DNA of 64,000 bases, taken from the IMG/VR virus record IMGVR_UViG_3300044633_000631, positions 1 to 64,000 of that record. One strand, written 5' to 3'. This document shows positions 1 through 64,000 of the stretch, one piece after another; the stretch's first letter is position 1, and each line of letters begins with the position of its first letter. The notes below the pieces were generated by a model that was not told the DNA's origin, ran no database searches, and saw only the letters and a program-made list of their open reading frames with translations. The translations under genes and the position numbers were made by a program. This stretch comes from a virus.

Positions 1-3000
1 TATCAATATTAAAGCTATCCTTCATACTACTAAAATCGGTCTCTTTGATTTTATCATATGCCCATATAAAGGGTGTTAAGGGGAGTTTAGCAATACTAAT
101 TAAGTTATTAATACTAAAGCTATCCTTCATACTACTAAAATCGGTCTCTTTGATTTTATCGTATGCCCATATAAAGGGTGTTAAAGGAAGTTTAGCAATA
201 CTAATTAAGTTATTAATACTAAAGCTATCCTTCATACTACTAAAATCGGTCTCTTTGATTTTATCGTATGCCCATATAAAGGGTGTTAAAGGAATTTTAG
301 CAACACCAATCAAATTATCGATAGTAAAAATACTACTGATTTTGCTAGATACAGTTTCCCAAGCTGACGCCAATGTGCCTTTAATACCACCTGCCGATGG
401 CTCCCAACCTTCAAAAATACCTCCGATATCAGTGCCTATTGATGTTACAAATTTAGTGAGAGTTCCTTTGATACCGCCAGCTTTAGCATCCCATCCATCA
501 AAAATTCCAGTTATACTATCACCCCAACCGGTTAAAGTGCCTTTTATGCCACCAGCTTTAGCATCCCATCCATCAAATATTCCATTAAAAGATTTTGTAA
601 AACTATCTGTTAATCCTGATAACGGACTTGAACCTCCGCCACTACCCGATATCGTTGCTAATTTATCCCAAAGACTTGACCCTTTAGCTGCTGAATCAGA
701 TAAATCAGTTGCTGACTTATTTAATTTAAATGCAGAAGTATCTAGAATTTCGGTATCAATAGTTACATTGGTTTGAGTAGGTTTTTCTAAGACAGGGATA
801 TTAGAGAATAAAGGACTTCTTGTTTCTGCATTAGCAATCTTATTTACCATACCACCTAATGCAAACTTAGGAAGTTTATCATTATTAATAGCATTAATCA
901 AATTACCATATTTAGCAGTTGATTTAGCATTTATAACAAATTCACCATTGGATAATTTAGCCATTATCGAATCAGATGTACCAGTTCCCGGGCCTACTAT
1001 CGGACCGCCCTCTGCAAAGCCAAAGAAATTACCAACATCATTTTTAAAGAAACTGCCGACACTCTTAGAGAAATTACTAGTTGCAGCAGAAGCAGTAGTA
1101 ACTCCTGGAATAGAATTAATACCCTTATCAAACATCTTAAAGATGCCTTCACCAAGGCCTGATGCCATGTTTTCAACAGCACCGCCTTTACCAAAGCCTA
1201 ATGAATTAGTTACACCAGTAGAAAAAGAGTTAATAGTAGAGTCGATTAAATTTTGTTTGAGTTTAGAAGCAAAGGTTTGGAATGCATTTTGTCCACTATC
1301 TTTTTCGCCACGTAACAACCCTTTAAATGCGTCTGTAAAGCCAGTAGTTAATGTGCTAGAAAAGGCCTTTCCAGCGTCTCTTGCTGCTCTAATACTAGCC
1401 GCTGCAACTTCTGACTTGTCCCCCATATCCTTGATATCATCGCCAAGACTAAGAATTTTACCTGCTGTATCAACAGTTGATTTACCTGCTTTTGCGTCAA
1501 CAGCCATTTGATATTCTAAATCAGCTTGTTGATGGACTAATATGCCTGTTTTAACCTTATCTTCTTCTGTCATAAGATCAATATTTTCAGCGCTTAATCC
1601 GCTATATTCTCTAAGGAATGCTGTAATATTTCCTGTAGAAGCTTTACGGAATGCATCCATTTCTTTTAAGGTAGTAGGCATTGTGTTTGCAGCCAGACCT
1701 TTATTAGTACCTTCGACACCTGCAGATGCATTTAGTCTATCTTGGAGAAACTGCTCAGTAGGTTTACCAGCTTTAATTGCAGCATCTATATCAGCTTTTA
1801 ATTGATTAATTTTACCGGCAACAGTTAATGCATAATTCTTAAGCTCAGTATTCATACCTAAGAATGCGTCTTCAGTAAAGCCAGCTTCAGTTATTAAAGT
1901 CTTTTGTGTTTCACGACCTAATGCGCCACCTGCTTTAACTAAATCAGCATTAGCAGTGTTTAATGTTTCTTGATTATTAGCCGCTATCTTATATGTTTCA
2001 ATCCATAATTGAAACGCAGAAGCCATTTCATCTTTTACTGTATTAGCTTTTAATGCAACAGTATTTAATGTTCCATCAACTTTAGTTACTGGGGCAGATG
2101 TATCAGCAACAGGAGCGCCCTTAAGATACCCATACACATCCCTAAATCTGGAAATTTGATTTTGGGTCTCTGTATTATTATAGCTATTGCCAAAGCCTAC
2201 ATTATAACCGCCTGCAGTCATTGCAAGATCTTCGTTATTTCTTTTCAATCCTGACTTATAGTATTTAGCACCTGCAAATATATTTTCACGAGCATCTGTA
2301 TAGTCATTAAGCTTATGCCATCTAGGCACTAATTGCATAACACCAATAGCACCTTTATCACTTACAGCATCTTTCTTTAATCTGCTTTCAACAATTCCTA
2401 ATGCTTTTAAAGCTATCCAATCAACATTGTATTTAGTTGCCGCTTCTTTGAAGATTGCATCATATGTTGAATTATTTAGTTCTTTGGCACTGAATCCTTC
2501 TGGGACTGCCATGCTTGACGCTTTTGGCATCGGTGCCAGCTCTGACTGCGGAATAGCTGTTTGTGGGGACTCTGCGGTACCGCCTGTGGCCGGCTTTCCT
2601 GCAATTAGGTCAGTGACAGCCCCACGAAATTCTGAGGCACCTGACTTGATATCTGCGCCAGCTGTGAGAAGCATTTCAGAGAAACTTTGAGGTGGTGTCA
2701 ATTTGCCAGCAATGTTTAAATTAGCAAACTCTTTACCAAATCGCGATTCCATTCCAGATAGGATATCCTTAATCGGCATACCACCTTTAAGTTTATCTGT
2801 TGCAAAATTATACATTTCACCTGACATAGAGTCCATCTTTTGCAATGCTTCAGCAAAATAAATTGTATCTGCACGATTCTTAAGCTCTACCTTTTGTGTA
2901 GTTGGTAATGCAGCATATTGAGATGCATTGATATTTAAATCAGGTAATCCCGATTTGATTTTCTCAAATGAAGAAGTAAACCCGTCTGTTATAGTCTCCT

Positions 3001-6000
3001 TAAGGCGCGTCTTCATATCTACGAAGAAACCTAAGAATGACGTATGAGATTTTAGATTTTCAAAGCTAGTTGCAAGTGCTTCAGTTGAAGAAGTCATATC
3101 AGACTCTTTCATAGCTTCTTCTAATGCAGTTTTATATTGTGTAGCAGTACCTGATAATTGTGCCCATAATTTAGAGGGCAACCCTGCCATCAACGCTGTA
3201 GACATATTAGAGCCAAAAACTTCATTTACTGTAGAAGTTTTCGAAGTAAGATCTGCAAAACCTGCTTTGATCTCTTCTCTGCGTTTCTCAGCTTTAGCTA
3301 ATTCTATGCTAAGTGTTTTAATTTTACCAGTATCATTACCTGCTAGTTTAATATCAGAGTTTAGATTAAAGATTTGCTTATCAACACTATCAATTTCTTT
3401 CAACAAGTCTACACTGACTGCCCTAAACTTACGAGGAGCATCTAGCCCAAATTCTGGGAATTGAATCTCTCTGTGCGCTATCGCAGCTTCTGCTCGAGCT
3501 AATTCATCTTCATAATTATTTATTAATCCTTGTGGATCTCCACCTGCAATTTTATATTTACCATCTCTAAGATCTTGAATAGCATTCTTAAGTCTAGCAA
3601 TGTTAGTAGCCGCCTTATCAGCGTCGGCTCTTCCAAAATCTTTAAACACTTGTTGATAGTTAATGCCTGATGTTTCAATATCTTTTAAACCTTGCAAAGC
3701 TTTGGCAAATGGATCAGTATCTTGAAATCTTTTAGTATCGGCAGCAAGTTGAACCATCCATAAATCTATATTCTCTAAATCGTATTTTCGCTCTTCAAGA
3801 CGTTTATTATAATTATCAGCTGCCGTTGCATTTTCTCTTTCAACCTTAATCCATTCAGCAGTATCTTTTAAAAATGGATTAGGTTTATCTTCAGGTTTGG
3901 TTAAAGTAGCTTCTATATTTGCCCTAGCTGCTACTACTTTTAATGCAAACCTATTCAACGATTCTGCAGTAACCTTATCATCAATAGGGATAATAAGAGG
4001 CTCTTTAAGTGCAGGTGGTAAAAATGAACTCAAATCTCTTGTAGTAGCCTTAGGTAAAAGAGAAAATTTATTAGGCGCCCCTAACATATTTAATGCAGGG
4101 ATATCATATATTGAAGGCGTTTTGATAAATGCAGGGTTTACAGATTTAAATGGAACTTGCTCAGGAGCATTTACTTCTTTTATATTTAAATCACGAGGAG
4201 GACTTTGGACACCTCTTTGCACATTAGTCCTTAAATCATTACCCACAAGCGCACGACTAATTCTTTCAGGTGATGTAGTCATCATCTGCCCGTAAGTAGC
4301 CTGCTTGATATCAAGAGTTGCTTTTTCATTTACAAAACGTAATGCTTCTACACCTCTAATTCCAAGCTTCTCTATATTTTTGGCTAAAGCTACTGGACCA
4401 ATTGTTGCAGTATCAGCTGCCATTTCTTGTGCAAGTTTAGCTTCTCTTTCAACAGCTCTTAATGTAGATAAAGTTGCGTTTCGATCTTTAGTACTGAACG
4501 TATGATCGAGATGGTCTTTTAATCTTTTAGCTTCTAACCCTAATTGTTGCAATCTTGAAATTGCAGCATTATTTTCAGATTCAGGTAATATATCATTAGC
4601 GGTTATACTTACATTAGCATCTTTTAAATTACCTACTAATGAACTTACAAGATTAGTGTATATTTGTTCATCTGCAAGCGCTTTTGCAATTTCTTTTGCA
4701 CGTGATACGAATTTGCCTAAGGCATCTACTGATTTTTCAAAATAAGAGATATCAACTTTTAAATCTGGACTGCCTAAAAGATTCTGCATAGACATAGAAC
4801 TCAGATCTTCATTTATCTTTGTTGTATATTTATATACATCATTACTTGCAACTGCAAGACTCATTTTGAAATTTTCATCAAGACCGGGCAATTCACCTAA
4901 TTTAACAGCTTCATCCGCCATTGCCTTAAGTTCAAAAATACGTGCTTTTACTGCATCTTGCTCAGGTGTCAAGTACGCAGTACTCATAGTCATTTCACGT
5001 GCAGAAATTGTTCCGCTTGCTTTTGAACCTTTCCGCGTAGGTAGAGATAATGAGTCTGCGCCACCAAACACTTCATCAAGACGAGTTGACCGCTCCACTG
5101 TAAAATTCTTAAAAAGATCTACAGTTTTCTGCATATTGAACCTAGATGCTCGCATTGCTTCTGCAGCTTTCTTATTTAATACTTCAGCTGCTTTCTCTGC
5201 ATCTTTTTGTAAAGCTGATTTATCACCAGAACCGCCTTTATCCTCAGCATTCTTTAAAGCTTCCATAGAAGATTTAAATGTTTCTTGAGCCTTGGTGTAT
5301 CTCTCAAATATCTGAGGATCTTCAATATTAGACTCATCAATTAGCCTTGCATCATACTTAAGAGAAATTCCATATTGAGTAGCAGTGTCAGCTTCACTTT
5401 TTAGTAATCCAGTCTTTTTATCTTTTGCTGCTGAATGGATCCCAAGTATCTTTTTAACTTTTTCGTATATATCATCCAAGGCTCCCATTAATGTGCCGTT
5501 ACTACCCATTAAATACATTGCAAGAATGCCGCCTGTAAGCGCAAATATATTAAAGCCTAAAAATAATCTTGGAATAAATTTTGCAATAGTGATAAAGAAT
5601 GAAGTAATTTTAGGGATAACCATTGAACTGAACATCATGGCTAATCCAGCGCCAATACCTGCACCTGTTTCTCCACCAATCTTATTTCCTACATAAGCAC
5701 CTGCCGCCCCTGCTGCAACGAGAGTGGTAGCGGTTGCTCCAGCACCTGCAATACCTTTAGTTAATGCGCCCTTAGCACCTAGCAATGCTCTATTAGGATT
5801 TGCCATATAATATTGCATGTAGCTTGCTTGGTTCATTGGCAATCCGCCATAACTTCCCATGCGGTTAAAATCTTTGCGTCTATCTGCTGGAGTCATTCCT
5901 GCATATTGCGCTTCAAGATCTTTTTGCAATAATTGCTTCTTTATGGCAGCATTACTAGTATATAAACTTCTATCAACATTAGCAGGAGTCAATCCTTGTG

Positions 6001-9000
6001 AAATCTTTGTATCTAATACGTTATTAGCAAGTTCTTTTGCTGCATTAAATCTACTACGTTGTACACCAACAACACCTGCTGCAATTGCTGGAATTAATCC
6101 ACCAAAGAGTGTAGCTGCTACGTCCACGTGAGAACCACCCAGTTCGAAAGAACCCATAAAGGCTTTTCTTCCGCGTTCACCGGCCTTCTTAAACTCGTCA
6201 GTACTTTCTAAGAATGGTATACGAAATAAAACTGCAGCGCCAACACTGACTATGGCTGCCCGCCAAGTAGATATAAATTTCAGAGTATTAACCATCAGGG
6301 CTAAAGCTTTGGTCATCAATGTTATTCTATTTGTTAGACCAGTAAGGCCTCCCATTGCGCCTGCTACTTCTGCTAACCATAGGGATACAAACTTACCCCC
6401 CATTGTTTCTCTTAAAATAGCTGTTGCACGTGCCATTGCATATAATTCAGCTGTATATAGTTTAAGTCTTGGAACAAATTTGTCTGGACTAGTTCTGGCA
6501 AGTATTTCACCTTTTTCTTTTACAGTATCAAATACTTTTGTTAAATTAGGAAACTTTTGGAATCCTTGCTGCAATACAGTTCCTGCTCCGCTTGTAATAG
6601 GCGCTGAGCTTTCTTGTAAGAATCTAGCAAACCCTCTAACTGCTGTTTGGCCTTTAGTTTCTGGACCTTTACTTGGATTAGGCTCAAAAGCGCTTCTGAA
6701 CCTATCAAAACGAGATGTTCGTTCTTCTTTATAAGTTCTTTTTCTATTTCTAAGATCTGCAGCAACTGCTTCTGCCATAGTTCTATCGGACATGCCTTGT
6801 TTTAATTCAGAGCTATATTTACTGATATTAGCGCCTAAGTTCTTGACTATACTACTACCGCCGATCTTACTTGCTAGCTTATCTAGAATAGGAGATGCTT
6901 GACGCATCGTATCCCACAACGCACTTACATAGAGACCTGTATAAGACTTCATGTTTAAGCCAACAGACTTTAATCCTGATGTAGCTGCAATACCTTGAAA
7001 TGCAAGTAATTGATTACCTAAAGCTGCTAATGCTGCTCTAAATAATGTAATAGGGCTTAATGCTAATTGCAAATTAATCAGAGGTTTATATAGAGCTGTT
7101 AACGCCCCAGCTAGTAGTGCAATACCGCCAATAGCTACTTGGCTAGGTGTGAGACTGTCCCACATGCCTTTTAAACTTGTTGGTAAGATATCTGAAATAT
7201 TTTGAATAAGATTTTTAAGACCATTAGTAATAGATAGTGATAATCTGTCATATCCGTATCCTACTTCATCTGCAATCTTTTGTAATACAGTATGGCCTGT
7301 ACCACGACCTGTCATTTCTCTGAAACTAGGAACAGGAATTCTATGATACGGTTTTACAGTTTCAGCACGAGGTTTGTTTATTAAGTCTGTAGGTGGCCCT
7401 TGTGGAGCTTCTTGAATACCTCTGTAAAATGTCTCACCATTCAATGAAGGTGTCATTGTATCAGCGCTTGACATATTAGAAAATGTTAATGCACCAAGTG
7501 CTGCTACAGCTAACATAATCCATTTTACAATAGGATGCCCAAACGCGGATGCAAGAAGTGGTGATACCGCTGCAAATCTTGTTGTTGCATAGTTATAGGC
7601 ACTTTCAATAGAATTATAAAAAGCTCCTAATGAAGTTGCGGGTATTCCTGTTGGTCCAAAAAGTAATCTAGAAAAGAATGTTCCCGTACCAGTGCCAGTA
7701 AATGCAGAAGCAAAACGTTCTCTCATACCTGCAAATAAATTAGCAAGTATAGAAGGATCTCTTACCATGCTGCCTAGCATTCCAAACATTCTTACAAGAT
7801 TGCCTCTTATAGTACCCTCTGGAAATAGCATAGATAATTCGCGCATTACCGGATATATAATTTTAGATCTAATTGCATCAATACCGCTTGGCCCCATTAA
7901 CGCTAATGCAATTAAACCGCCTTGCATATATGCATGCCCTAAAGGACTATCATAGAATACTTGATCAAACATCCCTAATTGATCAGCAACCAATGCGACC
8001 ATTGCACTAGAACTTACTACATTGCCTGAACTAAAGAATGAGGATGACGCACGACTCATTGCAGTTTGTGGTCTAGACTGGTATCCAACTCCAGGAGGTA
8101 ATGGTGGCCCCATTCCTACGTGTGCAGGGTTAGTCATTAAACGTGTCATATTGTGGCCAGCAACAGCAGTATTTGCCATTGTTCCACCAAAGAATGAACC
8201 AATAGAGCCTGTTACTTTGAATATTCTAGAAATTTGCTTTTCAAATATTCCTAATGTAGATAACATTTTAAGAGCGGGTCCGCCAAATAGTAATGCACCA
8301 ATCAAGCCACCAGCTGTACTAAACTGAAATAGATCCAGTATCCCATATACCATGCTCGCAACAGTACCTACAATTGGGATACTCTTCAAGAAGCCTTCAA
8401 CAGCACCGCCAATGAATCCTAACAGATTAGATATAATTGCAGGCAAGTCCGCTAATATTCCTAATAAAACTGTTCCAGCTACTTTGCCTGCCACTTTGCC
8501 AGCTTCTACAGAGAAGCTAACACCAAATCTTACATCAGCAAATACGTTAGCAAATGCTAGCCCTGCAGCAATAGCGGCTCTTAAGAATAAGCCACCAAGC
8601 ATAGAAGTAATTCTATTTTCTGGCAGTAATAGCGATACAAAAGCTAATCCAAAAACATTAGCAAAAGCTGTTAATGAATGTTTTAATTCTTCTGGCAACC
8701 CATCAAATAAGTTTTTAGCAAAGTCTTTAGCTATTTCAATAGATTTTCTAAAATTGCCTGTTGAGATGCTGATTACAAAATCACTACGTAAGGTATCTGC
8801 GACTATGCTTCTAATTTTTCTAAAGCTACTTACAACACCGTCACCAATACTTGACAATACATTTGCAGCCATTGGTGAAATAGTTTTAACAGCTTCCAAC
8901 ATTTTCTGGAGATTGCTAGAAATATCTACTGTAGAAATTCTTTTAAATATGCTTATAACAACTTCATAAATTGCTTGGAATACACGAATAGTATTTCCTG

Positions 9001-11605
9001 CAAATTGTTTCAAACCACCGTCAGTATTATTTTTAAGACTTCTAACTGTACTGATTATTGAATCAATGGTATCTGTCCACCATGAATTACCGATAACAGC
9101 ATCATATATTTTAAAGAATACTTCTATTACATTTTCACCAAATTTAGAAATAGCGCCAAAGGCCTTTTCTAATTTATTGGTTTGATTCTCAATACCGTCA
9201 AATAATTTATTTATACTCTTAGCTAAATCTTTTGCGCTGAAGCTTATATTAGTTGAACTCTCAAGATCTTTTAGTTTACCACGAATTCCTTTGATAAAGT
9301 TTCCAAAAAGTTTTTCAATGAATCTAAGACCTTGAAGAAGTCTATTGTAAACGCCAGCTGTGTCAAAAGCTTCATTAATAGAGCTTAAAGTACTTTTAAT
9401 TGTAACAAATGCTTGGTATAGAGTCTTAGCTAATACTTTTAGGATTGTACCAGTGCCTTGCAAACTCTTAAATACTTTACCAATATTCTTAGCAAAAGTG
9501 TCACTCTCAAATTTAATTACTAATTCATTTTGTAAAGATCTAAAGTAACTCTTAATTCCAGCTAAAGCTTTATTGGTGTCTTGTGTTACACCGCTAAACA
9601 TTTTTGCAAACTTAGTTGTTACACCAAATTTATTAAATGCTTTTTGAATCTTATCAAATACTATAATTGATTTGTTATAAAATTCGTCTAATTGTATAAC
9701 AACAATATTAAATACTTTTCTAAAAGATAACGAAGGGCCTTTCATTTGGAATAGAGAAGCAAAACTATCTCTTAAACGCCCAGTAATAGTTTGTGAACGA
9801 TTTGTAATGTAATCTAAGAAAGACCAGTCAGTCAATTCTTTTGTTTTATCAGAAAGATAGTTAAAGCCTTCTGATAATTTAGAAGCAATAAAATAGAATA
9901 TATCATTTAATATTTTAGCAACTTTTCTATTATCAGAGGATCTGGCAATAAAACTGCTAAACAAATCGCTTACTACAAGGCCTTTTGCAATTCTAGAAAA
10001 CATACTAGAAAGCGCATCAAAAAGATACACTCCCATTCTACCAATAACACGAGGAATTTCTGCACGAAAGTCAAGAATATCTGACATATATGTTTTTAAG
10101 AGATATCCTGTTTTCTTTGCAATTAAAACTTCCCCAAGCATTTGAGGTAACATTGCAAATACAGATTTTAAATTCTCTTTAAGTACTCTACCGCTTGAAA
10201 GCATTCTAGAGCCTAATACACTCAGTTGTGATTTATACACAAGGAAGGTATTTTTAAATGCTGTAATAATCATAGGAGAGTCATCTACAGACCAAATACC
10301 CTTACCTACACCTCTTTTACCAAGTGTACGTAATACAGCACCATATGCTTCATATGAGCGTACTGCAGTTTTAATATATGCATCAAAGATATATTTGGCT
10401 TCGCCAATCTCTTTCTTAACAAAAGTTGAAATGCCTAATGCGCCAAGTAATAATTTAACTTTTAAGACAATTTTCTCAAAACCAAAAATGATTGGTTCTG
10501 CAAAATCTTTCATTCTCTCTTTTATGTTAGTTATTACTCTACCAAAATTGACACCCATTTCAAAAGCATTTTTAGAAACTTCACTTAATGCATGAATAGC
10601 ATCTGAAAGAAATTCCCCAAAGAAGTCTGATAATCCTAACCCTTTTTCAAATTCAGATGCAATAGACTTAATCATTTCGCCTAATTTACTAACACCCTGC
10701 GCCATTGTAGGTTTCATTACAGCAAATTCTTTATTAATTTGCTTAGCTTGATCTAACAAGGCTTTCATTACAACTGCTGTTGTTACTTGTCCTGTGGAGG
10801 CTAATTCTCTTAGTTTACCTAAACTCACATCTAAATTATCAGCGATAGCCTTAGCAATACGAGGAGTTTGTTCCATCACTGAATTTAACTCTTCACCGCG
10901 TAATGCACCAGCAGATAATCCTTGGTTTAATTGGAATAGTGCAGCATTAGCACTATCAGTAGATGCACCAGACACTGCTACAGCTTTCTGAATAGTTTCA
11001 GTAACACCTAGTAAAGTCTCCATAGAGACTCTAGTGTCTTTCATTGCTCTGCCAAAGCCTGTAAATACAGTAGTTGTCGATGCGTATAGCGTTCTTGTAC
11101 GCAATGCTACATCATTAAGGCTAAGCATCGTTGCTGCAAGTTGTTCAGAACGTCCTACAACATTAGCAATTTGGTTTTCTAAATCTTGAAAATCAGAAGA
11201 CACTTTAGTGAGTCCTGCAAAGGCTCCGCCAAACGCAACTGCACCAAATGCAGCTTTTAAATTACCAGCAAGACCTACTGCGAGATCATTAATACTTCTT
11301 AATGAATCACCAGTTTTATCTAAAGATTTGTTTACTTTTAAATCACTTGATTTATTTAAAAATGAACCAGTAAATGTTTTATCTGTCTTAGTTAACGTAT
11401 CTTTAAAATTACTAGATTCTTTATTTAATTTACTAATACTTTCTGTAGGCTTTTTACCAATTTCTTTTGATAAAGAACCTTCAGTTAGCGCTTTTTCTAT
11501 ATTATTTGTGTTCTGAGATATCTTGGCCAGAGATCTTGCTAAAGCATCAATACTACCCTGTGCCTTGTCAACTTTAGCCTCGATATCAATTACGATACCT
11601 GTCAT
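1..11605 (-). CDS. Giant tape measure protein (partial, >3,860 aa, no stop in window) with N-terminal tape-measure domain and internal lytic transglycosylase domain
   Basis: ATG at 11605 with a GGAG RBS, reading MTGIVIDIEAKVDKAQ. Tape-measure signature ALFQLNQGLSAGALRGEELNSVMEQTPRIA near 10850-10950. SLT motifs near 2150-2470 and the repeats at 11-303 are in the same frame. GGPIVGPGTGTSDSIMAKLSNGEFVIN near 930-1015. The ORF track lists no terminated ORF from this start, consistent with no stop codon. Follows the tail chaperone genes. Confidence 0.9.
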   Translation of the reverse strand, partial: MTGIVIDIEAKVDKAQGSIDALARSLAKISQNTNNIEKALTEGSLSKEIGKKPTESISKLNKESSNFKDTLTKTDKTFTGSFLNKSSDLKVNKSLDKTGDSLRSINDLAVGLAGNLKAAFGAVAFGGAFAGLTKVSSDFQDLENQIANVVGRSEQLAATMLSLNDVALRTRTLYASTTTVFTGFGRAMKDTRVSMETLLGVTETIQKAVAVSGASTDSANAALFQLNQGLSAGALRGEELNSVMEQTPRIAKAIADNLDVSLGKLRELASTGQVTTAVVMKALLDQAKQINKEFAVMKPTMAQGVSKLGEMIKSIASEFEKGLGLSDFFGEFLSDAIHALSEVSKNAFEMGVNFGRVITNIKERMKDFAEPIIFGFEKIVLKVKLLLGALGISTFVKKEIGEAKYIFDAYIKTAVRSYEAYGAVLRTLGKRGVGKGIWSVDDSPMIITAFKNTFLVYKSQLSVLGSRMLSSGRVLKENLKSVFAMLPQMLGEVLIAKKTGYLLKTYMSDILDFRAEIPRVIGRMGVYLFDALSSMFSRIAKGLVVSDLFSSFIARSSDNRKVAKILNDIFYFIASKLSEGFNYLSDKTKELTDWSFLDYITNRSQTITGRLRDSFASLFQMKGPSLSFRKVFNIVVIQLDEFYNKSIIVFDKIQKAFNKFGVTTKFAKMFSGVTQDTNKALAGIKSYFRSLQNELVIKFESDTFAKNIGKVFKSLQGTGTILKVLAKTLYQAFVTIKSTLSSINEAFDTAGVYNRLLQGLRFIEKLFGNFIKGIRGKLKDLESSTNISFSAKDLAKSINKLFDGIENQTNKLEKAFGAISKFGENVIEVFFKIYDAVIGNSWWTDTIDSIISTVRSLKNNTDGGLKQFAGNTIRVFQAIYEVVISIFKRISTVDISSNLQKMLEAVKTISPMAANVLSSIGDGVVSSFRKIRSIVADTLRSDFVISISTGNFRKSIEIAKDFAKNLFDGLPEELKHSLTAFANVFGLAFVSLLLPENRITSMLGGLFLRAAIAAGLAFANVFADVRFGVSFSVEAGKVAGKVAGTVLLGILADLPAIISNLLGFIGGAVEGFLKSIPIVGTVASMVYGILDLFQFSTAGGLIGALLFGGPALKMLSTLGIFEKQISRIFKVTGSIGSFFGGTMANTAVAGHNMTRLMTNPAHVGMGPPLPPGVGYQSRPQTAMSRASSSFFSSGNVVSSSAMVALVADQLGMFDQVFYDSPLGHAYMQGGLIALALMGPSGIDAIRSKIIYPVMRELSMLFPEGTIRGNLVRMFGMLGSMVRDPSILANLFAGMRERFASAFTGTGTGTFFSRLLFGPTGIPATSLGAFYNSIESAYNYATTRFAAVSPLLASAFGHPIVKWIMLAVAALGALTFSNMSSADTMTPSLNGETFYRGIQEAPQGPPTDLINKPRAETVKPYHRIPVPSFREMTGRGTGHTVLQKIADEVGYGYDRLSLSITNGLKNLIQNISDILPTSLKGMWDSLTPSQVAIGGIALLAGALTALYKPLINLQLALSPITLFRAALAALGNQLLAFQGIAATSGLKSVGLNMKSYTGLYVSALWDTMRQASPILDKLASKIGGSSIVKNLGANISKYSSELKQGMSDRTMAEAVAADLRNRKRTYKEERTSRFDRFRSAFEPNPSKGPETKGQTAVRGFARFLQESSAPITSGAGTVLQQGFQKFPNLTKVFDTVKEKGEILARTSPDKFVPRLKLYTAELYAMARATAILRETMGGKFVSLWLAEVAGAMGGLTGLTNRITLMTKALALMVNTLKFISTWRAAIVSVGAAVLFRIPFLESTDEFKKAGERGRKAFMGSFELGGSHVDVAATLFGGLIPAIAAGVVGVQRSRFNAAKELANNVLDTKISQGLTPANVDRSLYTSNAAIKKQLLQKDLEAQYAGMTPADRRKDFNRMGSYGGLPMNQASYMQYYMANPNRALLGAKGALTKGIAGAGATATTLVAAGAAGAYVGNKIGGETGAGIGAGLAMMFSSMVIPKITSFFITIAKFIPRLFLGFNIFALTGGILAMYLMGSNGTLMGALDDIYEKVKKILGIHSAAKDKKTGLLKSEADTATQYGISLKYDARLIDESNIEDPQIFERYTKAQETFKSSMEALKNAEDKGGSGDKSALQKDAEKAAEVLNKKAAEAMRASRFNMQKTVDLFKNFTVERSTRLDEVFGGADSLSLPTRKGSKASGTISAREMTMSTAYLTPEQDAVKARIFELKAMADEAVKLGELPGLDENFKMSLAVASNDVYKYTTKINEDLSSMSMQNLLGSPDLKVDISYFEKSVDALGKFVSRAKEIAKALADEQIYTNLVSSLVGNLKDANVSITANDILPESENNAAISRLQQLGLEAKRLKDHLDHTFSTKDRNATLSTLRAVEREAKLAQEMAADTATIGPVALAKNIEKLGIRGVEALRFVNEKATLDIKQATYGQMMTTSPERISRALVGNDLRTNVQRGVQSPPRDLNIKEVNAPEQVPFKSVNPAFIKTPSIYDIPALNMLGAPNKFSLLPKATTRDLSSFLPPALKEPLIIPIDDKVTAESLNRFALKVVAARANIEATLTKPEDKPNPFLKDTAEWIKVERENATAADNYNKRLEERKYDLENIDLWMVQLAADTKRFQDTDPFAKALQGLKDIETSGINYQQVFKDFGRADADKAATNIARLKNAIQDLRDGKYKIAGGDPQGLINNYEDELARAEAAIAHREIQFPEFGLDAPRKFRAVSVDLLKEIDSVDKQIFNLNSDIKLAGNDTGKIKTLSIELAKAEKRREEIKAGFADLTSKTSTVNEVFGSNMSTALMAGLPSKLWAQLSGTATQYKTALEEAMKESDMTSSTEALATSFENLKSHTSFLGFFVDMKTRLKETITDGFTSSFEKIKSGLPDLNINASQYAALPTTQKVELKNRADTIYFAEALQKMDSMSGEMYNFATDKLKGGMPIKDILSGMESRFGKEFANLNIAGKLTPPQSFSEMLLTAGADIKSGASEFRGAVTDLIAGKPATGGTAESPQTAIPQSELAPMPKASSMAVPEGFSAKELNNSTYDAIFKEAATKYNVDWIALKALGIVESRLKKDAVSDKGAIGVMQLVPRWHKLNDYTDARENIFAGAKYYKSGLKRNNEDLAMTAGGYNVGFGNSYNNTETQNQISRFRDVYGYLKGAPVADTSAPVTKVDGTLNTVALKANTVKDEMASAFQLWIETYKIAANNQETLNTANADLVKAGGALGRETQKTLITEAGFTEDAFLGMNTELKNYALTVAGKINQLKADIDAAIKAGKPTEQFLQDRLNASAGVEGTNKGLAANTMPTTLKEMDAFRKASTGNITAFLREYSGLSAENIDLMTEEDKVKTGILVHQQADLEYQMAVDAKAGKSTVDTAGKILSLGDDIKDMGDKSEVAAASIRAARDAGKAFSSTLTTGFTDAFKGLLRGEKDSGQNAFQTFASKLKQNLIDSTINSFSTGVTNSLGFGKGGAVENMASGLGEGIFKMFDKGINSIPGVTTASAATSNFSKSVGSFFKNDVGNFFGFAEGGPIVGPGTGTSDSIMAKLSNGEFVINAKSTAKYGNLINAINNDKLPKFALGGMVNKIANAETRSPLFSNIPVLEKPTQTNVTIDTEILDTSAFKLNKSATDLSDSAAKGSSLWDKLATISGSGGGSSPLSGLTDSFTKSFNGIFDGWDAKAGGIKGTLTGWGDSITGIFDGWDAKAGGIKGTLTKFVTSIGTDIGGIFEGWEPSAGGIKGTLASAWETVSSKISSIFTIDNLIGVAKIPLTPFIWAYDKIKETDFSSMKDSFSINNLISIAKLPLTPFIWAYDKIKETDFSSMKDSFSINNLISIAKLPLTPFIWAYDKIKETDFSSMKDSFNID
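11..303 (-). repeat. 105-bp (35-aa) tandem repeat inside the tape measure gene, about 2.8 copies
   Basis: Units start at 11, 116 and 221 (aaagctatccttcatactac...). They encode FSINNLISIAKLPLTPFIWAYDKIKETDFSSMKDS. Confidence 0.95.
376..585 (-). repeat. Three spaced copies of a GIF(D/E)GW(DAK/EPS)AGGIKGT peptide repeat in the tape measure gene
   Basis: Near-identical segments at about 378-421, 466-509 and 541-584. Confidence 0.8.
2150..2470 (-). other. Lytic transglycosylase (SLT) domain within the tape measure protein
   Basis: YDAIFKEAATKYNVDWIALKALGIVES...GAIGVMQLVP...ENIFAGAKYY...AGGYNVG, matching the ES, GxMQ and YNxG motifs. Confidence 0.9.
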
Positions 11606-11618
11606 TTGTTTTCTCCAT

Positions 11619-11665
11619 AAAAAACCCCTCCACTAATACCATAAAGGTAATAATAAAGGGGTGTT
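11619..11665 (-). terminator. Terminator-like hairpin just upstream of the tape measure gene
   Basis: CCCCT...AGGGG arms with an inner ACC/GGT stem, followed by T6 on the minus strand. Same design as 42761-42794. Confidence 0.55.
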
Positions 11666-11666
11666 A

Positions 11667-11960
11667 TTAATTAGGTGTTACGATAACACCATTCGCGTTA
11701 ACGTTTCCATTAGCTAACAAAGTTCTCTCAATAAAATGAGAAGGTGCTTGTTTACTTGAGCCAGCATTCAACTCCTCTATATATTCAACTTCATTAACTA
11801 TTTTTCCATCTTGAAGTTTCCAACCATCACGTGCTCTTCCCGTGTCTACTGGAGTTGCTTCTTTTAACGCTTCTATTAATTTTAAAGATTCACGCTCTAA
11901 GATAGTTTTAGATCTTTTTGCTAGTTCGGCTCTAAAATCAAGATTTATTTTTACAGTCAT
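11667..11960 (-). CDS. HK97 gp10-like tail/neck protein
   Basis: TPVDTGRARDGW...NEVEYIEELNAGSSKQAP motif; tail-module position. Confidence 0.8.
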   Translation of the reverse strand: MTVKINLDFRAELAKRSKTILERESLKLIEALKEATPVDTGRARDGWKLQDGKIVNEVEYIEELNAGSSKQAPSHFIERTLLANGNVNANGVIVTPN

Positions 11961-12300
11961 AATTTAAGAGTCTCCCCACCAACTGCTCCAGCTATTTTCT
12001 GGAAGAATCCAGAACGTTTAAAGTTACTAGGGCTGAGTGCATTATCTTGTCTATCTTCTGATTTACTATTATAAATTGCATCCAATGAAGAAAACAAATT
12101 CCAAGGCTTCTCTTTAACGCCCTGTGCTTGTATTAATTTAGCCGCTCTATCATCTGCCCTCCATTCATATGGCCTACGCTCAAAGTAGTTAAGCCACCCT
12201 AAGAATTCATCATAAGGCATTTCATCTACCATTTTATACACAGGCATCTTTAAATGAAAAGCTATTTCATAGATAGGTAAATCATTATCACTTAGTTTTA
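11957..12300 (-). CDS. Tail assembly chaperone, frameshift extension (gpT-like part of gpGT)
   Basis: The frame is open from the slippery site at 12301-12307 (VKLSDNDLPIYEIAFHLKMPVYKMVDEMPYDEFLGW) to the stop at 11957. Confidence 0.8.
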
Positions 12301-12615
12301 CTTTCCCGCGTCAGAGCCTTGACCTAGGCCTGAATACTTCATAATTTCATTAGATAATTTAGACAATTCATCCATCGGGAAATTATCGAATTCTGAATCA
12401 TCAAGGTCCGAACCGCCTTCAACAGCAGAACGAATAACAGTCTTTAAGAGTTCTAAACCAGCTGAATCATCTTTTTCGATATTAGCAGCTTTAGACTGAA
12501 TTTCTAGCACTTCTGCAACAGTAAGCTTAGAAATCTTAACATCACTGTTTAAGAATTTAACTGTTTTGGTCATACGTTGGCCAACTAAGTTTTTGATACC
12601 TTTTGCTTCTGACAT
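12298..12615 (-). CDS. Tail assembly chaperone (gpG-like)
   Basis: Probable start MSEAKGIK at 12615. Ends GCG GGA AAG TAA. Lies between the major tail and tape measure genes. Confidence 0.8.
   Translation of the reverse strand: MSEAKGIKNLVGQRMTKTVKFLNSDVKISKLTVAEVLEIQSKAANIEKDDSAGLELLKTVIRSAVEGGSDLDDSEFDNFPMDELSKLSNEIMKYSGLGQGSDAGK
12301..12307 (-). promoter_or_regulatory. -1 programmed ribosomal frameshift site GGGAAAG
   Basis: Identical to the lambda G/GT slippery heptamer and directly before the stop codon. The -1 frame joins the 11957-12247 ORF. Confidence 0.9.
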
Positions 12616-12616
12616 A

Positions 12617-12832
12617 TTACTTACCTTGATTAATTTTGCGTTCATCTAGTTGTGCTCGCATTTGATGTAAAATTGAAAGTGCTTCGAAAGCTTCAGTCTT
12701 CTTGTCTGGAGATAACGAAGCATCTTTTGTTCTTTCGAATGTTTTATTAATACTAATATCGATGCTTTTGAGCATATGTTTGACAGTGATGCCAATAACA
12801 TACTCCAAGCTGAATGGTTTATCCTGAGCCAT
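12617..12832 (-). CDS. Hypothetical protein (tail module)
   Basis: Probable start MAQDKPFS with an AGGA RBS; 71 aa. Confidence 0.65.
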   Translation of the reverse strand: MAQDKPFSLEYVIGITVKHMLKSIDISINKTFERTKDASLSPDKKTEAFEALSILHQMRAQLDERKINQGK

Positions 12833-12855
12833 TTTTATTCCTAATGTTATATAAA

Positions 12856-12879
12856 GCAAGGGAGCGCTAACTCCCTTGC
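12856..12879 (-). terminator. Hairpin terminator after the major tail gene
   Basis: GCAAGGGAG-6 nt-CTCCCTTGC, a 9-bp perfect stem followed by TTTAT on the minus strand. Confidence 0.75.
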
Positions 12880-12893
12880 ATAATTAATATCGC

Positions 12894-13529
12894 TTACGCG
12901 GCAGCGCCTACAGTGTATGCACCGCGAATATCAGATTGTACTGTGATTGTCAATTTAGCAGACAATGCATCAGTCAAACTTGGAGTTACTTCTAACGCTT
13001 CAAATTTACCTAAGAAGTAGTAAGAAGAGTTACCTACTGAACCAATAGAGTTGTCATCACCGGTAGCGTTAGCAACTGATAAGTAACCTTCTGGTTCTAA
13101 TGCTAATAAAGAGAATCTGAATAGATAAATATTACCATCATTAATATATATTTTTGATTTAGCAAAGGTACCAGCAGTAGCGCCTTCAATAGATAAAAAT
13201 GAATCAGCCCATAAGCCTGGAACATAGTTCAAGGTGATTTCCATTGTAGGAGAGTCTGCTTGACCTTGAATTTGTTTAGAAGTTTTAGCACCATATTCAG
13301 GTACTTTAACGACGTTAGCTGGTGTACCAATAGCTGGAAATTCTTTGATGTGCGTAATGCGAATAAATTGACCTGCAGCAGGTGTACCAACATCAGTAGG
13401 TCCGGCTTCTGTGGCAAAATGTGTAACTGGGCCATCAACAATAGCTGTAAGGTTTGCGGTAGTTTTTGCCATAGAACTCACAGACAAATCTGTGAACATT
13501 GCAGCGCCAATAGAAGAAATGTGTGCCAT
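12894..13529 (-). CDS. Major tail (tube) protein
   Basis: IKEFPAIGTPANVVKVPEYG...QIQGQADSPTMEITLNY tail-tube pattern; followed by a terminator and the chaperone genes. Confidence 0.8.
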   Translation of the reverse strand: MAHISSIGAAMFTDLSVSSMAKTTANLTAIVDGPVTHFATEAGPTDVGTPAAGQFIRITHIKEFPAIGTPANVVKVPEYGAKTSKQIQGQADSPTMEITLNYVPGLWADSFLSIEGATAGTFAKSKIYINDGNIYLFRFSLLALEPEGYLSVANATGDDNSIGSVGNSSYYFLGKFEALEVTPSLTDALSAKLTITVQSDIRGAYTVGAAA

Positions 13530-13547
13530 TTTTTAATTCCTTTAAAT

Positions 13548-13958
13548 TTAAGTAGAACTTCCGAAGAAGTTGAAAGTAATTGTGTAGGTACTTTTGTGAA
13601 TAACTGGTAAAGCTTTATCAGGGCCTACATGCGTAAGACTGCTTATACCAAATTGTGTAACGCCAGAACCTGTAGTCTTAGATTTGTTTACTAAGTATTT
13701 ATCTAAGACATCTGCTATTACCATAGCACGTCTTGTGCCAGAGCCTGCAGCTATAAAAATATCAATTATGAGAATGCCTGCTAATGAGTATCTATTTATA
13801 GGTTTTCCACTAGGTATCACTGATACACGAATAAATTCATCATTAGTAGTATTCATAACTACAAAATTTGTCGGGAATGTTTTTATATTTTCAGCTTTCC
13901 ATCCATTAGACGAAAATACTGAGTAAACGTCTTTTTCTAATAATTCATATTTGCCCAT
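13548..13958 (-). CDS. Putative tail terminator/completion protein
   Basis: Size and position before the major tail gene; GILIIDIF..AGSG pattern. Confidence 0.6.
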   Translation of the reverse strand: MGKYELLEKDVYSVFSSNGWKAENIKTFPTNFVVMNTTNDEFIRVSVIPSGKPINRYSLAGILIIDIFIAAGSGTRRAMVIADVLDKYLVNKSKTTGSGVTQFGISSLTHVGPDKALPVIHKSTYTITFNFFGSST

Positions 13959-13960
13959 AA

Positions 13961-14305
13961 TTATACCTCATGATAAAGTTCAACAACTGAAATATGATTG
14001 TTTGAAGTAATCACATTACCAAGATGCCATTTATCACTACCTATATACACATGGTCTGTCATCGAAAACGGCCCAACTTCTTTTGTTTTAAACATAATAG
14101 TCATCGTTTTCGCTTCTGTAGTTTTAGACGTTTTTGTAATAATTATTTTTGTCGTTATTGAAGGTATAGTCGTATCATTAACTTCACCAGTGCTAAAGTC
14201 AAATTCAGAATTAACTGTTTTTGTAAACACTGCTTCAATAGCCAAGTCCTTAGCTGCATTAAATGCTTTATTTAGCTGGACACCAATTAATGAATTATAA
14301 GCCAT
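13961..14305 (-). CDS. Putative head closure/head-tail joining protein
   Basis: 114 aa, beta-rich, FDFSTG motif, neck-gene position. Confidence 0.55.
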   Translation of the reverse strand: MAYNSLIGVQLNKAFNAAKDLAIEAVFTKTVNSEFDFSTGEVNDTTIPSITTKIIITKTSKTTEAKTMTIMFKTKEVGPFSMTDHVYIGSDKWHLGNVITSNNHISVVELYHEV

Positions 14306-14787
14306 TAATTAGCCCTCCACCATGTTCTCTTACCACTATTCCGGAGTAATGGTTTGATGAGTGTCTTTGCAACCATGGGGATTTTATCCGCAGGTCTAAT
14401 CACACTAAGTTTAATGCCACTAAGTTCTAAATCTTTAATTAAGCCTGTATTGTCTAAGAGTCCGTCATTATTTAATAAATGATAAGCTAACTCATAAGTA
14501 GCTTTAATGACTCTTTGATCAACAACAGTAGAAACTAAAGAAACAAGTATACCAAGCTTAGGATCAAAATATTCACCATCTTTACGGGGATGAGCAAGTG
14601 ACTGAGCTGAATCTGTAGCTACTCCGATCCAATCCAATTCATCCAACATAAAAGTAGCAGTGCATAGGGCTTGTTCTTTCTGAAGAGCAGGAGCATCAGT
14701 CCATGCCGCTACATCTAGTCTGTTCTCAAAATAAGTACTGGCCTCAGTTACGGTAGCATTTGAATTAACACCTTTAACTAGTGCCAT
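14305..14787 (-). CDS. Head-tail adaptor (family often annotated DnaT-like)
   Basis: NSNATVTEASTYF...KEQALCTAT...QSLAHPR...VIKATYELA; directly after the capsid gene. Confidence 0.7.
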   Translation of the reverse strand: MALVKGVNSNATVTEASTYFENRLDVAAWTDAPALQKEQALCTATFMLDELDWIGVATDSAQSLAHPRKDGEYFDPKLGILVSLVSTVVDQRVIKATYELAYHLLNNDGLLDNTGLIKDLELSGIKLSVIRPADKIPMVAKTLIKPLLRNSGKRTWWRAN

Positions 14788-14797
14788 AACCTACTCC

Positions 14798-16039
14798 TTA
14801 AGAATGGAATACAGGTAAGATACCTAATGATAATGCAGAAGCTGTTTTACGTGTCCATGTACCACGTGCGTTAGCAATAGTACCAGTTGCAGTCAATGCT
14901 TTAGAAGTACCGCTTTCAACAACACCCATGTAATTTGCATCAGATGGGAATTCAGTTTTAGCACCATTCCAATCGTAACCAGCAGGAGATAATACATAAC
15001 CCCAACGATTCCAAATAGAAGTTGTACCACCACCTTTGTATTTGTTAGCGTCACGGTAAACTTCAACTGAATCAGGAACCGTCAACTGTTCCATTGCAAT
15101 CGCACCTGGCAATACAATGAATGAAGTTTTCTTATTAGCAGCAAAAGTAGTTGCAGCACCAACGCCAGCACCAGTACGTAACATTGTTAATTCAGCAGCA
15201 GAAAGCGACTGAGCAGCACGTGTAGTGATTAGACGGAATTTACCATTGAAGATTGTGTTAAAGTTAATGTTACCATCAACAATAGTTGTTTCATCGACAA
15301 AGTTAGCTGAACGAAATGAAGCCATAGTTTCAGGAGATACAATTAAGTACGCCCATTCTGGTTCATAATCTTTAAATGCCATACCAAATGCATTTAAGAA
15401 ACCTTCAGCACGTGAAGCACCTTGATATGCATAGTTAGTAACCGCACCAGGAGCCACACCATTAGCAGTAACGATTTTCTCAGAACCAAGATCTACGTAG
15501 AAACCATATTTCTTATCTGTAGGATCGTTAGAGAATGTTTGACCGCCAAGACCGGTTGAACCTGAACCTGTAGCAGCACCGTTTAATGCTTCAGCTACAG
15601 CAACACCTTTCAATACAGAAAGAATAGCATTGTGTTCGTCTTGAGCGCGGGTTTCACCGAAGTCACGACCAATTTTAGCTAAGCCGTCTTGTTGTGTAAC
15701 AATTTGTTGCATGTTAACTTTTTCGGCACCGTGTGTACGCACAGTTTTAATATATGTGCTGTAGTCAGTGTCGTAATTGGTTTTGACGCCGTCTGCAGAT
15801 TCAGTTAATGACGCAACGTTAATAGTTGGGTTTAACGGTTTCATCCAACGCATTTGACCAATAAAGGTTTCTGTGCTAGTATCAATTTGTGGATTAGAAG
15901 AAGTAATACCTGTGCCAGATAATTTTCTTGCATTGGTATAAGCTTCATCGCTGTAAGCACCAATTGCTTCTTGTAATACATAGTTATTTGTTAAGCCAGC
16001 CTGCATACCTGTAGGCAAGGTACTTGTTGTAACGCCCAT
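14798..16039 (-). CDS. Major capsid protein
   Basis: 413 aa following the scaffold gene. Codon usage typical of highly expressed genes, a strong RBS, and coat-like VEVYRD...GGGTTSIWNRWGY near the C-terminus. Confidence 0.8.
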   Translation of the reverse strand: MGVTTSTLPTGMQAGLTNNYVLQEAIGAYSDEAYTNARKLSGTGITSSNPQIDTSTETFIGQMRWMKPLNPTINVASLTESADGVKTNYDTDYSTYIKTVRTHGAEKVNMQQIVTQQDGLAKIGRDFGETRAQDEHNAILSVLKGVAVAEALNGAATGSGSTGLGGQTFSNDPTDKKYGFYVDLGSEKIVTANGVAPGAVTNYAYQGASRAEGFLNAFGMAFKDYEPEWAYLIVSPETMASFRSANFVDETTIVDGNINFNTIFNGKFRLITTRAAQSLSAAELTMLRTGAGVGAATTFAANKKTSFIVLPGAIAMEQLTVPDSVEVYRDANKYKGGGTTSIWNRWGYVLSPAGYDWNGAKTEFPSDANYMGVVESGTSKALTATGTIANARGTWTRKTASALSLGILPVFHS

Positions 16040-16059
16040 TTTAATTTTCCTTAAAGTAT

Positions 16060-16698
16060 TTATTTCCTGCGAAGTGATCCTTCAGCAGCACGTTTAAGCA
16101 CTTCATCTTGTGATAACTGGAATAAAGATTTATTCGAAGTATCTTGAGAAGTACTGCTAGAACTTGTCTGACCGGCCCCTGTCGAAACTTTTGGTTTGAA
16201 TAAGAAAGAATTGTTATCGTCTTCAGAAAATTGTTTTATAAAGGTTCTTAGATCAGTTCCTGATTTATGCACCCATACTCCATTTTCATTTTGTACAAGT
16301 TGCGATGCCACATCCATATATGCCATATCCGCAGCTTTATCACTTCTAAACGTATATCCACTAAGAACAGATTTTACTTCTAAATCCCTAGCGAGTTCTA
16401 TGTTACGTTTTGTTATCGTTTCCAATTTAGCATTGGCTTCCGCTAACTGAAGTTCATAAACTTCTTTATGTTTTCCTTCTTCTTGAAGTCTTTTTATTTC
16501 AGCTTCTTTCTCTTTTTGTTCATACTCAGCAGCTTTCTTTAACGCATTGTCTCTTTCGCTGTACGCTTTATCGAGTTTTTCTTTGATTGGTTTAAGAGCT
16601 TCTTGGATCTTCGTGTCCATATCATCCACAGGAGAATTGGTAGCAGTAGTATCCGGAGTAATATTATCAGTTTCTTTTTCTTCGACATTTTCGGTCAT
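16060..16698 (-). CDS. Capsid scaffolding protein
   Basis: Probable start MTENVEEK with an AAGGA RBS. Charged coiled coil with an FLFKPK..TGAG tail; precedes the capsid gene. Confidence 0.8.
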   Translation of the reverse strand: MTENVEEKETDNITPDTTATNSPVDDMDTKIQEALKPIKEKLDKAYSERDNALKKAAEYEQKEKEAEIKRLQEEGKHKEVYELQLAEANAKLETITKRNIELARDLEVKSVLSGYTFRSDKAADMAYMDVASQLVQNENGVWVHKSGTDLRTFIKQFSEDDNNSFLFKPKVSTGAGQTSSSSTSQDTSNKSLFQLSQDEVLKRAAEGSLRRK

Positions 16699-16711
16699 TT
16701 TATGTTTCCTT

Positions 16712-16749
16712 TGAGTACAACTCAGTGTTATAAAGTGAATACAATTCAC
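16712..16749 (-). promoter_or_regulatory. Two tandem mini-hairpins with identical loops next to the scaffold RBS
   Basis: Plus strand TGAGT-ACA-ACTCA (16712-16724) and GTGAAT-ACA-ATTCAC (16735-16749). Confidence 0.5.
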
Positions 16750-16775
16750 CCTATAGGATATTTGTTTTTAGTATT

Positions 16776-16795
16776 TAGGGTTAATTTAACGGGTT
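16776..16795 (-). promoter_or_regulatory. Putative phage RNAP promoter (copy 1, one mismatch)
   Basis: Plus strand TAGGGTTAATTTAACGGGTT; upstream of scaffold/capsid. Confidence 0.75.
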
Positions 16796-16889
16796 CTATA
16801 ATCCCTTAAGATAATTATCTATTAGTATATTTCTAAGGGATAGATAATAGACTGATTAACTAAAGGGATTAAATAAAGGGGGACCGCTT

Positions 16890-16909
16890 TAGGGTTAATT
16901 TAACGGGGT
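16890..16909 (-). promoter_or_regulatory. Putative phage RNAP promoter (copy 2)
   Basis: Exact TAGGGTTAATTTAACGGGGT, intergenic. Confidence 0.8.
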
Positions 16910-16932
16910 CTCTGTAAAGAACCTGTGCATTA

Positions 16933-17067
16933 TCATTTGTGTTTTGCTCCACATACAGTGCATGTGAACCCTTTCTTCTGATCTGGATTCATCACTCTCA
17001 TTCCATTGCCATGAAGTTTATCCTGATTAGGATGCTGACATGTACATCTTTTAATTTCTGCGTTCAT
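16933..17067 (-). CDS. Small Cys/His-rich putative zinc-binding protein (44 aa; not in ORF track)
   Basis: MNAEIKRCTCQHPNQDKLHGNGMRVMNPDQKKGFTCTVCGAKHK; starts 3 nt after the MuF-RNAP stop. Confidence 0.65.
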   Translation of the reverse strand: MNAEIKRCTCQHPNQDKLHGNGMRVMNPDQKKGFTCTVCGAKHK

Positions 17068-17070
17068 ATT

Positions 17071-20000
17071 TTAGCCTATACCGTAAAATCCCCAATCATC
17101 CTCAAATTTAGTAGGATCAGGAATATCGCTCATTACATCTTTCTTTGTTAAGATGTCTGCTTCTGTTAATGTTTTACCACCGACAACTGATTTACCAGCA
17201 ACTGGAATTAATCCTTTATCAATAGCTTCTTCTAAATATTGATCATATAATTCTTTTGGAAAACCTCTAGCTAACATTTCATCTAAAGTAACCTTGACAG
17301 GGTTCTTATCTAGTACGTTAGCATATAGCTTTCTTATACCCTTCCGGGCCTCCAGCATATCGGCTGCATTGGCGAAAAACGCATCGTGAATGGTGCTTGT
17401 GGCAATCTTATTGTCTCGTCCCCATAAATGGAAATTCTTGACCAACGTAGCATCGTTTGAGTGATTCCCGTTAACGGCATATGCTGTTCGTGCTTTAGTC
17501 GCGTCTGCAATGTCATTTATCTTTCCTTCAGCATTTACTACTTGTTCCCACCAAGTGGCTTCTGTTTTCTGTTGCACTTGAACTAAATTATTAACCCAAT
17601 TACCATCTTTATCTTTATAGACTAATCTTTCTTCAAATGACTGGGTAAAGTTTTGCTCAATAACTTTTCCATCAAAATTAACCCATGGGACATTAGTCCA
17701 AGACTTGGGCAGCTTATTAGCATAAAATATTTCAAAACCTTTAGAGATATTTAATTTTTCTATAGGCTCTACTTTAAATACTTTAAATCCAGTTCTACGA
17801 TCTTTTGGGCCTTTTACACCATAAATAAGATCAGCCAAGGTTCCGTCAGGTTTCCAACCATCAAATCTCTTTAAAAACTTTTCAGACAAAGCTTCTCCAG
17901 GCCTTAATCCTAATATTTCACTAACTCTATCAGGTAATACATAACCCTTTTTACGGGTACCTAATATACTAGTAGCGCCTATAGATTTCCAATCTAATGC
18001 AGCTTGTGAAGGCTTAGCATTAGTTAAATAATCTTCAGCTAGCCTACCAAAGAATTTAGTAAAATCTTTAAGAATAGGAACCTGCTCACCTAAATGTTCA
18101 GACATTAATTTAGCAATAGCTTGGAAGTCTTTTGGAGTGACAACCATATCATATGAACGTGTCATCTTTTCTACTAGGTCTTTAGTAGCTGGATCAAGGA
18201 AGTATAATTGTTCCATTATCTCATCACCAGGGTCTAGTCCTTTATTAAAGATGTCTTTTACATTTTCTCTTAATTGCTTAAGTTCTGCAGTTGTTTCAGG
18301 ATCAAACTTTTCATATCTTGCTGCACGTGCCGATATTTCATTTAATACTTTGTCTCTATCACTAGCTCTAACTACTAATGTAGGTGCAAATGTTTCAGGC
18401 TTTTTAGTTACATTAATCAATTCTTCTTGTAATGCTGAACTAAGATCTGCTATAGTCTTTTCTGTGTTTGCAGTAGCAGGTGTAAATCCTGCATCTTCTA
18501 AAGCCATTTCAGCAGCTTGTTTATTTGTCTTTAAATTATAAACACTCGCTTCATCTTTAATGATAGTGTCTTCACCAAACCTGTTTGACTTTAAAATACG
18601 TTTTTGAGCTTCTAATAATTTAAAGGCTCTTGAATCGGAAGGGACATTTAAAGATTTTAAATGCTCATCTAAAAATTCACCGAGTTCTTCAACAACTTGC
18701 ATAGCAATATATTTCTTAGTATCGCCTTTTGAGCGCTGTTCAAATTTAGCTTTATTTTCAGCTATCTTTTCTTTAGAAAATTTTTCACCAGTCTTATGAT
18801 CAAATGTTTTATATGTAGCACGCTCTTTTCTTTCATCTGTTAATTCAATATCAGAAGTATGTAGCCATTTAAACGTATTTTTTAATTCTGCAGGAGACAA
18901 CTGACCTTTCATAGCCTTTGAAATTAACTCACCTTGCGATTTAATAATCTCATCTACTGTGCCTACATAATTAGGATCTGTTTTATTATCAACACCTAAT
19001 ACTCTTAACAATCCTGCAGAATCTTGACGCTCGGATAATAAACCTTCTGTTACTTTTGTTTCAACAGGTTTTGCAGGTTTCTTTTCCAATACTTTTGCAA
19101 GTTTACCTTCAACATTAAGAATTCCAGTTCTTTCTCCAGCACCATAAAACGTAACCATATTTTGAGCTTTTGCAGCTTTACGTAAATCTTTCTCATTTAA
19201 ACCTAATCTCTCATTTAAAACTTTAAACCGAGGATCATTAAAAGTTGCAGCAGCAATTTCATCATATAGCCTGCGTTTCTGATTTGTAGGTATGACATTA
19301 GATAACGAGGCTAACTGTTTGTTCTTCGTAGTTAACGCAATAATCTGAGCACCTGATGATGAAGCATCTTGTTCTAAAGCTAAAGCTGTTTTGTATGCAT
19401 TCATAGAGCCGCCGGCTTTAAGATGATTATCTATCTTAGCAGCTTCCATAGCAAATCTCATGAACTTACCAAGTTCCTCACCTTCAATTAATTGCACCAT
19501 ATCTGATTCCAGAATGGCACGTAAATCTGCAGGTCTGGCTCTTAGCATTTTATTACCAAGGTCTACCATATCTGGCCACAATTTATCAGCAATCTTTTGG
19601 CGTCCAGTAAATGACAATGAATTATATCTACCTTCAAATACATCATTTAGACCCCCCATAAAGGCACCTATCTGATCTCTGAAGTTTCTATATCCATCTT
19701 CGCCAAGAACCTTTTCTACTTCAGTATTTAAGAAAGGTCTAAATGACTCTCCCGATTGCGGACTAATAAGGCCACGATCATAGATCCTAGCCCGATGATC
19801 GACAAAAGCATGATTACTGAAAGCGTAACCATTATTTCTAAGCCAATCCATAGATTTAAATCGCTCATATGCATCACCACGAGAAGAAATATAATGTTTA
19901 TACTCGTTTAAATCATTATACTTTTTAGCATTACCACGATCATCTTCAAAGTATAGTAATTTCTGAGTAAAGTCGTAAAAGTCATTATCAATTTTATACT

Positions 20001-22398
20001 TGGATTTGGATGCCCAGTTAAGTGCATCTGCCATATTCTTGTCAACAAATTCTACAGGAAAATCTGAAAAACTATTTGTTGATGTAATAGGTATTCTAGT
20101 ATCTTCTAAACCGAGGACACCATTATCAATAAAATACGTTTTATAACCCTCGCGAAATAATAACTTATTCTTATCCGTTGTTACACCGACACGAAGGCCG
20201 ACATCCACTTTCCGTGTGAGCTGTGAGTATTTTTGTACACGCGGATCAGTAACACGTATATTATATGATAAGGTGTCATAATAGGGACCAAATAAAGAAC
20301 CACTAAGTCTACTTTTCATTCTTCTTTTTTGAACACCATATGTTTCAACTTCAAAGAAATTATTAACATTTTTAGCTTCAAGTAGCTTCATACCTGTTTC
20401 ATACCATTTACGTCTAGTGCCGTTCATATTAGCAAGATTATATAAATCTCTTCCTAATGCAATAGCAAACTGGTCTCTATCAGGCATATCTGCCATACTT
20501 AGCCTGTGAGCAAACTTTAGATAAAATTGCTGTAATGCAGATTCAGTTAAACGTTCTTTACCGTTAGGCATTCTTTTTAATACTAAAGGAATTTTGTAAT
20601 CAAATGTATTACGTAACTCTCTAGCTATTTTAGGTGATATAGTGTCTTCCCAGTTATTCTTAGCACGAATATTATCAATGAAATTATCATGTAAGTCTTG
20701 TAATTGAGTTGGACCTAATACTGGATCAATATAATTATCTTGTTTGAGTTTCTTCAATACGTTGATATCACTACGTATCTGAGTTTCAATAGCATCAGAA
20801 ACATTCATTACATCAAATTTAATTTGACCTTGTACTACAGCTTTAAAATTATTCCACTGTTCACCATTATTTCTAAATCTAGTAAATAATATACGCAGGT
20901 TATCTACCACGACTGCCCTTTCATTAGATCCCATTTTCTCACTAAGTAATTCATTAAATTCCTTAATAAATTCCTTATCTTTAGGCTTTAGAACATTACT
21001 TTGTTCTGTCAATCTTAAGTTATTATTTAGTACGGACGGATTGGGTTGGTATAGTCTTGTATCTTCGTATCGACCTGTGACAGGATTAAAAATGAGTTGA
21101 TCTTCTGTTGGAAGACTATTAAGTACTCTTGCCTTGGCAGATTTCTTAGTATGAATAAGACCACCCCTATAATTAGTGAGTGATAATGTACCGTCTAATT
21201 CACCTGATTGCAGTAAATAATAATCTTTAAGTGTTTGTATAAGCTTAGTGTTGCCAATTAAATCATCAGGTGTCATGATTGGAAGTTGCATAGCATCAAG
21301 TTTAGCTTTAGCATTAGCAAACTTTTTTGTATCATTTGGCAGTGTATATGTGGGATCGGTCATCCGTCTTAATTCTTTAATCCCAATAGAATTACCTTCG
21401 GGATTAGTAAACTGATCTAAGGTAAGCTGCCCGCTTTGGAACATACTAACTTTTTTATAATCACCTAAATGCCTTAATTGTACATCTTGTGGCTGACGCT
21501 TTAGCCAATCATTGTATGATTCTCTAAGTGGTGTATTACCGTCATAAAAAGCCTTTTGAGCATCAGTTAAGTTCTCAATATTTCTACGTCTTACTTGTGC
21601 TACGCTTTCTAAATCTGCTATATCGCTCCATGATTTAAATACAGGAACTGTTGTAGATCTACAATGCCAATGTGCTGGTGGGAGATGTGTTGTATCGCTA
21701 ATCGGATAAATTTCACCATCTCTATGGGCACATACTGGGGTTGTTCGTGCGTCAAGGACAGCAACATATTGCCATCCTTGTAACGCTTTTTCATTTGCTT
21801 TATAAATAGCATGATCAGCCTGAGAGGATACAGCTGTAATGGCTGTTATTACCAGACCTTTCGACTGCATGCGAGTTATATTATGTACATTTCCTGCACG
21901 TACTTGTAGAGCTATTTCATCTACGCTTTTTCCGTCAGCTATACCCTTACGTATAACTGCTTCTAATCTAATTTTTTCATTCTTGGCAATACCTGACCAT
22001 CCCTGTTCCATTGTACCATTTTCGCTTAATGGATTTTTAAGTACAATTTCTTCAGAGATTCTATTTTTAGGTCTTTCAGTACGCCATATTTTACCCATTG
22101 CCACTTCAACTTTTTGATAAGCATATGAGAGTTGATCTGAGACAAGTGATGAAAGATCTTTTTGAACAGAATTATTAATTGACTTATAAGTCTTTCTTAA
22201 CTCTTGATCAACTGCTTCTCTGAATCTTTCAAAACCCCTGCCTGATAGTTCAGCATCTTTAATTAATTTATCTAGTCTAACAACATGACCATCAATTACT
22301 AAATCAACTTTACCAGAGACTCTTCTCTCATACAGACGGATCATTGCTGCGCGATCTAGTGTTTTGTCGTATATTTGTGTATTACTATTAATGGTCAT
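17071..22398 (-). CDS. MuF (SPP1 gp7-like) minor head protein fused to a T7-family single-subunit RNA polymerase; putative virion RNAP
   Basis: N-terminal MuF motif WQYVAVLDARTTPVCAHRDG...PPAHWHCRSTTVP (about aa 210-252). C-terminal RNAP motifs DHRARIY...PQ, motif A EQDASSSGAQ (D1011), motif B RKAAKAQNMVTFYG (K1077, Y1085) and NGNHSNDA...IHDAF (D1672). Directly downstream of portal. Confidence 0.9.
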   Translation of the reverse strand: MTINSNTQIYDKTLDRAAMIRLYERRVSGKVDLVIDGHVVRLDKLIKDAELSGRGFERFREAVDQELRKTYKSINNSVQKDLSSLVSDQLSYAYQKVEVAMGKIWRTERPKNRISEEIVLKNPLSENGTMEQGWSGIAKNEKIRLEAVIRKGIADGKSVDEIALQVRAGNVHNITRMQSKGLVITAITAVSSQADHAIYKANEKALQGWQYVAVLDARTTPVCAHRDGEIYPISDTTHLPPAHWHCRSTTVPVFKSWSDIADLESVAQVRRRNIENLTDAQKAFYDGNTPLRESYNDWLKRQPQDVQLRHLGDYKKVSMFQSGQLTLDQFTNPEGNSIGIKELRRMTDPTYTLPNDTKKFANAKAKLDAMQLPIMTPDDLIGNTKLIQTLKDYYLLQSGELDGTLSLTNYRGGLIHTKKSAKARVLNSLPTEDQLIFNPVTGRYEDTRLYQPNPSVLNNNLRLTEQSNVLKPKDKEFIKEFNELLSEKMGSNERAVVVDNLRILFTRFRNNGEQWNNFKAVVQGQIKFDVMNVSDAIETQIRSDINVLKKLKQDNYIDPVLGPTQLQDLHDNFIDNIRAKNNWEDTISPKIARELRNTFDYKIPLVLKRMPNGKERLTESALQQFYLKFAHRLSMADMPDRDQFAIALGRDLYNLANMNGTRRKWYETGMKLLEAKNVNNFFEVETYGVQKRRMKSRLSGSLFGPYYDTLSYNIRVTDPRVQKYSQLTRKVDVGLRVGVTTDKNKLLFREGYKTYFIDNGVLGLEDTRIPITSTNSFSDFPVEFVDKNMADALNWASKSKYKIDNDFYDFTQKLLYFEDDRGNAKKYNDLNEYKHYISSRGDAYERFKSMDWLRNNGYAFSNHAFVDHRARIYDRGLISPQSGESFRPFLNTEVEKVLGEDGYRNFRDQIGAFMGGLNDVFEGRYNSLSFTGRQKIADKLWPDMVDLGNKMLRARPADLRAILESDMVQLIEGEELGKFMRFAMEAAKIDNHLKAGGSMNAYKTALALEQDASSSGAQIIALTTKNKQLASLSNVIPTNQKRRLYDEIAAATFNDPRFKVLNERLGLNEKDLRKAAKAQNMVTFYGAGERTGILNVEGKLAKVLEKKPAKPVETKVTEGLLSERQDSAGLLRVLGVDNKTDPNYVGTVDEIIKSQGELISKAMKGQLSPAELKNTFKWLHTSDIELTDERKERATYKTFDHKTGEKFSKEKIAENKAKFEQRSKGDTKKYIAMQVVEELGEFLDEHLKSLNVPSDSRAFKLLEAQKRILKSNRFGEDTIIKDEASVYNLKTNKQAAEMALEDAGFTPATANTEKTIADLSSALQEELINVTKKPETFAPTLVVRASDRDKVLNEISARAARYEKFDPETTAELKQLRENVKDIFNKGLDPGDEIMEQLYFLDPATKDLVEKMTRSYDMVVTPKDFQAIAKLMSEHLGEQVPILKDFTKFFGRLAEDYLTNAKPSQAALDWKSIGATSILGTRKKGYVLPDRVSEILGLRPGEALSEKFLKRFDGWKPDGTLADLIYGVKGPKDRRTGFKVFKVEPIEKLNISKGFEIFYANKLPKSWTNVPWVNFDGKVIEQNFTQSFEERLVYKDKDGNWVNNLVQVQQKTEATWWEQVVNAEGKINDIADATKARTAYAVNGNHSNDATLVKNFHLWGRDNKIATSTIHDAFFANAADMLEARKGIRKLYANVLDKNPVKVTLDEMLARGFPKELYDQYLEEAIDKGLIPVAGKSVVGGKTLTEADILTKKDVMSDIPDPTKFEDDWGFYGIG

Positions 22399-22417
22399 TT
22401 GGTATTCCTAGATTAAA

Positions 22418-24016
22418 TTATTCCTTCATAGGTTTTGGTTTACTACCTGCAGCAGCCGCTTCTGACTGCATAGCATATTGATCATTATATTTTGTTGCAG
22501 CAGGAATGATTAATTCATCAGCGTTTACTTCTTGTAATGCGGCTTCATCATCATATTCAGAATCAAGAATATCATTTGCTTTTAACATCTGTAACCACAC
22601 GCTTCTTGGTAATAAACCTGATTGATACCATTGAGTAACAAGATTCAACCAATCAGCACCTAAAGGCACTGGATCAAAATCTGCGGATAAATTAAACACA
22701 ATATCACATGAATCAATTTGCAGGCCATATCTCCAGTTAACCATTAAGCCTATTACTTGCTTTAATGTACTAGAGATTTTTGTACTCAACACACTTAATT
22801 GTGCCGTTTGAGCAGCATTACGAATTTCTAATGCAATACCTGATTGTTCATTTTCAGTTGTAAGCATTCTAATGCCAAGTTTAGCCATTTCATCAATAGA
22901 TGCTTCAATAGCTTTTTGCATATCTTGTAATGCGTCTGTGGGTGTTTTTAAGACATCTGCTTTATCATCTTGGCGTAATCTTATCCAAGACCCTAATCCA
23001 GCGTCTACAATTTCATCAAATTGTTCATCAGGCATATCTGACATAATAACAGGTGTATAAGTAGCTGCACCGTATAGTAAATGATTTCGTCTACTAATTT
23101 TATTATATAGGCTAATCTCTTTATCTACGATAGGCATTAATAATGGCATAATAGGTTCTATATTACCATTAACAGGCCATGCAGGAATATGCTTTAGCGG
23201 TTCCCCGTTATTAAGTATATTGTCAAATGTTTCTATTAATTCAAAATGGCCTGAAGGTAGTAATTGCTGCGCTTTCTCACCAATACCCCCTATTTTAAGA
23301 GTTTGATCACCATTATCTTTAGTTGTGCCCATGAACTTGCGGATTTGGTAATTACCTTGTTCGTTTAACTCATGCACCCATACCGTAGGGACTCTCAGAG
23401 CATGGAATTCATTAGTAGTATAATCTTCTGAGTAACCTTTAACAATTACATATTTTAAAACTGTTTTACCAAATACATCTACAGTTGTTGCCCAATTAAC
23501 AATTGTTTCAGCTTTTTGCAAAATAGGATATGGTTTAATCATATCTCTAGTTTCTTTATCTAAGTTCTCAACATCATTAACGGATGGGTGGTCTACAAAT
23601 ACCCATGCACGGGATGTATTGATCTCTTCCCACAATAGTTCATCAAGAAATGCCACTAGTGTAGAGTCATCACGTCCGATATTGTTGATAAGCCAATCTT
23701 TAGCTTCTTCAGGAACTTCATCTGGTAATGTCAATATAGGAGCTTTTCTTAATAAACCCCCAACAAGCATCTTAGCAAATTGTGCAGTAATGCCTGGTAA
23801 TTCAGCTTCTGACTTATAAAAGTCATATTGAGCTTGGCTCATTGTTGTAGAGAAGGGTATCAGCAAATTGCTAAATCTAATTAGATCAATATACTGATCC
23901 AACTCTTTTACAGTACGTTCCCCATTGCATACAGCACGTGCCTTATTCCACGAAGGTTTAAGATACTCATACGCTTGACAAGGATCCGCAACTGTCTTAG
24001 TAGGGCCGTATGTCAT
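22418..24016 (-). CDS. Portal protein (DUF4055-like)
   Basis: 532 aa. QAQYDFYKSEA..P...LVGGLLRKAP N-terminus, SRAWVFVD, and EQSGIALEIR; precedes the MuF gene. Confidence 0.85.
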   Translation of the reverse strand: MTYGPTKTVADPCQAYEYLKPSWNKARAVCNGERTVKELDQYIDLIRFSNLLIPFSTTMSQAQYDFYKSEAELPGITAQFAKMLVGGLLRKAPILTLPDEVPEEAKDWLINNIGRDDSTLVAFLDELLWEEINTSRAWVFVDHPSVNDVENLDKETRDMIKPYPILQKAETIVNWATTVDVFGKTVLKYVIVKGYSEDYTTNEFHALRVPTVWVHELNEQGNYQIRKFMGTTKDNGDQTLKIGGIGEKAQQLLPSGHFELIETFDNILNNGEPLKHIPAWPVNGNIEPIMPLLMPIVDKEISLYNKISRRNHLLYGAATYTPVIMSDMPDEQFDEIVDAGLGSWIRLRQDDKADVLKTPTDALQDMQKAIEASIDEMAKLGIRMLTTENEQSGIALEIRNAAQTAQLSVLSTKISSTLKQVIGLMVNWRYGLQIDSCDIVFNLSADFDPVPLGADWLNLVTQWYQSGLLPRSVWLQMLKANDILDSEYDDEAALQEVNADELIIPAATKYNDQYAMQSEAAAAGSKPKPMKE

Positions 24017-24017
24017 A

Positions 24018-24218
24018 CTAAGCCTCTAATAGTCTATTAAATTCAACAATAGTGCCTTCAAAATATTCATTTGTCACGCTATTCAAAGCTGTGATTTCCT
24101 CTTCAACTTCAGTAGGTGTAATATTCCAGTTAGATGTAATTTTATTTACAAATTCTTTTGGTTGTACCTTTGCCATAACTTTAGGGGCTACGGTTAATGT
24201 TTCTTGCTGATCTGCCAT
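24018..24218 (-). CDS. Hypothetical protein
   Basis: 66-aa ORF packed between endolysin and portal, with an RBS. Confidence 0.65.
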   Translation of the reverse strand: MADQQETLTVAPKVMAKVQPKEFVNKITSNWNITPTEVEEEITALNSVTNEYFEGTIVEFNRLLEA

Positions 24219-24219
24219 T

Positions 24220-24669
24220 TTATTTTCCTAAAAATTTAGTTGATTCACGTTTACGTCTATTGGTTAAGCCTGGAACGACTTTACCTTCATCTTTATTCCA
24301 TCTAAGGAATTGAGCAGCTACTTGATCTTTAGGTGCCCCTGCATTGAGTCGCTTCAATAATGTAGAACCTTTAAAAGCGGCTACACCTACATTATATGTA
24401 AATTCTACTAATGCATCAAATTCGTTTTGTGTTAACGGTACAGTTACGTTTTTATCAACTGCACTTGTGTATTGCTTAAGGGTAACTTTGAAAAGTTGTA
24501 ACGCTCGCTCCTTAGTAATGGGAGCATCCTTTAATGTGACTCTAGTACCATTCTCATAGAAAGTACTACCAAAGCCAATAGTAGGGACGCCCTCACCATC
24601 TGGATACGGTTGCGATCTAAACCCTTCAGAACCTTTTAAGTCTTCTGCGCCTTTATCGCTAAGTTCCAT
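24220..24669 (-). CDS. Endolysin, GH24 phage lysozyme
   Basis: SEGFRSQPYPDGEGVPTIGFG (E-x8-D-x5-T), LTQNEFDALVEFTYNVG, STLLKRLN, GLTNRRKRE. Confidence 0.95.
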   Translation of the reverse strand: MELSDKGAEDLKGSEGFRSQPYPDGEGVPTIGFGSTFYENGTRVTLKDAPITKERALQLFKVTLKQYTSAVDKNVTVPLTQNEFDALVEFTYNVGVAAFKGSTLLKRLNAGAPKDQVAAQFLRWNKDEGKVVPGLTNRRKRESTKFLGK

Positions 24670-24671
24670 AA

Positions 24672-24830
24672 TTATACCGCTGCAACAATAACGCCAATAG
24701 CAACTTCTTTTGCTACTTCTTGTACATCAGGATTAGTCACAACTTTTTCTGCAACATCTGCTGCTTCGTGTACAGTGTGATTAATAGCTTTTCCTGCATC
24801 TTTAAATGCTTTATCTAAACTGTTTGTCAT
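24672..24830 (-). CDS. Small hypothetical protein (52 aa; not in ORF track)
   Basis: MTNSLDKAFKDAGKAINHTVHEAADVAEKVVTNPDVQEVAKEVAIGVIVAAV. ATGA overlap with the upstream stop and a GAGG RBS. Confidence 0.65.
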   Translation of the reverse strand: MTNSLDKAFKDAGKAINHTVHEAADVAEKVVTNPDVQEVAKEVAIGVIVAAV

Positions 24831-25618
24831 GATACAACCTCTACAATTGTGTCAACAGTTACGTCGACAACATCTTCTACAATGCTGTGAGGTACAATAG
24901 GAACTAGTACTTCAACAACCTCTTCTACTGAATCTTTTAAATCATCTAAAAATGACATACCAATCTCCGGAAATAATCCTGTATTAATAAAATTAACTAC
25001 TAGTTCTTTCTCAAAGCCTAACGATTCTAAAACTCTTGGCGTATGAGGATTTTGTTTTTGCATCTTACAGTAAAAATTTTGTTGATCTATATATAAATCT
25101 TCGCTAGAAGAATAATTTACATTTGTTAAATAACACGAAAGTGAATCGTGTGCTAGCTTTAAAAATGCATCTAATTCGGTTATAGTGTTTATATTACTCG
25201 CAGCTACCATATCTTTACTGAATATAGCGCGTGCCCATTCAGGCAACTCGCGCTCTCTCTTCCAGCTATACTTCTTCGTCTCTGAAGCAAACCAACTAGT
25301 TAATGGATGACTATCTTCAGACACAGGAGAGTAATCAAGAAATGCGCCCGTTACCTTATTAGGGCCAGCCACAATATCTACACCAAAGATAGGAGAATTA
25401 GAGGTGATTTTTGGGAATATACAGAGATGCATCATATAGATTTTCTTAGTGTCCCGAAGGTCAATAATATCTAAATGAGCTCTACGTATATAATGGTTAC
25501 TATACACTCTATTTTCCCAACCGAAATCATGCTCTTCATTCGTATCTTCAGCATAGTTATCTAGTAACACTTTGAATTGTTCAGCCTGAACTGTTAATCT
25601 TTCAAAGATTTCACTCAT
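24827..25618 (-). CDS. pcyX: Ferredoxin-dependent bilin reductase, PcyX/PcyA-like
   Basis: RRAHLD...MMHLCIFP...PIFGVDIVAGPNKVTGAFLDYSP...RELPEWA.AIFS...QKQNPHT; adjacent to heme oxygenase. Confidence 0.85.
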   Translation of the reverse strand: MSEIFERLTVQAEQFKVLLDNYAEDTNEEHDFGWENRVYSNHYIRRAHLDIIDLRDTKKIYMMHLCIFPKITSNSPIFGVDIVAGPNKVTGAFLDYSPVSEDSHPLTSWFASETKKYSWKRERELPEWARAIFSKDMVAASNINTITELDAFLKLAHDSLSCYLTNVNYSSSEDLYIDQQNFYCKMQKQNPHTPRVLESLGFEKELVVNFINTGLFPEIGMSFLDDLKDSVEEVVEVLVPIVPHSIVEDVVDVTVDTIVEVVS

Positions 25619-25657
25619 ACAGTGTGCTGTGCAAGGTCATATAAATAATCTATTAAC

Positions 25658-26191
25658 TCATTGAACTTTTTGTATATCGTGCTCATCTGAAATCTCGTCA
25701 AATAATTTTAATACGAAATCAAAACATTTATTAGCTTCATCAGCTAAGTCATCTGATAGCAAAGGTCTGATCTTATCGATTAATCCTTGTCTATCTTCGA
25801 ATTCATACATTTTACCGGAGCCTGGAATGACCTTTTTAATCATTTGGCCACCATACATATCTCCGAAATGTCTAACATAAATATGAGCTAAGAGTTGCGC
25901 CTTATCTAGTGCTAGTATATGTTGTGAGTACTTTTCAACAGAATCGTAATTGAGCGCATCACAATCTAATTCATCAAAGTCTTGAAATATTTTAATGGAA
26001 CGTTCTATCCCTTCAAGGTTATCAAGTACTCCGAGAGACCTGGCTCTTTCTTCTAAAATAGCATAGCATCTGAATTGTGAATATAGATAGTCTGCATATA
26101 TTTCTTTTGGTATTGTTCCACTTAACAATAATTTAGTGAAGCGGTGATTTTCCGCCTCACTATGTTTATCGTGGATTAAGTCACGTAGCAT
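25658..26191 (-). CDS. hemO: Heme oxygenase (HemO/Ho1-like)
   Basis: Proximal H..AE (HSEAE), AHIYVRHFGDMYGGQMI distal helix, EANKCF. Confidence 0.92.
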   Translation of the reverse strand: MLRDLIHDKHSEAENHRFTKLLLSGTIPKEIYADYLYSQFRCYAILEERARSLGVLDNLEGIERSIKIFQDFDELDCDALNYDSVEKYSQHILALDKAQLLAHIYVRHFGDMYGGQMIKKVIPGSGKMYEFEDRQGLIDKIRPLLSDDLADEANKCFDFVLKLFDEISDEHDIQKVQ

Positions 26192-26550
26192 TACGCAGGA
26201 GGAACAGGTGGAATAAAATCAGCAATTGATTCAATGTTTTCATAAACTTGCGGTAAGTCTCTTAATTCTTGGCGATAGGCTTTCCATTCTGCAATTTTTT
26301 CTTGAGACAGTCCAGTATCAGGAAGTTGCGTCCAATCTGATTTTTCTAATAAATAATCACGATGGCTACGGATACCTGCTAATAATTGCTCTGTGGTAAC
26401 AACCGGTGCTTCATATGGTTCAAAATATTCTACATAGCCTGCTTCTGTAAGACCGACTTGGTCGCTAAGACCAGTTCTACGCAATACTTCTTCGTATGGG
26501 ATTTTACTTTCAATAATTATTTCATTTACAACATAGTTATATAATACCAC
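26191..26550 (-). CDS. Tail fibre assembly chaperone-like protein
   Basis: IRSHRDYLLEKSDWTQLPD...WKAYRQELRDLP signature. Confidence 0.8.
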   Translation of the reverse strand: MVLYNYVVNEIIIESKIPYEEVLRRTGLSDQVGLTEAGYVEYFEPYEAPVVTTEQLLAGIRSHRDYLLEKSDWTQLPDTGLSQEKIAEWKAYRQELRDLPQVYENIESIADFIPPVPPA

Positions 26551-27464
26551 TACATATCTCCTGTACCTGTTGATGGGAACCTTCTACCTTCGCCCCATAT
26601 AATTCTTACACAACCGCGTCCGCCTGGATTCATACCAGCGCCACCATATGTAGCATTAGACCCTGTGCCAGCTCCGCCACCGCCATATAAGCCGCCACGT
26701 CTACCGCCAAAAACACCATAACTCCACCAAGGGTTTTCACCTATGGTTCCACTTTCTCCGCCACTACCGCCCTGGCCGCCAGAGTGACTACGATGACTAC
26801 CACTAGGGCCTTGGCCAAATGGCCCTGTACCACCTCCTGAAGCACCTCCATGTGTGGAACTATAAGTACCACCTCCTGCTCCTCCACCGCCAGCCCCATT
26901 AGAGCTTTGAGCACCGCCATTGCCTGTGTATCCGCCAGCACCGCCGCCGCCATATTGACCAGAGGCGCCACCGTTGCCACCGCCATCGCCAACATAACCG
27001 CTACTATCCTGACTACCACCACCACCGGATACAACACTTGTACTAATGAAATAGCTACTTTTGCCGGCATAGGAGCCATTAGCGCCATCACCGCCTTCAC
27101 CAACTACAACTGTGTAATTTTGGCCTGGAGCTACAGGAATATCATTTCTCCAACCTAAACCTCCACCGCAACCTCCATAATTTGACCATTGGGAGCCGCG
27201 ACTGGCTTCACCGCCTCCAATGCAAACAACGGAGACCTTAGTAACACCAGGTGGGCACGTCCAAGTATAAGTTCCTGAACCAAAGCCATAGAGGGCTTGG
27301 CCAATAGGACCGCCACCACCACCACCACTAGTACTAGTACTTCCAAAAGATAGATTACCTTTCCCATCTGTAACTAAAGGCGCATTGGCTGCACCATCCT
27401 TAGAGGGCAATGTAAGAGTAACACCATCTCTTTTCTGAATCTGATCTGTTATAATTTTTGTCAT
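26550..27464 (-). CDS. Glycine-rich fibre/adhesin protein
   Basis: GTYTWTCPPGVTKVSVVCIGGG...GGRGCVRIIW Gly-rich domain. N-terminus shared with 27904-28833. Confidence 0.7.
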   Translation of the reverse strand: MTKIITDQIQKRDGVTLTLPSKDGAANAPLVTDGKGNLSFGSTSTSGGGGGGPIGQALYGFGSGTYTWTCPPGVTKVSVVCIGGGEASRGSQWSNYGGCGGGLGWRNDIPVAPGQNYTVVVGEGGDGANGSYAGKSSYFISTSVVSGGGGSQDSSGYVGDGGGNGGASGQYGGGGAGGYTGNGGAQSSNGAGGGGAGGGTYSSTHGGASGGGTGPFGQGPSGSHRSHSGGQGGSGGESGTIGENPWWSYGVFGGRRGGLYGGGGAGTGSNATYGGAGMNPGGRGCVRIIWGEGRRFPSTGTGDM

Positions 27465-27487
27465 AAGTTATCCTAATAAGGTAAAAT

Positions 27488-27509
27488 GAGTAGGGCAATA
27501 ACCCTACTC
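27488..27509 (-). terminator. Hairpin between the two fibre/chaperone cassettes
   Basis: GAGTAGGG-6 nt-CCCTACTC, followed by ATTTT on the minus strand. Confidence 0.6.
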
Positions 27510-27514
27510 CGTTA

Positions 27515-27904
27515 TTAGACAGACAAAACTGGAAAGACTATTTCGTTTGGATAGTCTTTTTGTTTTGCGACATTATCTAAGGCTAGTCTATACTCTGAAA
27601 TAGACTTCTTTTTGTCCTCAGAATACGCATCCCACAATTCAGGACTAGTAAGCTCTTTTAATTCTAATTTAAGCTGATCTAACTTACGTTCTGCAGCTCT
27701 AGTTAAACGAATTTTATTAAGTTCTTTTTGAAACTCTTTTAGTTCTGCATCTGCCAATTCTACAATTTTGCCTTTAACTAATTTAAGCTTATTATAGTCA
27801 AGAAAACTAGAAGGAATTTCAAAAAATTCCTGTTTAGTTTCGTCGTCTGGTAAAACATTTTGAGCTTGAATTAGGCTGCCTGTTTCATCAAACCTTGCAA
27901 ACAT
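27515..27904 (-). CDS. Tail fibre assembly chaperone-like protein
   Basis: C-terminal YRLALDNVAKQKDYPNEIVFP, typical of Tfa-like chaperones. Confidence 0.65.
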   Translation of the reverse strand: MFARFDETGSLIQAQNVLPDDETKQEFFEIPSSFLDYNKLKLVKGKIVELADAELKEFQKELNKIRLTRAAERKLDQLKLELKELTSPELWDAYSEDKKKSISEYRLALDNVAKQKDYPNEIVFPVLSV

Positions 27905-28833
27905 TATCTATCTCCGTACTGAGTAGCGCACTGTGTATAATACCTAGGCATATCTAAATTATTAGTAGCATTTCCTAGATTCCGATTAGTACGTAATGTT
28001 TCTAACATCCGTAAATCACAAATAACAGAGCCATCAATTACAGTATCTAAATTGTAGTAATAATGTGAATCTACGAATTTATTAGTTGTTTGATAGTTGT
28101 GTGAAGTTGCATATAAAAGCAATACTGTAGTATTTGCAGGAATTACTACTGAAGCGTTACCGCCTGTGTTATTGGTACTTGCTGCATAAGTATAAGGTTG
28201 TGACCAAGTTCCTGAAATTACAGCACTATAAGTTACGTTGTTAGTCGGAGTGTATACAGCAAGAGCAGCGCCACCGTATGAGCTAAAATCAGCGCTATGA
28301 TAAAAAGTAACTGTTTTAGTAATTGATGCGCTGGTAGTATTACGTAATGGAAGTACTGACATTGTAATACCAGTATAGTCATCAGTTGTGTTGTTATCAT
28401 AATATTGCAGCTGGCGCATATGGCCTAAACGCTTGTTATTTGCATAATAGCATTGGCGATAAATATCACCATTACGGTTGTATGCAAATAAACGATCACT
28501 GGTGCTTGTTGGCATACCGTCGCCCATTACCATGTTGAAAGCCGCATAGGTACTATTAGCATCTGTCGTAGTGTTACCTACGTAGCGTGCTGAGTATATT
28601 TGACCCCCAGGGCCGTCACTAGTCCACGAGCCAGTACTGCCATACACGTTGCCTTGTGCAGCACTTGTTACAATCATACCGATTGTGTTACCTTCGACAG
28701 GCGCGAATTTAACACTACTAATTGATAAATTACCATTAGCATCACTATACACTGCTCCCGCAGTTGCTGTTGAAGGTAATGTAAATGTTGAACCACCTGG
28801 TTTTTGAATTTGATCTACTATAATTTTACCCAT
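27904..28833 (-). CDS. Putative fibre/adhesin protein
   Basis: S/T/Y/N-rich. N-terminal MGKIIVDQIQKPGGSTFTLP...SDANGNLS module; followed by a Tfa-like gene. Confidence 0.6.
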   Translation of the reverse strand: MGKIIVDQIQKPGGSTFTLPSTATAGAVYSDANGNLSISSVKFAPVEGNTIGMIVTSAAQGNVYGSTGSWTSDGPGGQIYSARYVGNTTTDANSTYAAFNMVMGDGMPTSTSDRLFAYNRNGDIYRQCYYANNKRLGHMRQLQYYDNNTTDDYTGITMSVLPLRNTTSASITKTVTFYHSADFSSYGGAALAVYTPTNNVTYSAVISGTWSQPYTYAASTNNTGGNASVVIPANTTVLLLYATSHNYQTTNKFVDSHYYYNLDTVIDGSVICDLRMLETLRTNRNLGNATNNLDMPRYYTQCATQYGDR

Positions 28834-28849
28834 TTTTTAGCTCCTAGTT

Positions 28850-31800
28850 TTAAAATAAATATGTACGTGGAATGTCGAGAATGCTTACTGTTGATGTTGT
28901 GCCTACAGTAACAGTAACCCAATCAGGGATACTATATTGCTGTTTGGCAGACAAGAAACTGCCTGTTAAAGTTGTACTTGCAGAAGGACTCTTGACCAAT
29001 GTTTGTAAAACGGTGCCTGTGGTGATATCCACTAAGATTACAGCTCCTTCGATTGCAACTGTGCTACTAATTACCGTACCTGTTGTTATATATTTAACTT
29101 CATCTTCGCCAACTACATTATCAGTGTCGGTAATAAGAGAGGTTAACGGATATATAGTTGTCGCATCGATAGCGGCTACTGTAGAAGCATTTCGAGAATC
29201 AACATAAGCTTTAACAGCGTGTTCTGTTGGAACGGCTACATTAGAATCACCGGATAAGGTCGCATCACTAGAAAACTCATTAATAGTTTCACCAAGCTGT
29301 GCTCCAATGGAACCGAGCTTTAATGATGTTAACCCTGCTAGATCGAAAGCATTAGCATTAAGTGTAGCACGACCAGTAGCCTGATCAATCCTGAAATATT
29401 CACCTACTCTAAAGTTACCATCTTGATCGGTACTTACATAGAAAACACGCCCTGGATAAGCTTCTTCGGTTTCATTACCTTGAGCTGCCGGCTGTGTTGG
29501 GAGACCTGGATAATTAGTTGTTGTTACACCGCCAGTACCAATACTTAAAAAGTCATGTCCTGTCAAACGAATCTGACTATATTTTGTTCTTACAGTCGCA
29601 ACAGTCCCGCTAGGCGATCCTGTAGGTTTTTCCTGTGATAAAATTAATACTAATGTACTAGTATTATTAATATATGTGCCAGAAACACTTTGAATAACGT
29701 ATGCATAAGTATCACCCACTAAGGAAATACTCGAGCCAGGCTTAGGCGCTGCGGTCAGATTCGTAACTACTAACACAAAACCTTTCTGATTCTCTAAAGC
29801 TCCAGCTGATACAGTACCTGTACCACCACTTGTAAATGTAAGTGCATCGCCTAATGTAAATGTGCCTGTGGCATTTTTCACATAAAGTTTATTGGCGGAA
29901 TACTGAACATTAGTCACAGTAGCGCTACCGTTGGGGCCTGTTACTATATCGTTTTCGTTTATCGAGCCATTGCCATATAGGAAGTTTATTTGTTGACCAA
30001 CTAAAGCACCTGTAATCGGCGTTTCAGACGTATCATACCCTCTTGAGACTGCACCCCAAGTACCATAGCTGTTATTGCCATTTAATGCACGAATGAAACC
30101 ACCGCCCGTAGCTGAATAACCAAAGTAGCAATAATATGTGAAACAAGATACAATCTCAGCTTTACCACCATCTTTTACCCAGTAGCCTACACCATTATCT
30201 GAGATAACAGTATAGCCATGGAAGATCATAGTTCTAGCACCAGCGGCATGAATACTACCGTCAATTAATGCCCCAATAGCTCCACTACAAATCGCAGCAC
30301 ATTCCAAAACATAAGGCGATTTGGTCATAACAGGCGATGCTGGGTTAAATCTTACAACTACACCTTTTATTGTGGATGTTGTGATATCTTCCGCAGTCGT
30401 ACCTGTAACCCACCCTGTCATACCTTTGAAGGTCATTTTATTAAGGATAGACCCATTGCCCATCAAGAACATTGAAGAATTGGCGTTGCTTGTTATACCA
30501 TCTGTTGATAACCCAGCTTTAGCTTGAATGGTAACAGTACGCTGACTATCGCCTACAATCGCTGTATGATCTGGAACAATAATAGGTAATTGTTCATCAT
30601 AGGTACCAGTCTTAACGAAAATAGTTGCGTTAGTACCACACTGTTCTGTAGCATACTTTAAAGTAGCAAATGGTGTAGCTAAATTTCTACCTGAATCTAA
30701 TGTATCGACACCGTGCGGTGCTACATAGAATATTTTATTAGATTCTGTTGCACCAGTCCAGTCAATTAGATTGCCTGAAACACCTACCGTTAACGAACGC
30801 CCTGTATCACCATTTACAATAGGCGGAAGGACATCCGAACCGCCGACAACAAATTGTGACCATTTAGCGGAGTCTTGAACAAATGTCGGCGCTGAAGTGT
30901 GAGTTGCAGTTGCAATGTAAGCAGAACCTACAGCATCTTTAACAATATCGTCAGGTAAATATAAAGTACTTGTTGCCCATGCTCCACGCCATCTAATACC
31001 ACTATTATACTTACGCCAAGCACCTGCCGCTAAATCTGTGGCAAATACTGTAGATGCATGTGGTAATAGTGTAATATAAGTATTACCACCATAAGTAACA
31101 ACTTCATCTATGCCGTAAGCCGTAGCAGTTGTCCAGTCCCCCTTGTTAGAAATACCGCCTACAATTCTAGTCCAAGATGTTGTGACTGTAGGATTAACAT
31201 TAGTACTATCGATTACTGCTTGGAATAAAGAACCGCCATAAGTAATTGTTTGTCCAATCTTATATGCTGTTGCGGGTGACCATACACCTAAGTAAGAAAA
31301 GCCTGCGAGATAAATATCCCAATAGCTTGTTTCTGTAGGTAGATGACCTGTTGTATCTACTTTAGCTTTATAAATATTTGCACCATATGCTACCAAATCG
31401 TTAGGCACATACACTGTTGAATTATTATAAATAGCCTTTACAGAAACACCTTCAACAAATTTATCCCAGAAAGCTGTTGCTGTGGGTAAATTGTTAGTTG
31501 AATCTTGTTTAGCAATATAAGTAGAACCACCATATACAACTACATCATTCTTTTGATAAATGCCTGATGAAGAATATGTGCCTTCATACTGAATACCATC
31601 TGCAAATTGAGACCAATAAGCTGAGTTAGGAGGTGTTACATTAACGGTATCGACAATACATACATATACTTTACCCCCATGTGCTACACCATCACCAATA
31701 CGATAATTAGTTGAAGTGCTGAATACACCTTTAAATTTAAAACCCTCTACCATTAACGCCCAATGTGAGGTAGCGGTAGGTAATACACCTGCGGTTTTTA

Positions 31801-31927
31801 ATGCAAATGTATAAACATAAACATTACCGCCATATTTTACAACATCGTTTGTTTCGTAAGATGTAGTTACCAACCACTCTCCCGCGAACTGAAATCTTAG
31901 CTTCCCTAAGTCTATATATTGTGTCAT
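28850..31927 (-). CDS. Large fibre/spike protein with seven CBM5/12-like repeats and a probable beta-helix region
   Basis: Seven ~49-aa units of the form G.W...T.Y...DVV.YGG..Y in the first ~360 aa. These are followed by FYVAPHGVD...PFATLKYA...TIFVKTGTYDEQLPI, typical of a beta-helix start. Confidence 0.7.
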   Translation of the reverse strand: MTQYIDLGKLRFQFAGEWLVTTSYETNDVVKYGGNVYVYTFALKTAGVLPTATSHWALMVEGFKFKGVFSTSTNYRIGDGVAHGGKVYVCIVDTVNVTPPNSAYWSQFADGIQYEGTYSSSGIYQKNDVVVYGGSTYIAKQDSTNNLPTATAFWDKFVEGVSVKAIYNNSTVYVPNDLVAYGANIYKAKVDTTGHLPTETSYWDIYLAGFSYLGVWSPATAYKIGQTITYGGSLFQAVIDSTNVNPTVTTSWTRIVGGISNKGDWTTATAYGIDEVVTYGGNTYITLLPHASTVFATDLAAGAWRKYNSGIRWRGAWATSTLYLPDDIVKDAVGSAYIATATHTSAPTFVQDSAKWSQFVVGGSDVLPPIVNGDTGRSLTVGVSGNLIDWTGATESNKIFYVAPHGVDTLDSGRNLATPFATLKYATEQCGTNATIFVKTGTYDEQLPIIVPDHTAIVGDSQRTVTIQAKAGLSTDGITSNANSSMFLMGNGSILNKMTFKGMTGWVTGTTAEDITTSTIKGVVVRFNPASPVMTKSPYVLECAAICSGAIGALIDGSIHAAGARTMIFHGYTVISDNGVGYWVKDGGKAEIVSCFTYYCYFGYSATGGGFIRALNGNNSYGTWGAVSRGYDTSETPITGALVGQQINFLYGNGSINENDIVTGPNGSATVTNVQYSANKLYVKNATGTFTLGDALTFTSGGTGTVSAGALENQKGFVLVVTNLTAAPKPGSSISLVGDTYAYVIQSVSGTYINNTSTLVLILSQEKPTGSPSGTVATVRTKYSQIRLTGHDFLSIGTGGVTTTNYPGLPTQPAAQGNETEEAYPGRVFYVSTDQDGNFRVGEYFRIDQATGRATLNANAFDLAGLTSLKLGSIGAQLGETINEFSSDATLSGDSNVAVPTEHAVKAYVDSRNASTVAAIDATTIYPLTSLITDTDNVVGEDEVKYITTGTVISSTVAIEGAVILVDITTGTVLQTLVKSPSASTTLTGSFLSAKQQYSIPDWVTVTVGTTSTVSILDIPRTYLF

Positions 31928-32136
31928 ACTACTTTCACCCTTAAATGGCCTGTAGCACTCCAGTCAAACTGGTGAGCATTCCTAGACCATAGCCATTGTT
32001 TGTAATCTTCACTATCGATAAAACCTTCTTGAGGTAATACAATAGGAGATTCCCCTGAAATAACTTCTACAGTCAATGAACTAGTTTTTGAGTCTACCCT
32101 AAAACCATAAAATGTTTCGTCTACGTGATTAAACAT
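31924..32136 (-). CDS. Hypothetical protein (fibre block)
   Basis: Translationally coupled 70-aa ORF. Confidence 0.6.
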   Translation of the reverse strand: MFNHVDETFYGFRVDSKTSSLTVEVISGESPIVLPQEGFIDSEDYKQWLWSRNAHQFDWSATGHLRVKVV

Positions 32137-32450
32137 TATGCGACTCCTGTTAACATAGCAAGACGTACGTCAATGGAGTTAGCCAGTGAGCTAATAGCTT
32201 TAACTACATCTCCAGACTCTAACACAATCTTACCTTGTACGACTTCTTTGCTATCATTACCTTTTAATCTATAATTCTTTAGAAGATAAGTATCAGTAGA
32301 ATTTGTTATCCAAATACTTATCGGTAAGTCGAAATTGGTAAGATTTGAGATATTACAGCCGATCAATATTACAGAAGAAGTAGCAGTATATATGGTTGTA
32401 GCGGTAGTCCCGATACTAGATGCACTGACTCTTTTAAAATTTTGAGCCAT
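32136..32450 (-). CDS. Putative virion structural protein
   Basis: MAQNFK..IGTTATTIYT...KIVLESGD pattern seen in phage fibre regions. Confidence 0.6.
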   Translation of the reverse strand: MAQNFKRVSASSIGTTATTIYTATSSVILIGCNISNLTNFDLPISIWITNSTDTYLLKNYRLKGNDSKEVVQGKIVLESGDVVKAISSLANSIDVRLAMLTGVA

Positions 32451-32452
32451 AA

Positions 32453-32620
32453 TTACCCCAATGCGATTGCCATTGCAATTGCAGCATCTGTACTAATCTG
32501 TGGAAGCAAATCAGAGAGTTCCTCTATACCTGCTTTTAAATTAGTTAAGTTTGTGTCCATTTGTACAATAGTCAAAGGTTCTTCTTGACTCGCGCGTGTA
32601 GTTATATCTACCGTAGTCAT
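32453..32620 (-). CDS. Small fibre-associated protein (55 aa; not in ORF track)
   Basis: MTTVDITTRASQEEPLTIVQMDTNLTNLK...AAIAMAIALG; fills the gap exactly. Confidence 0.7.
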   Translation of the reverse strand: MTTVDITTRASQEEPLTIVQMDTNLTNLKAGIEELSDLLPQISTDAAIAMAIALG

Positions 32621-32621
32621 T

Positions 32622-33089
32622 TTATGGTGCTACAGTAATTTTCCAAGTGATCGCTAAAGTATCTAACGCGCCTTTATTGATTACTGGGAATTTAGTGCGA
32701 GCAACCATTAAACCTGTAGTTAAGTCATTAAACAAGCCTGCCTCACCAATAGCGCCTGTTGCAATACCTGCTGCAAATGAAGCTACATATTGAACTGAAT
32801 CGTTTAATACAGTTGTCTGTACTCTGACAGCTGCTGAAGATAAGCCTACACGAGGTGTTAACGGATTTACTAATACTGCGTCTGTTGCAGAGACAGCTGT
32901 TGCTGTTACATCAGTACCGACTTGCATATGTGAAACTACAGGTGTTGAGGCGTCTAGCATACGTGAAGTAATAAAGGCTAAGCCTGTATTTACCACTAAA
33001 TTAGTTTCTTCTTGTTGTTTGATATTACCAAATTCATCGGTCAATACGAGGTTAACAATACCTGCTGGTCTTAAACTATCTTTTAACAT
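32622..33089 (-). CDS. Putative virion structural (fibre-base) protein
   Basis: NLVVNTG...HMQVGT...GAIGEAGLFN...INKGALDTLAITWKIT. Confidence 0.65.
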   Translation of the reverse strand: MLKDSLRPAGIVNLVLTDEFGNIKQQEETNLVVNTGLAFITSRMLDASTPVVSHMQVGTDVTATAVSATDAVLVNPLTPRVGLSSAAVRVQTTVLNDSVQYVASFAAGIATGAIGEAGLFNDLTTGLMVARTKFPVINKGALDTLAITWKITVAP

Positions 33090-33099
33090 TTTTTAATCC

Positions 33100-35049
33100 T
33101 TAATAAGTGTTATAATCTATGCCGATATAGCCTGGTTCCACATATCCGTCTACAAAATAGGATTGTACATTTATGATAGCTTTATCAGAGATCTTACCGG
33201 TATCTGTTGGTGTTCTTTCTGGACTAATGGTACCAGTAAATATGTCTATGGAATGAATAGTATCGACAATAACTTTATAAAAAGTTTTGGCTGTTATATC
33301 AGCTGTTTGAGAAGTGTCATGAACAGCTTTATTGAAGCCGAATAAGAATTGGTCTGAGTAAGTAAAAAGACTTGAAAGTATTTTATTAAATTCGGCTGAG
33401 AATGTGTCAAGTAACTTAGGAAAATCTTTTTCTACGGTAAAACTCTCTGATTGTAAAGGATCATCATTACCTAGTATATTATCGCTAACTAATAATGTAT
33501 CAATAATTGATTTATTTATCGTTCTAAAAGATTCTTCTGAATAAGATAAAGACGAGATGGCAGCCTTATTTGGTGACAATGATACTATATCTGAATAAAC
33601 AAACGCTGTGTATAATAATCTTACGACATCCATTTGTATAGCAATACTATCAGTGCTCTTTGCAATATCAATTAAACCTTTATCAACACTAAATAATAAT
33701 AATTCAGAGGTATTGAACACTTCGGATAAGTATCTATTAAATGTTAATCGAATAGTTATTAAATCTATAGGGTTAAAAGTATTTTCAATATTCTTTGTAA
33801 CAGATAGTGTTATTCTTTCTTTCGAACTAATAGATTCAATAAATAAACGTAAAGCATCAAACTTTAATGATATAATATCAGTAAGTAAACTATTATTCTC
33901 AATCGGTTTTACTAAATCAATTGAAGCCTCTTCAATACTTCTATAGAGAGTATTAACACCCTTTACCGAATAAAAATATAATTCATGACTATGTGTCAAT
34001 AACTCGCTAACATTCTTACCTATTTCAAGATATCGAGGATCCAATGAATTGATATTAGAATTATGTACTTGATCAAACGTAATGTAGCTTATATCGTTTT
34101 CTTTAATTGAATTACTAAAGGACTTATCTAAAGTTATAGCCGCACTATCATTAGCATTATATATTGCTATTAATTTTGTAGTGACATCAAAAGATAATAC
34201 CTCTGGTACAAATAGAGTTTCATTTGTGACTTTAAACATAGATGCATATTGCGCATCATCTATGTCGGCTAATCCGAATATATCATCACTACCTCGCATC
34301 GTATCTTCAATACTACGATAATATTCAACTATTCTATCTAAGATATCAGTAGCCGTAGGTATTTCTTGTAATTCTTTTTCAGTATTAAATACAACAAGTT
34401 CGCTATTACTAATAAAGTCGAGAGTTGTACGTTTAAATTCAGCAAGTAAGTCTATAGTGTCTGAAGGTATAGTACTGTCTATTAAGCCTTTATTAAACGA
34501 TAGTATAGCCTCTTCAGCAGTTTGATATATATCTTCAAAGAATCTAATTATTGTTAATCGTAATATAACAGAGTCATTGTATTTAAAATTATCAGCTAAG
34601 CGTTTCTCAACTTCTATATTAAGCTTATCTTGACTTACATTAGCATTATCTACAAGCTTTTTACCTATTGCATTGGAAATAAATTCTTGATAAGATAATG
34701 TATTAAGTAAAACTCTATTAAAGGTTGCTGCGACATATACGACGTCTGAACTTTTAAAGTAATCTAATGCACCAGTGAATGCTCTTATATCGACTAATGA
34801 AGATTTGCCTAAATCATATTGAGCTATTGTTATATCTTTAAAAGTTTCTATTGCAATAACAGGCGTGGTTGCTACCGAAGAGACTACAGGGATTTTAGGA
34901 GCATCACCATAAACCATCTTTGAATTAACTTTACCCTCTGCTACTGTCTTCTGTGTTTGTGTAGCAATTAATGTAGGGGAAGAAACCCTAGCAATCACTT
35001 CGGCTTTAACGGGTAAATCTACATTATATGGGACAAATATTCTAGACAT
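33100..35049 (-). CDS. Hypothetical low-complexity repetitive protein, probably structural
   Basis: 649 aa with degenerate S(D/E)...K periodicity and a C-terminal YF..GYV..GY motif. Confidence 0.6.
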   Translation of the reverse strand: MSRIFVPYNVDLPVKAEVIARVSSPTLIATQTQKTVAEGKVNSKMVYGDAPKIPVVSSVATTPVIAIETFKDITIAQYDLGKSSLVDIRAFTGALDYFKSSDVVYVAATFNRVLLNTLSYQEFISNAIGKKLVDNANVSQDKLNIEVEKRLADNFKYNDSVILRLTIIRFFEDIYQTAEEAILSFNKGLIDSTIPSDTIDLLAEFKRTTLDFISNSELVVFNTEKELQEIPTATDILDRIVEYYRSIEDTMRGSDDIFGLADIDDAQYASMFKVTNETLFVPEVLSFDVTTKLIAIYNANDSAAITLDKSFSNSIKENDISYITFDQVHNSNINSLDPRYLEIGKNVSELLTHSHELYFYSVKGVNTLYRSIEEASIDLVKPIENNSLLTDIISLKFDALRLFIESISSKERITLSVTKNIENTFNPIDLITIRLTFNRYLSEVFNTSELLLFSVDKGLIDIAKSTDSIAIQMDVVRLLYTAFVYSDIVSLSPNKAAISSLSYSEESFRTINKSIIDTLLVSDNILGNDDPLQSESFTVEKDFPKLLDTFSAEFNKILSSLFTYSDQFLFGFNKAVHDTSQTADITAKTFYKVIVDTIHSIDIFTGTISPERTPTDTGKISDKAIINVQSYFVDGYVEPGYIGIDYNTY

Positions 35050-35638
35050 CCGCCACTAAGTCTGTAGGACTAAACAAGATTTCTACCATTCCTCTAACAG
35101 GTTTCCATGTTCTTGTAAAGAGCGACATTGTAGGCTCTGTTACTCTAAGCTCAAAGAATCCATAACTAGAAAATGTTGTAGTTGGTTGTATTGTCCATGC
35201 ATAGCCTAGGGTCGATGGAAATTGTACATAAATAATATTGAGTGTCGTTACTTCCCATAACGGATCAACATTAGGTAATAGCGCACTAATTCTTGCGGCA
35301 CCATAAAGTAGTCTATAGTATAAGCCATTATAGAGAACGACATCTTCTCTGTTATATGCAGCTACAGCACTCCACGTTCCTGCATTAGTTGGAACTCTTA
35401 CTACCAATTTCGCTTGATGTCCACCATTCTTTATCGTAGTTGGTGGTGATGTTTGATCTATTTCATTTGCGGCTTCAACAACAACAGCTTCCCATTTATA
35501 TCCTGCAATAGTAGCGTCTTCAATAAATGATAATGTTATAGGAAATTCTAATTGCTCACCTTTAATAAATGACCATAATATACTGCCACCGTCATCTATA
35601 ATGTCGTCTTTTAAATCTGTTAGCTTAGACCTTGCCAT
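35042..35638 (-). CDS. Hypothetical protein with one CBM-like repeat
   Basis: GTWSAVAAYNREDVVLYNGLYY resembles the repeats of 28850-31927. Confidence 0.6.
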   Translation of the reverse strand: MARSKLTDLKDDIIDDGGSILWSFIKGEQLEFPITLSFIEDATIAGYKWEAVVVEAANEIDQTSPPTTIKNGGHQAKLVVRVPTNAGTWSAVAAYNREDVVLYNGLYYRLLYGAARISALLPNVDPLWEVTTLNIIYVQFPSTLGYAWTIQPTTTFSSYGFFELRVTEPTMSLFTRTWKPVRGMVEILFSPTDLVADV

Positions 35639-35984
35639 TTCTTAACTCCGACCTATCTGCCTTGTTATCTAACTTACTGAGTACTTGATCCAGTTTCCTC
35701 CCTAAAGACTCGCCTAGATCTTTCAAGTCCTGTTTCTTTGCATAATGGTCTGCCATTTGCAACTCTAGGTCTTCTAGTTTGTCTAGCTTTTTAGATATTT
35801 CAGTAAGCTGTAGTTGCATATCACTGCGCTTAACGTAGTCATTTGCGATTAATAATTTTAAAGCATTAACTTCCTTCTCAGAGTCTGCTAGGCTCGTTTG
35901 TATTCCATTTAATTTTGCTACACCTAAGGTAGCAATGAAACTAACAATACCTAAGACTATGTTTACCCAGTCTTGTGTATCCAT
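35625..35984 (-). CDS. Membrane-anchored coiled-coil protein, possible holin-like
   Basis: Probable start MDTQDWVNIVLGIVSFIATLGV (one TM helix) with an AAGGA RBS. Confidence 0.5.
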   Translation of the reverse strand: MDTQDWVNIVLGIVSFIATLGVAKLNGIQTSLADSEKEVNALKLLIANDYVKRSDMQLQLTEISKKLDKLEDLELQMADHYAKKQDLKDLGESLGRKLDQVLSKLDNKADRSELRNGKV

Positions 35985-35994
35985 TTTCAATCCT

Positions 35995-37320
35995 TTAGAA
36001 ATTAAACCCACGAGAAACCCGTTTCCCGCCCGTTTGTATTGGATAGAGATATTCTGTGGCATATCTAATACCGTCAGAAAAATGCTCTATATTTTCGGAC
36101 TTATCAATTGTCGCGATATCTAAGTTGCGGTCTGTCCATTTTGTTCTTTCTAAGGATAAAATAGTACCGGAACATCTAGGATGTACATACAGGTCTATTT
36201 TACCTGAAGCTGTTAATAGTTTACGGTTTACAGCAGCTACACTATCAATAATAGGTGGTGCAGCCCTGTGTGCTCTACATATAATGCCATATGTCTCTAA
36301 TATACTAAAGTCAGTACGGCCTACTGGAGCAGAAGTCTTTCTAGCACGACCAGAAGGATCTGGATATGCATATATCTTATGGCCTTTATATTTTTCTTTA
36401 ATAGCAATAGCCAGTGATTCTGTATCAGGATGCCCTTGGAACTCATCAATAAATTGCATTTGATGCCCTCTAAGTGTGAAGACACTAGAACACTGACGCA
36501 TGACGTTAAAGTCAATACATATATGAACATCTTCACCTTCCATAAGGTCTTCTAATGTAGCATCAACATGTTTCTTACGATCAAAACAGTAGAATACACT
36601 GTTGCCTGATTCAGCAAATTGTGCTAAGTATTCTGATGCCCATGTTACTGGGTCAATCTTATCTTTAATCTTTTCTATTTCTTGTTGATCTAAGAATGGC
36701 GATTGTAAATAATCATACTGATAAAATCCCCAATCAGAGTCTGATTCATGATATGTAGATAGTGTATGAAAGAAATTATATCCTTTGGGTGTACTAATAA
36801 CTAATGAACGTCCAGGACTTCTAGCACCATAACTTAATGCTCTTTTGTTAGACCATCTAGTGGCAATAGTAGGCTGTATTACAGACATCCATGCGTCTTC
36901 AGCACCAAGACCTTTGGTACATGATGATATCTCATCCCATACGACAAAATAAGAACCCTTGCCACGCATACGTTCTACTGATTCATATGATAATAATCTT
37001 AATTCAACATTATTAGCGAACCAAAATCGTCCTAAGTCACGGGACATTTTGATAGAATAGTCTTCCATTCCCAAGTCGTATGCTATTAAAGGAAAATAAA
37101 TATCCTTTACTTGATCATAAGTAGGAGCAATGATGTACACTGTCTTATTAGGCACCTTAGCTGCTAGCTCGAGTAATTCAAATACAGCTGTAACTGCACA
37201 CACAGCAGCCATATATGATTTACCCCAACCCCTCGCGCAACACACTACGGCGTATCTTAATTTCTGCTCTACAAATAAATGTTTATATATTTCAGATTGT
37301 GCTGGATGAAGGTTAATCAT
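35995..37320 (-). CDS. terL: Terminase large subunit
   Basis: LHPAQ adenine motif, Walker A ARGWGKS, Walker B VVWDE, ISTPKG coupling motif, nuclease IDFN...HFSDGIRY. Confidence 0.95.
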   Translation of the reverse strand: MINLHPAQSEIYKHLFVEQKLRYAVVCCARGWGKSYMAAVCAVTAVFELLELAAKVPNKTVYIIAPTYDQVKDIYFPLIAYDLGMEDYSIKMSRDLGRFWFANNVELRLLSYESVERMRGKGSYFVVWDEISSCTKGLGAEDAWMSVIQPTIATRWSNKRALSYGARSPGRSLVISTPKGYNFFHTLSTYHESDSDWGFYQYDYLQSPFLDQQEIEKIKDKIDPVTWASEYLAQFAESGNSVFYCFDRKKHVDATLEDLMEGEDVHICIDFNVMRQCSSVFTLRGHQMQFIDEFQGHPDTESLAIAIKEKYKGHKIYAYPDPSGRARKTSAPVGRTDFSILETYGIICRAHRAAPPIIDSVAAVNRKLLTASGKIDLYVHPRCSGTILSLERTKWTDRNLDIATIDKSENIEHFSDGIRYATEYLYPIQTGGKRVSRGFNF

Positions 37321-37441
37321 ATAATACTAAGTCAATGAGATCGTTTAAAACGCATATACCTAAATACACCAATACAACAACAACCCATGTTGATGTCTCT
37401 AAAAAGGCATATGATGCAAACATAATTAAATTAGTAAACAT
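37313..37441 (-). CDS. Small hydrophobic protein (42 aa; not in ORF track)
   Basis: MFTNLIMFASYAFLETSTWVVVVLVYLGICVLNDLIDLVLYD; overlaps both neighbours. Confidence 0.5.
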   Translation of the reverse strand: MFTNLIMFASYAFLETSTWVVVVLVYLGICVLNDLIDLVLYD

Positions 37442-37596
37442 TATAATGTAATCCAAATCAAGAATGATATCGCTACTGCTGTCTGACATAGTAGGGCCTT
37501 AATTGCTAGTTGTTCGTTTTTAGGGATAAAATAAATTGTTAACATCATCAATGCTACTTGTGAGAACACAAATAACAGTTGAGCATTTTCACTCAT
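37441..37596 (-). CDS. Small two-TM protein (51 aa)
   Basis: MSENAQLLFVFSQVALMMLTIYFIP...AVAISFLIWITL. Confidence 0.5.
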   Translation of the reverse strand: MSENAQLLFVFSQVALMMLTIYFIPKNEQLAIKALLCQTAVAISFLIWITL

Positions 37597-38023
37597 AATC
37601 GTCGTCGTCACTATCACTATACTCACCTATAATGTGTGTATCACCTTCTTTAGTTAAATTAATAACTAATGGGGATCTCATTTTATCTTCTATAATATTA
37701 GTCTCTGGAACACGTCCATATTTATAACGCAACAGTTTATCTGACACAGCTGTCATCTTATCTATTAGGTTCATATGTGTCTGTTCATTATACCATTTAG
37801 TCTTACCTGTAGATGTTAATGGTACTATTTTATTATCACGCCAGTCATTATAATATTGTAATTGTTCTTCTAAGAATCTATACTGGTGCACTAATGCTTC
37901 AATAGGGTCAAACCCTAAATCTTTAAGCTTAGCTACACTCAAACGTCCACCAGCAGTTAAATTACTCAGACGTTGTATCTTGACACCATCTTCTCTCTTC
38001 AGTGGCTTTGTCTGTGTGTCCAT
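37589..38023 (-). CDS. Putative terminase small subunit
   Basis: First gene after the paired promoter motifs and upstream of TerL; LGFDPIEALV...LLRYKY pattern. Confidence 0.55.
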   Translation of the reverse strand: MDTQTKPLKREDGVKIQRLSNLTAGGRLSVAKLKDLGFDPIEALVHQYRFLEEQLQYYNDWRDNKIVPLTSTGKTKWYNEQTHMNLIDKMTAVSDKLLRYKYGRVPETNIIEDKMRSPLVINLTKEGDTHIIGEYSDSDDDDYE

Positions 38024-38110
38024 AGTTTACTCACATTTCAGTTTGCATTCAATGAGTTACGTCTCCGTAGCCCTCTATTTTAAAAATTAACAATTATTTA
38101 TTATTAATCT

Positions 38111-38130
38111 TAGGGTTAATTTAACGGGGT
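38111..38130 (-). promoter_or_regulatory. Putative phage RNAP promoter (copy 3)
   Basis: Exact TAGGGTTAATTTAACGGGGT. Confidence 0.8.
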
Positions 38131-38265
38131 TTTCTATATGTCTCAGCGCTTTGCCCTTTAGGAAAAAGCCAGGGATCCCCTAAGGGATATATTTATTAGA
38201 TTAATTATTATTGATTAATAACTAAGGATTAACAACTAATGGATTATAATTCAGGGGAGCGGCTT

Positions 38266-38285
38266 TAGGGTTAATTTAACGGGGT
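38266..38285 (-). promoter_or_regulatory. Putative phage RNAP promoter (copy 4)
   Basis: Exact TAGGGTTAATTTAACGGGGT. Confidence 0.8.
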
Positions 38286-38290
38286 TAAGT

Positions 38291-38494
38291 CTATACGACA
38301 ATATAGAAAGTTGATCGTGAAGATCGACAATATGAACCATCACTCATATACCAATTAAATTCTGTTTCTATTCCCATTGGCGGTTGTATCGTAGTATCTT
38401 GCCCTGTTATTACTACTGTTGGTGATTTATATGCTACCTGTAATGTTCTACCAATAGTATCTGTTATTGTGGAGCCTAATATTATATCGTTCAT
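38291..38494 (-). CDS. Hypothetical protein, possibly a divergent member of the repeated small-domain family
   Basis: Probable start MNDIILGS. DTIGRTLQVAY...WYMSDG. Confidence 0.45.
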   Translation of the reverse strand: MNDIILGSTITDTIGRTLQVAYKSPTVVITGQDTTIQPPMGIETEFNWYMSDGSYCRSSRSTFYIVV

Positions 38495-38495
38495 A

Positions 38496-38547
38496 AGAAA
38501 AAAAAAAATAAGGGGCCCTCCTACCACCCCGAAGGGCAGTAGGAGGG
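38496..38547 (-). terminator. Rho-independent terminator
   Basis: Minus strand CCCTCCTACTGCCC-TTCG-GGGTGGTAGGAGGG: a 14-bp stem with two G-U pairs and a cUUCGg loop, then a T11 tract. Confidence 0.85.
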
Positions 38548-38553
38548 AAAAGG

Positions 38554-38739
38554 TTAATCACGCAAGTGTAAAATTTTTACTAGAAATGAAACTGGAAATG
38601 CTAAAATTTGCCAAATTACTTTACCTATAAATCGACATAAAACTGTAAGATCATCAGGCGCATGTAAATGACAAGGCTCAATTGTTTTATTAATCATGAT
38701 TTCCCCGCATTTGCCACATGAATAATATGAATCATCCAT
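38554..38739 (-). CDS. Hypothetical protein
   Basis: 61 aa, CxxC, hydrophobic C-terminus, coupled to the upstream gene. Confidence 0.55.
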   Translation of the reverse strand: MDDSYYSCGKCGEIMINKTIEPCHLHAPDDLTVLCRFIGKVIWQILAFPVSFLVKILHLRD

Positions 38740-39095
38740 TAGAATACCTCCTTAACTAAATCATGACTTGTTTCTTCATGCATGTAATATCTACCATTCT
38801 CATAAAACCAAGAACCATTGCACGCTTGACCAAGTCTAGCGGCCCAATAATTACCATAACCATCATAGTGTTTAACAACATACCGATCACCGTCTGCGTT
38901 ACTATATATGTGATCAATTTCTAGTTTCATAGGCATCACTAGAGACTCATTAGCAGATGTACATACACCATTCCCAAAATACCAATCAAGCTCTTCATTG
39001 AATAAATCAACACCGACAAATTTATCATCTTTTTCATATATTATATAAACACGATGATTGTCCCCATTTCTATATTCTTTGCAAACTTCAATCAT
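38739..39095 (-). CDS. Hypothetical protein, two copies of the repeated small domain
   Basis: KEYRNGDNHRVYI...WYFGNG and HIYSNADGDRYVV...WFYENG...DLVKEV. Confidence 0.7.
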   Translation of the reverse strand: MIEVCKEYRNGDNHRVYIIYEKDDKFVGVDLFNEELDWYFGNGVCTSANESLVMPMKLEIDHIYSNADGDRYVVKHYDGYGNYWAARLGQACNGSWFYENGRYYMHEETSHDLVKEVF

Positions 39096-39289
39096 TATCT
39101 TAACCCCATTGCCGTTTCAATTTTAGCCAGATCTTCTTCATTTAGCAAATAGTCTGACCAAGCATTAACCTCATCATATGAAATCCTTACAGAGAAATTC
39201 TTTCCAGATTTTGAAATACATACTTCTGAGATTCTATCAAGGTTAATCAATACATTAGTTCCTTGATCTGTGACTTTTATAAAGTTCAT
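39095..39289 (-). CDS. Hypothetical protein
   Basis: 64-aa coupled ORF, MNFIKVTDQGTNVLINLDRISEV. Confidence 0.65.
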   Translation of the reverse strand: MNFIKVTDQGTNVLINLDRISEVCISKSGKNFSVRISYDEVNAWSDYLLNEEDLAKIETAMGLR

Positions 39290-39636
39290 TTTATTTTCTC
39301 CTTTAAAGGATAGTGACTAGCGCATTCTGCTTTACCATCTACAGCATATCGTGCAGTTGTGTGTCCGATGGTGTTAGGGTACATAATGCCGATAACAGGA
39401 TACCTTCCGCTAGGGCTAATACTAGCGATAAACACGTGGTTATTCCAATGATCTAACCATGTATCCCCTGCTTTAATGTTTTCTACAACTAAATCAACAA
39501 GCCCATAACCTTCTTTAGAGTACCATTCAAGCTCACCAGTAAATGTATTCTCGCCTACGAACTGATCATGTTCTTTAAACAATATTCTAACACGTTGACC
39601 ATTTGTGTTTTTATACTCTTTGTCTACTTCAATCAT
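39286..39636 (-). CDS. Hypothetical protein, two copies of the repeated small domain
   Basis: Probable start MIEVDKEYKNTNGQRVRI; close paralogue of 38739-39095. Confidence 0.7.
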   Translation of the reverse strand: MIEVDKEYKNTNGQRVRILFKEHDQFVGENTFTGELEWYSKEGYGLVDLVVENIKAGDTWLDHWNNHVFIASISPSGRYPVIGIMYPNTIGHTTARYAVDGKAECASHYPLKEKIK

Positions 39637-39815
39637 TACAGTTTGCCTCATTTTGTTCAATGAAGTGATCCAGAATCTCTTGAGTGACAACAATAGTTGT
39701 CATACCTGGAATCGGTTGATTTGAATACACAGCGTTATCATAGATAACATATGGTGTACCGACTAAACTAATAAAATATAATGCACAGTAACTCATTTCA
39801 CTTCCTCAATTAAAT

Positions 39816-40481
39816 TTAATAACGCCATCTCTTCTTCGATTCAAGCAATGCTGCAATTTTGCTTTCCATAATGTAGGGGTCTTCAATCACTTCGCGCACT
39901 TCTAAAAACTTACCATGGCGTCCTACTGAAACTATTTCGAATGTAGCCATTTTGTACTTTGTATCTAGCACACTTCCACAGACTTGTCCGATTTTTGAAA
40001 AATGATCCTGTCCAAAATAAAGATTTACATCAATTATGCCTGACGCTCTTTCAAGGAAGCCTGTGTCTCCTACTGCGGCTCGTTTAAAATGTTTAGACTC
40101 GTTTAAGATTTTATGGCCAGCACTGCTGTCATTCTCGAAAACATGCGGTGTACTATCAACGATTCTCTCAATTTCACCGACTGCTAAATAGGGATTTGCT
40201 ACAACACTGGTGACTACTAATGTTATATTATTACCACTACGCTTTATAATTTCGAATGTAGCTACCCTGTATTCATAAGGGAAGGCATTTCCATAAGTCG
40301 CGGGTAAATCCCCAATATGGCGTTGTTTGCCTGTTATTGGATCAAAGACAATTACTTGCAAAGTGCTAGAGAGTTTTCTTTCACGCTGTAATGCGCCTCT
40401 ATACCCTGCAGCAATACGTGGATAAAGTGCTTCTTTCTCGAATGCGCCTTTAGGTTTAAACATAGTAAATTTACAGTTCAT
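39816..40481 (-). CDS. Hypothetical protein with internal duplication (HIRAN-like?)
   Basis: YRVATFEII...VVANPY and YKMATFEIV...VIEDPY. Confidence 0.65.
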   Translation of the reverse strand: MNCKFTMFKPKGAFEKEALYPRIAAGYRGALQRERKLSSTLQVIVFDPITGKQRHIGDLPATYGNAFPYEYRVATFEIIKRSGNNITLVVTSVVANPYLAVGEIERIVDSTPHVFENDSSAGHKILNESKHFKRAAVGDTGFLERASGIIDVNLYFGQDHFSKIGQVCGSVLDTKYKMATFEIVSVGRHGKFLEVREVIEDPYIMESKIAALLESKKRWRY

Positions 40482-40684
40482 TGTACTTCCTCCACTAAAT
40501 CGTTATCATCAAAATCGCCATTAATAAATTTTCCATCTAATGTAAATGTCGCGGGATCTAATATCCAATCTTCATATGTTGCAGCAATAACAGGATACGT
40601 AATATCTTTATCACCGATGTACACGACTTCCCAAATCTGTCCGTCTATGCTTTTGTACTTTTTGCCCACTTCTAATTTTAACAT
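40478..40684 (-). CDS. Hypothetical protein, repeated small domain
   Basis: LEVGKKYKSIDGQIWEV...YPV...FTLDG...DLVEEV. Confidence 0.7.
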   Translation of the reverse strand: MLKLEVGKKYKSIDGQIWEVVYIGDKDITYPVIAATYEDWILDPATFTLDGKFINGDFDDNDLVEEVQ

Positions 40685-40867
40685 TGTGCTTCTCCACTTT
40701 TGCTATGAATGTATGAATATGATGTCCACCAAGAATATCTCCAACCCATGCCATGACAATAGGTTTCTTAGAATACATCATATTGTGTTTGTACTCAAAC
40801 TTATCACCATCAATGTCAACGCCCGTGAAGGCGCTGACGTTTGACGATAATATTAAAAATAATATTA

Positions 40868-41077
40868 TTAGAGGCATTCTTCCCACTTCTTGAATTGTTC
40901 AATTACCTTCATTGAAGTTTCTCTTGAAACAATATACCGTCTAGTGTGTTCATTTGGCCCTTTATACTTTAGCGCAATTATACGCTTATCAACAGCAATA
41001 TTACGAACACTATCAGTATCAACACAAACGAGACTGCCTCTTTTTGTCATAAACTTAATTAACATAATTTGCTCCAT
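40868..41077 (-). CDS. Hypothetical protein
   Basis: Short ORF in the co-oriented array. Confidence 0.55.
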   Translation of the reverse strand: MEQIMLIKFMTKRGSLVCVDTDSVRNIAVDKRIIALKYKGPNEHTRRYIVSRETSMKVIEQFKKWEECL

Positions 41078-41265
41078 TGGAATCTTAATGCACGAGCTAT
41101 TTCATGCCAAGTTTCATATGTGACAGTGTGGCATTTATTGTGAGTAGGATATGAAACGCCTACATAGTACTTCTTATCATCTGAATAAAGCGCTACACTC
41201 TCTGTTGCATTAAAGTTGATTGTAATTAACTCATCTTCTGTACTCTTAATTACTATAATATTCAT
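41059..41265 (-). CDS. Hypothetical protein
   Basis: Short ORF with an ATGA overlap. Confidence 0.55.
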   Translation of the reverse strand: MNIIVIKSTEDELITINFNATESVALYSDDKKYYVGVSYPTHNKCHTVTYETWHEIARALRFQWSKLC

Positions 41266-41723
41266 GCGTCCATCCCAATAAATTTCATACCAAGTTCACT
41301 TCGTTGGGCATTTCTATACTCTAGTGCTTCTGTCAATGTTCTACATCTTTTTGAAATAACTTTACCTTTGTGATTCATAGCGACATCATACACAACTCTT
41401 TCAGCTGATACTGTTGGTCTAATATTTCTATAAACACTTTTAACGCTTGTGCCATCTTTCAGATATAGATTTTCAATTCTAGTGTTCTGTTTATTGTTAT
41501 CAACATAGCCCAGATAATCTAATTGTGTAAGTTCATCGCCATGATGGTATGTCCACACAAGTCGTGCCGCAACATACATTCTATGGTTTACCTGAATGAT
41601 TCGATTTCTATCAGGATCGAACCTTACAGCGTTGTGGCTTTGCTTAAATTTTGAATCTCTCCAATATAAACAACCTGTTATCGCGTCATAATCGAATAGT
41701 CTTCTAACTTCTTTTTGATTCAT
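41262..41723 (-). CDS. HNH endonuclease-like protein (degenerate) with an AP2-like tail
   Basis: LFDYDAITGCLYWR...YVAARLVWTYHHG...YVDNNKQNTRIENL; metal/catalytic His residues absent. Confidence 0.7.
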   Translation of the reverse strand: MNQKEVRRLFDYDAITGCLYWRDSKFKQSHNAVRFDPDRNRIIQVNHRMYVAARLVWTYHHGDELTQLDYLGYVDNNKQNTRIENLYLKDGTSVKSVYRNIRPTVSAERVVYDVAMNHKGKVISKRCRTLTEALEYRNAQRSELGMKFIGMDA

Positions 41724-42057
41724 TTGAAATACCTCTTAGTAGTATTGAAAATTTGCCCAAGATTGGTAATGGGCTGTTTAAAGTATACATGTTAGCGATT
41801 CTGATGTTAAATGAGTCTTTGTCTTTAAACGCTATAGGCTCATTAGGCCATTCCCCGTAATACAATCTCCACGCAAGACGTGCTGCAGATGTTTGTTTTT
41901 TCGCAGAACCTGGTACACGAACTACACAGCGCACACCTCTACTTTTACCAACGCTTTGTGTAAGACATGCATTAGCGCCATTATGCCTTGTAATTGTGCC
42001 ATTAATAGCATTATAAATAAAATACCTTTCTTTAATCAAAACTTCAAACTCTTTCAT
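41704..42057 (-). CDS. HNH endonuclease-like protein (degenerate)
   Basis: FIYNAINGTI...SAARLAWRLYYGEWP...IAFKDKDSFNIRIANM. Confidence 0.7.
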   Translation of the reverse strand: MKEFEVLIKERYFIYNAINGTITRHNGANACLTQSVGKSRGVRCVVRVPGSAKKQTSAARLAWRLYYGEWPNEPIAFKDKDSFNIRIANMYTLNSPLPILGKFSILLRGISNESKRS

Positions 42058-42059
42058 AA

Positions 42060-42737
42060 TTAACCTCGATTAATAAAGTCCAACACATCGCGTCCTAATG
42101 CAATTAAATCATTTTCAGAGATGTTATCAGCTAGAATCAATATAGACCCCTCTTTAATCTCTAATAAGAATTCATAATCATTTCTTCTAAACTTAGCAAT
42201 CCTACCTTCTGAACTTATAATACTAAATGTACCAGATGTAGGATCAGTGTTAAGTTTAATACCTGGTTGAGTAGAGATAATCTCTTTTAAACGCAAGAAT
42301 GCTTGATCACTACCAATAGAAACTTTAACTTCCATCCCATCGACTTTACAATTAGGGTATAAAAGCTTTAGCAGGTCTATGTGAGAGTCAAGAGAACATT
42401 TTAAAGTTTTATATTCAAGATCTACAATAGCATTTCTAGGGCGTGCTTTTAAAGCTTTTTCTATTGCCAAGCCAAGATACTCGTTGCATTTTCCTTTTTG
42501 TTTATAAGAAACAAAAGGTATTTTATCAACTAATTCAATGTAAGTTTTTAATGGCATTTGGCCACGTACTGTTGCTTCGCGAGATGTTACCATAAGGTCT
42601 TGAATAGTGACTAGTTCAATGCCCTGGATTATTAATTCATTCGCTACTTGTACCAATGTTTTAAATTCCTTACGAGCAATATCTTCAACTTGAAGACGCA
42701 CGCTATTGTTTGTATATGCTGTTAAATATCTCATCAT
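42060..42737 (-). CDS. Hypothetical protein
   Basis: 225-aa ORF with a GGAG RBS. Confidence 0.7.
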   Translation of the reverse strand: MMRYLTAYTNNSVRLQVEDIARKEFKTLVQVANELIIQGIELVTIQDLMVTSREATVRGQMPLKTYIELVDKIPFVSYKQKGKCNEYLGLAIEKALKARPRNAIVDLEYKTLKCSLDSHIDLLKLLYPNCKVDGMEVKVSIGSDQAFLRLKEIISTQPGIKLNTDPTSGTFSIISSEGRIAKFRRNDYEFLLEIKEGSILILADNISENDLIALGRDVLDFINRG

Positions 42738-42760
42738 TTCTTTATCTCCAGTTTTTGATT

Positions 42761-42794
42761 AAAAACCCCTCAACCATTAAGGTCAAGGGGTGTT
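42761..42794 (-). terminator. Terminator-like hairpin
   Basis: Minus strand CCCCTTGACC-TTAAT-GGTTGAGGGG followed by T5. Confidence 0.75.
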
Positions 42795-42803
42795 TGTTAA
42801 AAA

Positions 42804-43418
42804 TTACTTACCAGCTTTTGCTTCACGTTTTAAACGATTAGCTTCACGTTTTGCAGCCAATTCAGCTACAGCTTCTGGGCCTTTAGACTCAGCTTCTGCA
42901 TCTTCTTCAGCACGTTTCTTAGCTTGGTATTCTGCTAAACCAGCAGCAGCTTTGGGTGACACTTCGCGTTTTTCAACGCCAGCGCTATAAGCTTCCAAGA
43001 TAGCAGCAGAGTTACTAACAACATAATCAGCAAGTTCAGGATTACCTGATGCTTGTAAGATTTCTGTTTTAGCGGCTTCTACTTTTTCTTCAGCAGTTAA
43101 ACGTTTTACAGCAGGCCATCTGAACGAATCTAAAACAGCTTTTGCATTGTCAAATAAGAAACCTGAAGTGATTTCCGCAAGTGCTTTTTCCAATTTGTTA
43201 TAATCAGATTTAGTCACACGACGAATAGTACCACTTTCGAAAGCAGATTCAACTGTGTCTTGGTTATCAACTAACCATTCTGCAACGTCTGTTTGATTGC
43301 TTACAGCTGTTAACATAGCTGCTAAAATCAATGGACGTCTAACAAAGTTTAATGCTTCTGCTTTAGTTGCAAATGTTTGACCGTTTACTACGAATGCTTG
43401 TTGGATTTGGACTGACAT
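42804..43418 (-). CDS. Hypothetical protein, probably highly expressed
   Basis: Has its own promoter motif, an AAGGA RBS and a terminator; Ala/Glu/Lys-rich tail. Confidence 0.8.
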   Translation of the reverse strand: MSVQIQQAFVVNGQTFATKAEALNFVRRPLILAAMLTAVSNQTDVAEWLVDNQDTVESAFESGTIRRVTKSDYNKLEKALAEITSGFLFDNAKAVLDSFRWPAVKRLTAEEKVEAAKTEILQASGNPELADYVVSNSAAILEAYSAGVEKREVSPKAAAGLAEYQAKKRAEEDAEAESKGPEAVAELAAKREANRLKREAKAGK

Positions 43419-43540
43419 GATGAATTCCTTAAGATAAATTATTAATTAATATTTATCTGTGCGGTCCCACTTAGTGCGCTTTTGCCCAATGCTCTTACAG
43501 TTCTTAATACGAGATGAGAATCTAACTTCTTATTTGAAAT

Positions 43541-43560
43541 TAGGGTTAATTTAACGGGGT
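43541..43560 (-). promoter_or_regulatory. Putative phage RNAP promoter (copy 5)
   Basis: Exact TAGGGTTAATTTAACGGGGT. Confidence 0.8.
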
Positions 43561-43606
43561 TGGCACACTCGCATTACAACCCGAACCCGTTAAGGTACTG
43601 CTTTTG

Positions 43607-43942
43607 CTACGCGTTGGCCACAGACGGCACGAGGAACCTGTCCCATGCCTGCAGGGATGCCTCAGACGCGGTTGCCAGCTCTGCCCCCGTTTCTGGCCCA
43701 AATTTGGGCACCCTGATGCCAGCGGGTAGCACGGGCTGTGAGTCACCAACTTCCACAAGATTGAGGTCATTGTACGGATCATTCTTATTAACTAATCCCT
43801 CCATAGTCCATGAAGTATGTTCCCAATCACCGTCATCTAAATACAACCCAAGTACAGGATAGCCATAGCGCTCCTCAATAATACCCAAAAGCACAACTTC
43901 CCGGCCATCTTGTGTCTCATATGCTTTATCTAAATCAATCAT
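43607..43942 (-). CDS. Hypothetical protein, repeated small domain with a GC-rich 3' extension
   Basis: MIDLDKAYETQDGREV...YPVLG...WTMEG...DLNLVE; tandem paralogue of 43939-44196. Confidence 0.65.
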   Translation of the reverse strand: MIDLDKAYETQDGREVVLLGIIEERYGYPVLGLYLDDGDWEHTSWTMEGLVNKNDPYNDLNLVEVGDSQPVLPAGIRVPKFGPETGAELATASEASLQAWDRFLVPSVANA

Positions 43943-44196
43943 TTGTATACTCCACTTAGTTTAATACCTTCAGGCAATACAGGCAGTTCATCACTAAACT
44001 CTTTTAAATCACGACCCATCGGTTCTTCATCATCGTAAACATATCCTTCGATAGTCCATGTTTCTCCTGTCCATTCGCTATAATTGTCTAAATACGCACC
44101 CACTACACTATATGGGTTTTCTTCAGACGATAAGATTGCAAATAGCACTACTGGACGTTCATTGCGGGTTACATATGTTTTATTTAAATCAATCAT
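43939..44196 (-). CDS. Hypothetical protein, repeated small domain
   Basis: MIDLNKTYVTRNERPV...YSVVG...WTIEG...DLKE. Confidence 0.7.
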   Translation of the reverse strand: MIDLNKTYVTRNERPVVLFAILSSEENPYSVVGAYLDNYSEWTGETWTIEGYVYDDEEPMGRDLKEFSDELPVLPEGIKLSGVYK

Positions 44197-44438
44197 TTTC
44201 TTACTACCCCTTGGCTTGGATCACTTAATTCAACAAGCTCATAAATGTGCTTGCCTTCGATTACAACACCACCAATGTTTGTTTGGTGGACTTGACGATA
44301 GTCTTCGTACTTCATATTAACTACAACTACCGATACCGCTATTGCTATCATCATTCCGATAATAGCAGATATTAAATCAAATTTGTGTAACATGTTCTTA
44401 ACCTCTTGGTTTATTAACTCTTTCATATTATTGCGCAA
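44193..44438 (-). CDS. Hypothetical membrane protein
   Basis: One TM segment, LISAIIGMMIAIAVSVVVV. Confidence 0.6.
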   Translation of the reverse strand: MRNNMKELINQEVKNMLHKFDLISAIIGMMIAIAVSVVVVNMKYEDYRQVHQTNIGGVVIEGKHIYELVELSDPSQGVVRK

Positions 44439-44637
44439 CTAAATCTAAATCATTATCTACAATACTTTCATCGCATCGCCCGTCTATCATCCAACGCTCA
44501 TCAATCCATTCCTGATAGTCAGTATCATAATAACGCCCTAACACTGGATAATCAGTTTTAACTGATGTGATAATTTGGTGTACTTCCGCTTTGAAGCCAC
44601 ACTGTGTGCGATACTTCTTTTGAATTTCGATTTTCAT
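44428..44637 (-). CDS. Hypothetical protein, repeated small domain
   Basis: KKYRTQCGFKAEV...YPVLG...WMIDG...DLDLV. Confidence 0.7.
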   Translation of the reverse strand: MKIEIQKKYRTQCGFKAEVHQIITSVKTDYPVLGRYYDTDYQEWIDERWMIDGRCDESIVDNDLDLVAQ

Positions 44638-44640
44638 AAC

Positions 44641-44796
44641 CTACCCCGGTGGATTGCATGAGTAGCACATGCAGTTTCTGTGATAGCCGTGTGGGCCAAG
44701 AATTCTGTCACCATCTTCTTCCCAGTTTTCTTCTTGAGGTTCTGGATCATAATCCCACTCTTGATCATCACTTAATTGACCTCTATAAAATGTCAT
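44641..44796 (-). CDS. Small acidic protein with a His/Cys-rich tail (51 aa; not in ORF track)
   Basis: MTFYRGQLSDDQEWDYDPEPQEENWEEDGDRILGPHGYHRNCMCYSCNPPG. Confidence 0.55.
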   Translation of the reverse strand: MTFYRGQLSDDQEWDYDPEPQEENWEEDGDRILGPHGYHRNCMCYSCNPPG

Positions 44797-44819
44797 ATCT
44801 TATCTCTCAGTAAATGCCG

Positions 44820-45098
44820 CTAATTAAGAAGATTTGTTAACTGATCACTTTCTACGCAACCGTGCAGGGTGCCATAAGATGGAAAGTAGCCTGTCAGGCT
44901 ACAAGTCCCTCCATCTTCAAAGTAGATGCTTTCATTAGAGAAATTGAAGCCAATTATCGTCTTCGGCCCTCTTCTCGCGGTTCCCCATGTCTGGCCTATT
45001 GCGAATTCAGTCCCGTTTACACGAATGCGTTTCTTTGACTTATGAATCTCCAATTCACCACCAAAGCGATGGTAAGGTTGCCACTCTTGATCACTCAT
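44820..45098 (-). CDS. Hypothetical protein
   Basis: 92-aa ORF with a GGAG RBS. Confidence 0.6.
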   Translation of the reverse strand: MSDQEWQPYHRFGGELEIHKSKKRIRVNGTEFAIGQTWGTARRGPKTIIGFNFSNESIYFEDGGTCSLTGYFPSYGTLHGCVESDQLTNLLN

Positions 45099-45243
45099 GT
45101 CTCATCTCTCCGCTCTGGTTCATTCAACTTAGTTTCAGCCGCATGTTCTAATTGTTTAATGTACACGTACACATCGTACGGTACTTTGAAATGCGCAAGT
45201 TTACGCGTTTTTAAATCGGGGATTGCTACAAAGTATGAACCTG

Positions 45244-45348
45244 TCACGTATCCTCCTCCTCGTCATCCCATTCCCATTCATCATCAAGTTCTTCTTCATC
45301 ATCGTCGATCCAAGTCTCGTCCTCGCCATGATTTTCATATATAGCCAT
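45244..45348 (-). CDS. Hyperacidic peptide (34 aa; not in ORF track)
   Basis: MAIYENHGEDETWIDDDEEELDDEWEWDDEEEDT. GAGG RBS; starts 2 nt after the upstream stop. Confidence 0.55.
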   Translation of the reverse strand: MAIYENHGEDETWIDDDEEELDDEWEWDDEEEDT

Positions 45349-45350
45349 TG

Positions 45351-46223
45351 TTAAACCTCTTTAATTAAGTCTTCATCACTGTAAGCGCCACAGTCATAAT
45401 AATAACCTTTGCGTGTATATATACGTAAGGAATCATCACTCGCGCCCATTGCAACAACATGTTCATCATCTCTAATGTGTATTATCTCATACTTTTCACC
45501 ACGTTCGTTAACATACATACTACCAACTTCTAAACAGAGTCCATTGAATTCCCCCACAAGACTTGTTTCTGCGATAGGAAATTGCTGTCCCTTGAGCAAT
45601 CCTGTTAATTTAGTTGCAAGTCCTGATTCAACTCTATAAACATGACCTTTGGCACCAATATAAAGCTTTTTATCATCTGGAGGAAAGACATCAACTATAT
45701 CATAATCAGACTGTTCATTTTCAAATATTTCACCATATTTACTTACACCAAACTTGCAACCATTAGTTGTACTATATTCATATCTATAGAACCCTACGTC
45801 ACTGGTTGTTTTTGTTATACTAGCCATTTGACCGCTACGTGTTACATAAATACCGCCTACTTTTACTTTAGGAGGTCTCAGCAAATCGCACTCAGACTTT
45901 GTATCAATATACATCTTACCATCTATTGTGTAGTCATAGCCATTATCACCACTAAATACATATCTACCATAATGCTCTATATCTGTTAATGTTACAGGGT
46001 TTCCCTCTCGTGTAAAATACTGACGACCCGCTTTAAACTTAAAATTACGTACACGTTCTACTAAATCCCAATCTGATTCGTCATAATCAAATCTTTTACC
46101 ATCCTTCGTTACTGTATAATCAGCATTTGTACCAAACGGATACACAGGACTCTCTGTCGTCTCAATAATTCTGACAACTTTACCGTGACGTGTTCTATAC
46201 TTCTTGTTCAGTTTTATTTTCAT
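45351..46223 (-). CDS. Hypothetical protein with about 4-5 tandem copies of the repeated small domain
   Basis: KKYRTRHGKVV, RQYFTREGNPV, GIYVTRSGQMA, SMYVNERGEKY; each unit ends ..DG/KG......DL/DI. Confidence 0.75.
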   Translation of the reverse strand: MKIKLNKKYRTRHGKVVRIIETTESPVYPFGTNADYTVTKDGKRFDYDESDWDLVERVRNFKFKAGRQYFTREGNPVTLTDIEHYGRYVFSGDNGYDYTIDGKMYIDTKSECDLLRPPKVKVGGIYVTRSGQMASITKTTSDVGFYRYEYSTTNGCKFGVSKYGEIFENEQSDYDIVDVFPPDDKKLYIGAKGHVYRVESGLATKLTGLLKGQQFPIAETSLVGEFNGLCLEVGSMYVNERGEKYEIIHIRDDEHVVAMGASDDSLRIYTRKGYYYDCGAYSDEDLIKEV

Positions 46224-46342
46224 TTTCGATTTCCTTCTGGATTTTAAATAGGTTCTTTAGCTGTCTGTTTCTGATCAAAAGCTCTTGTTCTAACAACTGA
46301 ATAGCATGCTTCTTTTCAATTATTAGAATTTCCACCTGCCTT

Positions 46343-47713
46343 TCATAAATGTAAAGTGGCGTCATCATACATACCGTCCTGAATGTTCAATAAATGTTCT
46401 AGAGTATCTGCTTCATCTTTATCGTAGCGTCTCTCAATGAACTTAGGCTCAAATAATGAGTAGTTACCTTTCTCATCACAAATTACTTCTGAATACGTTA
46501 CACCTATAATTGCATATAACCAATCTCCTCTGTTGTTCCAAATCTCTTGTGTCAATGCATCTGTTAAGTTACCTACACCAACACTTAAGTCACCATCTTC
46601 TGTTACACATAATAGTGAACCGAATGTTTCTTTATTAGCACCTGTTCCTGGTATAAATTCAATGACTCTTAACTCACACTCGAATTCTTTCTTAAACTTA
46701 ACACCACCAGTTGTAGTGCCATCTCTCCATAGCATATCTTTTTTCTTAAGCATACTGCCTTCTTTTCCTTGTCTAACAAGTTCTATGAAATGCGTTTCTG
46801 CTTCTTGAAGATTATTAACAATCCGTGTATCAATTATTCTTGTCCATTTACATGCAATGCCTAGATTAGCATCAGAGAGGTGTAGTAAGTCAAAGTGTAA
46901 GTTATTCAATCTAGAGTAATAAGGCTCATCATCTGCCCCGTTAGCAATACCTGACAACTTTACTCGATCCCAAACCATGAATACAGGTTTTTCTTCTGGC
47001 TTAAAGCTGCCGCCTAAATTAACTCTACGTATGATACCGTTACTAGTTTTACGTTCCAGAATTTCTCCATTTACTTCTACTAATAATTCACCATGATACT
47101 GATATCCATCTTTCATATGAGGACTTAATTCAAATATCAGATCATAGTACTCATAGACATTCATTGGCTGGTAATTACGTGATAACATTGAAATATCACC
47201 AGCACTCTTAGTGATGTTTACAAACAAGCCATTAGCCTTTTCTTGGGAGAATGCAGGAAATGGAAACTTATCCATCTTAACATTCTTAGGAAGGCTAAAC
47301 CGCATATATTTCTTAATAGGTATGAATTCAGATTGCTTTGCCTTGTTAATAGATTTCACATCAAAGCCAGCATCTAAACTTTTATTAAGAATTTGACAGA
47401 ATAGTACTTGAGATTTGGGTGTTAATGTTTGCAAATGTTCATTAATAATCGTCTTTGCTTGATTACCTGTTAGTCTTCTTTTAGCTAGGTTATCTAATAA
47501 GGTGAATGTAGCATTGTTGAACATATCACGACCAGTTTTAAAAGGTTCTTCTACATTCCTAATACCATACATGATGAATGGATCATATGCATGCCATATA
47601 ATATCTTCAAACATTTCATCTTCTAACCCATATGCTAACATATGAATCTTTTCATTCTTAGAAGGCTGTTGTGCTATTGCCAATAATAAATCATATACGT
47701 CATCACTATTCAT
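46343..47713 (-). CDS. lig: ATP-dependent DNA ligase
   Basis: Motif I QEKANG, YHGELL, FMVWD, KEGSMLK, VKFKK, and OB-fold SLFEPKFIERRYDK. Confidence 0.9.
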   Translation of the reverse strand: MNSDDVYDLLLAIAQQPSKNEKIHMLAYGLEDEMFEDIIWHAYDPFIMYGIRNVEEPFKTGRDMFNNATFTLLDNLAKRRLTGNQAKTIINEHLQTLTPKSQVLFCQILNKSLDAGFDVKSINKAKQSEFIPIKKYMRFSLPKNVKMDKFPFPAFSQEKANGLFVNITKSAGDISMLSRNYQPMNVYEYYDLIFELSPHMKDGYQYHGELLVEVNGEILERKTSNGIIRRVNLGGSFKPEEKPVFMVWDRVKLSGIANGADDEPYYSRLNNLHFDLLHLSDANLGIACKWTRIIDTRIVNNLQEAETHFIELVRQGKEGSMLKKKDMLWRDGTTTGGVKFKKEFECELRVIEFIPGTGANKETFGSLLCVTEDGDLSVGVGNLTDALTQEIWNNRGDWLYAIIGVTYSEVICDEKGNYSLFEPKFIERRYDKDEADTLEHLLNIQDGMYDDATLHL

Positions 47714-47792
47714 TTCTTAATCCCCAATAATACCTTTAGAATATCCCAAGCTAATTCAGCTAATTGTTTATACATAAATTTCTCCGATTAAA

Positions 47793-47812
47793 AGGGGAAC
47801 CGAAGTTCCCCT
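47793..47812 (-). terminator. Rho-independent terminator after the nrd genes
   Basis: Minus strand AGGGGAAC-TTCG-GTTCCCCT followed by a short T tract. Confidence 0.8.
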
Positions 47813-47958
47813 AAGATTAATTCCACGCTAAATATTCATTAATACGATAACCAGTAGTTCCCCACTGGTATGCTTGAACATACTTATACTTACGATATAA
47901 TGCTCGTAATTGTTTTCTGCGATCTCTGCTATTACCGCTTAACACAAAATGACTTGGG

Positions 47959-49659
47959 CTAAGCATGACAGGCGATGCATTCTCCTGCTGCGTTTGATTT
48001 GATTCCATTAGTAGTCCTGATATAATATAATGACTTAATACCTTCATCCTGAAATGCCATTTGATGAATCTGTGAGATATAAGCTTCACTCTCATCGGCA
48101 CTAAAGAAAAGGTTAATAGATTGAGCCTGATCAATATATCTTTGACGAGCAGATGCAAGTCTAATAATTGCTTCAGGTGAAATTTCGAATGCTGTTTTAA
48201 ACACAGCCTTTTCTTCATCAGTTAGATAATCTTCATTCTGAACTGAACCATTATCATCTACGATACGCTTCATTGCAGCTGTTACATCTTCACCGTGAGA
48301 CTTAATGATTTCTCTAAGCTTAGGTGATGATCTAAACATTTTGCCACCAGCGGTGTTTTGTACAAATGCATTCTTGTAGATTGGTTCAATACCTTGTGAC
48401 ATACCCCCTGCAAATAATGCTGATGATAAGTTAGGTGCAATAGCTATTAAATGTGTATTACGCATTCCATGACCACGACACCATTCAGGTTCGCCCCATT
48501 CACGAGCCATCCATCTTGATGCATCTCGCGCTCTGTCATACAAGTGATAGAACATTGATTGACTGAGATTGTGAGCTTCAAATGAATCAAATGGTAGCAT
48601 CTTTTCTTGTAAGTAACTGTGGAAGCCTAACATGCCTAAACCTAATGCTCTAGATTTTTCAGAGAACCTTACAATACGCTCCATACCCTTACGCTTCTTA
48701 CCAATTTCAATTTGATCTTGGTTAACGCAATCTAAGAACACTGTAGCAATGAATACAGCATCTGTCTTACTCCAATCATCATAGTATAATGCATTCATAG
48801 ATGATAATACACATGCAAATGTATATTCTTCTTCTTTATATTTACCACTGAACAATGCTATTTCAGTACATAAGTTTGAAGCTTTAACTTCTAACCCCTT
48901 AGCTGCATACATTGGAGGATTGGCACGATTTACTTTATCGATAAAGAAGAAGTAACCTTTACCAAGCAGTCTAAGCTTCATTGCACGCTGGTAACGTCTG
49001 ATAGCATCTGCATCACCGTTGTTAAGACGTTCAATAAACGCATCATTGATAATCCAACCTACATTGGCATCATCAGGATGCTTTGTTATATGTGTCACAA
49101 GCTCATCAAAGTCAGCATGGTCAATTTCTAAGTAACCTGCCCATGCACCACGTCTCTGTGATCCCTGAGAGATATCTTGTGCTACCTTTACAAAGCCTTT
49201 AAATACAGGCAATACACCAGAAGCACTGCCAGCAACACCACTGATAGTGCTACCCCTAGAACGGATATTTCCAAGGTAGTTAGACGTTCCGTAACCTTGT
49301 TGACTAAGTACTGCAACTTCTTTTTGTTTTTCATAAAAGTCATATACTTGATCCTCTATTGAGCCACCTGAACAACTGACAGGGCATCCGAAACCTGTAC
49401 CCATATTTGCCATCACAGGCGTACTAGGGATTAACCAACCTTTCCACATGATATCAAAGAACTTATCTTCCCATGTGACTGGATCAGGTGTATAGGATGC
49501 TGCATGTCTAGCTATTCGTGTGTATATTGATAACAAATCAGGATACTTCTCTGATACGTACTTTTCTTTCAATAATTGCCAACTGTTTGTGATAATCCAA
49601 GGTGGTAATCTACCCTCCGCTTGTAATCGTTTACGTTCTAAACTTAACTCTCTATACAT
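47959..49659 (-). CDS. nrdA: Ribonucleotide reductase class I alpha subunit
   Basis: Probable start MYRELS. PSTPV, VSC, QGSQRRGA, SNLCTEI, APNLSS, DQAQSIN, KSLYY, C-terminal CIAC. Confidence 0.95.
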   Translation of the reverse strand: MYRELSLERKRLQAEGRLPPWIITNSWQLLKEKYVSEKYPDLLSIYTRIARHAASYTPDPVTWEDKFFDIMWKGWLIPSTPVMANMGTGFGCPVSCSGGSIEDQVYDFYEKQKEVAVLSQQGYGTSNYLGNIRSRGSTISGVAGSASGVLPVFKGFVKVAQDISQGSQRRGAWAGYLEIDHADFDELVTHITKHPDDANVGWIINDAFIERLNNGDADAIRRYQRAMKLRLLGKGYFFFIDKVNRANPPMYAAKGLEVKASNLCTEIALFSGKYKEEEYTFACVLSSMNALYYDDWSKTDAVFIATVFLDCVNQDQIEIGKKRKGMERIVRFSEKSRALGLGMLGFHSYLQEKMLPFDSFEAHNLSQSMFYHLYDRARDASRWMAREWGEPEWCRGHGMRNTHLIAIAPNLSSALFAGGMSQGIEPIYKNAFVQNTAGGKMFRSSPKLREIIKSHGEDVTAAMKRIVDDNGSVQNEDYLTDEEKAVFKTAFEISPEAIIRLASARQRYIDQAQSINLFFSADESEAYISQIHQMAFQDEGIKSLYYIRTTNGIKSNAAGECIACHA

Positions 49660-50650
49660 TTTTTGGTGTCCATGTAAATTTGGCTTCTGCCCAATCCCTA
49701 CGATAATCATTGCCTTGCGCAATGAAAGTGTCATGTAATGTACTTGATTCAATATCTAAATAAAACCAATCAGCAATCGGATTATATTTAGGTTCAAAGA
49801 TAGCTGGATAACCTAATCTCTCTAGGCATATATCTAATCTAGATTGTACGAAGTTTTCAAGCATTAATGCATTAATGCCAGGAATATCACCTTTGTCAAA
49901 GATCTTTTTGATGATTTGTTTTTCATGTTCAAACAAAATCCATGCAGTAATCTCTAGTTCATTAGCAAGTCTTTCATGTGCTAAGTATTCCTCAGCCTCT
50001 ATTGCTTCATGATATAGAGTGTTGAACAAATAAGCACCAGCTTGACTATGAATGTTCTCGTCAATAGCGGAGAAATTAATTCCTGCATTAATATTTTGAA
50101 ATTTATTTTTGCCATTATTATTAAAGTGCTTTAAGAATGCAAAACTAGAATAAAGAATAGCGCCTTCAATCATACTAAACACACCTACTGATTTTAACTT
50201 ATCATAGGTTGTTTCTGATTGTGTAGCTACTTTCTCTAACCATTCCATTCTATCTTTCAAGATTGGATCGTCTAGGTATGCTAAATAAAACTCAGGGTTA
50301 TCTAACCCTAGCAATTCATTAATTTTATTATAGAATGGTGCATGAATGTTCAGCTCAAACATTGCAAATACTGAAGCCATTCTTTGAACATCTGGACGTG
50401 GAAAATGCTTACATATATAATCACGCCAGTAGTTATTTCCAACATTAACTTCATAGTGTACAAAAAGCAAAAGAACACTGACAATTCCGTGGTACTCTGC
50501 TGCTGTACAATTTGTTCGTAATTCATGGATATCTTTCTCCACTTCAATTTCATCTGCTGTCCACAATATGGACGTTTGTTCTTCAGCGAAGTTAACTAAC
50601 GCTGGATAGTCTGTACCGTAGCATTCTCTTTCTTCAAGAATTTGTGCCAT
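49652..50650 (-). CDS. nrdB: Ribonucleotide reductase class I beta subunit
   Basis: W...EI...KD, E..IH...Y, EGAILYSSF, DENIH. Confidence 0.95.
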   Translation of the reverse strand: MAQILEERECYGTDYPALVNFAEEQTSILWTADEIEVEKDIHELRTNCTAAEYHGIVSVLLLFVHYEVNVGNNYWRDYICKHFPRPDVQRMASVFAMFELNIHAPFYNKINELLGLDNPEFYLAYLDDPILKDRMEWLEKVATQSETTYDKLKSVGVFSMIEGAILYSSFAFLKHFNNNGKNKFQNINAGINFSAIDENIHSQAGAYLFNTLYHEAIEAEEYLAHERLANELEITAWILFEHEKQIIKKIFDKGDIPGINALMLENFVQSRLDICLERLGYPAIFEPKYNPIADWFYLDIESSTLHDTFIAQGNDYRRDWAEAKFTWTPKNV

Positions 50651-52267
50651 TTAAATCTCCATAAAATCATCTGGGTGTAATAGTATTGAAGCTGATAACC
50701 TACCTGTTGGATAGTCATAATCAACACCTGGTACGTTTCCTGTTAGACCTGTGAATCTGCTTTTCAGTACTCTCATCTTAATATGATTTCTTATTCTATC
50801 ATCATCATGTGACATGTCACGTGCGAATGCTATGATATCATTTGAAATTTGTTTAATTGAGCCTGAACCCTTAATATCATCTAAAGATGGTAATTGACCT
50901 TCTTCAAATGATGTCTTGCCTGTAGGTGTCTTCCTTAAATGTGACACTAAGCCAATCCATACGGGATATCTTTTACATAATCTAAGTAAATCATTCATAG
51001 TTTTATCTATGGCTTCATTACCTGTTAGTCCATCTACACCTTCTGAAACCAGGATTGTAATGTGATCGATGAATAGATATTTACAACCTGATAATGCCAT
51101 ATACTCTAGCTTTTCAAACAGAGTTGAATCTTCCATAGAACCTTGATGGTCTAATACCATAATTCTATCATCACCAAACACTGCTCTAAAGCCTGATTCT
51201 AATTCACTTTCTGTTAATTCTCTATATGAAGGATTGACATTCAACGGAATACCCGAGAGTTTACGTGTAGTCTCAGCAGGTGATTCTTCTAATGATACAA
51301 TACCTACCATTGCAGGGGTAGTATCTATAATATGCCACACAATTTCTCTGAGAATAGTTGACTTACCTGAGCCTGTACCAGAAGTAAATAGTACAATCTC
51401 ATTTTCACGCATACCTTTAGTCTTAGTATTTAATGCATCTAAACACATGGGATATGGTACAGATTCAGTATCATTGTAAGCTTTTAAAGCTTCCCATAAT
51501 TCATCTCTACCTAAGATACCTACAGGCGTGTATTTAGACGCTTCCCAAATAGCAATTAATAATTGTTGGCCGCCTTTCTCAAGTAACATTTGACTTGGAT
51601 CTTTAACAGGCAATTTAGCTAATCTTACTTTATCAGCACCTATATATTTAATAGCTTCTGCTTTAGCTTTTTCACCAGCTTCATCAGTATCAAGGCATAA
51701 TACTACTGTGTCAAATGACCTTACCCAATCTCTATGCGCTAAGAGTGTCTTAACATTAGATGCTGAGGGAATTGAGACTACAGGATAAATTTTTCCATAC
51801 TTATCTAATGATGCTTGTGCTACTGCCATTGCATCTAATTCACCCTCAGTTACAATCAACCTCTTACCACCTGTGCCAAACTTATCCATACCGAATAAAG
51901 TTGTTGGTTTACCTATACATGAAAACATCTTAGGTAGCTTTCTAACTTTATAAATACCTTCACCGTAAGGATAATAGTGTGTATCTACTTCGCCATCTTC
52001 ATTAAATGCTGATTTAACATCAAAGAATTCCGCTACTTCCTTAGATATCTTTCTATCTTTAAAGCCAGCAGTTCTTAGTTTTTCTACATCTAGTACAAAA
52101 GGTTTCTTAGGTTTTTCCACGTGAGTGAACTCCTTATTTTTGTTAGCGGGAAACCAAGTTTGACAGCTAAAGCATGTAGCTGTGCCGTTCTCATAGATCT
52201 GAAGTGCATCTGAAGAACCGCAATCTGGATTTGGACATGGTTGATTGTGAATTACTATTTTACCCAT
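50651..52267 (-). CDS. DNA primase-helicase (T7 gp4-like)
   Basis: Zinc finger CPNPDC...CFSC, TOPRIM TEGELDAM and DTDEAG, Walker A GTGSGKS, FIDHI, LVSHL, LKSRFTG. Confidence 0.95.
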   Translation of the reverse strand: MGKIVIHNQPCPNPDCGSSDALQIYENGTATCFSCQTWFPANKNKEFTHVEKPKKPFVLDVEKLRTAGFKDRKISKEVAEFFDVKSAFNEDGEVDTHYYPYGEGIYKVRKLPKMFSCIGKPTTLFGMDKFGTGGKRLIVTEGELDAMAVAQASLDKYGKIYPVVSIPSASNVKTLLAHRDWVRSFDTVVLCLDTDEAGEKAKAEAIKYIGADKVRLAKLPVKDPSQMLLEKGGQQLLIAIWEASKYTPVGILGRDELWEALKAYNDTESVPYPMCLDALNTKTKGMRENEIVLFTSGTGSGKSTILREIVWHIIDTTPAMVGIVSLEESPAETTRKLSGIPLNVNPSYRELTESELESGFRAVFGDDRIMVLDHQGSMEDSTLFEKLEYMALSGCKYLFIDHITILVSEGVDGLTGNEAIDKTMNDLLRLCKRYPVWIGLVSHLRKTPTGKTSFEEGQLPSLDDIKGSGSIKQISNDIIAFARDMSHDDDRIRNHIKMRVLKSRFTGLTGNVPGVDYDYPTGRLSASILLHPDDFMEI

Positions 52268-52775
52268 CTTTTGGCCATTGAATTAAACATTCTGGTGACA
52301 TTTTAGTGATCATAGTTAATCGTACTCTGTGATCGTGTGATACATTTTCTTTGACATCCCATGATACCTTCTCGATTTGTTTATTATACCACTTGAGTGT
52401 TACTGGGGTTTCAACATGGCATAATGACCATGTCTCTGCCCAAGCTAAGGAGCCTTTGGTAGTGTATTCATCAAGGACAATAAACTTGAACTCTTTCTTC
52501 GGTCTGCTAGCGAAATGAGCCGCCAAACTGTTAGAGCTAGATTTATATCTACGCCAATCAGATTCTTGTCCATAAGTAGCTTTACCATATGATCTGTAAT
52601 TCTTCTTGCCAAGATAGAATCTATCCAAGACCGTATCATATATAATGTAGATGAATCCCACATATTGTTTATTTCCTACGTTCATCTGTCTATTAAAACA
52701 CCAGTGTCCATTATCAAATTTACTAATATCTGAATTGGACACGGTGTGGTTTATTTTACCTTTAAATTCAGCCAT
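52260..52775 (-). CDS. GIY-YIG-like endonuclease
   Basis: GFIYII...FYLGKK...WRRYKSS pattern. Confidence 0.65.
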   Translation of the reverse strand: MAEFKGKINHTVSNSDISKFDNGHWCFNRQMNVGNKQYVGFIYIIYDTVLDRFYLGKKNYRSYGKATYGQESDWRRYKSSSNSLAAHFASRPKKEFKFIVLDEYTTKGSLAWAETWSLCHVETPVTLKWYNKQIEKVSWDVKENVSHDHRVRLTMITKMSPECLIQWPKDG

Positions 52776-53559
52776 CTCTAATTTCCTGTGCTAATGGCCA
52801 GTTATCAAAACAGAAATAATCATCATATGTATTCTGTATGTTGATAAGCTTTGCATTAGCTAATAGATATTCAGGCCATTCATCACCATTAGCTTTTATA
52901 TATTGTTCAATTACTGCCTCTTGGAATTCCTCATCTGTTGTGCAATGTGCTAAAGCTTTTGATGCTTTCACTGGCCCCATTTTCCAAATGCCAGGTATAT
53001 TATCCGTGGCATCGCCTTTTAATACTTGTTCGTAGAAGTTTCTTTTAGCATCAAGCTCTGAGACTTCTGTAATTGTTTTATGCTTTATATTATAGTGCTT
53101 TCCAGGGATCATTAATAGATCCTTATCTATTGAGCATATAACATAATCTATATTATGAGACCTACATTCATTTGCCCATATACGTAATAAATCATCAGCT
53201 TCGCGTCCATCTGCAGCTATAGCGATCTCGTGCATTACTGCTAGCTTTCTTACAAATGGTACAAAAAGATTAGGTGGACCAGCTGTACGATGCTTCTTAT
53301 AGTCTACAAATATTTCGTCTCTATAGTTGCCTTCACCCTTAACAGCCATACAGTAATCACTTGCAAATGTCTCCTCCATAATCACTTCTAACATACTTTC
53401 AAAGTTACGCCATATTGCTTTACGATACTCTGTATCTTCTTCTTTAGTGAATACTTGAGGTATTACGTTACCCTCATCATCAAGATATGTGACACCATCA
53501 GTACGGTTGTAACAGCAGTTGTGGGCAAGTATATCGCCATCAATCAGTGCTATCAGCAT
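52768..53559 (-). CDS. 5'-3' exonuclease (T7 gp6/FEN-like)
   Basis: LIDGD, YKKHR, EADD, SIDKDL, GDATDNIPG..KMGP. Confidence 0.92.
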   Translation of the reverse strand: MLIALIDGDILAHNCCYNRTDGVTYLDDEGNVIPQVFTKEEDTEYRKAIWRNFESMLEVIMEETFASDYCMAVKGEGNYRDEIFVDYKKHRTAGPPNLFVPFVRKLAVMHEIAIAADGREADDLLRIWANECRSHNIDYVICSIDKDLLMIPGKHYNIKHKTITEVSELDAKRNFYEQVLKGDATDNIPGIWKMGPVKASKALAHCTTDEEFQEAVIEQYIKANGDEWPEYLLANAKLINIQNTYDDYFCFDNWPLAQEIRDG

Positions 53560-53845
53560 CTAAAACTCCCATTTCCTGAGACAATTTCATTCTTAGCAAT
53601 GTGCGATCAATCTTATCTCTGATATCAGGCACTCTTTCGCAATTCAATCTAATATTACACTCTGATGAAAGAAGTATTAAAATAGCTTGTACATCAGATA
53701 GCTCTGATTTAAGCTTTTCTTTGTTAGTCTTTTCATACAATTCATATTTATGATCAAGTGTGAATCTTAAACATTTAGACGCTTCCTGTGCGGCTTCTGA
53801 GAGTTCTTCCATTAAACATACAAGTAGATATTGTTCTTTATTCAT
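53540..53845 (-). CDS. MazG-like nucleotide pyrophosphohydrolase
   Basis: EELSEAAQEASK...ELSDV (EExxE...ExxD). Confidence 0.7.
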   Translation of the reverse strand: MNKEQYLLVCLMEELSEAAQEASKCLRFTLDHKYELYEKTNKEKLKSELSDVQAILILLSSECNIRLNCERVPDIRDKIDRTLLRMKLSQEMGVLDADSTD

Positions 53846-55713
53846 TAGTGAATCTCATACCAGTCATTGCCAATTTTTCCGCTACCATCCATAATCTCAA
53901 CACCGAATAGTTTTGGGCCGTCTGCAAAAGCTTGTTTACCTATTTCTGCTGCTTGTTCAGCAAACTCTTCAGGCACCATAAAGTCAATTTCATCATGCAT
54001 CATAATTAAGGGTTGGTACGGAATTCCTGCAGATTCGAGTCGCTCCATTGCAAGCATACATGCTGCTCCGCAAGTAATTTTCTCTGCCGATTGCAGTAGA
54101 TAGACAAGAAGCTTATGGAAACTGTCAACATACACACGAGTACCAGCCAAGCTAGGTATATAACCATCTCCCTTTTTCTTTGTGTTTCCATATATTTTCT
54201 CCAACTTTTCACTTAAGTCTTTAAACCCTGGAACAGCTTTAATAAAGCCTGATTTCAATTTCTTACCTTTAACATCATCATGCGAGCCAAAGATATATGA
54301 CCAAAGCTTTCCACCACTGGCTCCGAATAAGAATGCGTATAGAATTCTTTTGGCATTCGCTCTTGGTACTACATAATTCATCTTTAAATCTTTCTTTAAG
54401 ATCTCAGTAAGAATATCAGCATTAAATTGATGGATATCACCATTAAGTAATGTATCAATAAATGTAGCATTATTCAAATAATGTGCTAAGCCTCTAGCTT
54501 GATTACCTGATGAATCACAGCCTACAAGCTTCCAGCCAGGCTTACATGAGAACAATTCCCGCATTTCTCTACCCCATGGTGAATCTCCTGACGGTACGTT
54601 AACAATAATAGAGTGTCTAGCACGCATACTTGGTGTACCGATTGTCATACAATCACCGTGCAGATTGCCTTGAGCATCTACGTTCTTTAACCATGTTGTT
54701 AAAATGCCTTGCCTAGCCTTTGCAGTTAAGAAATCTTTATAGAGCTTACCATCACCACCTAAGAATTCTAAACTATCTTCTGTAATCTTAGGTGTAGTTT
54801 TCGCTTTTCTTCCTGTAATAGGATCAGCTTTATAATTCCAATCATTAGGAACCCAACCATGTCTATATAGAAATATCTTTACATCTGTTACCGAGTCCAG
54901 ACTAAGAGGTTCGACTTGAATACGGCAATACTCACCATCGACAATGCGATCATCAGGATCGAACCCACTCCAAGGATCCACATCAAACCACCGAGCAGTA
55001 TGCGCATCATAACATCCATCCTTTCTATATTTAGGTCTCTTTACTTCTACAATACCAAGTTTCTTATCTACAGCGACTATCTTTAAGCCAAGTTTTGAAT
55101 TTAGTGCAGTATACGTCTTATCCATTTCAACTTGTAATCTGTCATAAAGTATATGTGCTTTATCTAAATTAAATGGCCATCCACCTAAGTTAGCTTCGGC
55201 ACACCACTTACTTACTGCATGTTCTACTTTAATATACTCTTTGACTTTAGGATTCTTTTCAGACACTTCAATCAATTCCTGCTTTAATATCTCTAATACC
55301 TTGACATTTAATGAAACGTCGTTATTACAGTATTCACCCATTTGTTCAGAATATCCAGACCAGTCTTCAAACTCTTGTTTAGGAAACTCTAAATATTCAC
55401 CCCAACGTTTTAAACCATGCCCATCATTACCGAACCTCCTATAGTCTAATACTTGTGAAAGAATAAGTGTATCTACAGCTTTTACGCTCTTAGGTAATTC
55501 ATAGTTGAATAGCTTCTTTAATACAGCTAAGTCATATCCAATAATATTATGGCCCATAACTTGTCTAGCATTATTGAATAGTTGTATCCAATTCATATCT
55601 CCTTGCAAAAATTGCATTCGCTTATTAGCACTTACATCATGAACAACCATGATCCACATTTGTGTTACGTCTTTTAATAGTCCATCGGTTTCAATGTCGA
55701 ATACATAATTCAT
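53845..55713 (-). CDS. polA: Family A DNA polymerase (T7 gp5-like) with 3'-5' exonuclease
   Basis: Probable start MNYVFDIETDG. GHNIIGYD, YCNNDV, motif A DSSGNQAR, motif B RANAKRILYAFLFG, motif C HDE. Confidence 0.95.
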   Translation of the reverse strand: MNYVFDIETDGLLKDVTQMWIMVVHDVSANKRMQFLQGDMNWIQLFNNARQVMGHNIIGYDLAVLKKLFNYELPKSVKAVDTLILSQVLDYRRFGNDGHGLKRWGEYLEFPKQEFEDWSGYSEQMGEYCNNDVSLNVKVLEILKQELIEVSEKNPKVKEYIKVEHAVSKWCAEANLGGWPFNLDKAHILYDRLQVEMDKTYTALNSKLGLKIVAVDKKLGIVEVKRPKYRKDGCYDAHTARWFDVDPWSGFDPDDRIVDGEYCRIQVEPLSLDSVTDVKIFLYRHGWVPNDWNYKADPITGRKAKTTPKITEDSLEFLGGDGKLYKDFLTAKARQGILTTWLKNVDAQGNLHGDCMTIGTPSMRARHSIIVNVPSGDSPWGREMRELFSCKPGWKLVGCDSSGNQARGLAHYLNNATFIDTLLNGDIHQFNADILTEILKKDLKMNYVVPRANAKRILYAFLFGASGGKLWSYIFGSHDDVKGKKLKSGFIKAVPGFKDLSEKLEKIYGNTKKKGDGYIPSLAGTRVYVDSFHKLLVYLLQSAEKITCGAACMLAMERLESAGIPYQPLIMMHDEIDFMVPEEFAEQAAEIGKQAFADGPKLFGVEIMDGSGKIGNDWYEIH

Positions 55714-55725
55714 ATATAATTTCCA

Positions 55726-55758
55726 AATAAAAGGCACCCCAGTATTAGTGAGGTGCCG
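55726..55758 (-). terminator. Terminator-like hairpin upstream of polA
   Basis: GGCACC...GGTGCC followed by TTTTATTT on the minus strand. Confidence 0.65.
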
Positions 55759-55764
55759 ATTTTG

Positions 55765-56469
55765 TTATAGGATGCTTTCTACTTCTCCAACCTTTATCGG
55801 TCTGCCGGCCTTTTTATAGGCGATTAGGTACTTTAAGTACCATAAAGCTTTTTGGAGTTCTTGTAGAGAATCATCCTTTTGACCATTACGGTCAAGGTAT
55901 TTTCTTATTTGTAATTCAACTGCTGCTTCGAATTTCACTGGATCACGCAGTGTAGGTATTCTACTCATTGTGTCTAACCATTGTAATTCATCTACATATC
56001 CCTTATAATGCTTAGGGTCTACTGCATTATTTACTTCTTGAGTTTTTTTACGATAATTCATTAGATAATTATCTAAAGCTTCTTCGTCATGGAATACAAT
56101 TTCGTTTCCATTACTTTCTGTAATTACTGCGGTTAAATGGTCATTGTTTAAATTATACTCAGTAACATCACGAATATTCTCATTTAAATATTCATTAATA
56201 GTTGCTTTATATACTATTTGAAGATCATATAAAAATGAAATTGTACGCTCTTTCTTTTTCCAATGTCTTCGATCTATTTGTTCATACCACGCATCAAGTT
56301 CATCAACATTTCTAATAAAAGAAATTCTTTGAAGCGGCATATTATTTGTTTCTGCTTTTATAAAATATCCGTCTTTAAAATTAGAAATCATACTATCTAA
56401 TTCACATTCTCTAATAAAAGCTACAAATTGGTGATCTTTATTAAGTATTTTGTATGTATAATTTATCAT
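55765..56469 (-). CDS. DUF3310 (T7 gp1.7-like) domain protein
   Basis: C-terminal NAVDPKHY...KYLDRNGQKD...ELQKALWYL. Confidence 0.7.
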   Translation of the reverse strand: MINYTYKILNKDHQFVAFIRECELDSMISNFKDGYFIKAETNNMPLQRISFIRNVDELDAWYEQIDRRHWKKKERTISFLYDLQIVYKATINEYLNENIRDVTEYNLNNDHLTAVITESNGNEIVFHDEEALDNYLMNYRKKTQEVNNAVDPKHYKGYVDELQWLDTMSRIPTLRDPVKFEAAVELQIRKYLDRNGQKDDSLQELQKALWYLKYLIAYKKAGRPIKVGEVESIL

Positions 56470-56473
56470 ATAT

Positions 56474-56965
56474 TTAGAATACGTCATCGTCAGTTTCATT
56501 ACTGCTGAATTCACGTTCATATTCTGTCTCACCGAAATCATCTTCGCTGATACGTGGAGTATATACTATATGCTTTGTTAATTGTACTGTCATAAGGGTA
56601 AAGCCTTTCTTTGTAACCCCCATTGGATCTTTATATTCGTATTCAAATACACGAATATTACCGATGGATCCATTTCCAATCGTGTTGGGATCAATAGGTC
56701 TTAATTTACCATCAATCAATTTCACAGGTTCATTTGGTGTACCGTCTGATTTAATAGACTTCTTTTTCAGATTAGCTCTGAAATATGTATCACCATCATC
56801 TGGAACGATAGCCTTGACAGTCAATCCAATAGCTTCCCATTCTTTCTTTTTCTCTTTGTCGGTAGTCCGAATTTGGAGTTCCCATGTAGGATTTTCTTTA
56901 TTAAACTTGCCGTTTGGTTTACCAAGTTTAGCGAAATAAATTTCTACGTCATATAACTTTGCCAT
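56474..56965 (-). CDS. ssb: Single-stranded DNA-binding protein (T7 gp2.5-like)
   Basis: Probable start MAKLYDV. IGNGSIGNI motif and an acidic tail ending in Phe (NETDDDVF); heads the replication block. Confidence 0.8.
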   Translation of the reverse strand: MAKLYDVEIYFAKLGKPNGKFNKENPTWELQIRTTDKEKKKEWEAIGLTVKAIVPDDGDTYFRANLKKKSIKSDGTPNEPVKLIDGKLRPIDPNTIGNGSIGNIRVFEYEYKDPMGVTKKGFTLMTVQLTKHIVYTPRISEDDFGETEYEREFSSNETDDDVF

Positions 56966-56992
56966 TGCTGTTCTCTCTTTTGATTTCTGAAT

Positions 56993-57012
56993 TAGGGTTA
57001 ATTTAACGGGGT
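56993..57012 (-). promoter_or_regulatory. Putative phage RNAP promoter (copy 6)
   Basis: Exact TAGGGTTAATTTAACGGGGT, 27 nt upstream of the SSB start. Confidence 0.8.
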
Positions 57013-57041
57013 CTCTAAGCATTTATAGAGACCCACATTTA

Positions 57042-57452
57042 TTAGGAAATATTTACTGATTCTTGCACGTTTTCATTTACTTTAGCAAGTTCTTCTGGAA
57101 TGAACCAAACCGGACCGCCTGCATTTGTAGTGATGAAATGAAACTCATACCAGTCAGAGTCTTCGATTTTTCGAGCAATATCAAATGAACCAGGATCTAA
57201 CGCAAGATTAGTTTCTCTAAATACACCATTATCATCCATGCCCATAAATGTTACATGCAAGAAATCTCCAAAAGATTCTAGAATATGAAGATTACCGCCA
57301 AATTCATGAATGTAACCTGCAGCATCATGTGTGCTCATTAAGATGTTTGAAAAGTGTTGCCACAGTGGTTTCCAATGCGGATGATCTTCTTTTCCATAAA
57401 AGAAGTCGCGTACATGTGAGTTTTGTCTAAATGTAATCATGCTTTTAACCAT
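57042..57452 (-). CDS. Hypothetical protein
   Basis: Co-oriented ORF of about 130 aa. Confidence 0.65.
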   Translation of the reverse strand: MVKSMITFRQNSHVRDFFYGKEDHPHWKPLWQHFSNILMSTHDAAGYIHEFGGNLHILESFGDFLHVTFMGMDDNGVFRETNLALDPGSFDIARKIEDSDWYEFHFITTNAGGPVWFIPEELAKVNENVQESVNIS

Positions 57453-57744
57453 TCTGAAAATAAATTAATATAACGATCAACTGTTGCTACAGAATCCTCG
57501 TATCCACTTTTGCCTTCACCTAGCATTGCTCTTAATAGCTTAAGCAAACTAAGTACTTCAATTACTTCTTCTTTAAGCACTAGCATTATCTCGTACCATA
57601 GCTTGAACATAAAGTGGAGTAACATCGGGAGGTGCGCATGCTGCAACTCCGCCCAGTGGCATCCAACCTTGGTGCAATAGCTCTACTACCATGTTTTCTA
57701 AAAGTTTACAGCTTACAGCTTCTAATAATTGATATTGCATTTGA

Positions 57745-57951
57745 CTAATCATTTCTTATACCTGTTCTTTCTTTAGCTTTAAGTTGTCTTTCCCAATTAA
57801 CTAAATATGGTTCAATGGATTCTTTATCCCATGTGGCATCTGCTCCATGATTAGGTAATCGTCCTGAATACAATGCCATACCTAGTTGCATCTGGTTGAT
57901 ACCTAATCTAATCATTACATCTCTAGTGCTTACTCTCATTTTTGATTCCAT
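57745..57951 (-). CDS. Putative HTH DNA-binding protein
   Basis: VSTRDVMIRLGINQ...YSGRLP...W, an excisionase-like pattern. Confidence 0.5.
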   Translation of the reverse strand: MESKMRVSTRDVMIRLGINQMQLGMALYSGRLPNHGADATWDKESIEPYLVNWERQLKAKERTGIRND

Positions 57952-58237
57952 GAATAATTATAATCGTTTCAAGTTCAGCAATCTTATCTTGAAGTTTTTC
58001 ATTCAGTTCAGATTGTGTACGCGCAACCTTATACCAATGAATATTCTTATACATTACAAAAAGTAATGAGCACCATAGTGCTATATCACCGTAAGACATC
58101 ATCTATTTTTACCTCTATAATTTTTAATATATCAATTCCAAAGATTCTAAGAGGAATATAAAAAATGAATAGCAATACAAATAATGGTATTACCACCGCC
58201 AATGAAAACATGGCTTGACAAATATCTTTAAACATAA

Positions 58238-58504
58238 TTATTTCCACATTGCCGATTGTTGTTGTTGATTCAAAGTCAGACTCTTGACTTTATTCTCAAA
58301 TGCTACTAATGTAACATATTCTTCTCCAGCTAAGTAAGCGGTTTTATACATATGATCAATATTACTATCTAGTAATGCTCTATCAAGCATATGTTTATTT
58401 CGTGGTGTGAATGTTTCATCATTCCACTGGTCACAGACGTATTCCTCAAATGCGTCTATCTCTAAATTTAAAACATAGTTAATCGTACTCAGAATATTAT
58501 CCAT
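58238..58504 (-). CDS. Hypothetical protein
   Basis: Probable start MDNILS with an AAGGAG RBS. Confidence 0.6.
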   Translation of the reverse strand: MDNILSTINYVLNLEIDAFEEYVCDQWNDETFTPRNKHMLDRALLDSNIDHMYKTAYLAGEEYVTLVAFENKVKSLTLNQQQQSAMWK

Positions 58505-58514
58505 TTGGTTCTCC

Positions 58515-58889
58515 TTAGAAAAATAATAAATCGCCAATTTTTACCATTTTAACATTTGTTCTGAAGCGCTTGCCTAAAGGCACATTATTAAAATGCGTAT
58601 AGCCTTCTGTTAATTTAGTAGTTCTGAGATTTCTGAATAACATTTTTCGCGCCAATTCATATTGCTTATCCAACACATCTCTATCGGCTTTACCTTTAGG
58701 GTGGGGTGTTTTCATACCATGTCGTGCCCATGTAAACAAACCTGGATCACGTTGAATAACATGACATAGATTTTCTCCTGGACGTGCGTGTTCAATTAAT
58801 ACTTGACCTACACCTAACATAGTATCAACTGGTTGGTTTCTTGCCTCGAAATACATTACAGCTACGAGACAACCTATTGATGTTAACAT
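58515..58889 (-). CDS. Cell wall hydrolase (SleB/Hydrolase_2-like)
   Basis: CLVAVMYFEARNQ...VGQV...CHVI...FTW...THF...KIGDLLF; GGAGG RBS before the ATG at 58889. Confidence 0.8.
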   Translation of the reverse strand: MLTSIGCLVAVMYFEARNQPVDTMLGVGQVLIEHARPGENLCHVIQRDPGLFTWARHGMKTPHPKGKADRDVLDKQYELARKMLFRNLRTTKLTEGYTHFNNVPLGKRFRTNVKMVKIGDLLFF

Positions 58890-58909
58890 ACTTTCCTCCA
58901 TTTTTGTTT

Positions 58910-58936
58910 TGAGCAGTTAAAGCATACTCAGGCTTT
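58910..58936 (-). promoter_or_regulatory. Predicted compact H-type RNA pseudoknot in the intergenic leader
   Basis: Minus strand AAAGC-C-TGAGTA-T-GCTTT-AAC-TGCTCA. Confidence 0.5.
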
Positions 58937-58942
58937 TATTAG

Positions 58943-59290
58943 CTATTCCAGCTCTTTGTAGAATTTAACAATGAGTCGCGGAGGAATTGGTGAATACAGC
59001 TGTAAGGGATTTACCTCGGTATTCACACAAGCCGAAATACCACAACAGCTACTAGCTGTCTCAAAAGAAACCTCTACTTCATCAGTTACTGGATTAACCA
59101 TAATCGTGTTTATCATATCATACACAGGGCCACTTACCTCATGCGCAGCTTTATTTTGATAATAGACTCGCGCATGCAAACCCAGGGTATATACTTCCTT
59201 TGGACCTGATACAGCATCTTCATCGGTCAGTGTCAAGTAGCCTATTTTCTCGTAAGCTGCCACAAGTAACTCTGCAATCGTTGTCGGCAT
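58943..59290 (-). CDS. Hypothetical protein
   Basis: Probable start MPTTIAE with a GGAGG RBS. Confidence 0.6.
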   Translation of the reverse strand: MPTTIAELLVAAYEKIGYLTLTDEDAVSGPKEVYTLGLHARVYYQNKAAHEVSGPVYDMINTIMVNPVTDEVEVSFETASSCCGISACVNTEVNPLQLYSPIPPRLIVKFYKELE

Positions 59291-59291
59291 A

Positions 59292-59609
59292 TCAGTAAAC
59301 CTCCACGAAATTAATTTGATAAGACCAATCATCGCCTTTGACGATGAAGATTTCAAAATTACATCCTGGATCAATCTCTTCTTGATCTACTCGCTGACAA
59401 AAAGAATTCGGGTCGCAGCTACGACACACTTTCATGAAGTCTTCCACACGTCCGTTAAAATCTTCAAAAACATCTTTAATGTCATTTTCTGTAAATGTTG
59501 AAACAACTTCGACAACGCCATTACAATTCCAAATAACATGTGCATAAAGCTTTTTCCCAAGGCAATTATTCAACAAAAAAGCATTGGATTCTTCTTTTGA
59601 AATAAACAT
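59292..59609 (-). CDS. Hypothetical protein
   Basis: Probable start MFISKEE. Confidence 0.6.
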   Translation of the reverse strand: MFISKEESNAFLLNNCLGKKLYAHVIWNCNGVVEVVSTFTENDIKDVFEDFNGRVEDFMKVCRSCDPNSFCQRVDQEEIDPGCNFEIFIVKGDDWSYQINFVEVY

Positions 59610-59610
59610 A

Positions 59611-59814
59611 TTAACCCCATTTTTGTAAGATAAAAATTGTGTAAGATCCGTGGTAACCTTCTGTACCACCTGTTGTAATTACATCTGTTAATTCATATTC
59701 AGATTCCATTAATGCTTGTAGTTCAGAGTAGTCAGCTTTATGGCCAACAGCAATGTTTAGTATCTTTACTTCGTGTTTCTTCTTTGGTTGTGTTAAACCT
59801 ATTACATTGCTCAT
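59611..59814 (-). CDS. Hypothetical protein
   Basis: Probable start MSNVIG, with an ATGA overlap. Confidence 0.55.
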   Translation of the reverse strand: MSNVIGLTQPKKKHEVKILNIAVGHKADYSELQALMESEYELTDVITTGGTEGYHGSYTIFILQKWG

Positions 59815-60095
59815 ACCGCAAATCCATACCATTTGCCAACAGGCATTATCGGGTTAGCAAGAAACTTGCACATCGGATTTGTGATCTCAATGGCTTCTCT
59901 CTCTTTCTTTCTTAAGTTATGCATACATGCTTTTAAATCAACACCACTATAAACATAAGTTATGCTACCGTTTTTATTACGTATAGAATCTACTGGATCT
60001 GCTTGACTTTTTACGATACGTGTACGAACAGTATTAGGTGTTGTTCCAGTCAATTCTGCGTATTCATGTATTGTAAATCTTTGTGGCTGTGTCAT
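59811..60095 (-). CDS. Putative HTH DNA-binding protein
   Basis: FTIHEYAELTGTTPNTVRTRI; AGGAG RBS; directly after the RNAP gene. Confidence 0.6.
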   Translation of the reverse strand: MTQPQRFTIHEYAELTGTTPNTVRTRIVKSQADPVDSIRNKNGSITYVYSGVDLKACMHNLRKKEREAIEITNPMCKFLANPIMPVGKWYGFAV

Positions 60096-60103
60096 ATAAA
60101 CTC

Positions 60104-62323
60104 CTATGCGAAAGCGTATTCGCTTTCTAGAATTAAATTAATATCAAGATCACCCATCTCAAGATAAGTAAGATCTCCGTCAATATCATCCATTATTGGA
60201 AACAATGGATTATCTTTATAAAGTTCTACAAATGTCTCGCGAACTATTCTAAAGAGATTTGGCATGTCAGCAAATAAACAACCATAGCTGTCATGAATTG
60301 TTGTAATTGTAAAATCACAACGGTGTGTAGTAAGTGCTAAGTGTGCTGCATCTAAACTATGAATAACGTTAGGTGCTGCTCCTTGAGACTGCTTACCTTT
60401 ACTAGGAACCACATCTTCAATAAAACATATTGCTAATTGAAAAGTGTTTTCATAATAACCTGTAGATTTACGTGACCCAACTGGTGGCCCATACTGTACA
60501 TAAATCTTTTTAACTTTACCTTCTGTATAATTTTGTACCACAGGAAAGTTTACTATTGGAACATTCCATGATAAAAATTCTTCAATTTTCTCACAGTTTC
60601 TTCCGGCATTCTCAAATATATTTAACAGCCTCATTGGCTTCTCTAATGAAGCTTTACAATCTTCAAATACTAATCTGCCCAGCCAAGCTCCCCATTTATG
60701 CTCCATATGAAGTAGCAAGTCTATTCCATGCTTTTTTGCATCAAGGATTTGTTGCTCTCCCAATCCATAGCTGCTACCTCCATAAGGAAGAGTCATAGTG
60801 TTTCTTTTAACTATCTTCCTTCTTTGTTTCAAATCCTTTATACGATTCCAAAATACAGGTGCTGCAACAGAGCCAATATCAGCCCATTGTTGTTTATAGG
60901 CTTTAATTTGAGCTACTAGTTGATTCCTAATTTCAGACTTAGGTTCGGATGCAGTAATCTTTTTCTTTAATTTAATTAAGCCATCTATAAAATCTTCACA
61001 TTGAAAGATTAAATCCGCTGGCATTCTTGCTATGTCATTAGATATTTTATTCCATACATGTTCGGCAACATATGCATATAAATCACCTGGAAGTTCTAAT
61101 GGAATTAAATTAACATATGGAGCTGTTATTTCATCTCTTGTTAATGCAGATAAATGTTGTGAGCCGTTCGTTGATCCGTCAATAAAACATTCAACATGTG
61201 ACTCATACTCTAAATATCTTGGTCCCAATTTTAAAGCATTTCTTAATTCAATACATGCACTTAAGAATTGCCATGGCTTATCTCCTGACATCCATCCTTG
61301 ATTTACTTTTGGACTTTCTGCATATGATAATAAAATCTCTTGATTGTCTAATACCCACTGATATCGGTCTTTGAGATTGATCTTATCCGTCTTTGCACCA
61401 TCTTCACGTCCTGATGAACCTGCCCAGTTACTGGCGATAGATACACATAGCCAAAAGAAACCCTCTTCACCAATTACTTTCTTATCTTGACGCATTAAAA
61501 GACCTTTAGCAATATCACTAGATTGTTCATGGAGATATGCCGTTGTTGGATATTTCCTTCCACGGAAATCAAGGTAATACATATGGTAAAATACAGTATC
61601 CATGAACTTATCTGCTATAGATAGAATAGCTTTTGTTTCCCTTAATTTAGTAGTCTTAGCTTGAGGATTTTGCTGCTCCCATATATCACTAAATGCATCA
61701 GTATGGTTATTCAATGCCCATTTAGAAACATTATAAACTTCTTTGTTTATTTGCCAACCCGTATTTAAGCTCTTATTTACTGAATCAAATACTATAGGAT
61801 GTGTTGCAGGTGTTAATTTTGTTGGAACATCTTTATTACCCGTCTTGACTAATACTTGTCCAGTAGGGTGTTTGAATTCTGTATAAGATTCATATGGTGT
61901 TACTGAAGGTAATTTACCCTTGGCACCTTCTCTGCTTACACTTTCCCATAGTAATTGTATTGTCGCATCATCTAAGACTTCTACAATATATGTTGCATGA
62001 CCATTACCAGCAGAACCTAGTACTGCTCTAAGCATTCCAAGCTCTTCAAATGAGTATAGTATGAATGCACCAGTCTTAGCCGCAACAGATGAATCTTTCT
62101 TTAAACCTCGTCTTACTGAATGCCCAATAATGCTAATGACTTCTACCATTAATATTTGTTTGTTTACAGCACCTCTCTTTGGACGAGTGTATAAGTATAC
62201 GTTAGATATTATTACATCTAATACGCTTTCTAAGTCAATTTCTTTTAGAAATTTTAGCGGACTTTGAGGAGCTATTTCTAATTGCATCCTTCTTTTTAAT
62301 GACTTCAATAGTTGTATTCTCAT
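60104..62323 (-). CDS. T7-family single-subunit DNA-directed RNA polymerase (stand-alone, 739 aa)
   Basis: DFRGRKYP, KPWQFL, motif A IDGSTNGSQH, motif B RKIVKRNTMTLPYG, APNVIHSLDAAHL, motif C IHDSY. Confidence 0.97.
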   Translation of the reverse strand: MRIQLLKSLKRRMQLEIAPQSPLKFLKEIDLESVLDVIISNVYLYTRPKRGAVNKQILMVEVISIIGHSVRRGLKKDSSVAAKTGAFILYSFEELGMLRAVLGSAGNGHATYIVEVLDDATIQLLWESVSREGAKGKLPSVTPYESYTEFKHPTGQVLVKTGNKDVPTKLTPATHPIVFDSVNKSLNTGWQINKEVYNVSKWALNNHTDAFSDIWEQQNPQAKTTKLRETKAILSIADKFMDTVFYHMYYLDFRGRKYPTTAYLHEQSSDIAKGLLMRQDKKVIGEEGFFWLCVSIASNWAGSSGREDGAKTDKINLKDRYQWVLDNQEILLSYAESPKVNQGWMSGDKPWQFLSACIELRNALKLGPRYLEYESHVECFIDGSTNGSQHLSALTRDEITAPYVNLIPLELPGDLYAYVAEHVWNKISNDIARMPADLIFQCEDFIDGLIKLKKKITASEPKSEIRNQLVAQIKAYKQQWADIGSVAAPVFWNRIKDLKQRRKIVKRNTMTLPYGGSSYGLGEQQILDAKKHGIDLLLHMEHKWGAWLGRLVFEDCKASLEKPMRLLNIFENAGRNCEKIEEFLSWNVPIVNFPVVQNYTEGKVKKIYVQYGPPVGSRKSTGYYENTFQLAICFIEDVVPSKGKQSQGAAPNVIHSLDAAHLALTTHRCDFTITTIHDSYGCLFADMPNLFRIVRETFVELYKDNPLFPIMDDIDGDLTYLEMGDLDINLILESEYAFA

Positions 62324-62502
62324 CTGATCCTTTGCTGTTTAAAATACTGGAGAACGCACATAGTAGTAATAAATTAAATATCGGCATTGTCACCACTATT
62401 TACTAAATGTACTACTGTTGCCATAATTACTACAGGTGTAGTCAATCCGAATAATACGGAAGCTAACCATACTGTTGCCGCATAATTTAATGTATTAGTC
62501 AT

Positions 62503-62583
62503 AGAAAGAAAAAAATAAGGGTTAACCCTCCCACATCCCTAATACACCCCCAATTAAGGGAATGTATTAGGGATGTGGGAGGG
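62503..62583 (-). terminator. Long perfect inverted repeat with a T tract, upstream of the RNAP gene
   Basis: 21-bp perfect arms at 62526-62546 and 62563-62583, then TTATTTTTTTCTTT on the minus strand. Confidence 0.7.
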
Positions 62584-62620
62584 GATATTCTTACTTACAG
62601 AGTCAACAGACTCTGACTTT

Positions 62621-63013
62621 CTATGGCAGTGTTCGAAGCTCTTTAAGTAGTTCGTAATCCTTTTTGCCTATATAGATCGGGTTGAGGGACCCTTTTAAAT
62701 TTACAACTGGATAAACACTTATTCCATCTTTTACAAATTCCTTTAAAAGATAGATATCTTCAACATCTAACTTTTTAGCACTGAAAGTATATTCCGGTGG
62801 TTTATCTTTTTTGTCCACTGGATAGTGACCTTCTAGAACAATATAACCATTCCACTTAGCCTCCTTTGCTAAACGTCTTAATTCACGTTTAGCTTTTATA
62901 GCTTCAAGTTTTTTCTTCTTCTTAAAATCCTCATCAGCTTCTTTTATGAAGTCTTGACAGTCTTTAGTAAAGAAGATCCCAACTGCAATTGCCACAATCC
63001 AAAGAGGGTTCAT
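62621..63013 (-). CDS. Hypothetical protein with an N-terminal hydrophobic segment
   Basis: MNPLWIVAIAVGIFF; AGGAGG RBS. Confidence 0.65.
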   Translation of the reverse strand: MNPLWIVAIAVGIFFTKDCQDFIKEADEDFKKKKKLEAIKAKRELRRLAKEAKWNGYIVLEGHYPVDKKDKPPEYTFSAKKLDVEDIYLLKEFVKDGISVYPVVNLKGSLNPIYIGKKDYELLKELRTLP

Positions 63014-63285
63014 AGTAACAACCCTCCTAAAAGGAATGGTACAATGAGTATAATGTCAAACACTAGCCTCCCGATATTAAGCAAATAGTGATACATATAC
63101 CAGCTGTTGATTCCAACTGGCATTGTTACAACTGCAACAGCTCCAATTACAACTGCTGTAGCAGCTATAGTTGATGTTACAATTTCCACTTGAGCCTCAA
63201 TAGCGGTCTCAGCAGGTGTTCTTGAGTCTTCTAGTTTGTTTAAAACTAAGGCACCCAAACCAACAAGTAATACTAATGGTATCAT
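63010..63285 (-). CDS. Hypothetical membrane protein
   Basis: Three hydrophobic segments; GGAG RBS. Confidence 0.65.
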   Translation of the reverse strand: MIPLVLLVGLGALVLNKLEDSRTPAETAIEAQVEIVTSTIAATAVVIGAVAVVTMPVGINSWYMYHYLLNIGRLVFDIILIVPFLLGGLLL

Positions 63286-63563
63286 TTCTTTTCTCCAAAT
63301 AATGCATCAAATAAAGTGTATACAGCAAAGCCAACAACTACCCCTGCTACAATAGGGTTTAATACAACAGCTGTTCCTGTTGCAGCAGCTGTCGCAAACG
63401 GTGTAACAATCGTTTGTGCACCTACTTGTAAGGCTGTTCGTGTAACAACTACAGAAGCTACTTCTGCAATTATTATTGGCGCTTGCGCAGCTACGTAAGA
63501 GCCTGCGAGATATCCAGCTGATACTGGGGCCACTACATCTAAAACTTTGCTTAGTTCGCTCAT
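63282..63563 (-). CDS. Hypothetical Ala/Val-rich membrane protein
   Basis: GAGG RBS; hydrophobic composition. Confidence 0.65.
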   Translation of the reverse strand: MSELSKVLDVVAPVSAGYLAGSYVAAQAPIIIAEVASVVVTRTALQVGAQTIVTPFATAAATGTAVVLNPIVAGVVVGFAVYTLFDALFGEKK

Positions 63564-63592
63564 TGTAAGCTTCCTCTTGGAATGTGAAGTTA

Positions 63593-63844
63593 TTAAAGAT
63601 TAATTTTGAATGAATAAATGCCTTTTTCAGATATACGTAGGTCTGAGCCTTCATGCATCCAAATAAGATAGCCAGCTTCTCCTACGTCGAGTGTGCTAAC
63701 AATAGCCCAGGGATTTCCATCAGGCGGATATATTGCTGTTACTTCAGAGTTATTTCTTTTTCCTTCATAAACTTGACCTGTTAATTCAGAGTCATTAAGA
63801 AGATTTAATTCTACTATTACACATGCAATTTTAATTAATTTCAT
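63593..63844 (-). CDS. Hypothetical protein
   Basis: 83-aa ORF with an AAGG RBS. Confidence 0.6.
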   Translation of the reverse strand: MKLIKIACVIVELNLLNDSELTGQVYEGKRNNSEVTAIYPPDGNPWAIVSTLDVGEAGYLIWMHEGSDLRISEKGIYSFKINL

Positions 63845-64000
63845 TTTGATTTACCTTTTAGTTAGATTGCATTGCTGCGATTGTAGCCATGATTGCGGCC
63901 ATTTGATCTTCTACATTGTTGTCTAGAGCTTTGATACTTTCATCATGAGCAATTTTCATTGCTTCTAATTCAGAATAGACTGCTGCTTTTGCTTGTTGAA

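Follow-up and report, generated by a model that had tools for sequence, protein, structure and literature searches.

A MuF minor head protein fused to a T7-type RNA polymerase: a candidate virion-delivered polymerase in a siphovirus-like phage

The window analysed here is a stretch of 64,000 nucleotides (positions 1 to 64,000 of IMG/VR record IMGVR_UViG_3300044633_000631) from a long-tailed lake-water phage whose genome, a circular assembly of 78.7 kb, has all of its genes on one strand. The ORF list, Pfam and PHROG showed that positions 17071-22398 of the minus strand (stop codon included) are occupied by a single ORF of 1775 aa, which starts with ATG, has zero internal stops and joins a MuF head protein to an RNA polymerase (RNAP). 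The portal protein gene (22418-24016, minus strand; phrog_145, E 2.8e-56) lies directly upstream with a 19-nt gap, and the genes for the scaffolding protein (16060-16749, minus strand; phrog_206) and the major head protein (14798-16039, minus strand; phrog_247) lie on the other side. The fusion gene is positioned in the late head operon, and the portal-MuF-scaffold-capsid slot in which an earlier note on this DNA had placed the single ORF was confirmed. The tape measure protein (TMP) is a giant of 5,362 aa; a scan of its first 3,868 aa revealed TMP_3 and SLT as the sole domains and no RNAP domain. The phage is siphovirus-like, as had been proposed, by its giant TMP and by the siphovirus morphology of its cultured relatives.

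The N-terminal part of the protein (aa 1-350; 21349-22398, minus strand; PHROG and Pfam) is a MuF/SPP1 gp7-like head morphogenesis module. Pfam showed Phage_Mu_F (PF04233) at aa 146-250 (nt 21649-21963, minus strand; 53.3 bits, cut-off 29.6), and PHROG 241 'head morphogenesis' covered aa 1-349 with an E-value of 5e-62. When the genome was searched in six frames, the fusion ORF (58.3 bits for PF04233) was the sole MuF match, and by sequence the structural MuF role is not duplicated elsewhere in the genome. The adjoining conserved middle region (aa 351-575; 20674-21348, minus strand), delimited by relatives' alignments and the model, is mostly helical and modelled with a pLDDT of about 80-95; it has a dN/dS of 0.05-0.09, and no family was recognised in it. 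With a model of aa 1-650 (pLDDT 84), Foldseek returned nothing at E <= 0.001 and a wide VIA search returned generic helical bundles only (Z <= 9.3), which is uninformative on the fold of the MuF and middle regions. A complex prediction for the portal and MuF (aa 1-360) scored 0.00 and is evidence neither way.

The C-terminal two thirds, aa 576-1775 (17074-20673, minus strand), was modelled as a T7-type single-subunit RNAP module and delimited by the model, Foldseek, VIA and hhalign. Pfam showed RNA_pol (PF00940) in two stretches with 39 bits (cut-off 22), covering parts of the module only, phrog_414 'RNA polymerase' matched aa 864-1096, and nothing beyond MuF and RNA_pol was found by Pfam in the protein. 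A PDB sequence search with the whole fusion protein returned nothing at E <= 1, and a 12-kb query gave zero matches to GenBank phages by megablast. The motifs DHRARIY (867-873), D1011, R1073, K1077, Y1085-G1086, HSND (1646-1649, with H1646 and D1649) and IHD with D1672 were all located. Among 30 relatives with 18-96% identity, D1011 and D1649 were invariant, and K1077, Y1085, G1086, H1646, D1672 and R871 were each conserved in at least 90%. A profile of these relatives aligned by hhalign with T7 RNAP residues 397-841 (probability 99.3%, E 1.6e-20), pairing D1011 with T7 D537, K1077 with K631 and Y1085 with Y639. The alignment passes through the T7 specificity-loop region, where the model has a beta-hairpin (aa 1587-1609).

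The AF2 model of the RNAP module had a pLDDT of 82.4 and a pTM of 0.77. Foldseek matched it to T7 RNAP (8dh5_B, E 8e-14), and VIA gave Z-scores of 30.4 with 1s76_D (628 residues aligned), 29.9 with 8dh1_E (rmsd 3.4, 525 residues) and 30.6 with yeast mitochondrial RNAP. Over 500-650 residues, the T7 and mitochondrial enzymes were matched with Z-scores of about 30; in the N-terminal domain of the module, the structural alignment begins only near T7 residue 167. The Z-score with the N4 mini-vRNAP (3c46_A) was 21.9, and the model is closer to the T7 and mitochondrial enzymes than to the N4 one. As modelled, the fused RNAP has a complete right-hand T7-type fold with intact conserved catalytic residues, and to judge from these residues it is apparently active. 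The low PF00940 score and fingers broken by large insertions could be taken to mean that the RNAP part has lost its catalytic activity and persists as a relic, acting as capsid bulk or as a DNA-binding plug only. This is very unlikely, however, because both catalytic aspartates, the motif B lysine and tyrosine and HxxD are invariant or nearly so down to 18% identity, the model shows a complete fold (Z about 30) and both RNAP halves have a dN/dS of 0.05-0.09.

These results bear on several points of the earlier note. The MuF/SPP1-gp7 domain that it had read from LDARTTPVC (215-223) and PPAHWHCRS (240-248) agrees with the PF04233 match at aa 146-250, and each T7-RNAP catalytic motif lies where it had been placed. 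The checks suggested there, profile searches and structure prediction, both came out in favour of the fusion: PF04233 and PF00940 exceeded their cut-offs, the hhalign probability with T7 RNAP was 99.3%, and the RNAP fold was matched at Z about 30. The description of the polymerase as T7-type stood as regards fold and motifs but needs qualifying, since the fused module is a deep separate branch, found in fused form only, in which motifs B and C are separated by large insertions. Such insertions could change the function of the fused RNAP.

A lineage-specific, in-frame insertion lies in the fingers, just past motif B (aa 1107-1340; 18379-19080, minus strand; relatives' alignment). It was missing in 28 of the 29 aligned relatives and in the loci L012, L013 and L045, which have 93-96% identity, and was present in L011 and G019. 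The insertion has a low pLDDT and a dN/dS of 0.12, and independent metagenome contigs cross it with zero mismatches. It matches portions of three other large proteins (P0194, P0195 and P0197), in which Pfam found only a GGDEF domain, elsewhere in P0195; in the ESM Atlas, the best score for the region aa 1100-1345 was 0.80, which is chance level. An intein was considered and rejected, because the termini are not intein-like, close relatives with 93-96% identity do not have the insertion and purifying selection acts on it as on ordinary coding sequence.

At least 434 proteins with the fusion were found, and nearly all among the matches listed had both PF04233 and PF00940. In a sample of 30 relatives, MuF was detected in 29 and RNA_pol in 26 (best RNA_pol E 5.6e-38). 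An exhaustive phmmer search showed that every hit of at least 1,000 aa has at least 580 N-terminal residues ahead of the RNAP part; hits below 1,000 aa resemble fragments by appearance, with the exception of RNAPs of 520-610 aa. In 54 related loci, the fusion gene directly follows the portal gene, and the order is the same in the Ruegeria phage DSS3_VP1. The survey of phage genomes that had been proposed thus returned the architecture many times over. Among genome records of isolated phages, three carry the fusion (DSS3_VP1 twice and DSS3_PM1, both phages of Ruegeria pomeroyi DSS-3), and the cultured Naomviridae (DSS3_VP1) have the MuF-RNAP design. The design is common among lake and marine phages.

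The dN/dS was 0.05-0.12 over the MuF, middle, RNAP and insertion segments, and every segment of the fusion gene is under purifying selection. In relatives, the fusion gene is interrupted exactly at motif B by group I introns with HNH endonucleases; homing introns typically insert at the most conserved sites of important phage genes. An assembly or gene-calling artefact merging two genes, the error against which the earlier note had warned, would be suggested by the unusual length of the ORF alone; the contig itself closes within a tandem repeat of a different gene. The chance of such an artefact is negligible, given that the identical fusion occurs in hundreds of independent assemblies and in the three isolated-phage records, and that lake metagenome runs of 2020 and 2024, which were not flagged as possible sources, tile the ORF with zero mismatches. 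Taken together, the fusion is real, conserved and obligate. No published description of a MuF-RNAP fusion was found in a search of mainly open-access literature, in agreement with the earlier note, which knew of no characterised example; in two papers on DSS3_VP1 the design is unremarked, and the DSS3_VP1 paper does not mention an RNAP.

The genome encodes a second, canonical T7-like RNAP of 739 aa (RNAP2; 60104-62323, minus strand) in the early region (PF00940 218-221 bits; phrog_414 E 3e-112). This second polymerase is also found in DSS3_VP1 and in the related genomes G002 and G003. It is absent from the relative G001, an absence that is uninformative because the linear contig stops about where the gene should start, and a search for lineages that lack just one of the polymerases yielded none. 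A long G+C-rich hairpin with a T-run behind it (62503-62620, minus strand), read from the sequence, separates the small early ORFs from the RNAP2 gene and resembles a terminator.

Two classes of long promoter-like motifs were identified in the genome, a T3-like class (P1) and an AT-rich class (E). P1, CCCGTTAAATTAACCCTAA, precedes middle and late genes and includes AATTAACCCT, a 10-mer that opens four annotated T3 promoters. Its six perfect copies, all on the minus strand, each lie downstream of the RNAP2 gene: the first after RNAP2, ahead of the replication genes, is at 56992-57010, others are at 43540-43558 and 38110-38128, one marks the start of the terminase/structural block (38265-38283), and two lie ahead of the scaffold gene, one shortly past the end of the fusion gene and before scaffold/capsid (16889-16907) and a second at 16775-16793. 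A P1-like variant opens the early region (64680-64698). E, GGTATCTTATATGA (class consensus tGCGgAAAaaNNgGTATCTTATATGAa), is confined to the early region upstream of the RNAP2 gene, with copies in this genome (G000) at 64598-64621 and 64060-64083, within about 1 kb of the early-region start.

E is conserved in relatives with a G+C content of 34-48%. An exact scan of IMG/VR for E matched at least 118 stretches, whereas the reversed pattern matched 6. In 32 loci, all 44 copies of E (44/44) precede an RNAP2 homologue on their own strand, at a distance of 0.9-5.1 kb. Among 16 near-complete genomes with E, 13 encode the fusion; the remaining three are without any RNAP or MuF. In DSS3_VP1 and G003, both of which have the fusion, E was not found, the sole motif seen being of the P1 family, with CGTTAAAGA as its core; their early signals, if any, differ from E. 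Inspection of E by eye revealed neither a sigma-70 -35/-10 arrangement nor the Bacteroidota TTTG/TAnnTTTG pattern. The early promoters of N4 are DNA hairpins; E has no evident inverted repeat. By its position and its resemblance to promoters of single-subunit RNAPs, E is assigned here provisionally to the fused polymerase, and the host polymerase or RNAP2 could also be its reader.

Contigs from RNA libraries (lake-water metatranscriptomes) cover the fusion gene. Word depth in the metatranscriptomes was about 15-60 across the fusion gene and rose to about 200-550 across scaffold/capsid, with the step at the P1 pair, where the depth in DNA runs was flat; since contig depths cannot rank genes and DNA contamination is possible, the step is a weak hint at most. 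The metatranscriptome contigs, and the location of the gene within the late head operon, would also suit a polymerase that works late in the producing cell, either tethered to the procapsid or portal and coupling late transcription or concatemer processing to packaging, or cleaved off MuF as a late RNAP. We regard this as unlikely: RNAP2 and the P1 motifs before the late genes already supply a late polymerase, and the E motif of the early region would be left without a dedicated one. Obligate fusion to the sole MuF would moreover bring no gain, yet all hits of at least 1,000 aa have the long N-terminal part. PHROG scans of 20 of the larger ORFs, the fusion ORF and the TMP, most head-module genes included, revealed no prohead protease.

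The explanation that we favour, with moderate confidence, is that MuF delivers a virion RNAP that reads E and hands over to RNAP2. As the only MuF of the phage is joined to an apparently active RNAP, the phage probably brings a transcription enzyme along inside its capsid, and the idea of delivery is strengthened by the second canonical RNAP gene and by the separate early promoter-like class upstream of it. In this scheme, the MuF module would replace the minor head protein of the phage, and the C-terminal two thirds would be an active RNAP. The protein would be synthesised late alongside the head proteins, and a few copies would enter the procapsid at the portal via the MuF module. On infection, it would exit the capsid together with the DNA or shortly before it, and in the new cell it would transcribe the first-entering genes, that of RNAP2 included, from class E promoters; RNAP2 would then serve the middle and late genes from the T3-like P1 promoters. 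Incorporation into the capsid, ejection, polymerase activity and the pairing of each polymerase with its motif are inferred. Two RNAPs and two motif classes occupy positions that would fit a relay from a virion to a non-virion RNAP, by analogy with N4 and P23-45. Against delivery, a protein of 200 kDa must travel down a very long tail.

T7 RNAP pulls most of the T7 genome into the cell, and the fused polymerase could be delivered for a mainly mechanical purpose, with transcription at the portal or channel pulling the genome in and early mRNA being secondary. Every gene has the same orientation, so transcription in that one direction could bring the entire genome into the cell. The polymerase is also joined to a head protein of a kind known to bind DNA at the portal (SPP1 gp7; PMC5512222), and the authors of the P23-45 study propose that transcription is concomitant with DNA translocation (PMC10770324). 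This reading leads to the same sequence expectations as delivery for early transcription, but the E motifs lie only within about 1 kb of the early-region start, and the strong terminator-like hairpin ahead of RNAP2 speaks against uninterrupted pulling; a mainly mechanical role is considered improbable.

A delivered, E-reading polymerase might, more tentatively than the explanation as a whole, represent a third independent route to host-independent early transcription, in which a portal-tethered RNAP with its own double-stranded AT-rich promoters (GGTATCTTATATGA) transcribes the gene of a second polymerase. The MuF tether would keep the RNAP at the portal, and therefore beside the DNA end that leaves first, and may couple transcription to DNA entry along a tail of ~800 nm. 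The dU-containing DNA of DSS3_VP1 may be a further reason for a private polymerase. The interpretation of the earlier note as a whole is partly supported.

To our knowledge, virion-delivered RNAPs are known from few phage groups only (N4-like, crAss-like, phiKZ/AR9-like and P23-45). Each of these groups has revealed something new about transcription and genome delivery. If the favoured explanation is true, the common minor head protein MuF carries the transcription machinery of the phage and not toxins alone, long-tailed phages of lakes and the ocean are widely independent of host RNAP, and hundreds of 'head morphogenesis proteins' would be re-annotated. A new compact promoter/polymerase pair, distinct from those of T7, T3, SP6 and N4 and useful for orthogonal expression, may also exist. 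The Naomviridae offer a cultured model for the idea.

MuF proteins are head components that bear C-terminal effectors, with toxins and host-modifying and anti-restriction enzymes among the known cargos, and N4 injects a virion RNAP (PMC5512222). In SPP1 gp7, Mu gpF and the MuF polymorphic toxins and polyvalent proteins, MuF lies beside the portal and the cargo is presumed to be delivered with the DNA (same source). The fusion protein shares with MuF-anchored cargo proteins an N-terminal MuF, a C-terminal enzymatic domain and a place in the phage head module. Its cargo, in contrast to a toxin or host-modifying effector, is an RNA polymerase, the phage's own transcription enzyme. That survey (PMC5512222) places virion RNAPs in N4-like proteins only and reports no MuF-RNAP fusion; that MuF proteins carry C-terminal toxin cargo and that the N4 virion RNAP is not MuF-linked, both stated in the earlier note, agree with it.

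The N4 enzyme gp50 (Schitoviridae) is likewise a single-subunit right-hand RNAP encoded among late/virion genes, a setting shared with the fusion, and presumably acts at the start of the next infection; N4, like this phage, also encodes another RNAP, T7-like, for the class of genes transcribed next (PMC5512222). According to the same source, gp50 has about 3,500 aa, with an N-terminal injection region, a central RNAP and a C-terminal encapsidation region with a zincin metallopeptidase. The fusion protein, with 1775 aa and a MuF N-terminus, does not have this layout. N4 is a podovirus and its gp50 is not MuF-linked, whereas here the carrier is MuF and the TMP is giant.

The Thermus phage P23-45 encodes a virion RNAP fused to the TMP (gp96) and a non-virion RNAP (gp64), and the virion enzyme transcribes pre-early genes, that of the second RNAP included, from its own AT-rich promoter class (PMC10770324). 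P23-45 is an extremely long-tailed siphovirus with a TMP of 5,002 aa, against 5,362 aa here, and in both phages an RNAP is fused to a structural protein and two motif classes occur, the AT-rich one at (pre-)early genes. The P23-45 enzymes, however, are two-barrel (cellular-type) polymerases and their carrier is the TMP, whereas both polymerases here are T7-type and the carrier is MuF; the relay was shown experimentally in P23-45 and is inferred here.

The fused module has its fold and catalytic motifs in common with the gene 1 RNAP of T7 and T3. The genome also resembles that of T7 in its single coding strand, in having an RNAP gene in the early region and in promoter motifs that are long and contiguous, and P1 shares AATTAACCCT with T3 promoters. 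T7 RNAP is a free enzyme of 883 aa, made early from host-transcribed mRNA and not packaged. Compared with it, the fused module is encoded in the head operon, has about 16-18% identity in structural alignments and is longer by about 390 residues in the stretch that separates the two catalytic aspartates.

The fusion of a MuF head module with a T7-type RNA polymerase (MuF-RNAP) is encoded by an uninterrupted ORF of 1775 codons at window 17071-22398 (-). The Pfam comparison called for in the earlier note placed both domains above cut-off, with Phage_Mu_F at aa 146-250 (53.3 bits versus a cut-off of 29.6) and RNA_pol PF00940 (39 bits versus 22). Residues 1-349 were assigned to PHROGs family 241 'head morphogenesis' (E 5e-62) and residues 864-1096 to family 414 'RNA polymerase', and all of the sequence motifs previously named were recovered at their residues. 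The gene order is endolysin, portal, fusion, scaffold and major head protein, with the portal gene (22418-24016) adjoining the fusion and the scaffold (16060-16749) and major head protein (14798-16039) genes after it, which agrees with the head-module slot claimed earlier. Large terminase, DNA polymerase, primase/helicase, ribonucleotide reductase and ligase genes lie further upstream on the same strand. The genome contains exactly one MuF match, the fusion itself, and the structural MuF role is therefore presumably filled by the fusion. Between terminase and portal, an unusual site for a tail fibre gene, lie genes for a 1,025-aa tail fibre-like protein (window 28850-31927 (-), phrog_9851, E 1e-211) and a ferredoxin oxidoreductase-like auxiliary protein (window 24827-25618 (-), phrog_7278).

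A profile of 30 relatives (18-96% identity) matched T7 RNAP residues 397-841 (probability 99.3%, E 1.6e-20), pairing D1011, K1077 and Y1085 with D537, K631 and Y639, respectively. D1011 and D1649 were invariant across this alignment, and K1077, Y1085, G1086, H1646, D1672 and R871 were conserved at 90% or more. Structure prediction confirmed the expected T7-type fold: the AlphaFold2 model of aa 576-1775 (mean pLDDT 82.4, pTM 0.77) matched T7 RNAP in Foldseek (E 8e-14), and VIA-align gave Z ~30 against T7 and mitochondrial RNAPs (e.g. 8dh1_E, rmsd 3.4 over 525 residues) and Z 21.9 against the N4 mini-vRNAP. The fusion-family profile aligned with the phage's own second polymerase, RNAP2, from RNAP2 residue 78 (probability 98.2%), so the polymerase module starts no later than ~aa 660 and, judged by structure, probably near aa 540-580. 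In pairwise comparison with five close relatives, the MuF segment, the middle segment and both RNAP segments had dN/dS of 0.05-0.12.

An assembly error joining two genes would be an alternative to a genuine fusion. Logan contigs from two independent lake metagenome runs (2020 and 2024), with no flag on either as a potential source, tiled the ORF, insertion included, with zero mismatches, and a word-indexed protein search with the RNAP part as query returned at least 434 proteins; the fusion is thus not an assembly join. Among the matches listed, nearly all had a length of ~1,540 aa and both PF04233 and PF00940, and their contigs reached 108 kb; MuF and RNA_pol were found in 29 and 26, respectively, of 30 sampled relatives. 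Searching 1.84 billion representatives exhaustively with phmmer gave only 153 matches, and those of at least 1,000 aa all have at least 580 N-terminal residues ahead of the RNAP part. Most of the shorter matches look like fragments, the exception being a few RNAPs of 520-610 aa with similarity confined to the motif A-B region. With at least 571 related stretches in IMG/VR, the surveyed architecture is widespread, and a portal gene stands directly upstream in 54 of the 80 loci examined. EBPR siphovirus 1 encodes a homologue (56-60% identity), and the cultured Ruegeria phages DSS3_VP1 and DSS3_PM1 (Naomviridae, siphovirus morphology, dU-DNA) encode, at the corresponding position, a 1,463-aa 'minor head protein-like protein'; RNA polymerase is nowhere mentioned in the Naomviridae paper. 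The earlier note knew of no characterised example, and full-text literature searches, as far as the texts were accessible, likewise yielded no description of a MuF-RNAP fusion. A 2017 survey of MuF and polyvalent proteins confined virion RNAP modules to N4-like proteins (PMC5512222). Virion RNAPs fused to structural proteins and MuF as a cargo carrier are both known; the combination of an RNAP with a MuF carrier appears to be new.

Directly after motif B, in the polymerase fingers, the fusion contains an in-frame insertion of 234 aa (aa 1107-1340; window 18379-19080 (-)), which is charged and helical and modelled with low confidence. It is missing in three relatives of 93-96% identity (L012, L013 and L045) and shared with L011 and, at 59% identity, G019. 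Its pairwise dN/dS against close relatives was 0.12, and it is under purifying selection. Three further large proteins contain segments similar to it at 38-45% identity: one of 3,748 aa, one of 1,183 aa and one of 1,660 aa that also has a GGDEF domain. The insertion is possibly a mobile protein module. Freshwater RNA runs X17/X18 show loose contig ends near 18240 and 19146-19157, which suggests that strains differing around the insertion co-occur. The fusion gene of the window is intron-free, and that of relatives is often interrupted by mobile introns. Group I introns with HNH homing endonuclease genes were located at 7251-7489 and 9105-9368 in locus L042 and at 9359-10039 in locus L006. In L042 (genome G002) the two Rfam introns (75.6 and 72 bits), both with an HNH ORF behind them, divide the gene into pieces of 1092, 345 and 133 aa, the first cut falling exactly before motif B TFYGAG. 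An HNH gene also occupies this motif B site in EBPR siphovirus 1, and several further relatives (G005, G006, G016) show the same split pattern.

RNAP2, a canonical T7-like RNAP of 739 aa (PF00940, about 220 bits), is encoded in the early region at window 60104-62323 (-). A long G+C-rich hairpin with a T-run precedes its gene (window 62503-62620 (-)) and resembles a strong terminator or attenuator. Both polymerases are also present in the near-complete relatives G002 and G003 and in DSS3_VP1 (MN602266), where MuF-RNAP lies at 21242-25633 and the second RNAP, a 735-aa open frame, at 43324-44556; two papers on this phage mention neither. PBS2/AR9 pairs dU-DNA with a private transcription apparatus, and the dU-DNA of DSS3_VP1 is possibly tied to one in the same way, which is worth testing.

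Two promoter-like motifs were found. P1, CCCGTTAAATTAACCCTAA, has six perfect copies, all intergenic and on the coding strand: one ahead of the replication block (window 56992-57010 (-)), one at 43540-43558 (-), two where the terminase/structural block begins (38265-38283 (-) and 38110-38128 (-)) and a further two close behind the fusion gene, before the genes for scaffold and capsid (16889-16907 (-) and 16775-16793 (-)). The whole record (G000) has a variant at 64680-64698. P1 includes the 10-mer AATTAACCCT, which begins four annotated T3 RNAP promoters of the T3 genome (chance expectation 0.02). Relatives retain P1 or a P1-family core, which is CGTTAAAGA in DSS3_VP1 and G003. A related second motif, CCCC..ATT.A.CC.TTAGT, stands 6-7 nt past the P1-type motif at three sites (16882, 38257 and G000 64673). 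A 44-aa ORF separating the fusion gene from the P1 pair (window 16933-17067 (-)) has two pairs of cysteines (CTC...CTVC), suggestive of a small zinc ribbon. Metatranscriptome contigs from X17/X18 span the head module (window 14500-24500); their word depth over scaffold/capsid was ~10x that over the fusion gene, with the shift at the P1 pair, and DNA runs were flat.

The second motif, E (CGGAAA-N4-GGTATCTTATATGA), has two perfect copies just outside the window (G000 64598-64621 (-) and 64060-64083 (-)), in the part of the early region that separates the tail genes from the RNAP2 gene, each with a small ORF starting 35-50 nt after it, and a weak third copy at window ~63659-63672 (-). It is kept in the related genomes G002 (G+C 34%) and G001 (G+C 48%). 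An exact IMG/VR scan for GSAAANNNNRGTATCTTATATG found at least 118 stretches versus 6 for the reversed pattern, and the flanks beyond the search pattern were conserved too. Both E and an RNAP2 homologue (38-94% identity) were present at 32 of the loci examined, and there each of the 44 E copies lay on the strand of the homologue and upstream of it, by 0.9-5.1 kb (median 1.65 kb). Among 16 near-complete E-bearing genomes, 13 encode the fusion (60-83% identity); neither RNAP nor MuF was found in the other three, a number that matches the chance background. E forms one long, unbroken stretch with TATATGA(A/T) at its end; set against known consensus sequences, it is in this respect like T7, SP6 and T3 promoters and unlike a bipartite sigma promoter. 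It is a putative promoter for MuF-RNAP.

The record of 78,740 bp has a terminal overlap of 58 bp, indicating a circular assembly of 78,682 bp, and the minus strand carries all annotated genes and almost all of the called ORFs. The contig ends fall within a giant tape measure gene (window 1-11605 on to G000 74199-78682 (-)), whose product, with TMP_3 (aa 132-320) and SLT transglycosylase (aa 3052-3148) domains, is 5,362 aa after closing the circle, an exact length that is uncertain, as is the repeat number, because closure falls inside a 105-bp (35-aa) tandem repeat. From this length the phage is siphovirus-like, with a tail that is probably very long and may measure ~0.8 micrometre. The independent runs containing its DNA are lake-water metagenomes.

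The fused polymerase is made late, within the only MuF protein, which the head operon encodes. The polymerase that reads E, upstream of the RNAP2 gene, must be in place ahead of RNAP2 synthesis. It is plausible that RNAP2 has its own T3-like promoter class, P1, starting downstream of the RNAP2 gene; in T7 and T3, the promoter class of the phage RNAP likewise begins downstream of the RNAP gene. The simplest reading is a relay from a virion RNAP to RNAP2, for which we infer packaging, ejection, activity and the reading of E. MuF-RNAP would be incorporated into the capsid at the portal and would exit together with the DNA; it would then transcribe the early region, RNAP2 included, from E, and RNAP2 would subsequently drive the middle and late genes from P1. 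Such a relay would parallel those of N4 (PMC5512222) and of P23-45, in which a virion RNAP fused to the tape measure protein transcribes the gene for a second phage RNAP (PMC10770324). In P23-45, whose tape measure protein (5,002 aa) is shorter than the 5,362 aa of the lake phage, an AT-rich pre-early motif is restricted to relatives with an RNAP-structural protein fusion (PMC10770324).

Follow-up and report, generated by a model that had tools for sequence, protein, structure and literature searches.

The free polymerase and its 94-aa neighbour

The window analysed here, the first 64,000 nucleotides of IMG/VR record IMGVR_UViG_3300044633_000631, belongs to the complete 78.7-kb genome of a long-tailed lake-water phage (siphovirus). 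On its minus strand, where small variable ORFs separate the tail genes from the replication module, an open reading frame at 60104..62323 encodes a free T7-type single-subunit RNA polymerase (RNAP) of 739 aa, recognised by Pfam and PHROG profiles, by alignment to T7 RNAP and by structural modelling. The early region in which it lies begins past the tail genes at a GC-rich island. Eight nucleotides downstream of the RNAP stop codon, on the same strand, lies the gene of a 94-aa putative HTH protein (59811..60095), and a far larger minus-strand gene at 17071..22398 encodes a 1775-aa fusion of a minor head protein, MuF (SPP1 gp7), with a complete, divergent RNAP module. The genome under study is referred to as G000, and it is compared with the relatives G001-G006 and with the cultured roseophage DSS3_VP1.

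The free enzyme matches the Pfam family RNA_pol (PF00940) over residues 282-711 with 220.9 bits (cut-off 22; E 3.7e-65) and phrog_414, "RNA polymerase", with E 3.1e-112. Its motifs comprise DFRGR at 252, motif A DGSTNGSQH at 382, motif B RRKIVKRNTMTLPYGG around 501-516, H655, motif C HDSYG at 677 and a C-terminal YAFA. Residues D537, R627/K631/Y639/G640, H784 and H811-D812 and the C-terminal FAFA of T7 RNAP are all matched in the alignment, with D382, R502/K506/Y514/G515, H655 and D678 among the counterparts; 48 diverse homologues show no variation at D382, R502, K506, Y514, H655, H677 and D678. The frame is open and every catalytic motif is intact, as the first-pass annotation had it when it described a 739-aa RNAP with canonical motifs. 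In G003 the RNAP gene forms a 994-aa open frame, for which an intein was considered and rejected; since the inserts in relatives encode HNH endonucleases in another frame, mobile introns are the more likely explanation.

In sequence alignment, residues 157-201 correspond to T7 295-339 and residues 224-739 to T7 392-883. The AlphaFold2 model (pLDDT 93.5, pTM 0.89) adopts the right-hand fold over the whole chain, and globally it fits the T7 promoter complex 1cez best (TM 0.75, Foldseek E 6.6e-30), on which 661 residues align with Z 36.7 and an rmsd of 3.1 Å; model residues 1-739 cover T7 77-883, with residues 1-135 spread over T7 77-266. The protein thus does not possess the full-length N-terminal domain of T7 RNAP (residues 1-325) and is 144 residues shorter, lacking T7 1-76 and about 55 residues inside 77-266. 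By the sequence alignment, this deficit falls wholly within the N-terminal domain, in agreement with the earlier estimate of about 140 aa missing from the N-terminus. Such truncation is common to a large clade of 700-760-aa enzymes, and the RNAPs of Xp10 (746 aa) and of the Pelagibacter phage Kolga (762 aa) are of the same size class. Judged from the aligned ranges and the model, a β-hairpin (98-116) occupies the position of the T7 intercalating hairpin and a long β-hairpin (600-640) that of the specificity loop, and, by the aligned ranges, a loop at 17-23 lies where T7 has its AT-rich-recognition loop, without the arginines of the latter. The specificity-loop region (581-640) is more conserved than the protein as a whole (0.71-0.77 versus a mean of 0.62 in 121 relatives). 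In the phylogenetic tree, the enzyme falls into a well-supported clade separate from the T7/Xp10 group; taken alone, it is unremarkable for its large clade of compact T7-type enzymes.

N4 RNAPII requires gp2 and mitochondrial RNAP requires TFB2M. By analogy, the short N-terminal domain of the free RNAP might be unable to find or open promoters without a cofactor, and the first-pass annotation had put forward the adjacent HTH gene for this role. In its favour, the HTH gene starts 8 nt past the RNAP stop and is kept after RNAP in G001, G002, G004 and G006, which are the nearest relatives only, and factor-dependent mitochondrial RNAPs fit the model about as well as T7 RNAP does (Z 36-40). The structural alignment of the model with the T7 initiation complex speaks against such a need: the model appears to possess the promoter-binding core, a specificity loop and a hairpin where T7 has its intercalating hairpin, and N4 RNAPII matches residues 286-739 only. 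The narrow distribution of the HTH protein also counts against the role, with only 3 protein clusters against at least 440 for the RNAP and no homologue detected next to RNAP in G003, G005 or DSS3_VP1. The protein itself has a sub-threshold match to Sigma70_r4_2, and the predicted RNAP-HTH complex (alignments A1 + A3) scores 0.02 against a mark of 0.32, which counts neither for nor against. Dependence on this cofactor is thus very improbable, and the 739-aa chain is predicted, from its sequence and its model, to be an active, self-sufficient and promoter-specific T7-type polymerase.

A second polymerase fused to a MuF head protein

The RNAP module of the MuF fusion spans about residues 630-1775, and its catalytic equivalents (D1011, K1077, Y1085-G1086, H1646, D1672) are conserved; relatives have a shorter module of roughly 915 aa. 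Its gene occupies the MuF position of a portal-MuF-scaffold-capsid slot. The module profile matches T7 RNAP at E 8.7e-4, and N4 vRNAP is not among the listed matches; a low-confidence model (pLDDT 63.5) is closer to mitochondrial and T7 RNAPs (Z 24-25) than to N4 mini-vRNAP (17.5). In the tree the module joins N4 vRNAP, a placement flagged as a meeting of long branches and not relied on.

The genome thus carries two separate, deeply divergent single-subunit RNAPs, as the contrast between DGSTNGSQH (382) and APNVIHSLD (650) in the free enzyme and DASSSGAQI (1011) and AVNGNHSND (1641) in the fused one had suggested. The two give no pairwise phmmer match, and profile-profile comparison relates them with 98.8% homology probability at about 17% identity over 621 columns, the catalytic residues being retained in both. 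They occur together in five of the five related records tested, DSS3_VP1 among them. The fused module has 380 matching proteins, and PF04233 and PF00940 are combined in nearly all of the 120 listed; several of the contigs that encode it equal in kb contigs that encode the free RNAP, and the design extends over hundreds of protein clusters on contigs of 60-97 kb. In G002 both contig ends are similar, yet only at 78-86% identity, which looks like mixed strains and yields no physical genome ends.

The literature sees MuF fusions as effectors that the capsid delivers (PMC5512222). The paper describing the Naomviridae, to which DSS3_VP1 belongs, makes no mention of an RNA polymerase and holds no virion proteomics. 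On the favoured reading, the MuF-RNAP would be packaged in the virion and ejected with the DNA.

Three conserved signals around the polymerase genes

Early and later genes are headed by distinct promoter-like classes, both conserved in relatives, and a hairpin element completes a set of three signals that are co-oriented and conserved at matching positions. The class-1 motif, 20 nt long and reading TTAGGGTTAATTTAACGGGG on the plus strand, has six matches in the window at no more than three mismatches, against 0.00 expected; all six are intergenic and co-oriented with the genes (minus strand), and the motif heads the replication, packaging and capsid operons. The copy at 56992..57011 (CCCCGTTAAATTAACCCTAA) heads the replication module, from a 163-aa protein and a nucleotide kinase to DNA polymerase onward, and that at 43540..43559 precedes a 204-aa gene. 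Tandem pairs precede the terminase/late operon (38265..38284 and 38110..38129) and the scaffold and major capsid genes (16889..16908 and, with one mismatch, 16775..16794). Relatives keep the motif at matching positions even where RNAP identity is down to 63%, and its core AATTAACCCT equals positions -17 to -8 of annotated T3 promoters. DSS3_VP1 has a multi-copy motif of its own, ATAGGGTGCGTTAAAGAGGGGG, one copy of which precedes the homologue of the gene behind the 56992 copy; the stretch 29399-45929 of DSS3_VP1, which holds its RNAP gene, contains no copy of this motif.

The first-pass annotation had all six motifs downstream of the RNAP gene. Within the window this is so, at lower coordinates than the minus-strand gene, but upstream copies exist beyond the window end in the same record: a variant at 64680-64699 with four mismatches and an exact core AATTAACCC, and a half copy whose core lies at 64657-64665. 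The promoter classes are therefore not cleanly separated in space, and in all relatives, too, variant class-1 copies lead the early region.

RNA-library contigs from two studies hint that RNA abundance rises stepwise at the 20-nt motif. Depth in the first study is 171-221 just downstream of the 56992 copy and 9-14 upstream, and in the second 39 and 21 downstream versus 0 upstream, these depths being taken from assembled contigs of a related strain, which can give neither true 5' ends nor expression levels. A DNA run over the same motif is flat at about 37, and one RNA contig terminates 8 nt below it. The RNA-library contigs leave 62609-63936 with zero cover, which is uninformative because the early ORFs there vary between strains.

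The class-2 motif, GCGGAAAnAnnGGTATCTTATATGA, opens the early region, ahead of the RNAP gene, with two copies that lie at 64611 and 64073 of the record. It is limited to this place, with one additional copy in some relatives, and across 6 genomes its 16 distinct copies (2-3 per genome) share 14 invariant nucleotides. DSS3_VP1 carries the class-2-like GGCATCTATAATGA, 10/14 identical, twice at the equivalent place, and the motif is absent from Kolga and Xp10, both without a fused RNAP. Kolga does have repeated AT-rich 10-mers, but these lie dispersed within genes on either strand and do not look like promoters. Most likely, the early region is read first by the MuF-fused polymerase. A perfect TATAAT, as expected of the -10 box of a host sigma-70 promoter, occurs in the DSS3_VP1 version of the motif, and this raises the alternative of a T7/Xp10 logic, in which host RNAP reads class-2 as unusual sigma-70-type promoters, the free RNAP then takes class-1, and the MuF-RNAP does other work such as genome pull-in, replication priming or added late transcription. 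The alternative draws further on Kolga and Xp10, which have a free RNAP of the same size class and no fused one, and on T7 and T3, whose RNAP genes are read from E. coli promoters. The motif of the G000 lineage, CTTATATGA, is nevertheless a poor -10 box with no -35 at the right spacing; its 14 invariant positions include the "spacer" and go beyond what a sigma-70 promoter needs; the early region shows no excess of sigma-70-like sites (25 found versus 33.9 expected); and the motif is partly conserved between phages of a marine Ruegeria and of a lake host. Reading of class-2 by host RNAP is on this evidence rather unlikely, and recognition by the fused polymerase is the reading retained here. 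A structured RNA at the GC-rich island (64690-64975) was also considered and rejected, as the island folds no better than shuffled sequence (z -0.47), and an Rfam search of the window and the rest of the record gave nothing at gathering thresholds.

The third signal, which the first-pass annotation missed, separates the early ORFs from the RNAP gene, whose ATG it precedes by about 185 nt: a hairpin followed by CCCTTATTTTTTT (62509..62584, minus strand), with a perfect 21-bp stem, a 10-nt spacer TTAACCCTTA and a T-run (T7). Every relative, DSS3_VP1 included, has an element of the same kind 30-250 nt ahead of its RNAP gene, and in G000 a second copy with a cUUCGg loop, followed by CCCTTATTTTTTTT, lies just upstream of the class-1 tandem pair of the late operon (38500..38560, minus strand). 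Between the hairpin element and the RNAP gene there is neither a class-1 nor a class-2 motif, and a possible 42-aa hydrophobic ORF (62374..62502, minus strand) is found elsewhere only in G003. Because the hairpin and its T-run intervene, simple co-transcription of RNAP with the early ORFs is not assured, and the element probably gates read-through into the RNAP gene.

A proposed relay and its place among known systems

From the arrangement of these signals we infer which polymerase reads which. We lean towards a scheme in which the MuF-RNAP, made late and docked at the portal through its MuF domain, would be ejected with the DNA and read the early region first; the free, non-virion RNAP, once made, would most likely read class-1, with initiation at or just after the terminal TAA. 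In DSS3_VP1 the same scheme would place early starts at GGCATCTATAATGA and later starts at ATAGGGTGCGTTAAAG. A wider version, tentative at this stage, would extend from the lake phages to the dU-DNA Naomviridae a transcription programme independent of host RNAP and built on the three signals, in which the MuF-RNAP reads class-2, the hairpin gates both the RNAP gene and the late operon, and the free RNAP reads class-1. The assignment could also be reversed, so that the MuF-RNAP reads class-1, including the variant at the early head, and the free RNAP reads class-2 or the hairpin element. The leading position of the variant class-1 copies would suit this, and a freshly made fused enzyme could act late, before packaging. 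It is nonetheless improbable: the free enzyme is nearer to T7 RNAP and has a conserved specificity-loop region, the multi-copy motif resembles T7-type promoters in length and layout and has 10 nt in common with those of T3, and a 739-aa enzyme serving just 2-3 promoters upstream of its own gene would make little sense. The favoured scheme thus keeps class-1 for the free RNAP. The family to which this enzyme belongs can work without a fused partner, since in Kolga a related free RNAP exists beside a plain, unfused 633-aa MuF.

If the scheme is true, the MuF-RNAP would extend T7-family virion polymerases beyond the N4 group for the first time, and no other would be known to travel on a MuF head protein. 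MuF fusions would then be able to deliver a full transcription enzyme, a second model would exist for a large polymerase leaving the capsid via a long tail, and the phages could be a source of compact, orthogonal polymerase-promoter pairs. As DSS3_VP1 and DSS3_PM1 are cultured on Ruegeria pomeroyi, these proposals are open to bench work.

Relays between virion and non-virion RNAPs are known, with differing parts, from N4, the phiKZ/AR9 jumbo phages, crAss-like phages and P23-45. The two-polymerase system is an undescribed variant of such relays; the literature accessible in full text, which includes few subscription journals, describes neither a MuF-RNAP fusion nor two T7-type RNAPs in one siphovirus. 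If the scheme holds, the relay here runs on a pair of T7-family polymerases, and a siphovirus of ordinary appearance carries one of the pair on its MuF protein. In N4, virion RNAP gp50 gives way to RNAPII (gp15/gp16 with gp2) and then to host RNAP. The outline is shared, in that a presumably packaged T7-superfamily polymerase would serve the early genes, which encode a second such polymerase. In contrast with N4, the carrier is a MuF head protein in a siphovirus, where N4 uses a podovirus ejection protein of 3500 aa; the fused module, in its low-confidence model, is structurally nearer T7 and mitochondrial RNAPs than N4 mini-vRNAP; the second enzyme is a single chain with an N-terminal promoter-binding core, whereas N4 RNAPII is a minimal heterodimer with a recruiting cofactor; and the late operons bear a phage motif, where N4 depends on host RNAP.

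With T7/T3 RNAP (gene 1, Autographiviridae; 1cez), the free enzyme shares the fold, the catalytic motifs and the C-terminal xAFA, with a hairpin at the position of the specificity loop, and the phage shares promoter-like motifs of about 20 nt at operon heads, with a core common to T3. Besides its shorter N-terminus, the enzyme differs from T7 RNAP in its identity of 26-29%, its separate clade and its 78.7-kb long-tailed phage, and nothing points to host promoters reading its gene. Xp10, a siphovirus too, combines a compact T7-type RNAP with a T7-like replication module, but it has no second polymerase fused to a head protein and neither motif class, and its RNAP groups with T7; Xp10 is partly dependent on host RNAP. 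In the Thermus phage P23-45, a virion RNAP fused to the tape measure protein transcribes the gene for a free non-virion RNAP (PMC10770324). This siphovirus thus also combines a structural protein fused to RNAP with a second, free RNAP; its enzymes, unlike those described here, belong to the two-barrel RNAPs, which have no relation to the T7 family, and the tape measure protein takes the place of MuF as carrier. Kolga has the related free RNAP and a MuF without polymerase fusion. DSS3_VP1 (Naomviridae, with DSS3_PM1) has both polymerases (35% and 31% identity), and the layout of its hairpin element, its class-2-like motif and its own multi-copy motif is the same; its fused gene (gp108) bears no annotation beyond "head morphogenesis", and RNAP is not mentioned in its papers.

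Genome organization and the compact free RNAP

The window covers bases 1-64000 of an IMG/VR record that measures 78,740 bp and whose two ends share a 58-bp repeat, so the assembly is circular; every genuine gene is encoded on the minus strand, and the genome's DNA is present in many lake-water metagenomes. The tail genes come first in reading order and finish at 64975, directly followed by a 285-bp island (record 64690-64975; L005:2690-2975) of 60-66% GC in a genome of 36% GC. This island, which lies just past the window and separates the tail genes from the early region, is non-coding and rich in GGGCAG-like repeats, yields no RNA-structure signal, has a 54-59% GC stretch at its position in relatives, and may be a packaging site or genome-end region. 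Then come small ORFs without an assigned function, the free RNAP gene (62323-60104), a 94-aa HTH-like ORF, further small ORFs, a T7-like replication module (nucleotide kinase, DNA polymerase, exonuclease, primase-helicase, ribonucleotide reductase, ligase), the terminase, fibres and portal, and, after the portal, the 1775-aa MuF-RNAP (17071-22398), the scaffold and the major capsid protein. Last is a giant tape-measure-like ORF spanning the record ends; its portion inside the window (2-11605) codes for 3868 aa and appears to carry on past the point of circularization as a 1502-aa frame (record 78707-74199), which would bring the total to roughly 5300 aa.

The free RNAP ORF is open over 739 aa and matches Pfam RNA_pol at 220.9 bits (cut-off 22) and phrog_414 at E 3.1e-112. 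Against solved structures, phmmer equates its residues 224-739 with T7 RNAP 392-883 and 157-201 with 295-339; DFRGR pairs with T7 DWRGR, the C-terminal YAFA with FAFA, D382 with D537, H655 with H784, H677-D678 with H811-D812, and R502/K506/Y514/G515 with R627/K631/Y639/G640. The aligned catalytic residues are unchanged throughout a 48-homologue alignment with identity down to 24%, and the canonical motifs described in the first-pass annotation are borne out. AlphaFold2 on this alignment gives a model (pLDDT 93.5, pTM 0.89) for which the highest-scoring global Foldseek match is 1cez, T7 RNAP in complex with its promoter (TM 0.75), versus only 0.58-0.63 for elongation complexes. VIA-align places model residues 1-739 on T7 77-883 in 1cez (Z 36.7, rmsd 3.1 Å, 661 residues aligned) and 135-739 on 266-883 in elongation-state entries; the 144 residues lacking relative to T7 are thus its 1-76 and about 55 more from the 77-266 segment, in keeping with the N-terminal deficit of some 140 aa proposed earlier. 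The gap of about 55 residues is, by position, probably near subdomain H, where the model has only a low-confidence loop (46-58).

A β-hairpin predicted at 98-116 stands at the place of the T7 intercalating hairpin (about 229-246), and a long hairpin predicted at 600-640 at that of the specificity loop, a region of above-average conservation within the clade sharing the class-1 promoter-like motif. N4 RNAPII, a cofactor-dependent minimal enzyme, aligns with the model over 286-739 only (Z 19.9), while N4 mini-vRNAP reaches a Z of about 22. Similarly compact RNAPs occur in the Xanthomonas phage Xp10 (746 aa), the Pelagibacter phage Kolga (762 aa) and the cultured roseophage DSS3_VP1 (732 aa), and a representative search returns many relatives of 700-760 aa whose alignment begins at their first residues. 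In the tree, good support groups the free RNAP with other compact enzymes, in a clade distinct from those of DSS3_VP1, Kolga and T7/Xp10; as an enzyme it is a new but unremarkable representative of a large T7-type clade of compact RNAPs.

The suggestion that the short N-terminus needs the neighbouring HTH protein fares poorly: the promoter-side hairpins are modelled, RNAPs of this size are common, and the HTH protein is narrowly distributed. Its sole family match is a sub-threshold Sigma70_r4_2; its gene follows the RNAP in three related records (G001, G002, G004) and weakly in G006, with no homologue detected in G003, G005 or DSS3_VP1; and in a large protein database it forms 3 clusters versus at least 440 for the free RNAP. 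We see in the predicted structure no reason to expect a cofactor, and an obligate HTH partner, as a modifier of the main reading, seems very improbable.

The free RNAP gene, uninterrupted here, is split in relatives by 747-790-bp inserts, located exactly at the DFRGR motif in G005 (L039:1908-2693) and G006 (L041:17255-18044) and at the motif-B YG in G002 (L031:12154-12907), G003 (L032:18735-19481) and G004. Each codes for an HNH homing endonuclease (some HNH-AP2) in another frame, and the inserts thus look like mobile introns.

The MuF-fused polymerase

The 1775-aa protein joins a Phage_Mu_F domain (residues 146-250) to RNA_pol and phrog_414 matches and contains the strings DHRARIY, DASSSGAQI, RKAAKAQNMVTFYGAG, NGNHSND and TIHDAFF, whose key residues are unchanged in 20 homologues, DSS3_VP1 among them. 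Pairwise comparison of the free and fused enzymes gives no match, and profile-profile comparison aligns free 48-700 with fused about 633-1700 at 17% identity (probability 98.8%, E 7e-17), which agrees with the earlier description of two clearly divergent RNAPs; from this span, the fused module is a complete, deeply diverged RNAP including the N-terminal domain. The fused-family profile finds T7 RNAP at E 8.7e-4 and, weakly, N4 RNAPII (E 0.16), and a model of moderate quality (pLDDT 63.5) scores Z 24-25 with mitochondrial and T7 RNAP and 17.5 with N4 mini-vRNAP; the placement of the fused modules in a tree is unreliable because of long branches.

PF00940 matches appear twice in each of the five related records inspected, DSS3_VP1 included, once in a free gene and once in a giant ORF; Kolga combines the free enzyme with an unfused MuF. 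In the database, 380 proteins match the fused module, many of them on contigs equal in size to free-RNAP contigs; nearly all of the 120 listed have MuF and RNA_pol domains, and these typically have about 1540 aa and bear the sole name 'SPP1 gp7 family head morphogenesis protein'.

The MuF-RNAP (window 17071-22398) also carries an insert of ~235 aa after motif B (residues about 1107-1340), modelled at very low confidence and absent from most relatives. The nearest MuF-RNAP among deposited phages (57.7% identity) is that of EBPR siphovirus 1 (JF412302.1, 25723-31141), which is divided into gp47 and gp49 by the HNH endonuclease gene gp48 and annotated as a head protein only.

The class-1 motif and the free enzyme

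The 20-nt class-1 motif CCCCGTTAAATTAACCCTAA has six gene-strand copies in the window versus none expected, all intergenic and oriented as the genes: one ahead of the replication module, one ahead of a 204-aa gene, and a pair each ahead of the terminase operon and of the scaffold and capsid genes. Six relatives, with RNAP identity of 63-98%, retain it at corresponding positions. DSS3_VP1 has its own multi-copy motif ATAGGGTGCGTTAAAGAGGGGG, with seven exact copies of an 11-14-nt core and at least a dozen gene-strand copies at up to 3 mismatches; none lies within 29399-45929, the stretch holding the small ORFs and RNAP gene, and the copy at 46554 heads the homologue of the gene that class-1 copy 56992 heads here. 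Annotated T3 promoters carry the class-1 core AATTAACCCT unchanged at positions -17 to -8; since the spacing to the start site must differ from T3, this is a hint of T7-type recognition and not of homology.

Depth over 48001-67900 was compared between contigs of one DNA run and those of three lake metatranscriptome runs from two studies. DNA depth is flat (33-54). In the RNA libraries, the two bins immediately downstream of the 56992 motif reach a depth of 171-221 (second study: 39 and 21), and the adjoining upstream bin has 9-14 (second study: 0). One contig of the second study stops 8 nt below the motif. Assembled contigs give neither true transcript ends nor levels, and this depth is a weak hint that the 56992 motif marks a transcript start; pieces of the free RNAP gene appear at depth 6-25. 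The free enzyme is most likely an active polymerase reading class-1. The early-region head opens with a variant copy (ACCCGTTGAATTAACCCTTC) and a half copy, a pair conserved in relatives, which could reflect positive feedback by the free enzyme or related specificities of both enzymes; a reversed assignment of the two enzymes to the motifs appears improbable.

The listed ATG (57022) of the gene at 56474-57022 overlaps the class-1 motif, and translation more likely begins at an ATG near 56965, preceded by a short leader and a ribosome-binding site rich in purines. The 163-aa product has no PHROG match, and its DSS3_VP1 homologue directly follows that phage's own promoter motif.

Early-region signals and the candidate relay

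The class-2 motif GGTATCTTATATGA has exactly two copies, at record 64611 and 64073, each 37-50 nt ahead of an early ORF and one directly 3' of a cUUCGg hairpin and T-run. Six genomes hold 16 distinct copies, 2-3 each (consensus tGCGGaAAaa..GGTATCTTATATGAagtaCaAtaa), and scans of Kolga and Xp10 gave none. A class-2-like GGCATCTATAATGA (10/14 identical) in DSS3_VP1 has two copies at the head of the small-ORF region, both directly after the tape-measure gene's terminator, and a third at 67792. This DSS3_VP1 version contains TATAAT, so class-2 may yet be a host promoter. The early region shows no enrichment of sigma-70-like sites and has none at class-2 positions. A programme started by the host polymerase is rather unlikely.

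A third signal, with a perfect 21-bp stem, a 10-nt spacer and a run of seven T, lies at 62584-62509 (-), about 185 nt before the RNAP ATG. An element of this kind, a hairpin followed by CCCTTATTTTTTT, precedes the RNAP gene by 30-250 nt in G001, G002, G003, G005, G006 and DSS3_VP1; these hairpins are strong and differ in sequence, often with a cUUCGg loop. A pattern scan finds two sites each in G000 (the genome under study), G001, G002 and DSS3_VP1, the second just ahead of the late operon and its class-1 pair. The T-run of the RNAP copy is 6-19 nt off the stem, which departs from the classical layout of an intrinsic terminator. The best reading is a terminator/attenuator gating read-through at two temporal boundaries, the alternative a hairpin-type promoter; under either, joint transcription of the RNAP gene with the preceding ORFs would not be straightforward.

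We lean slightly towards a full relay, in which the fused enzyme would be packaged in the virion and ejected, would read the early region and would then hand over to the free enzyme. RNA polymerase is nowhere mentioned in the Naomiviridae paper or the later dU-DNA-enzyme paper, and a wider literature search gave nothing further on such a system; the relay is open to testing in a cultured relative. The nearest published analogue in logic is P23-45 (PMC10770324), whose enzymes are unrelated to those described here, and this two-polymerase, three-signal system is apparently an undescribed variant of the known virion/non-virion relays.
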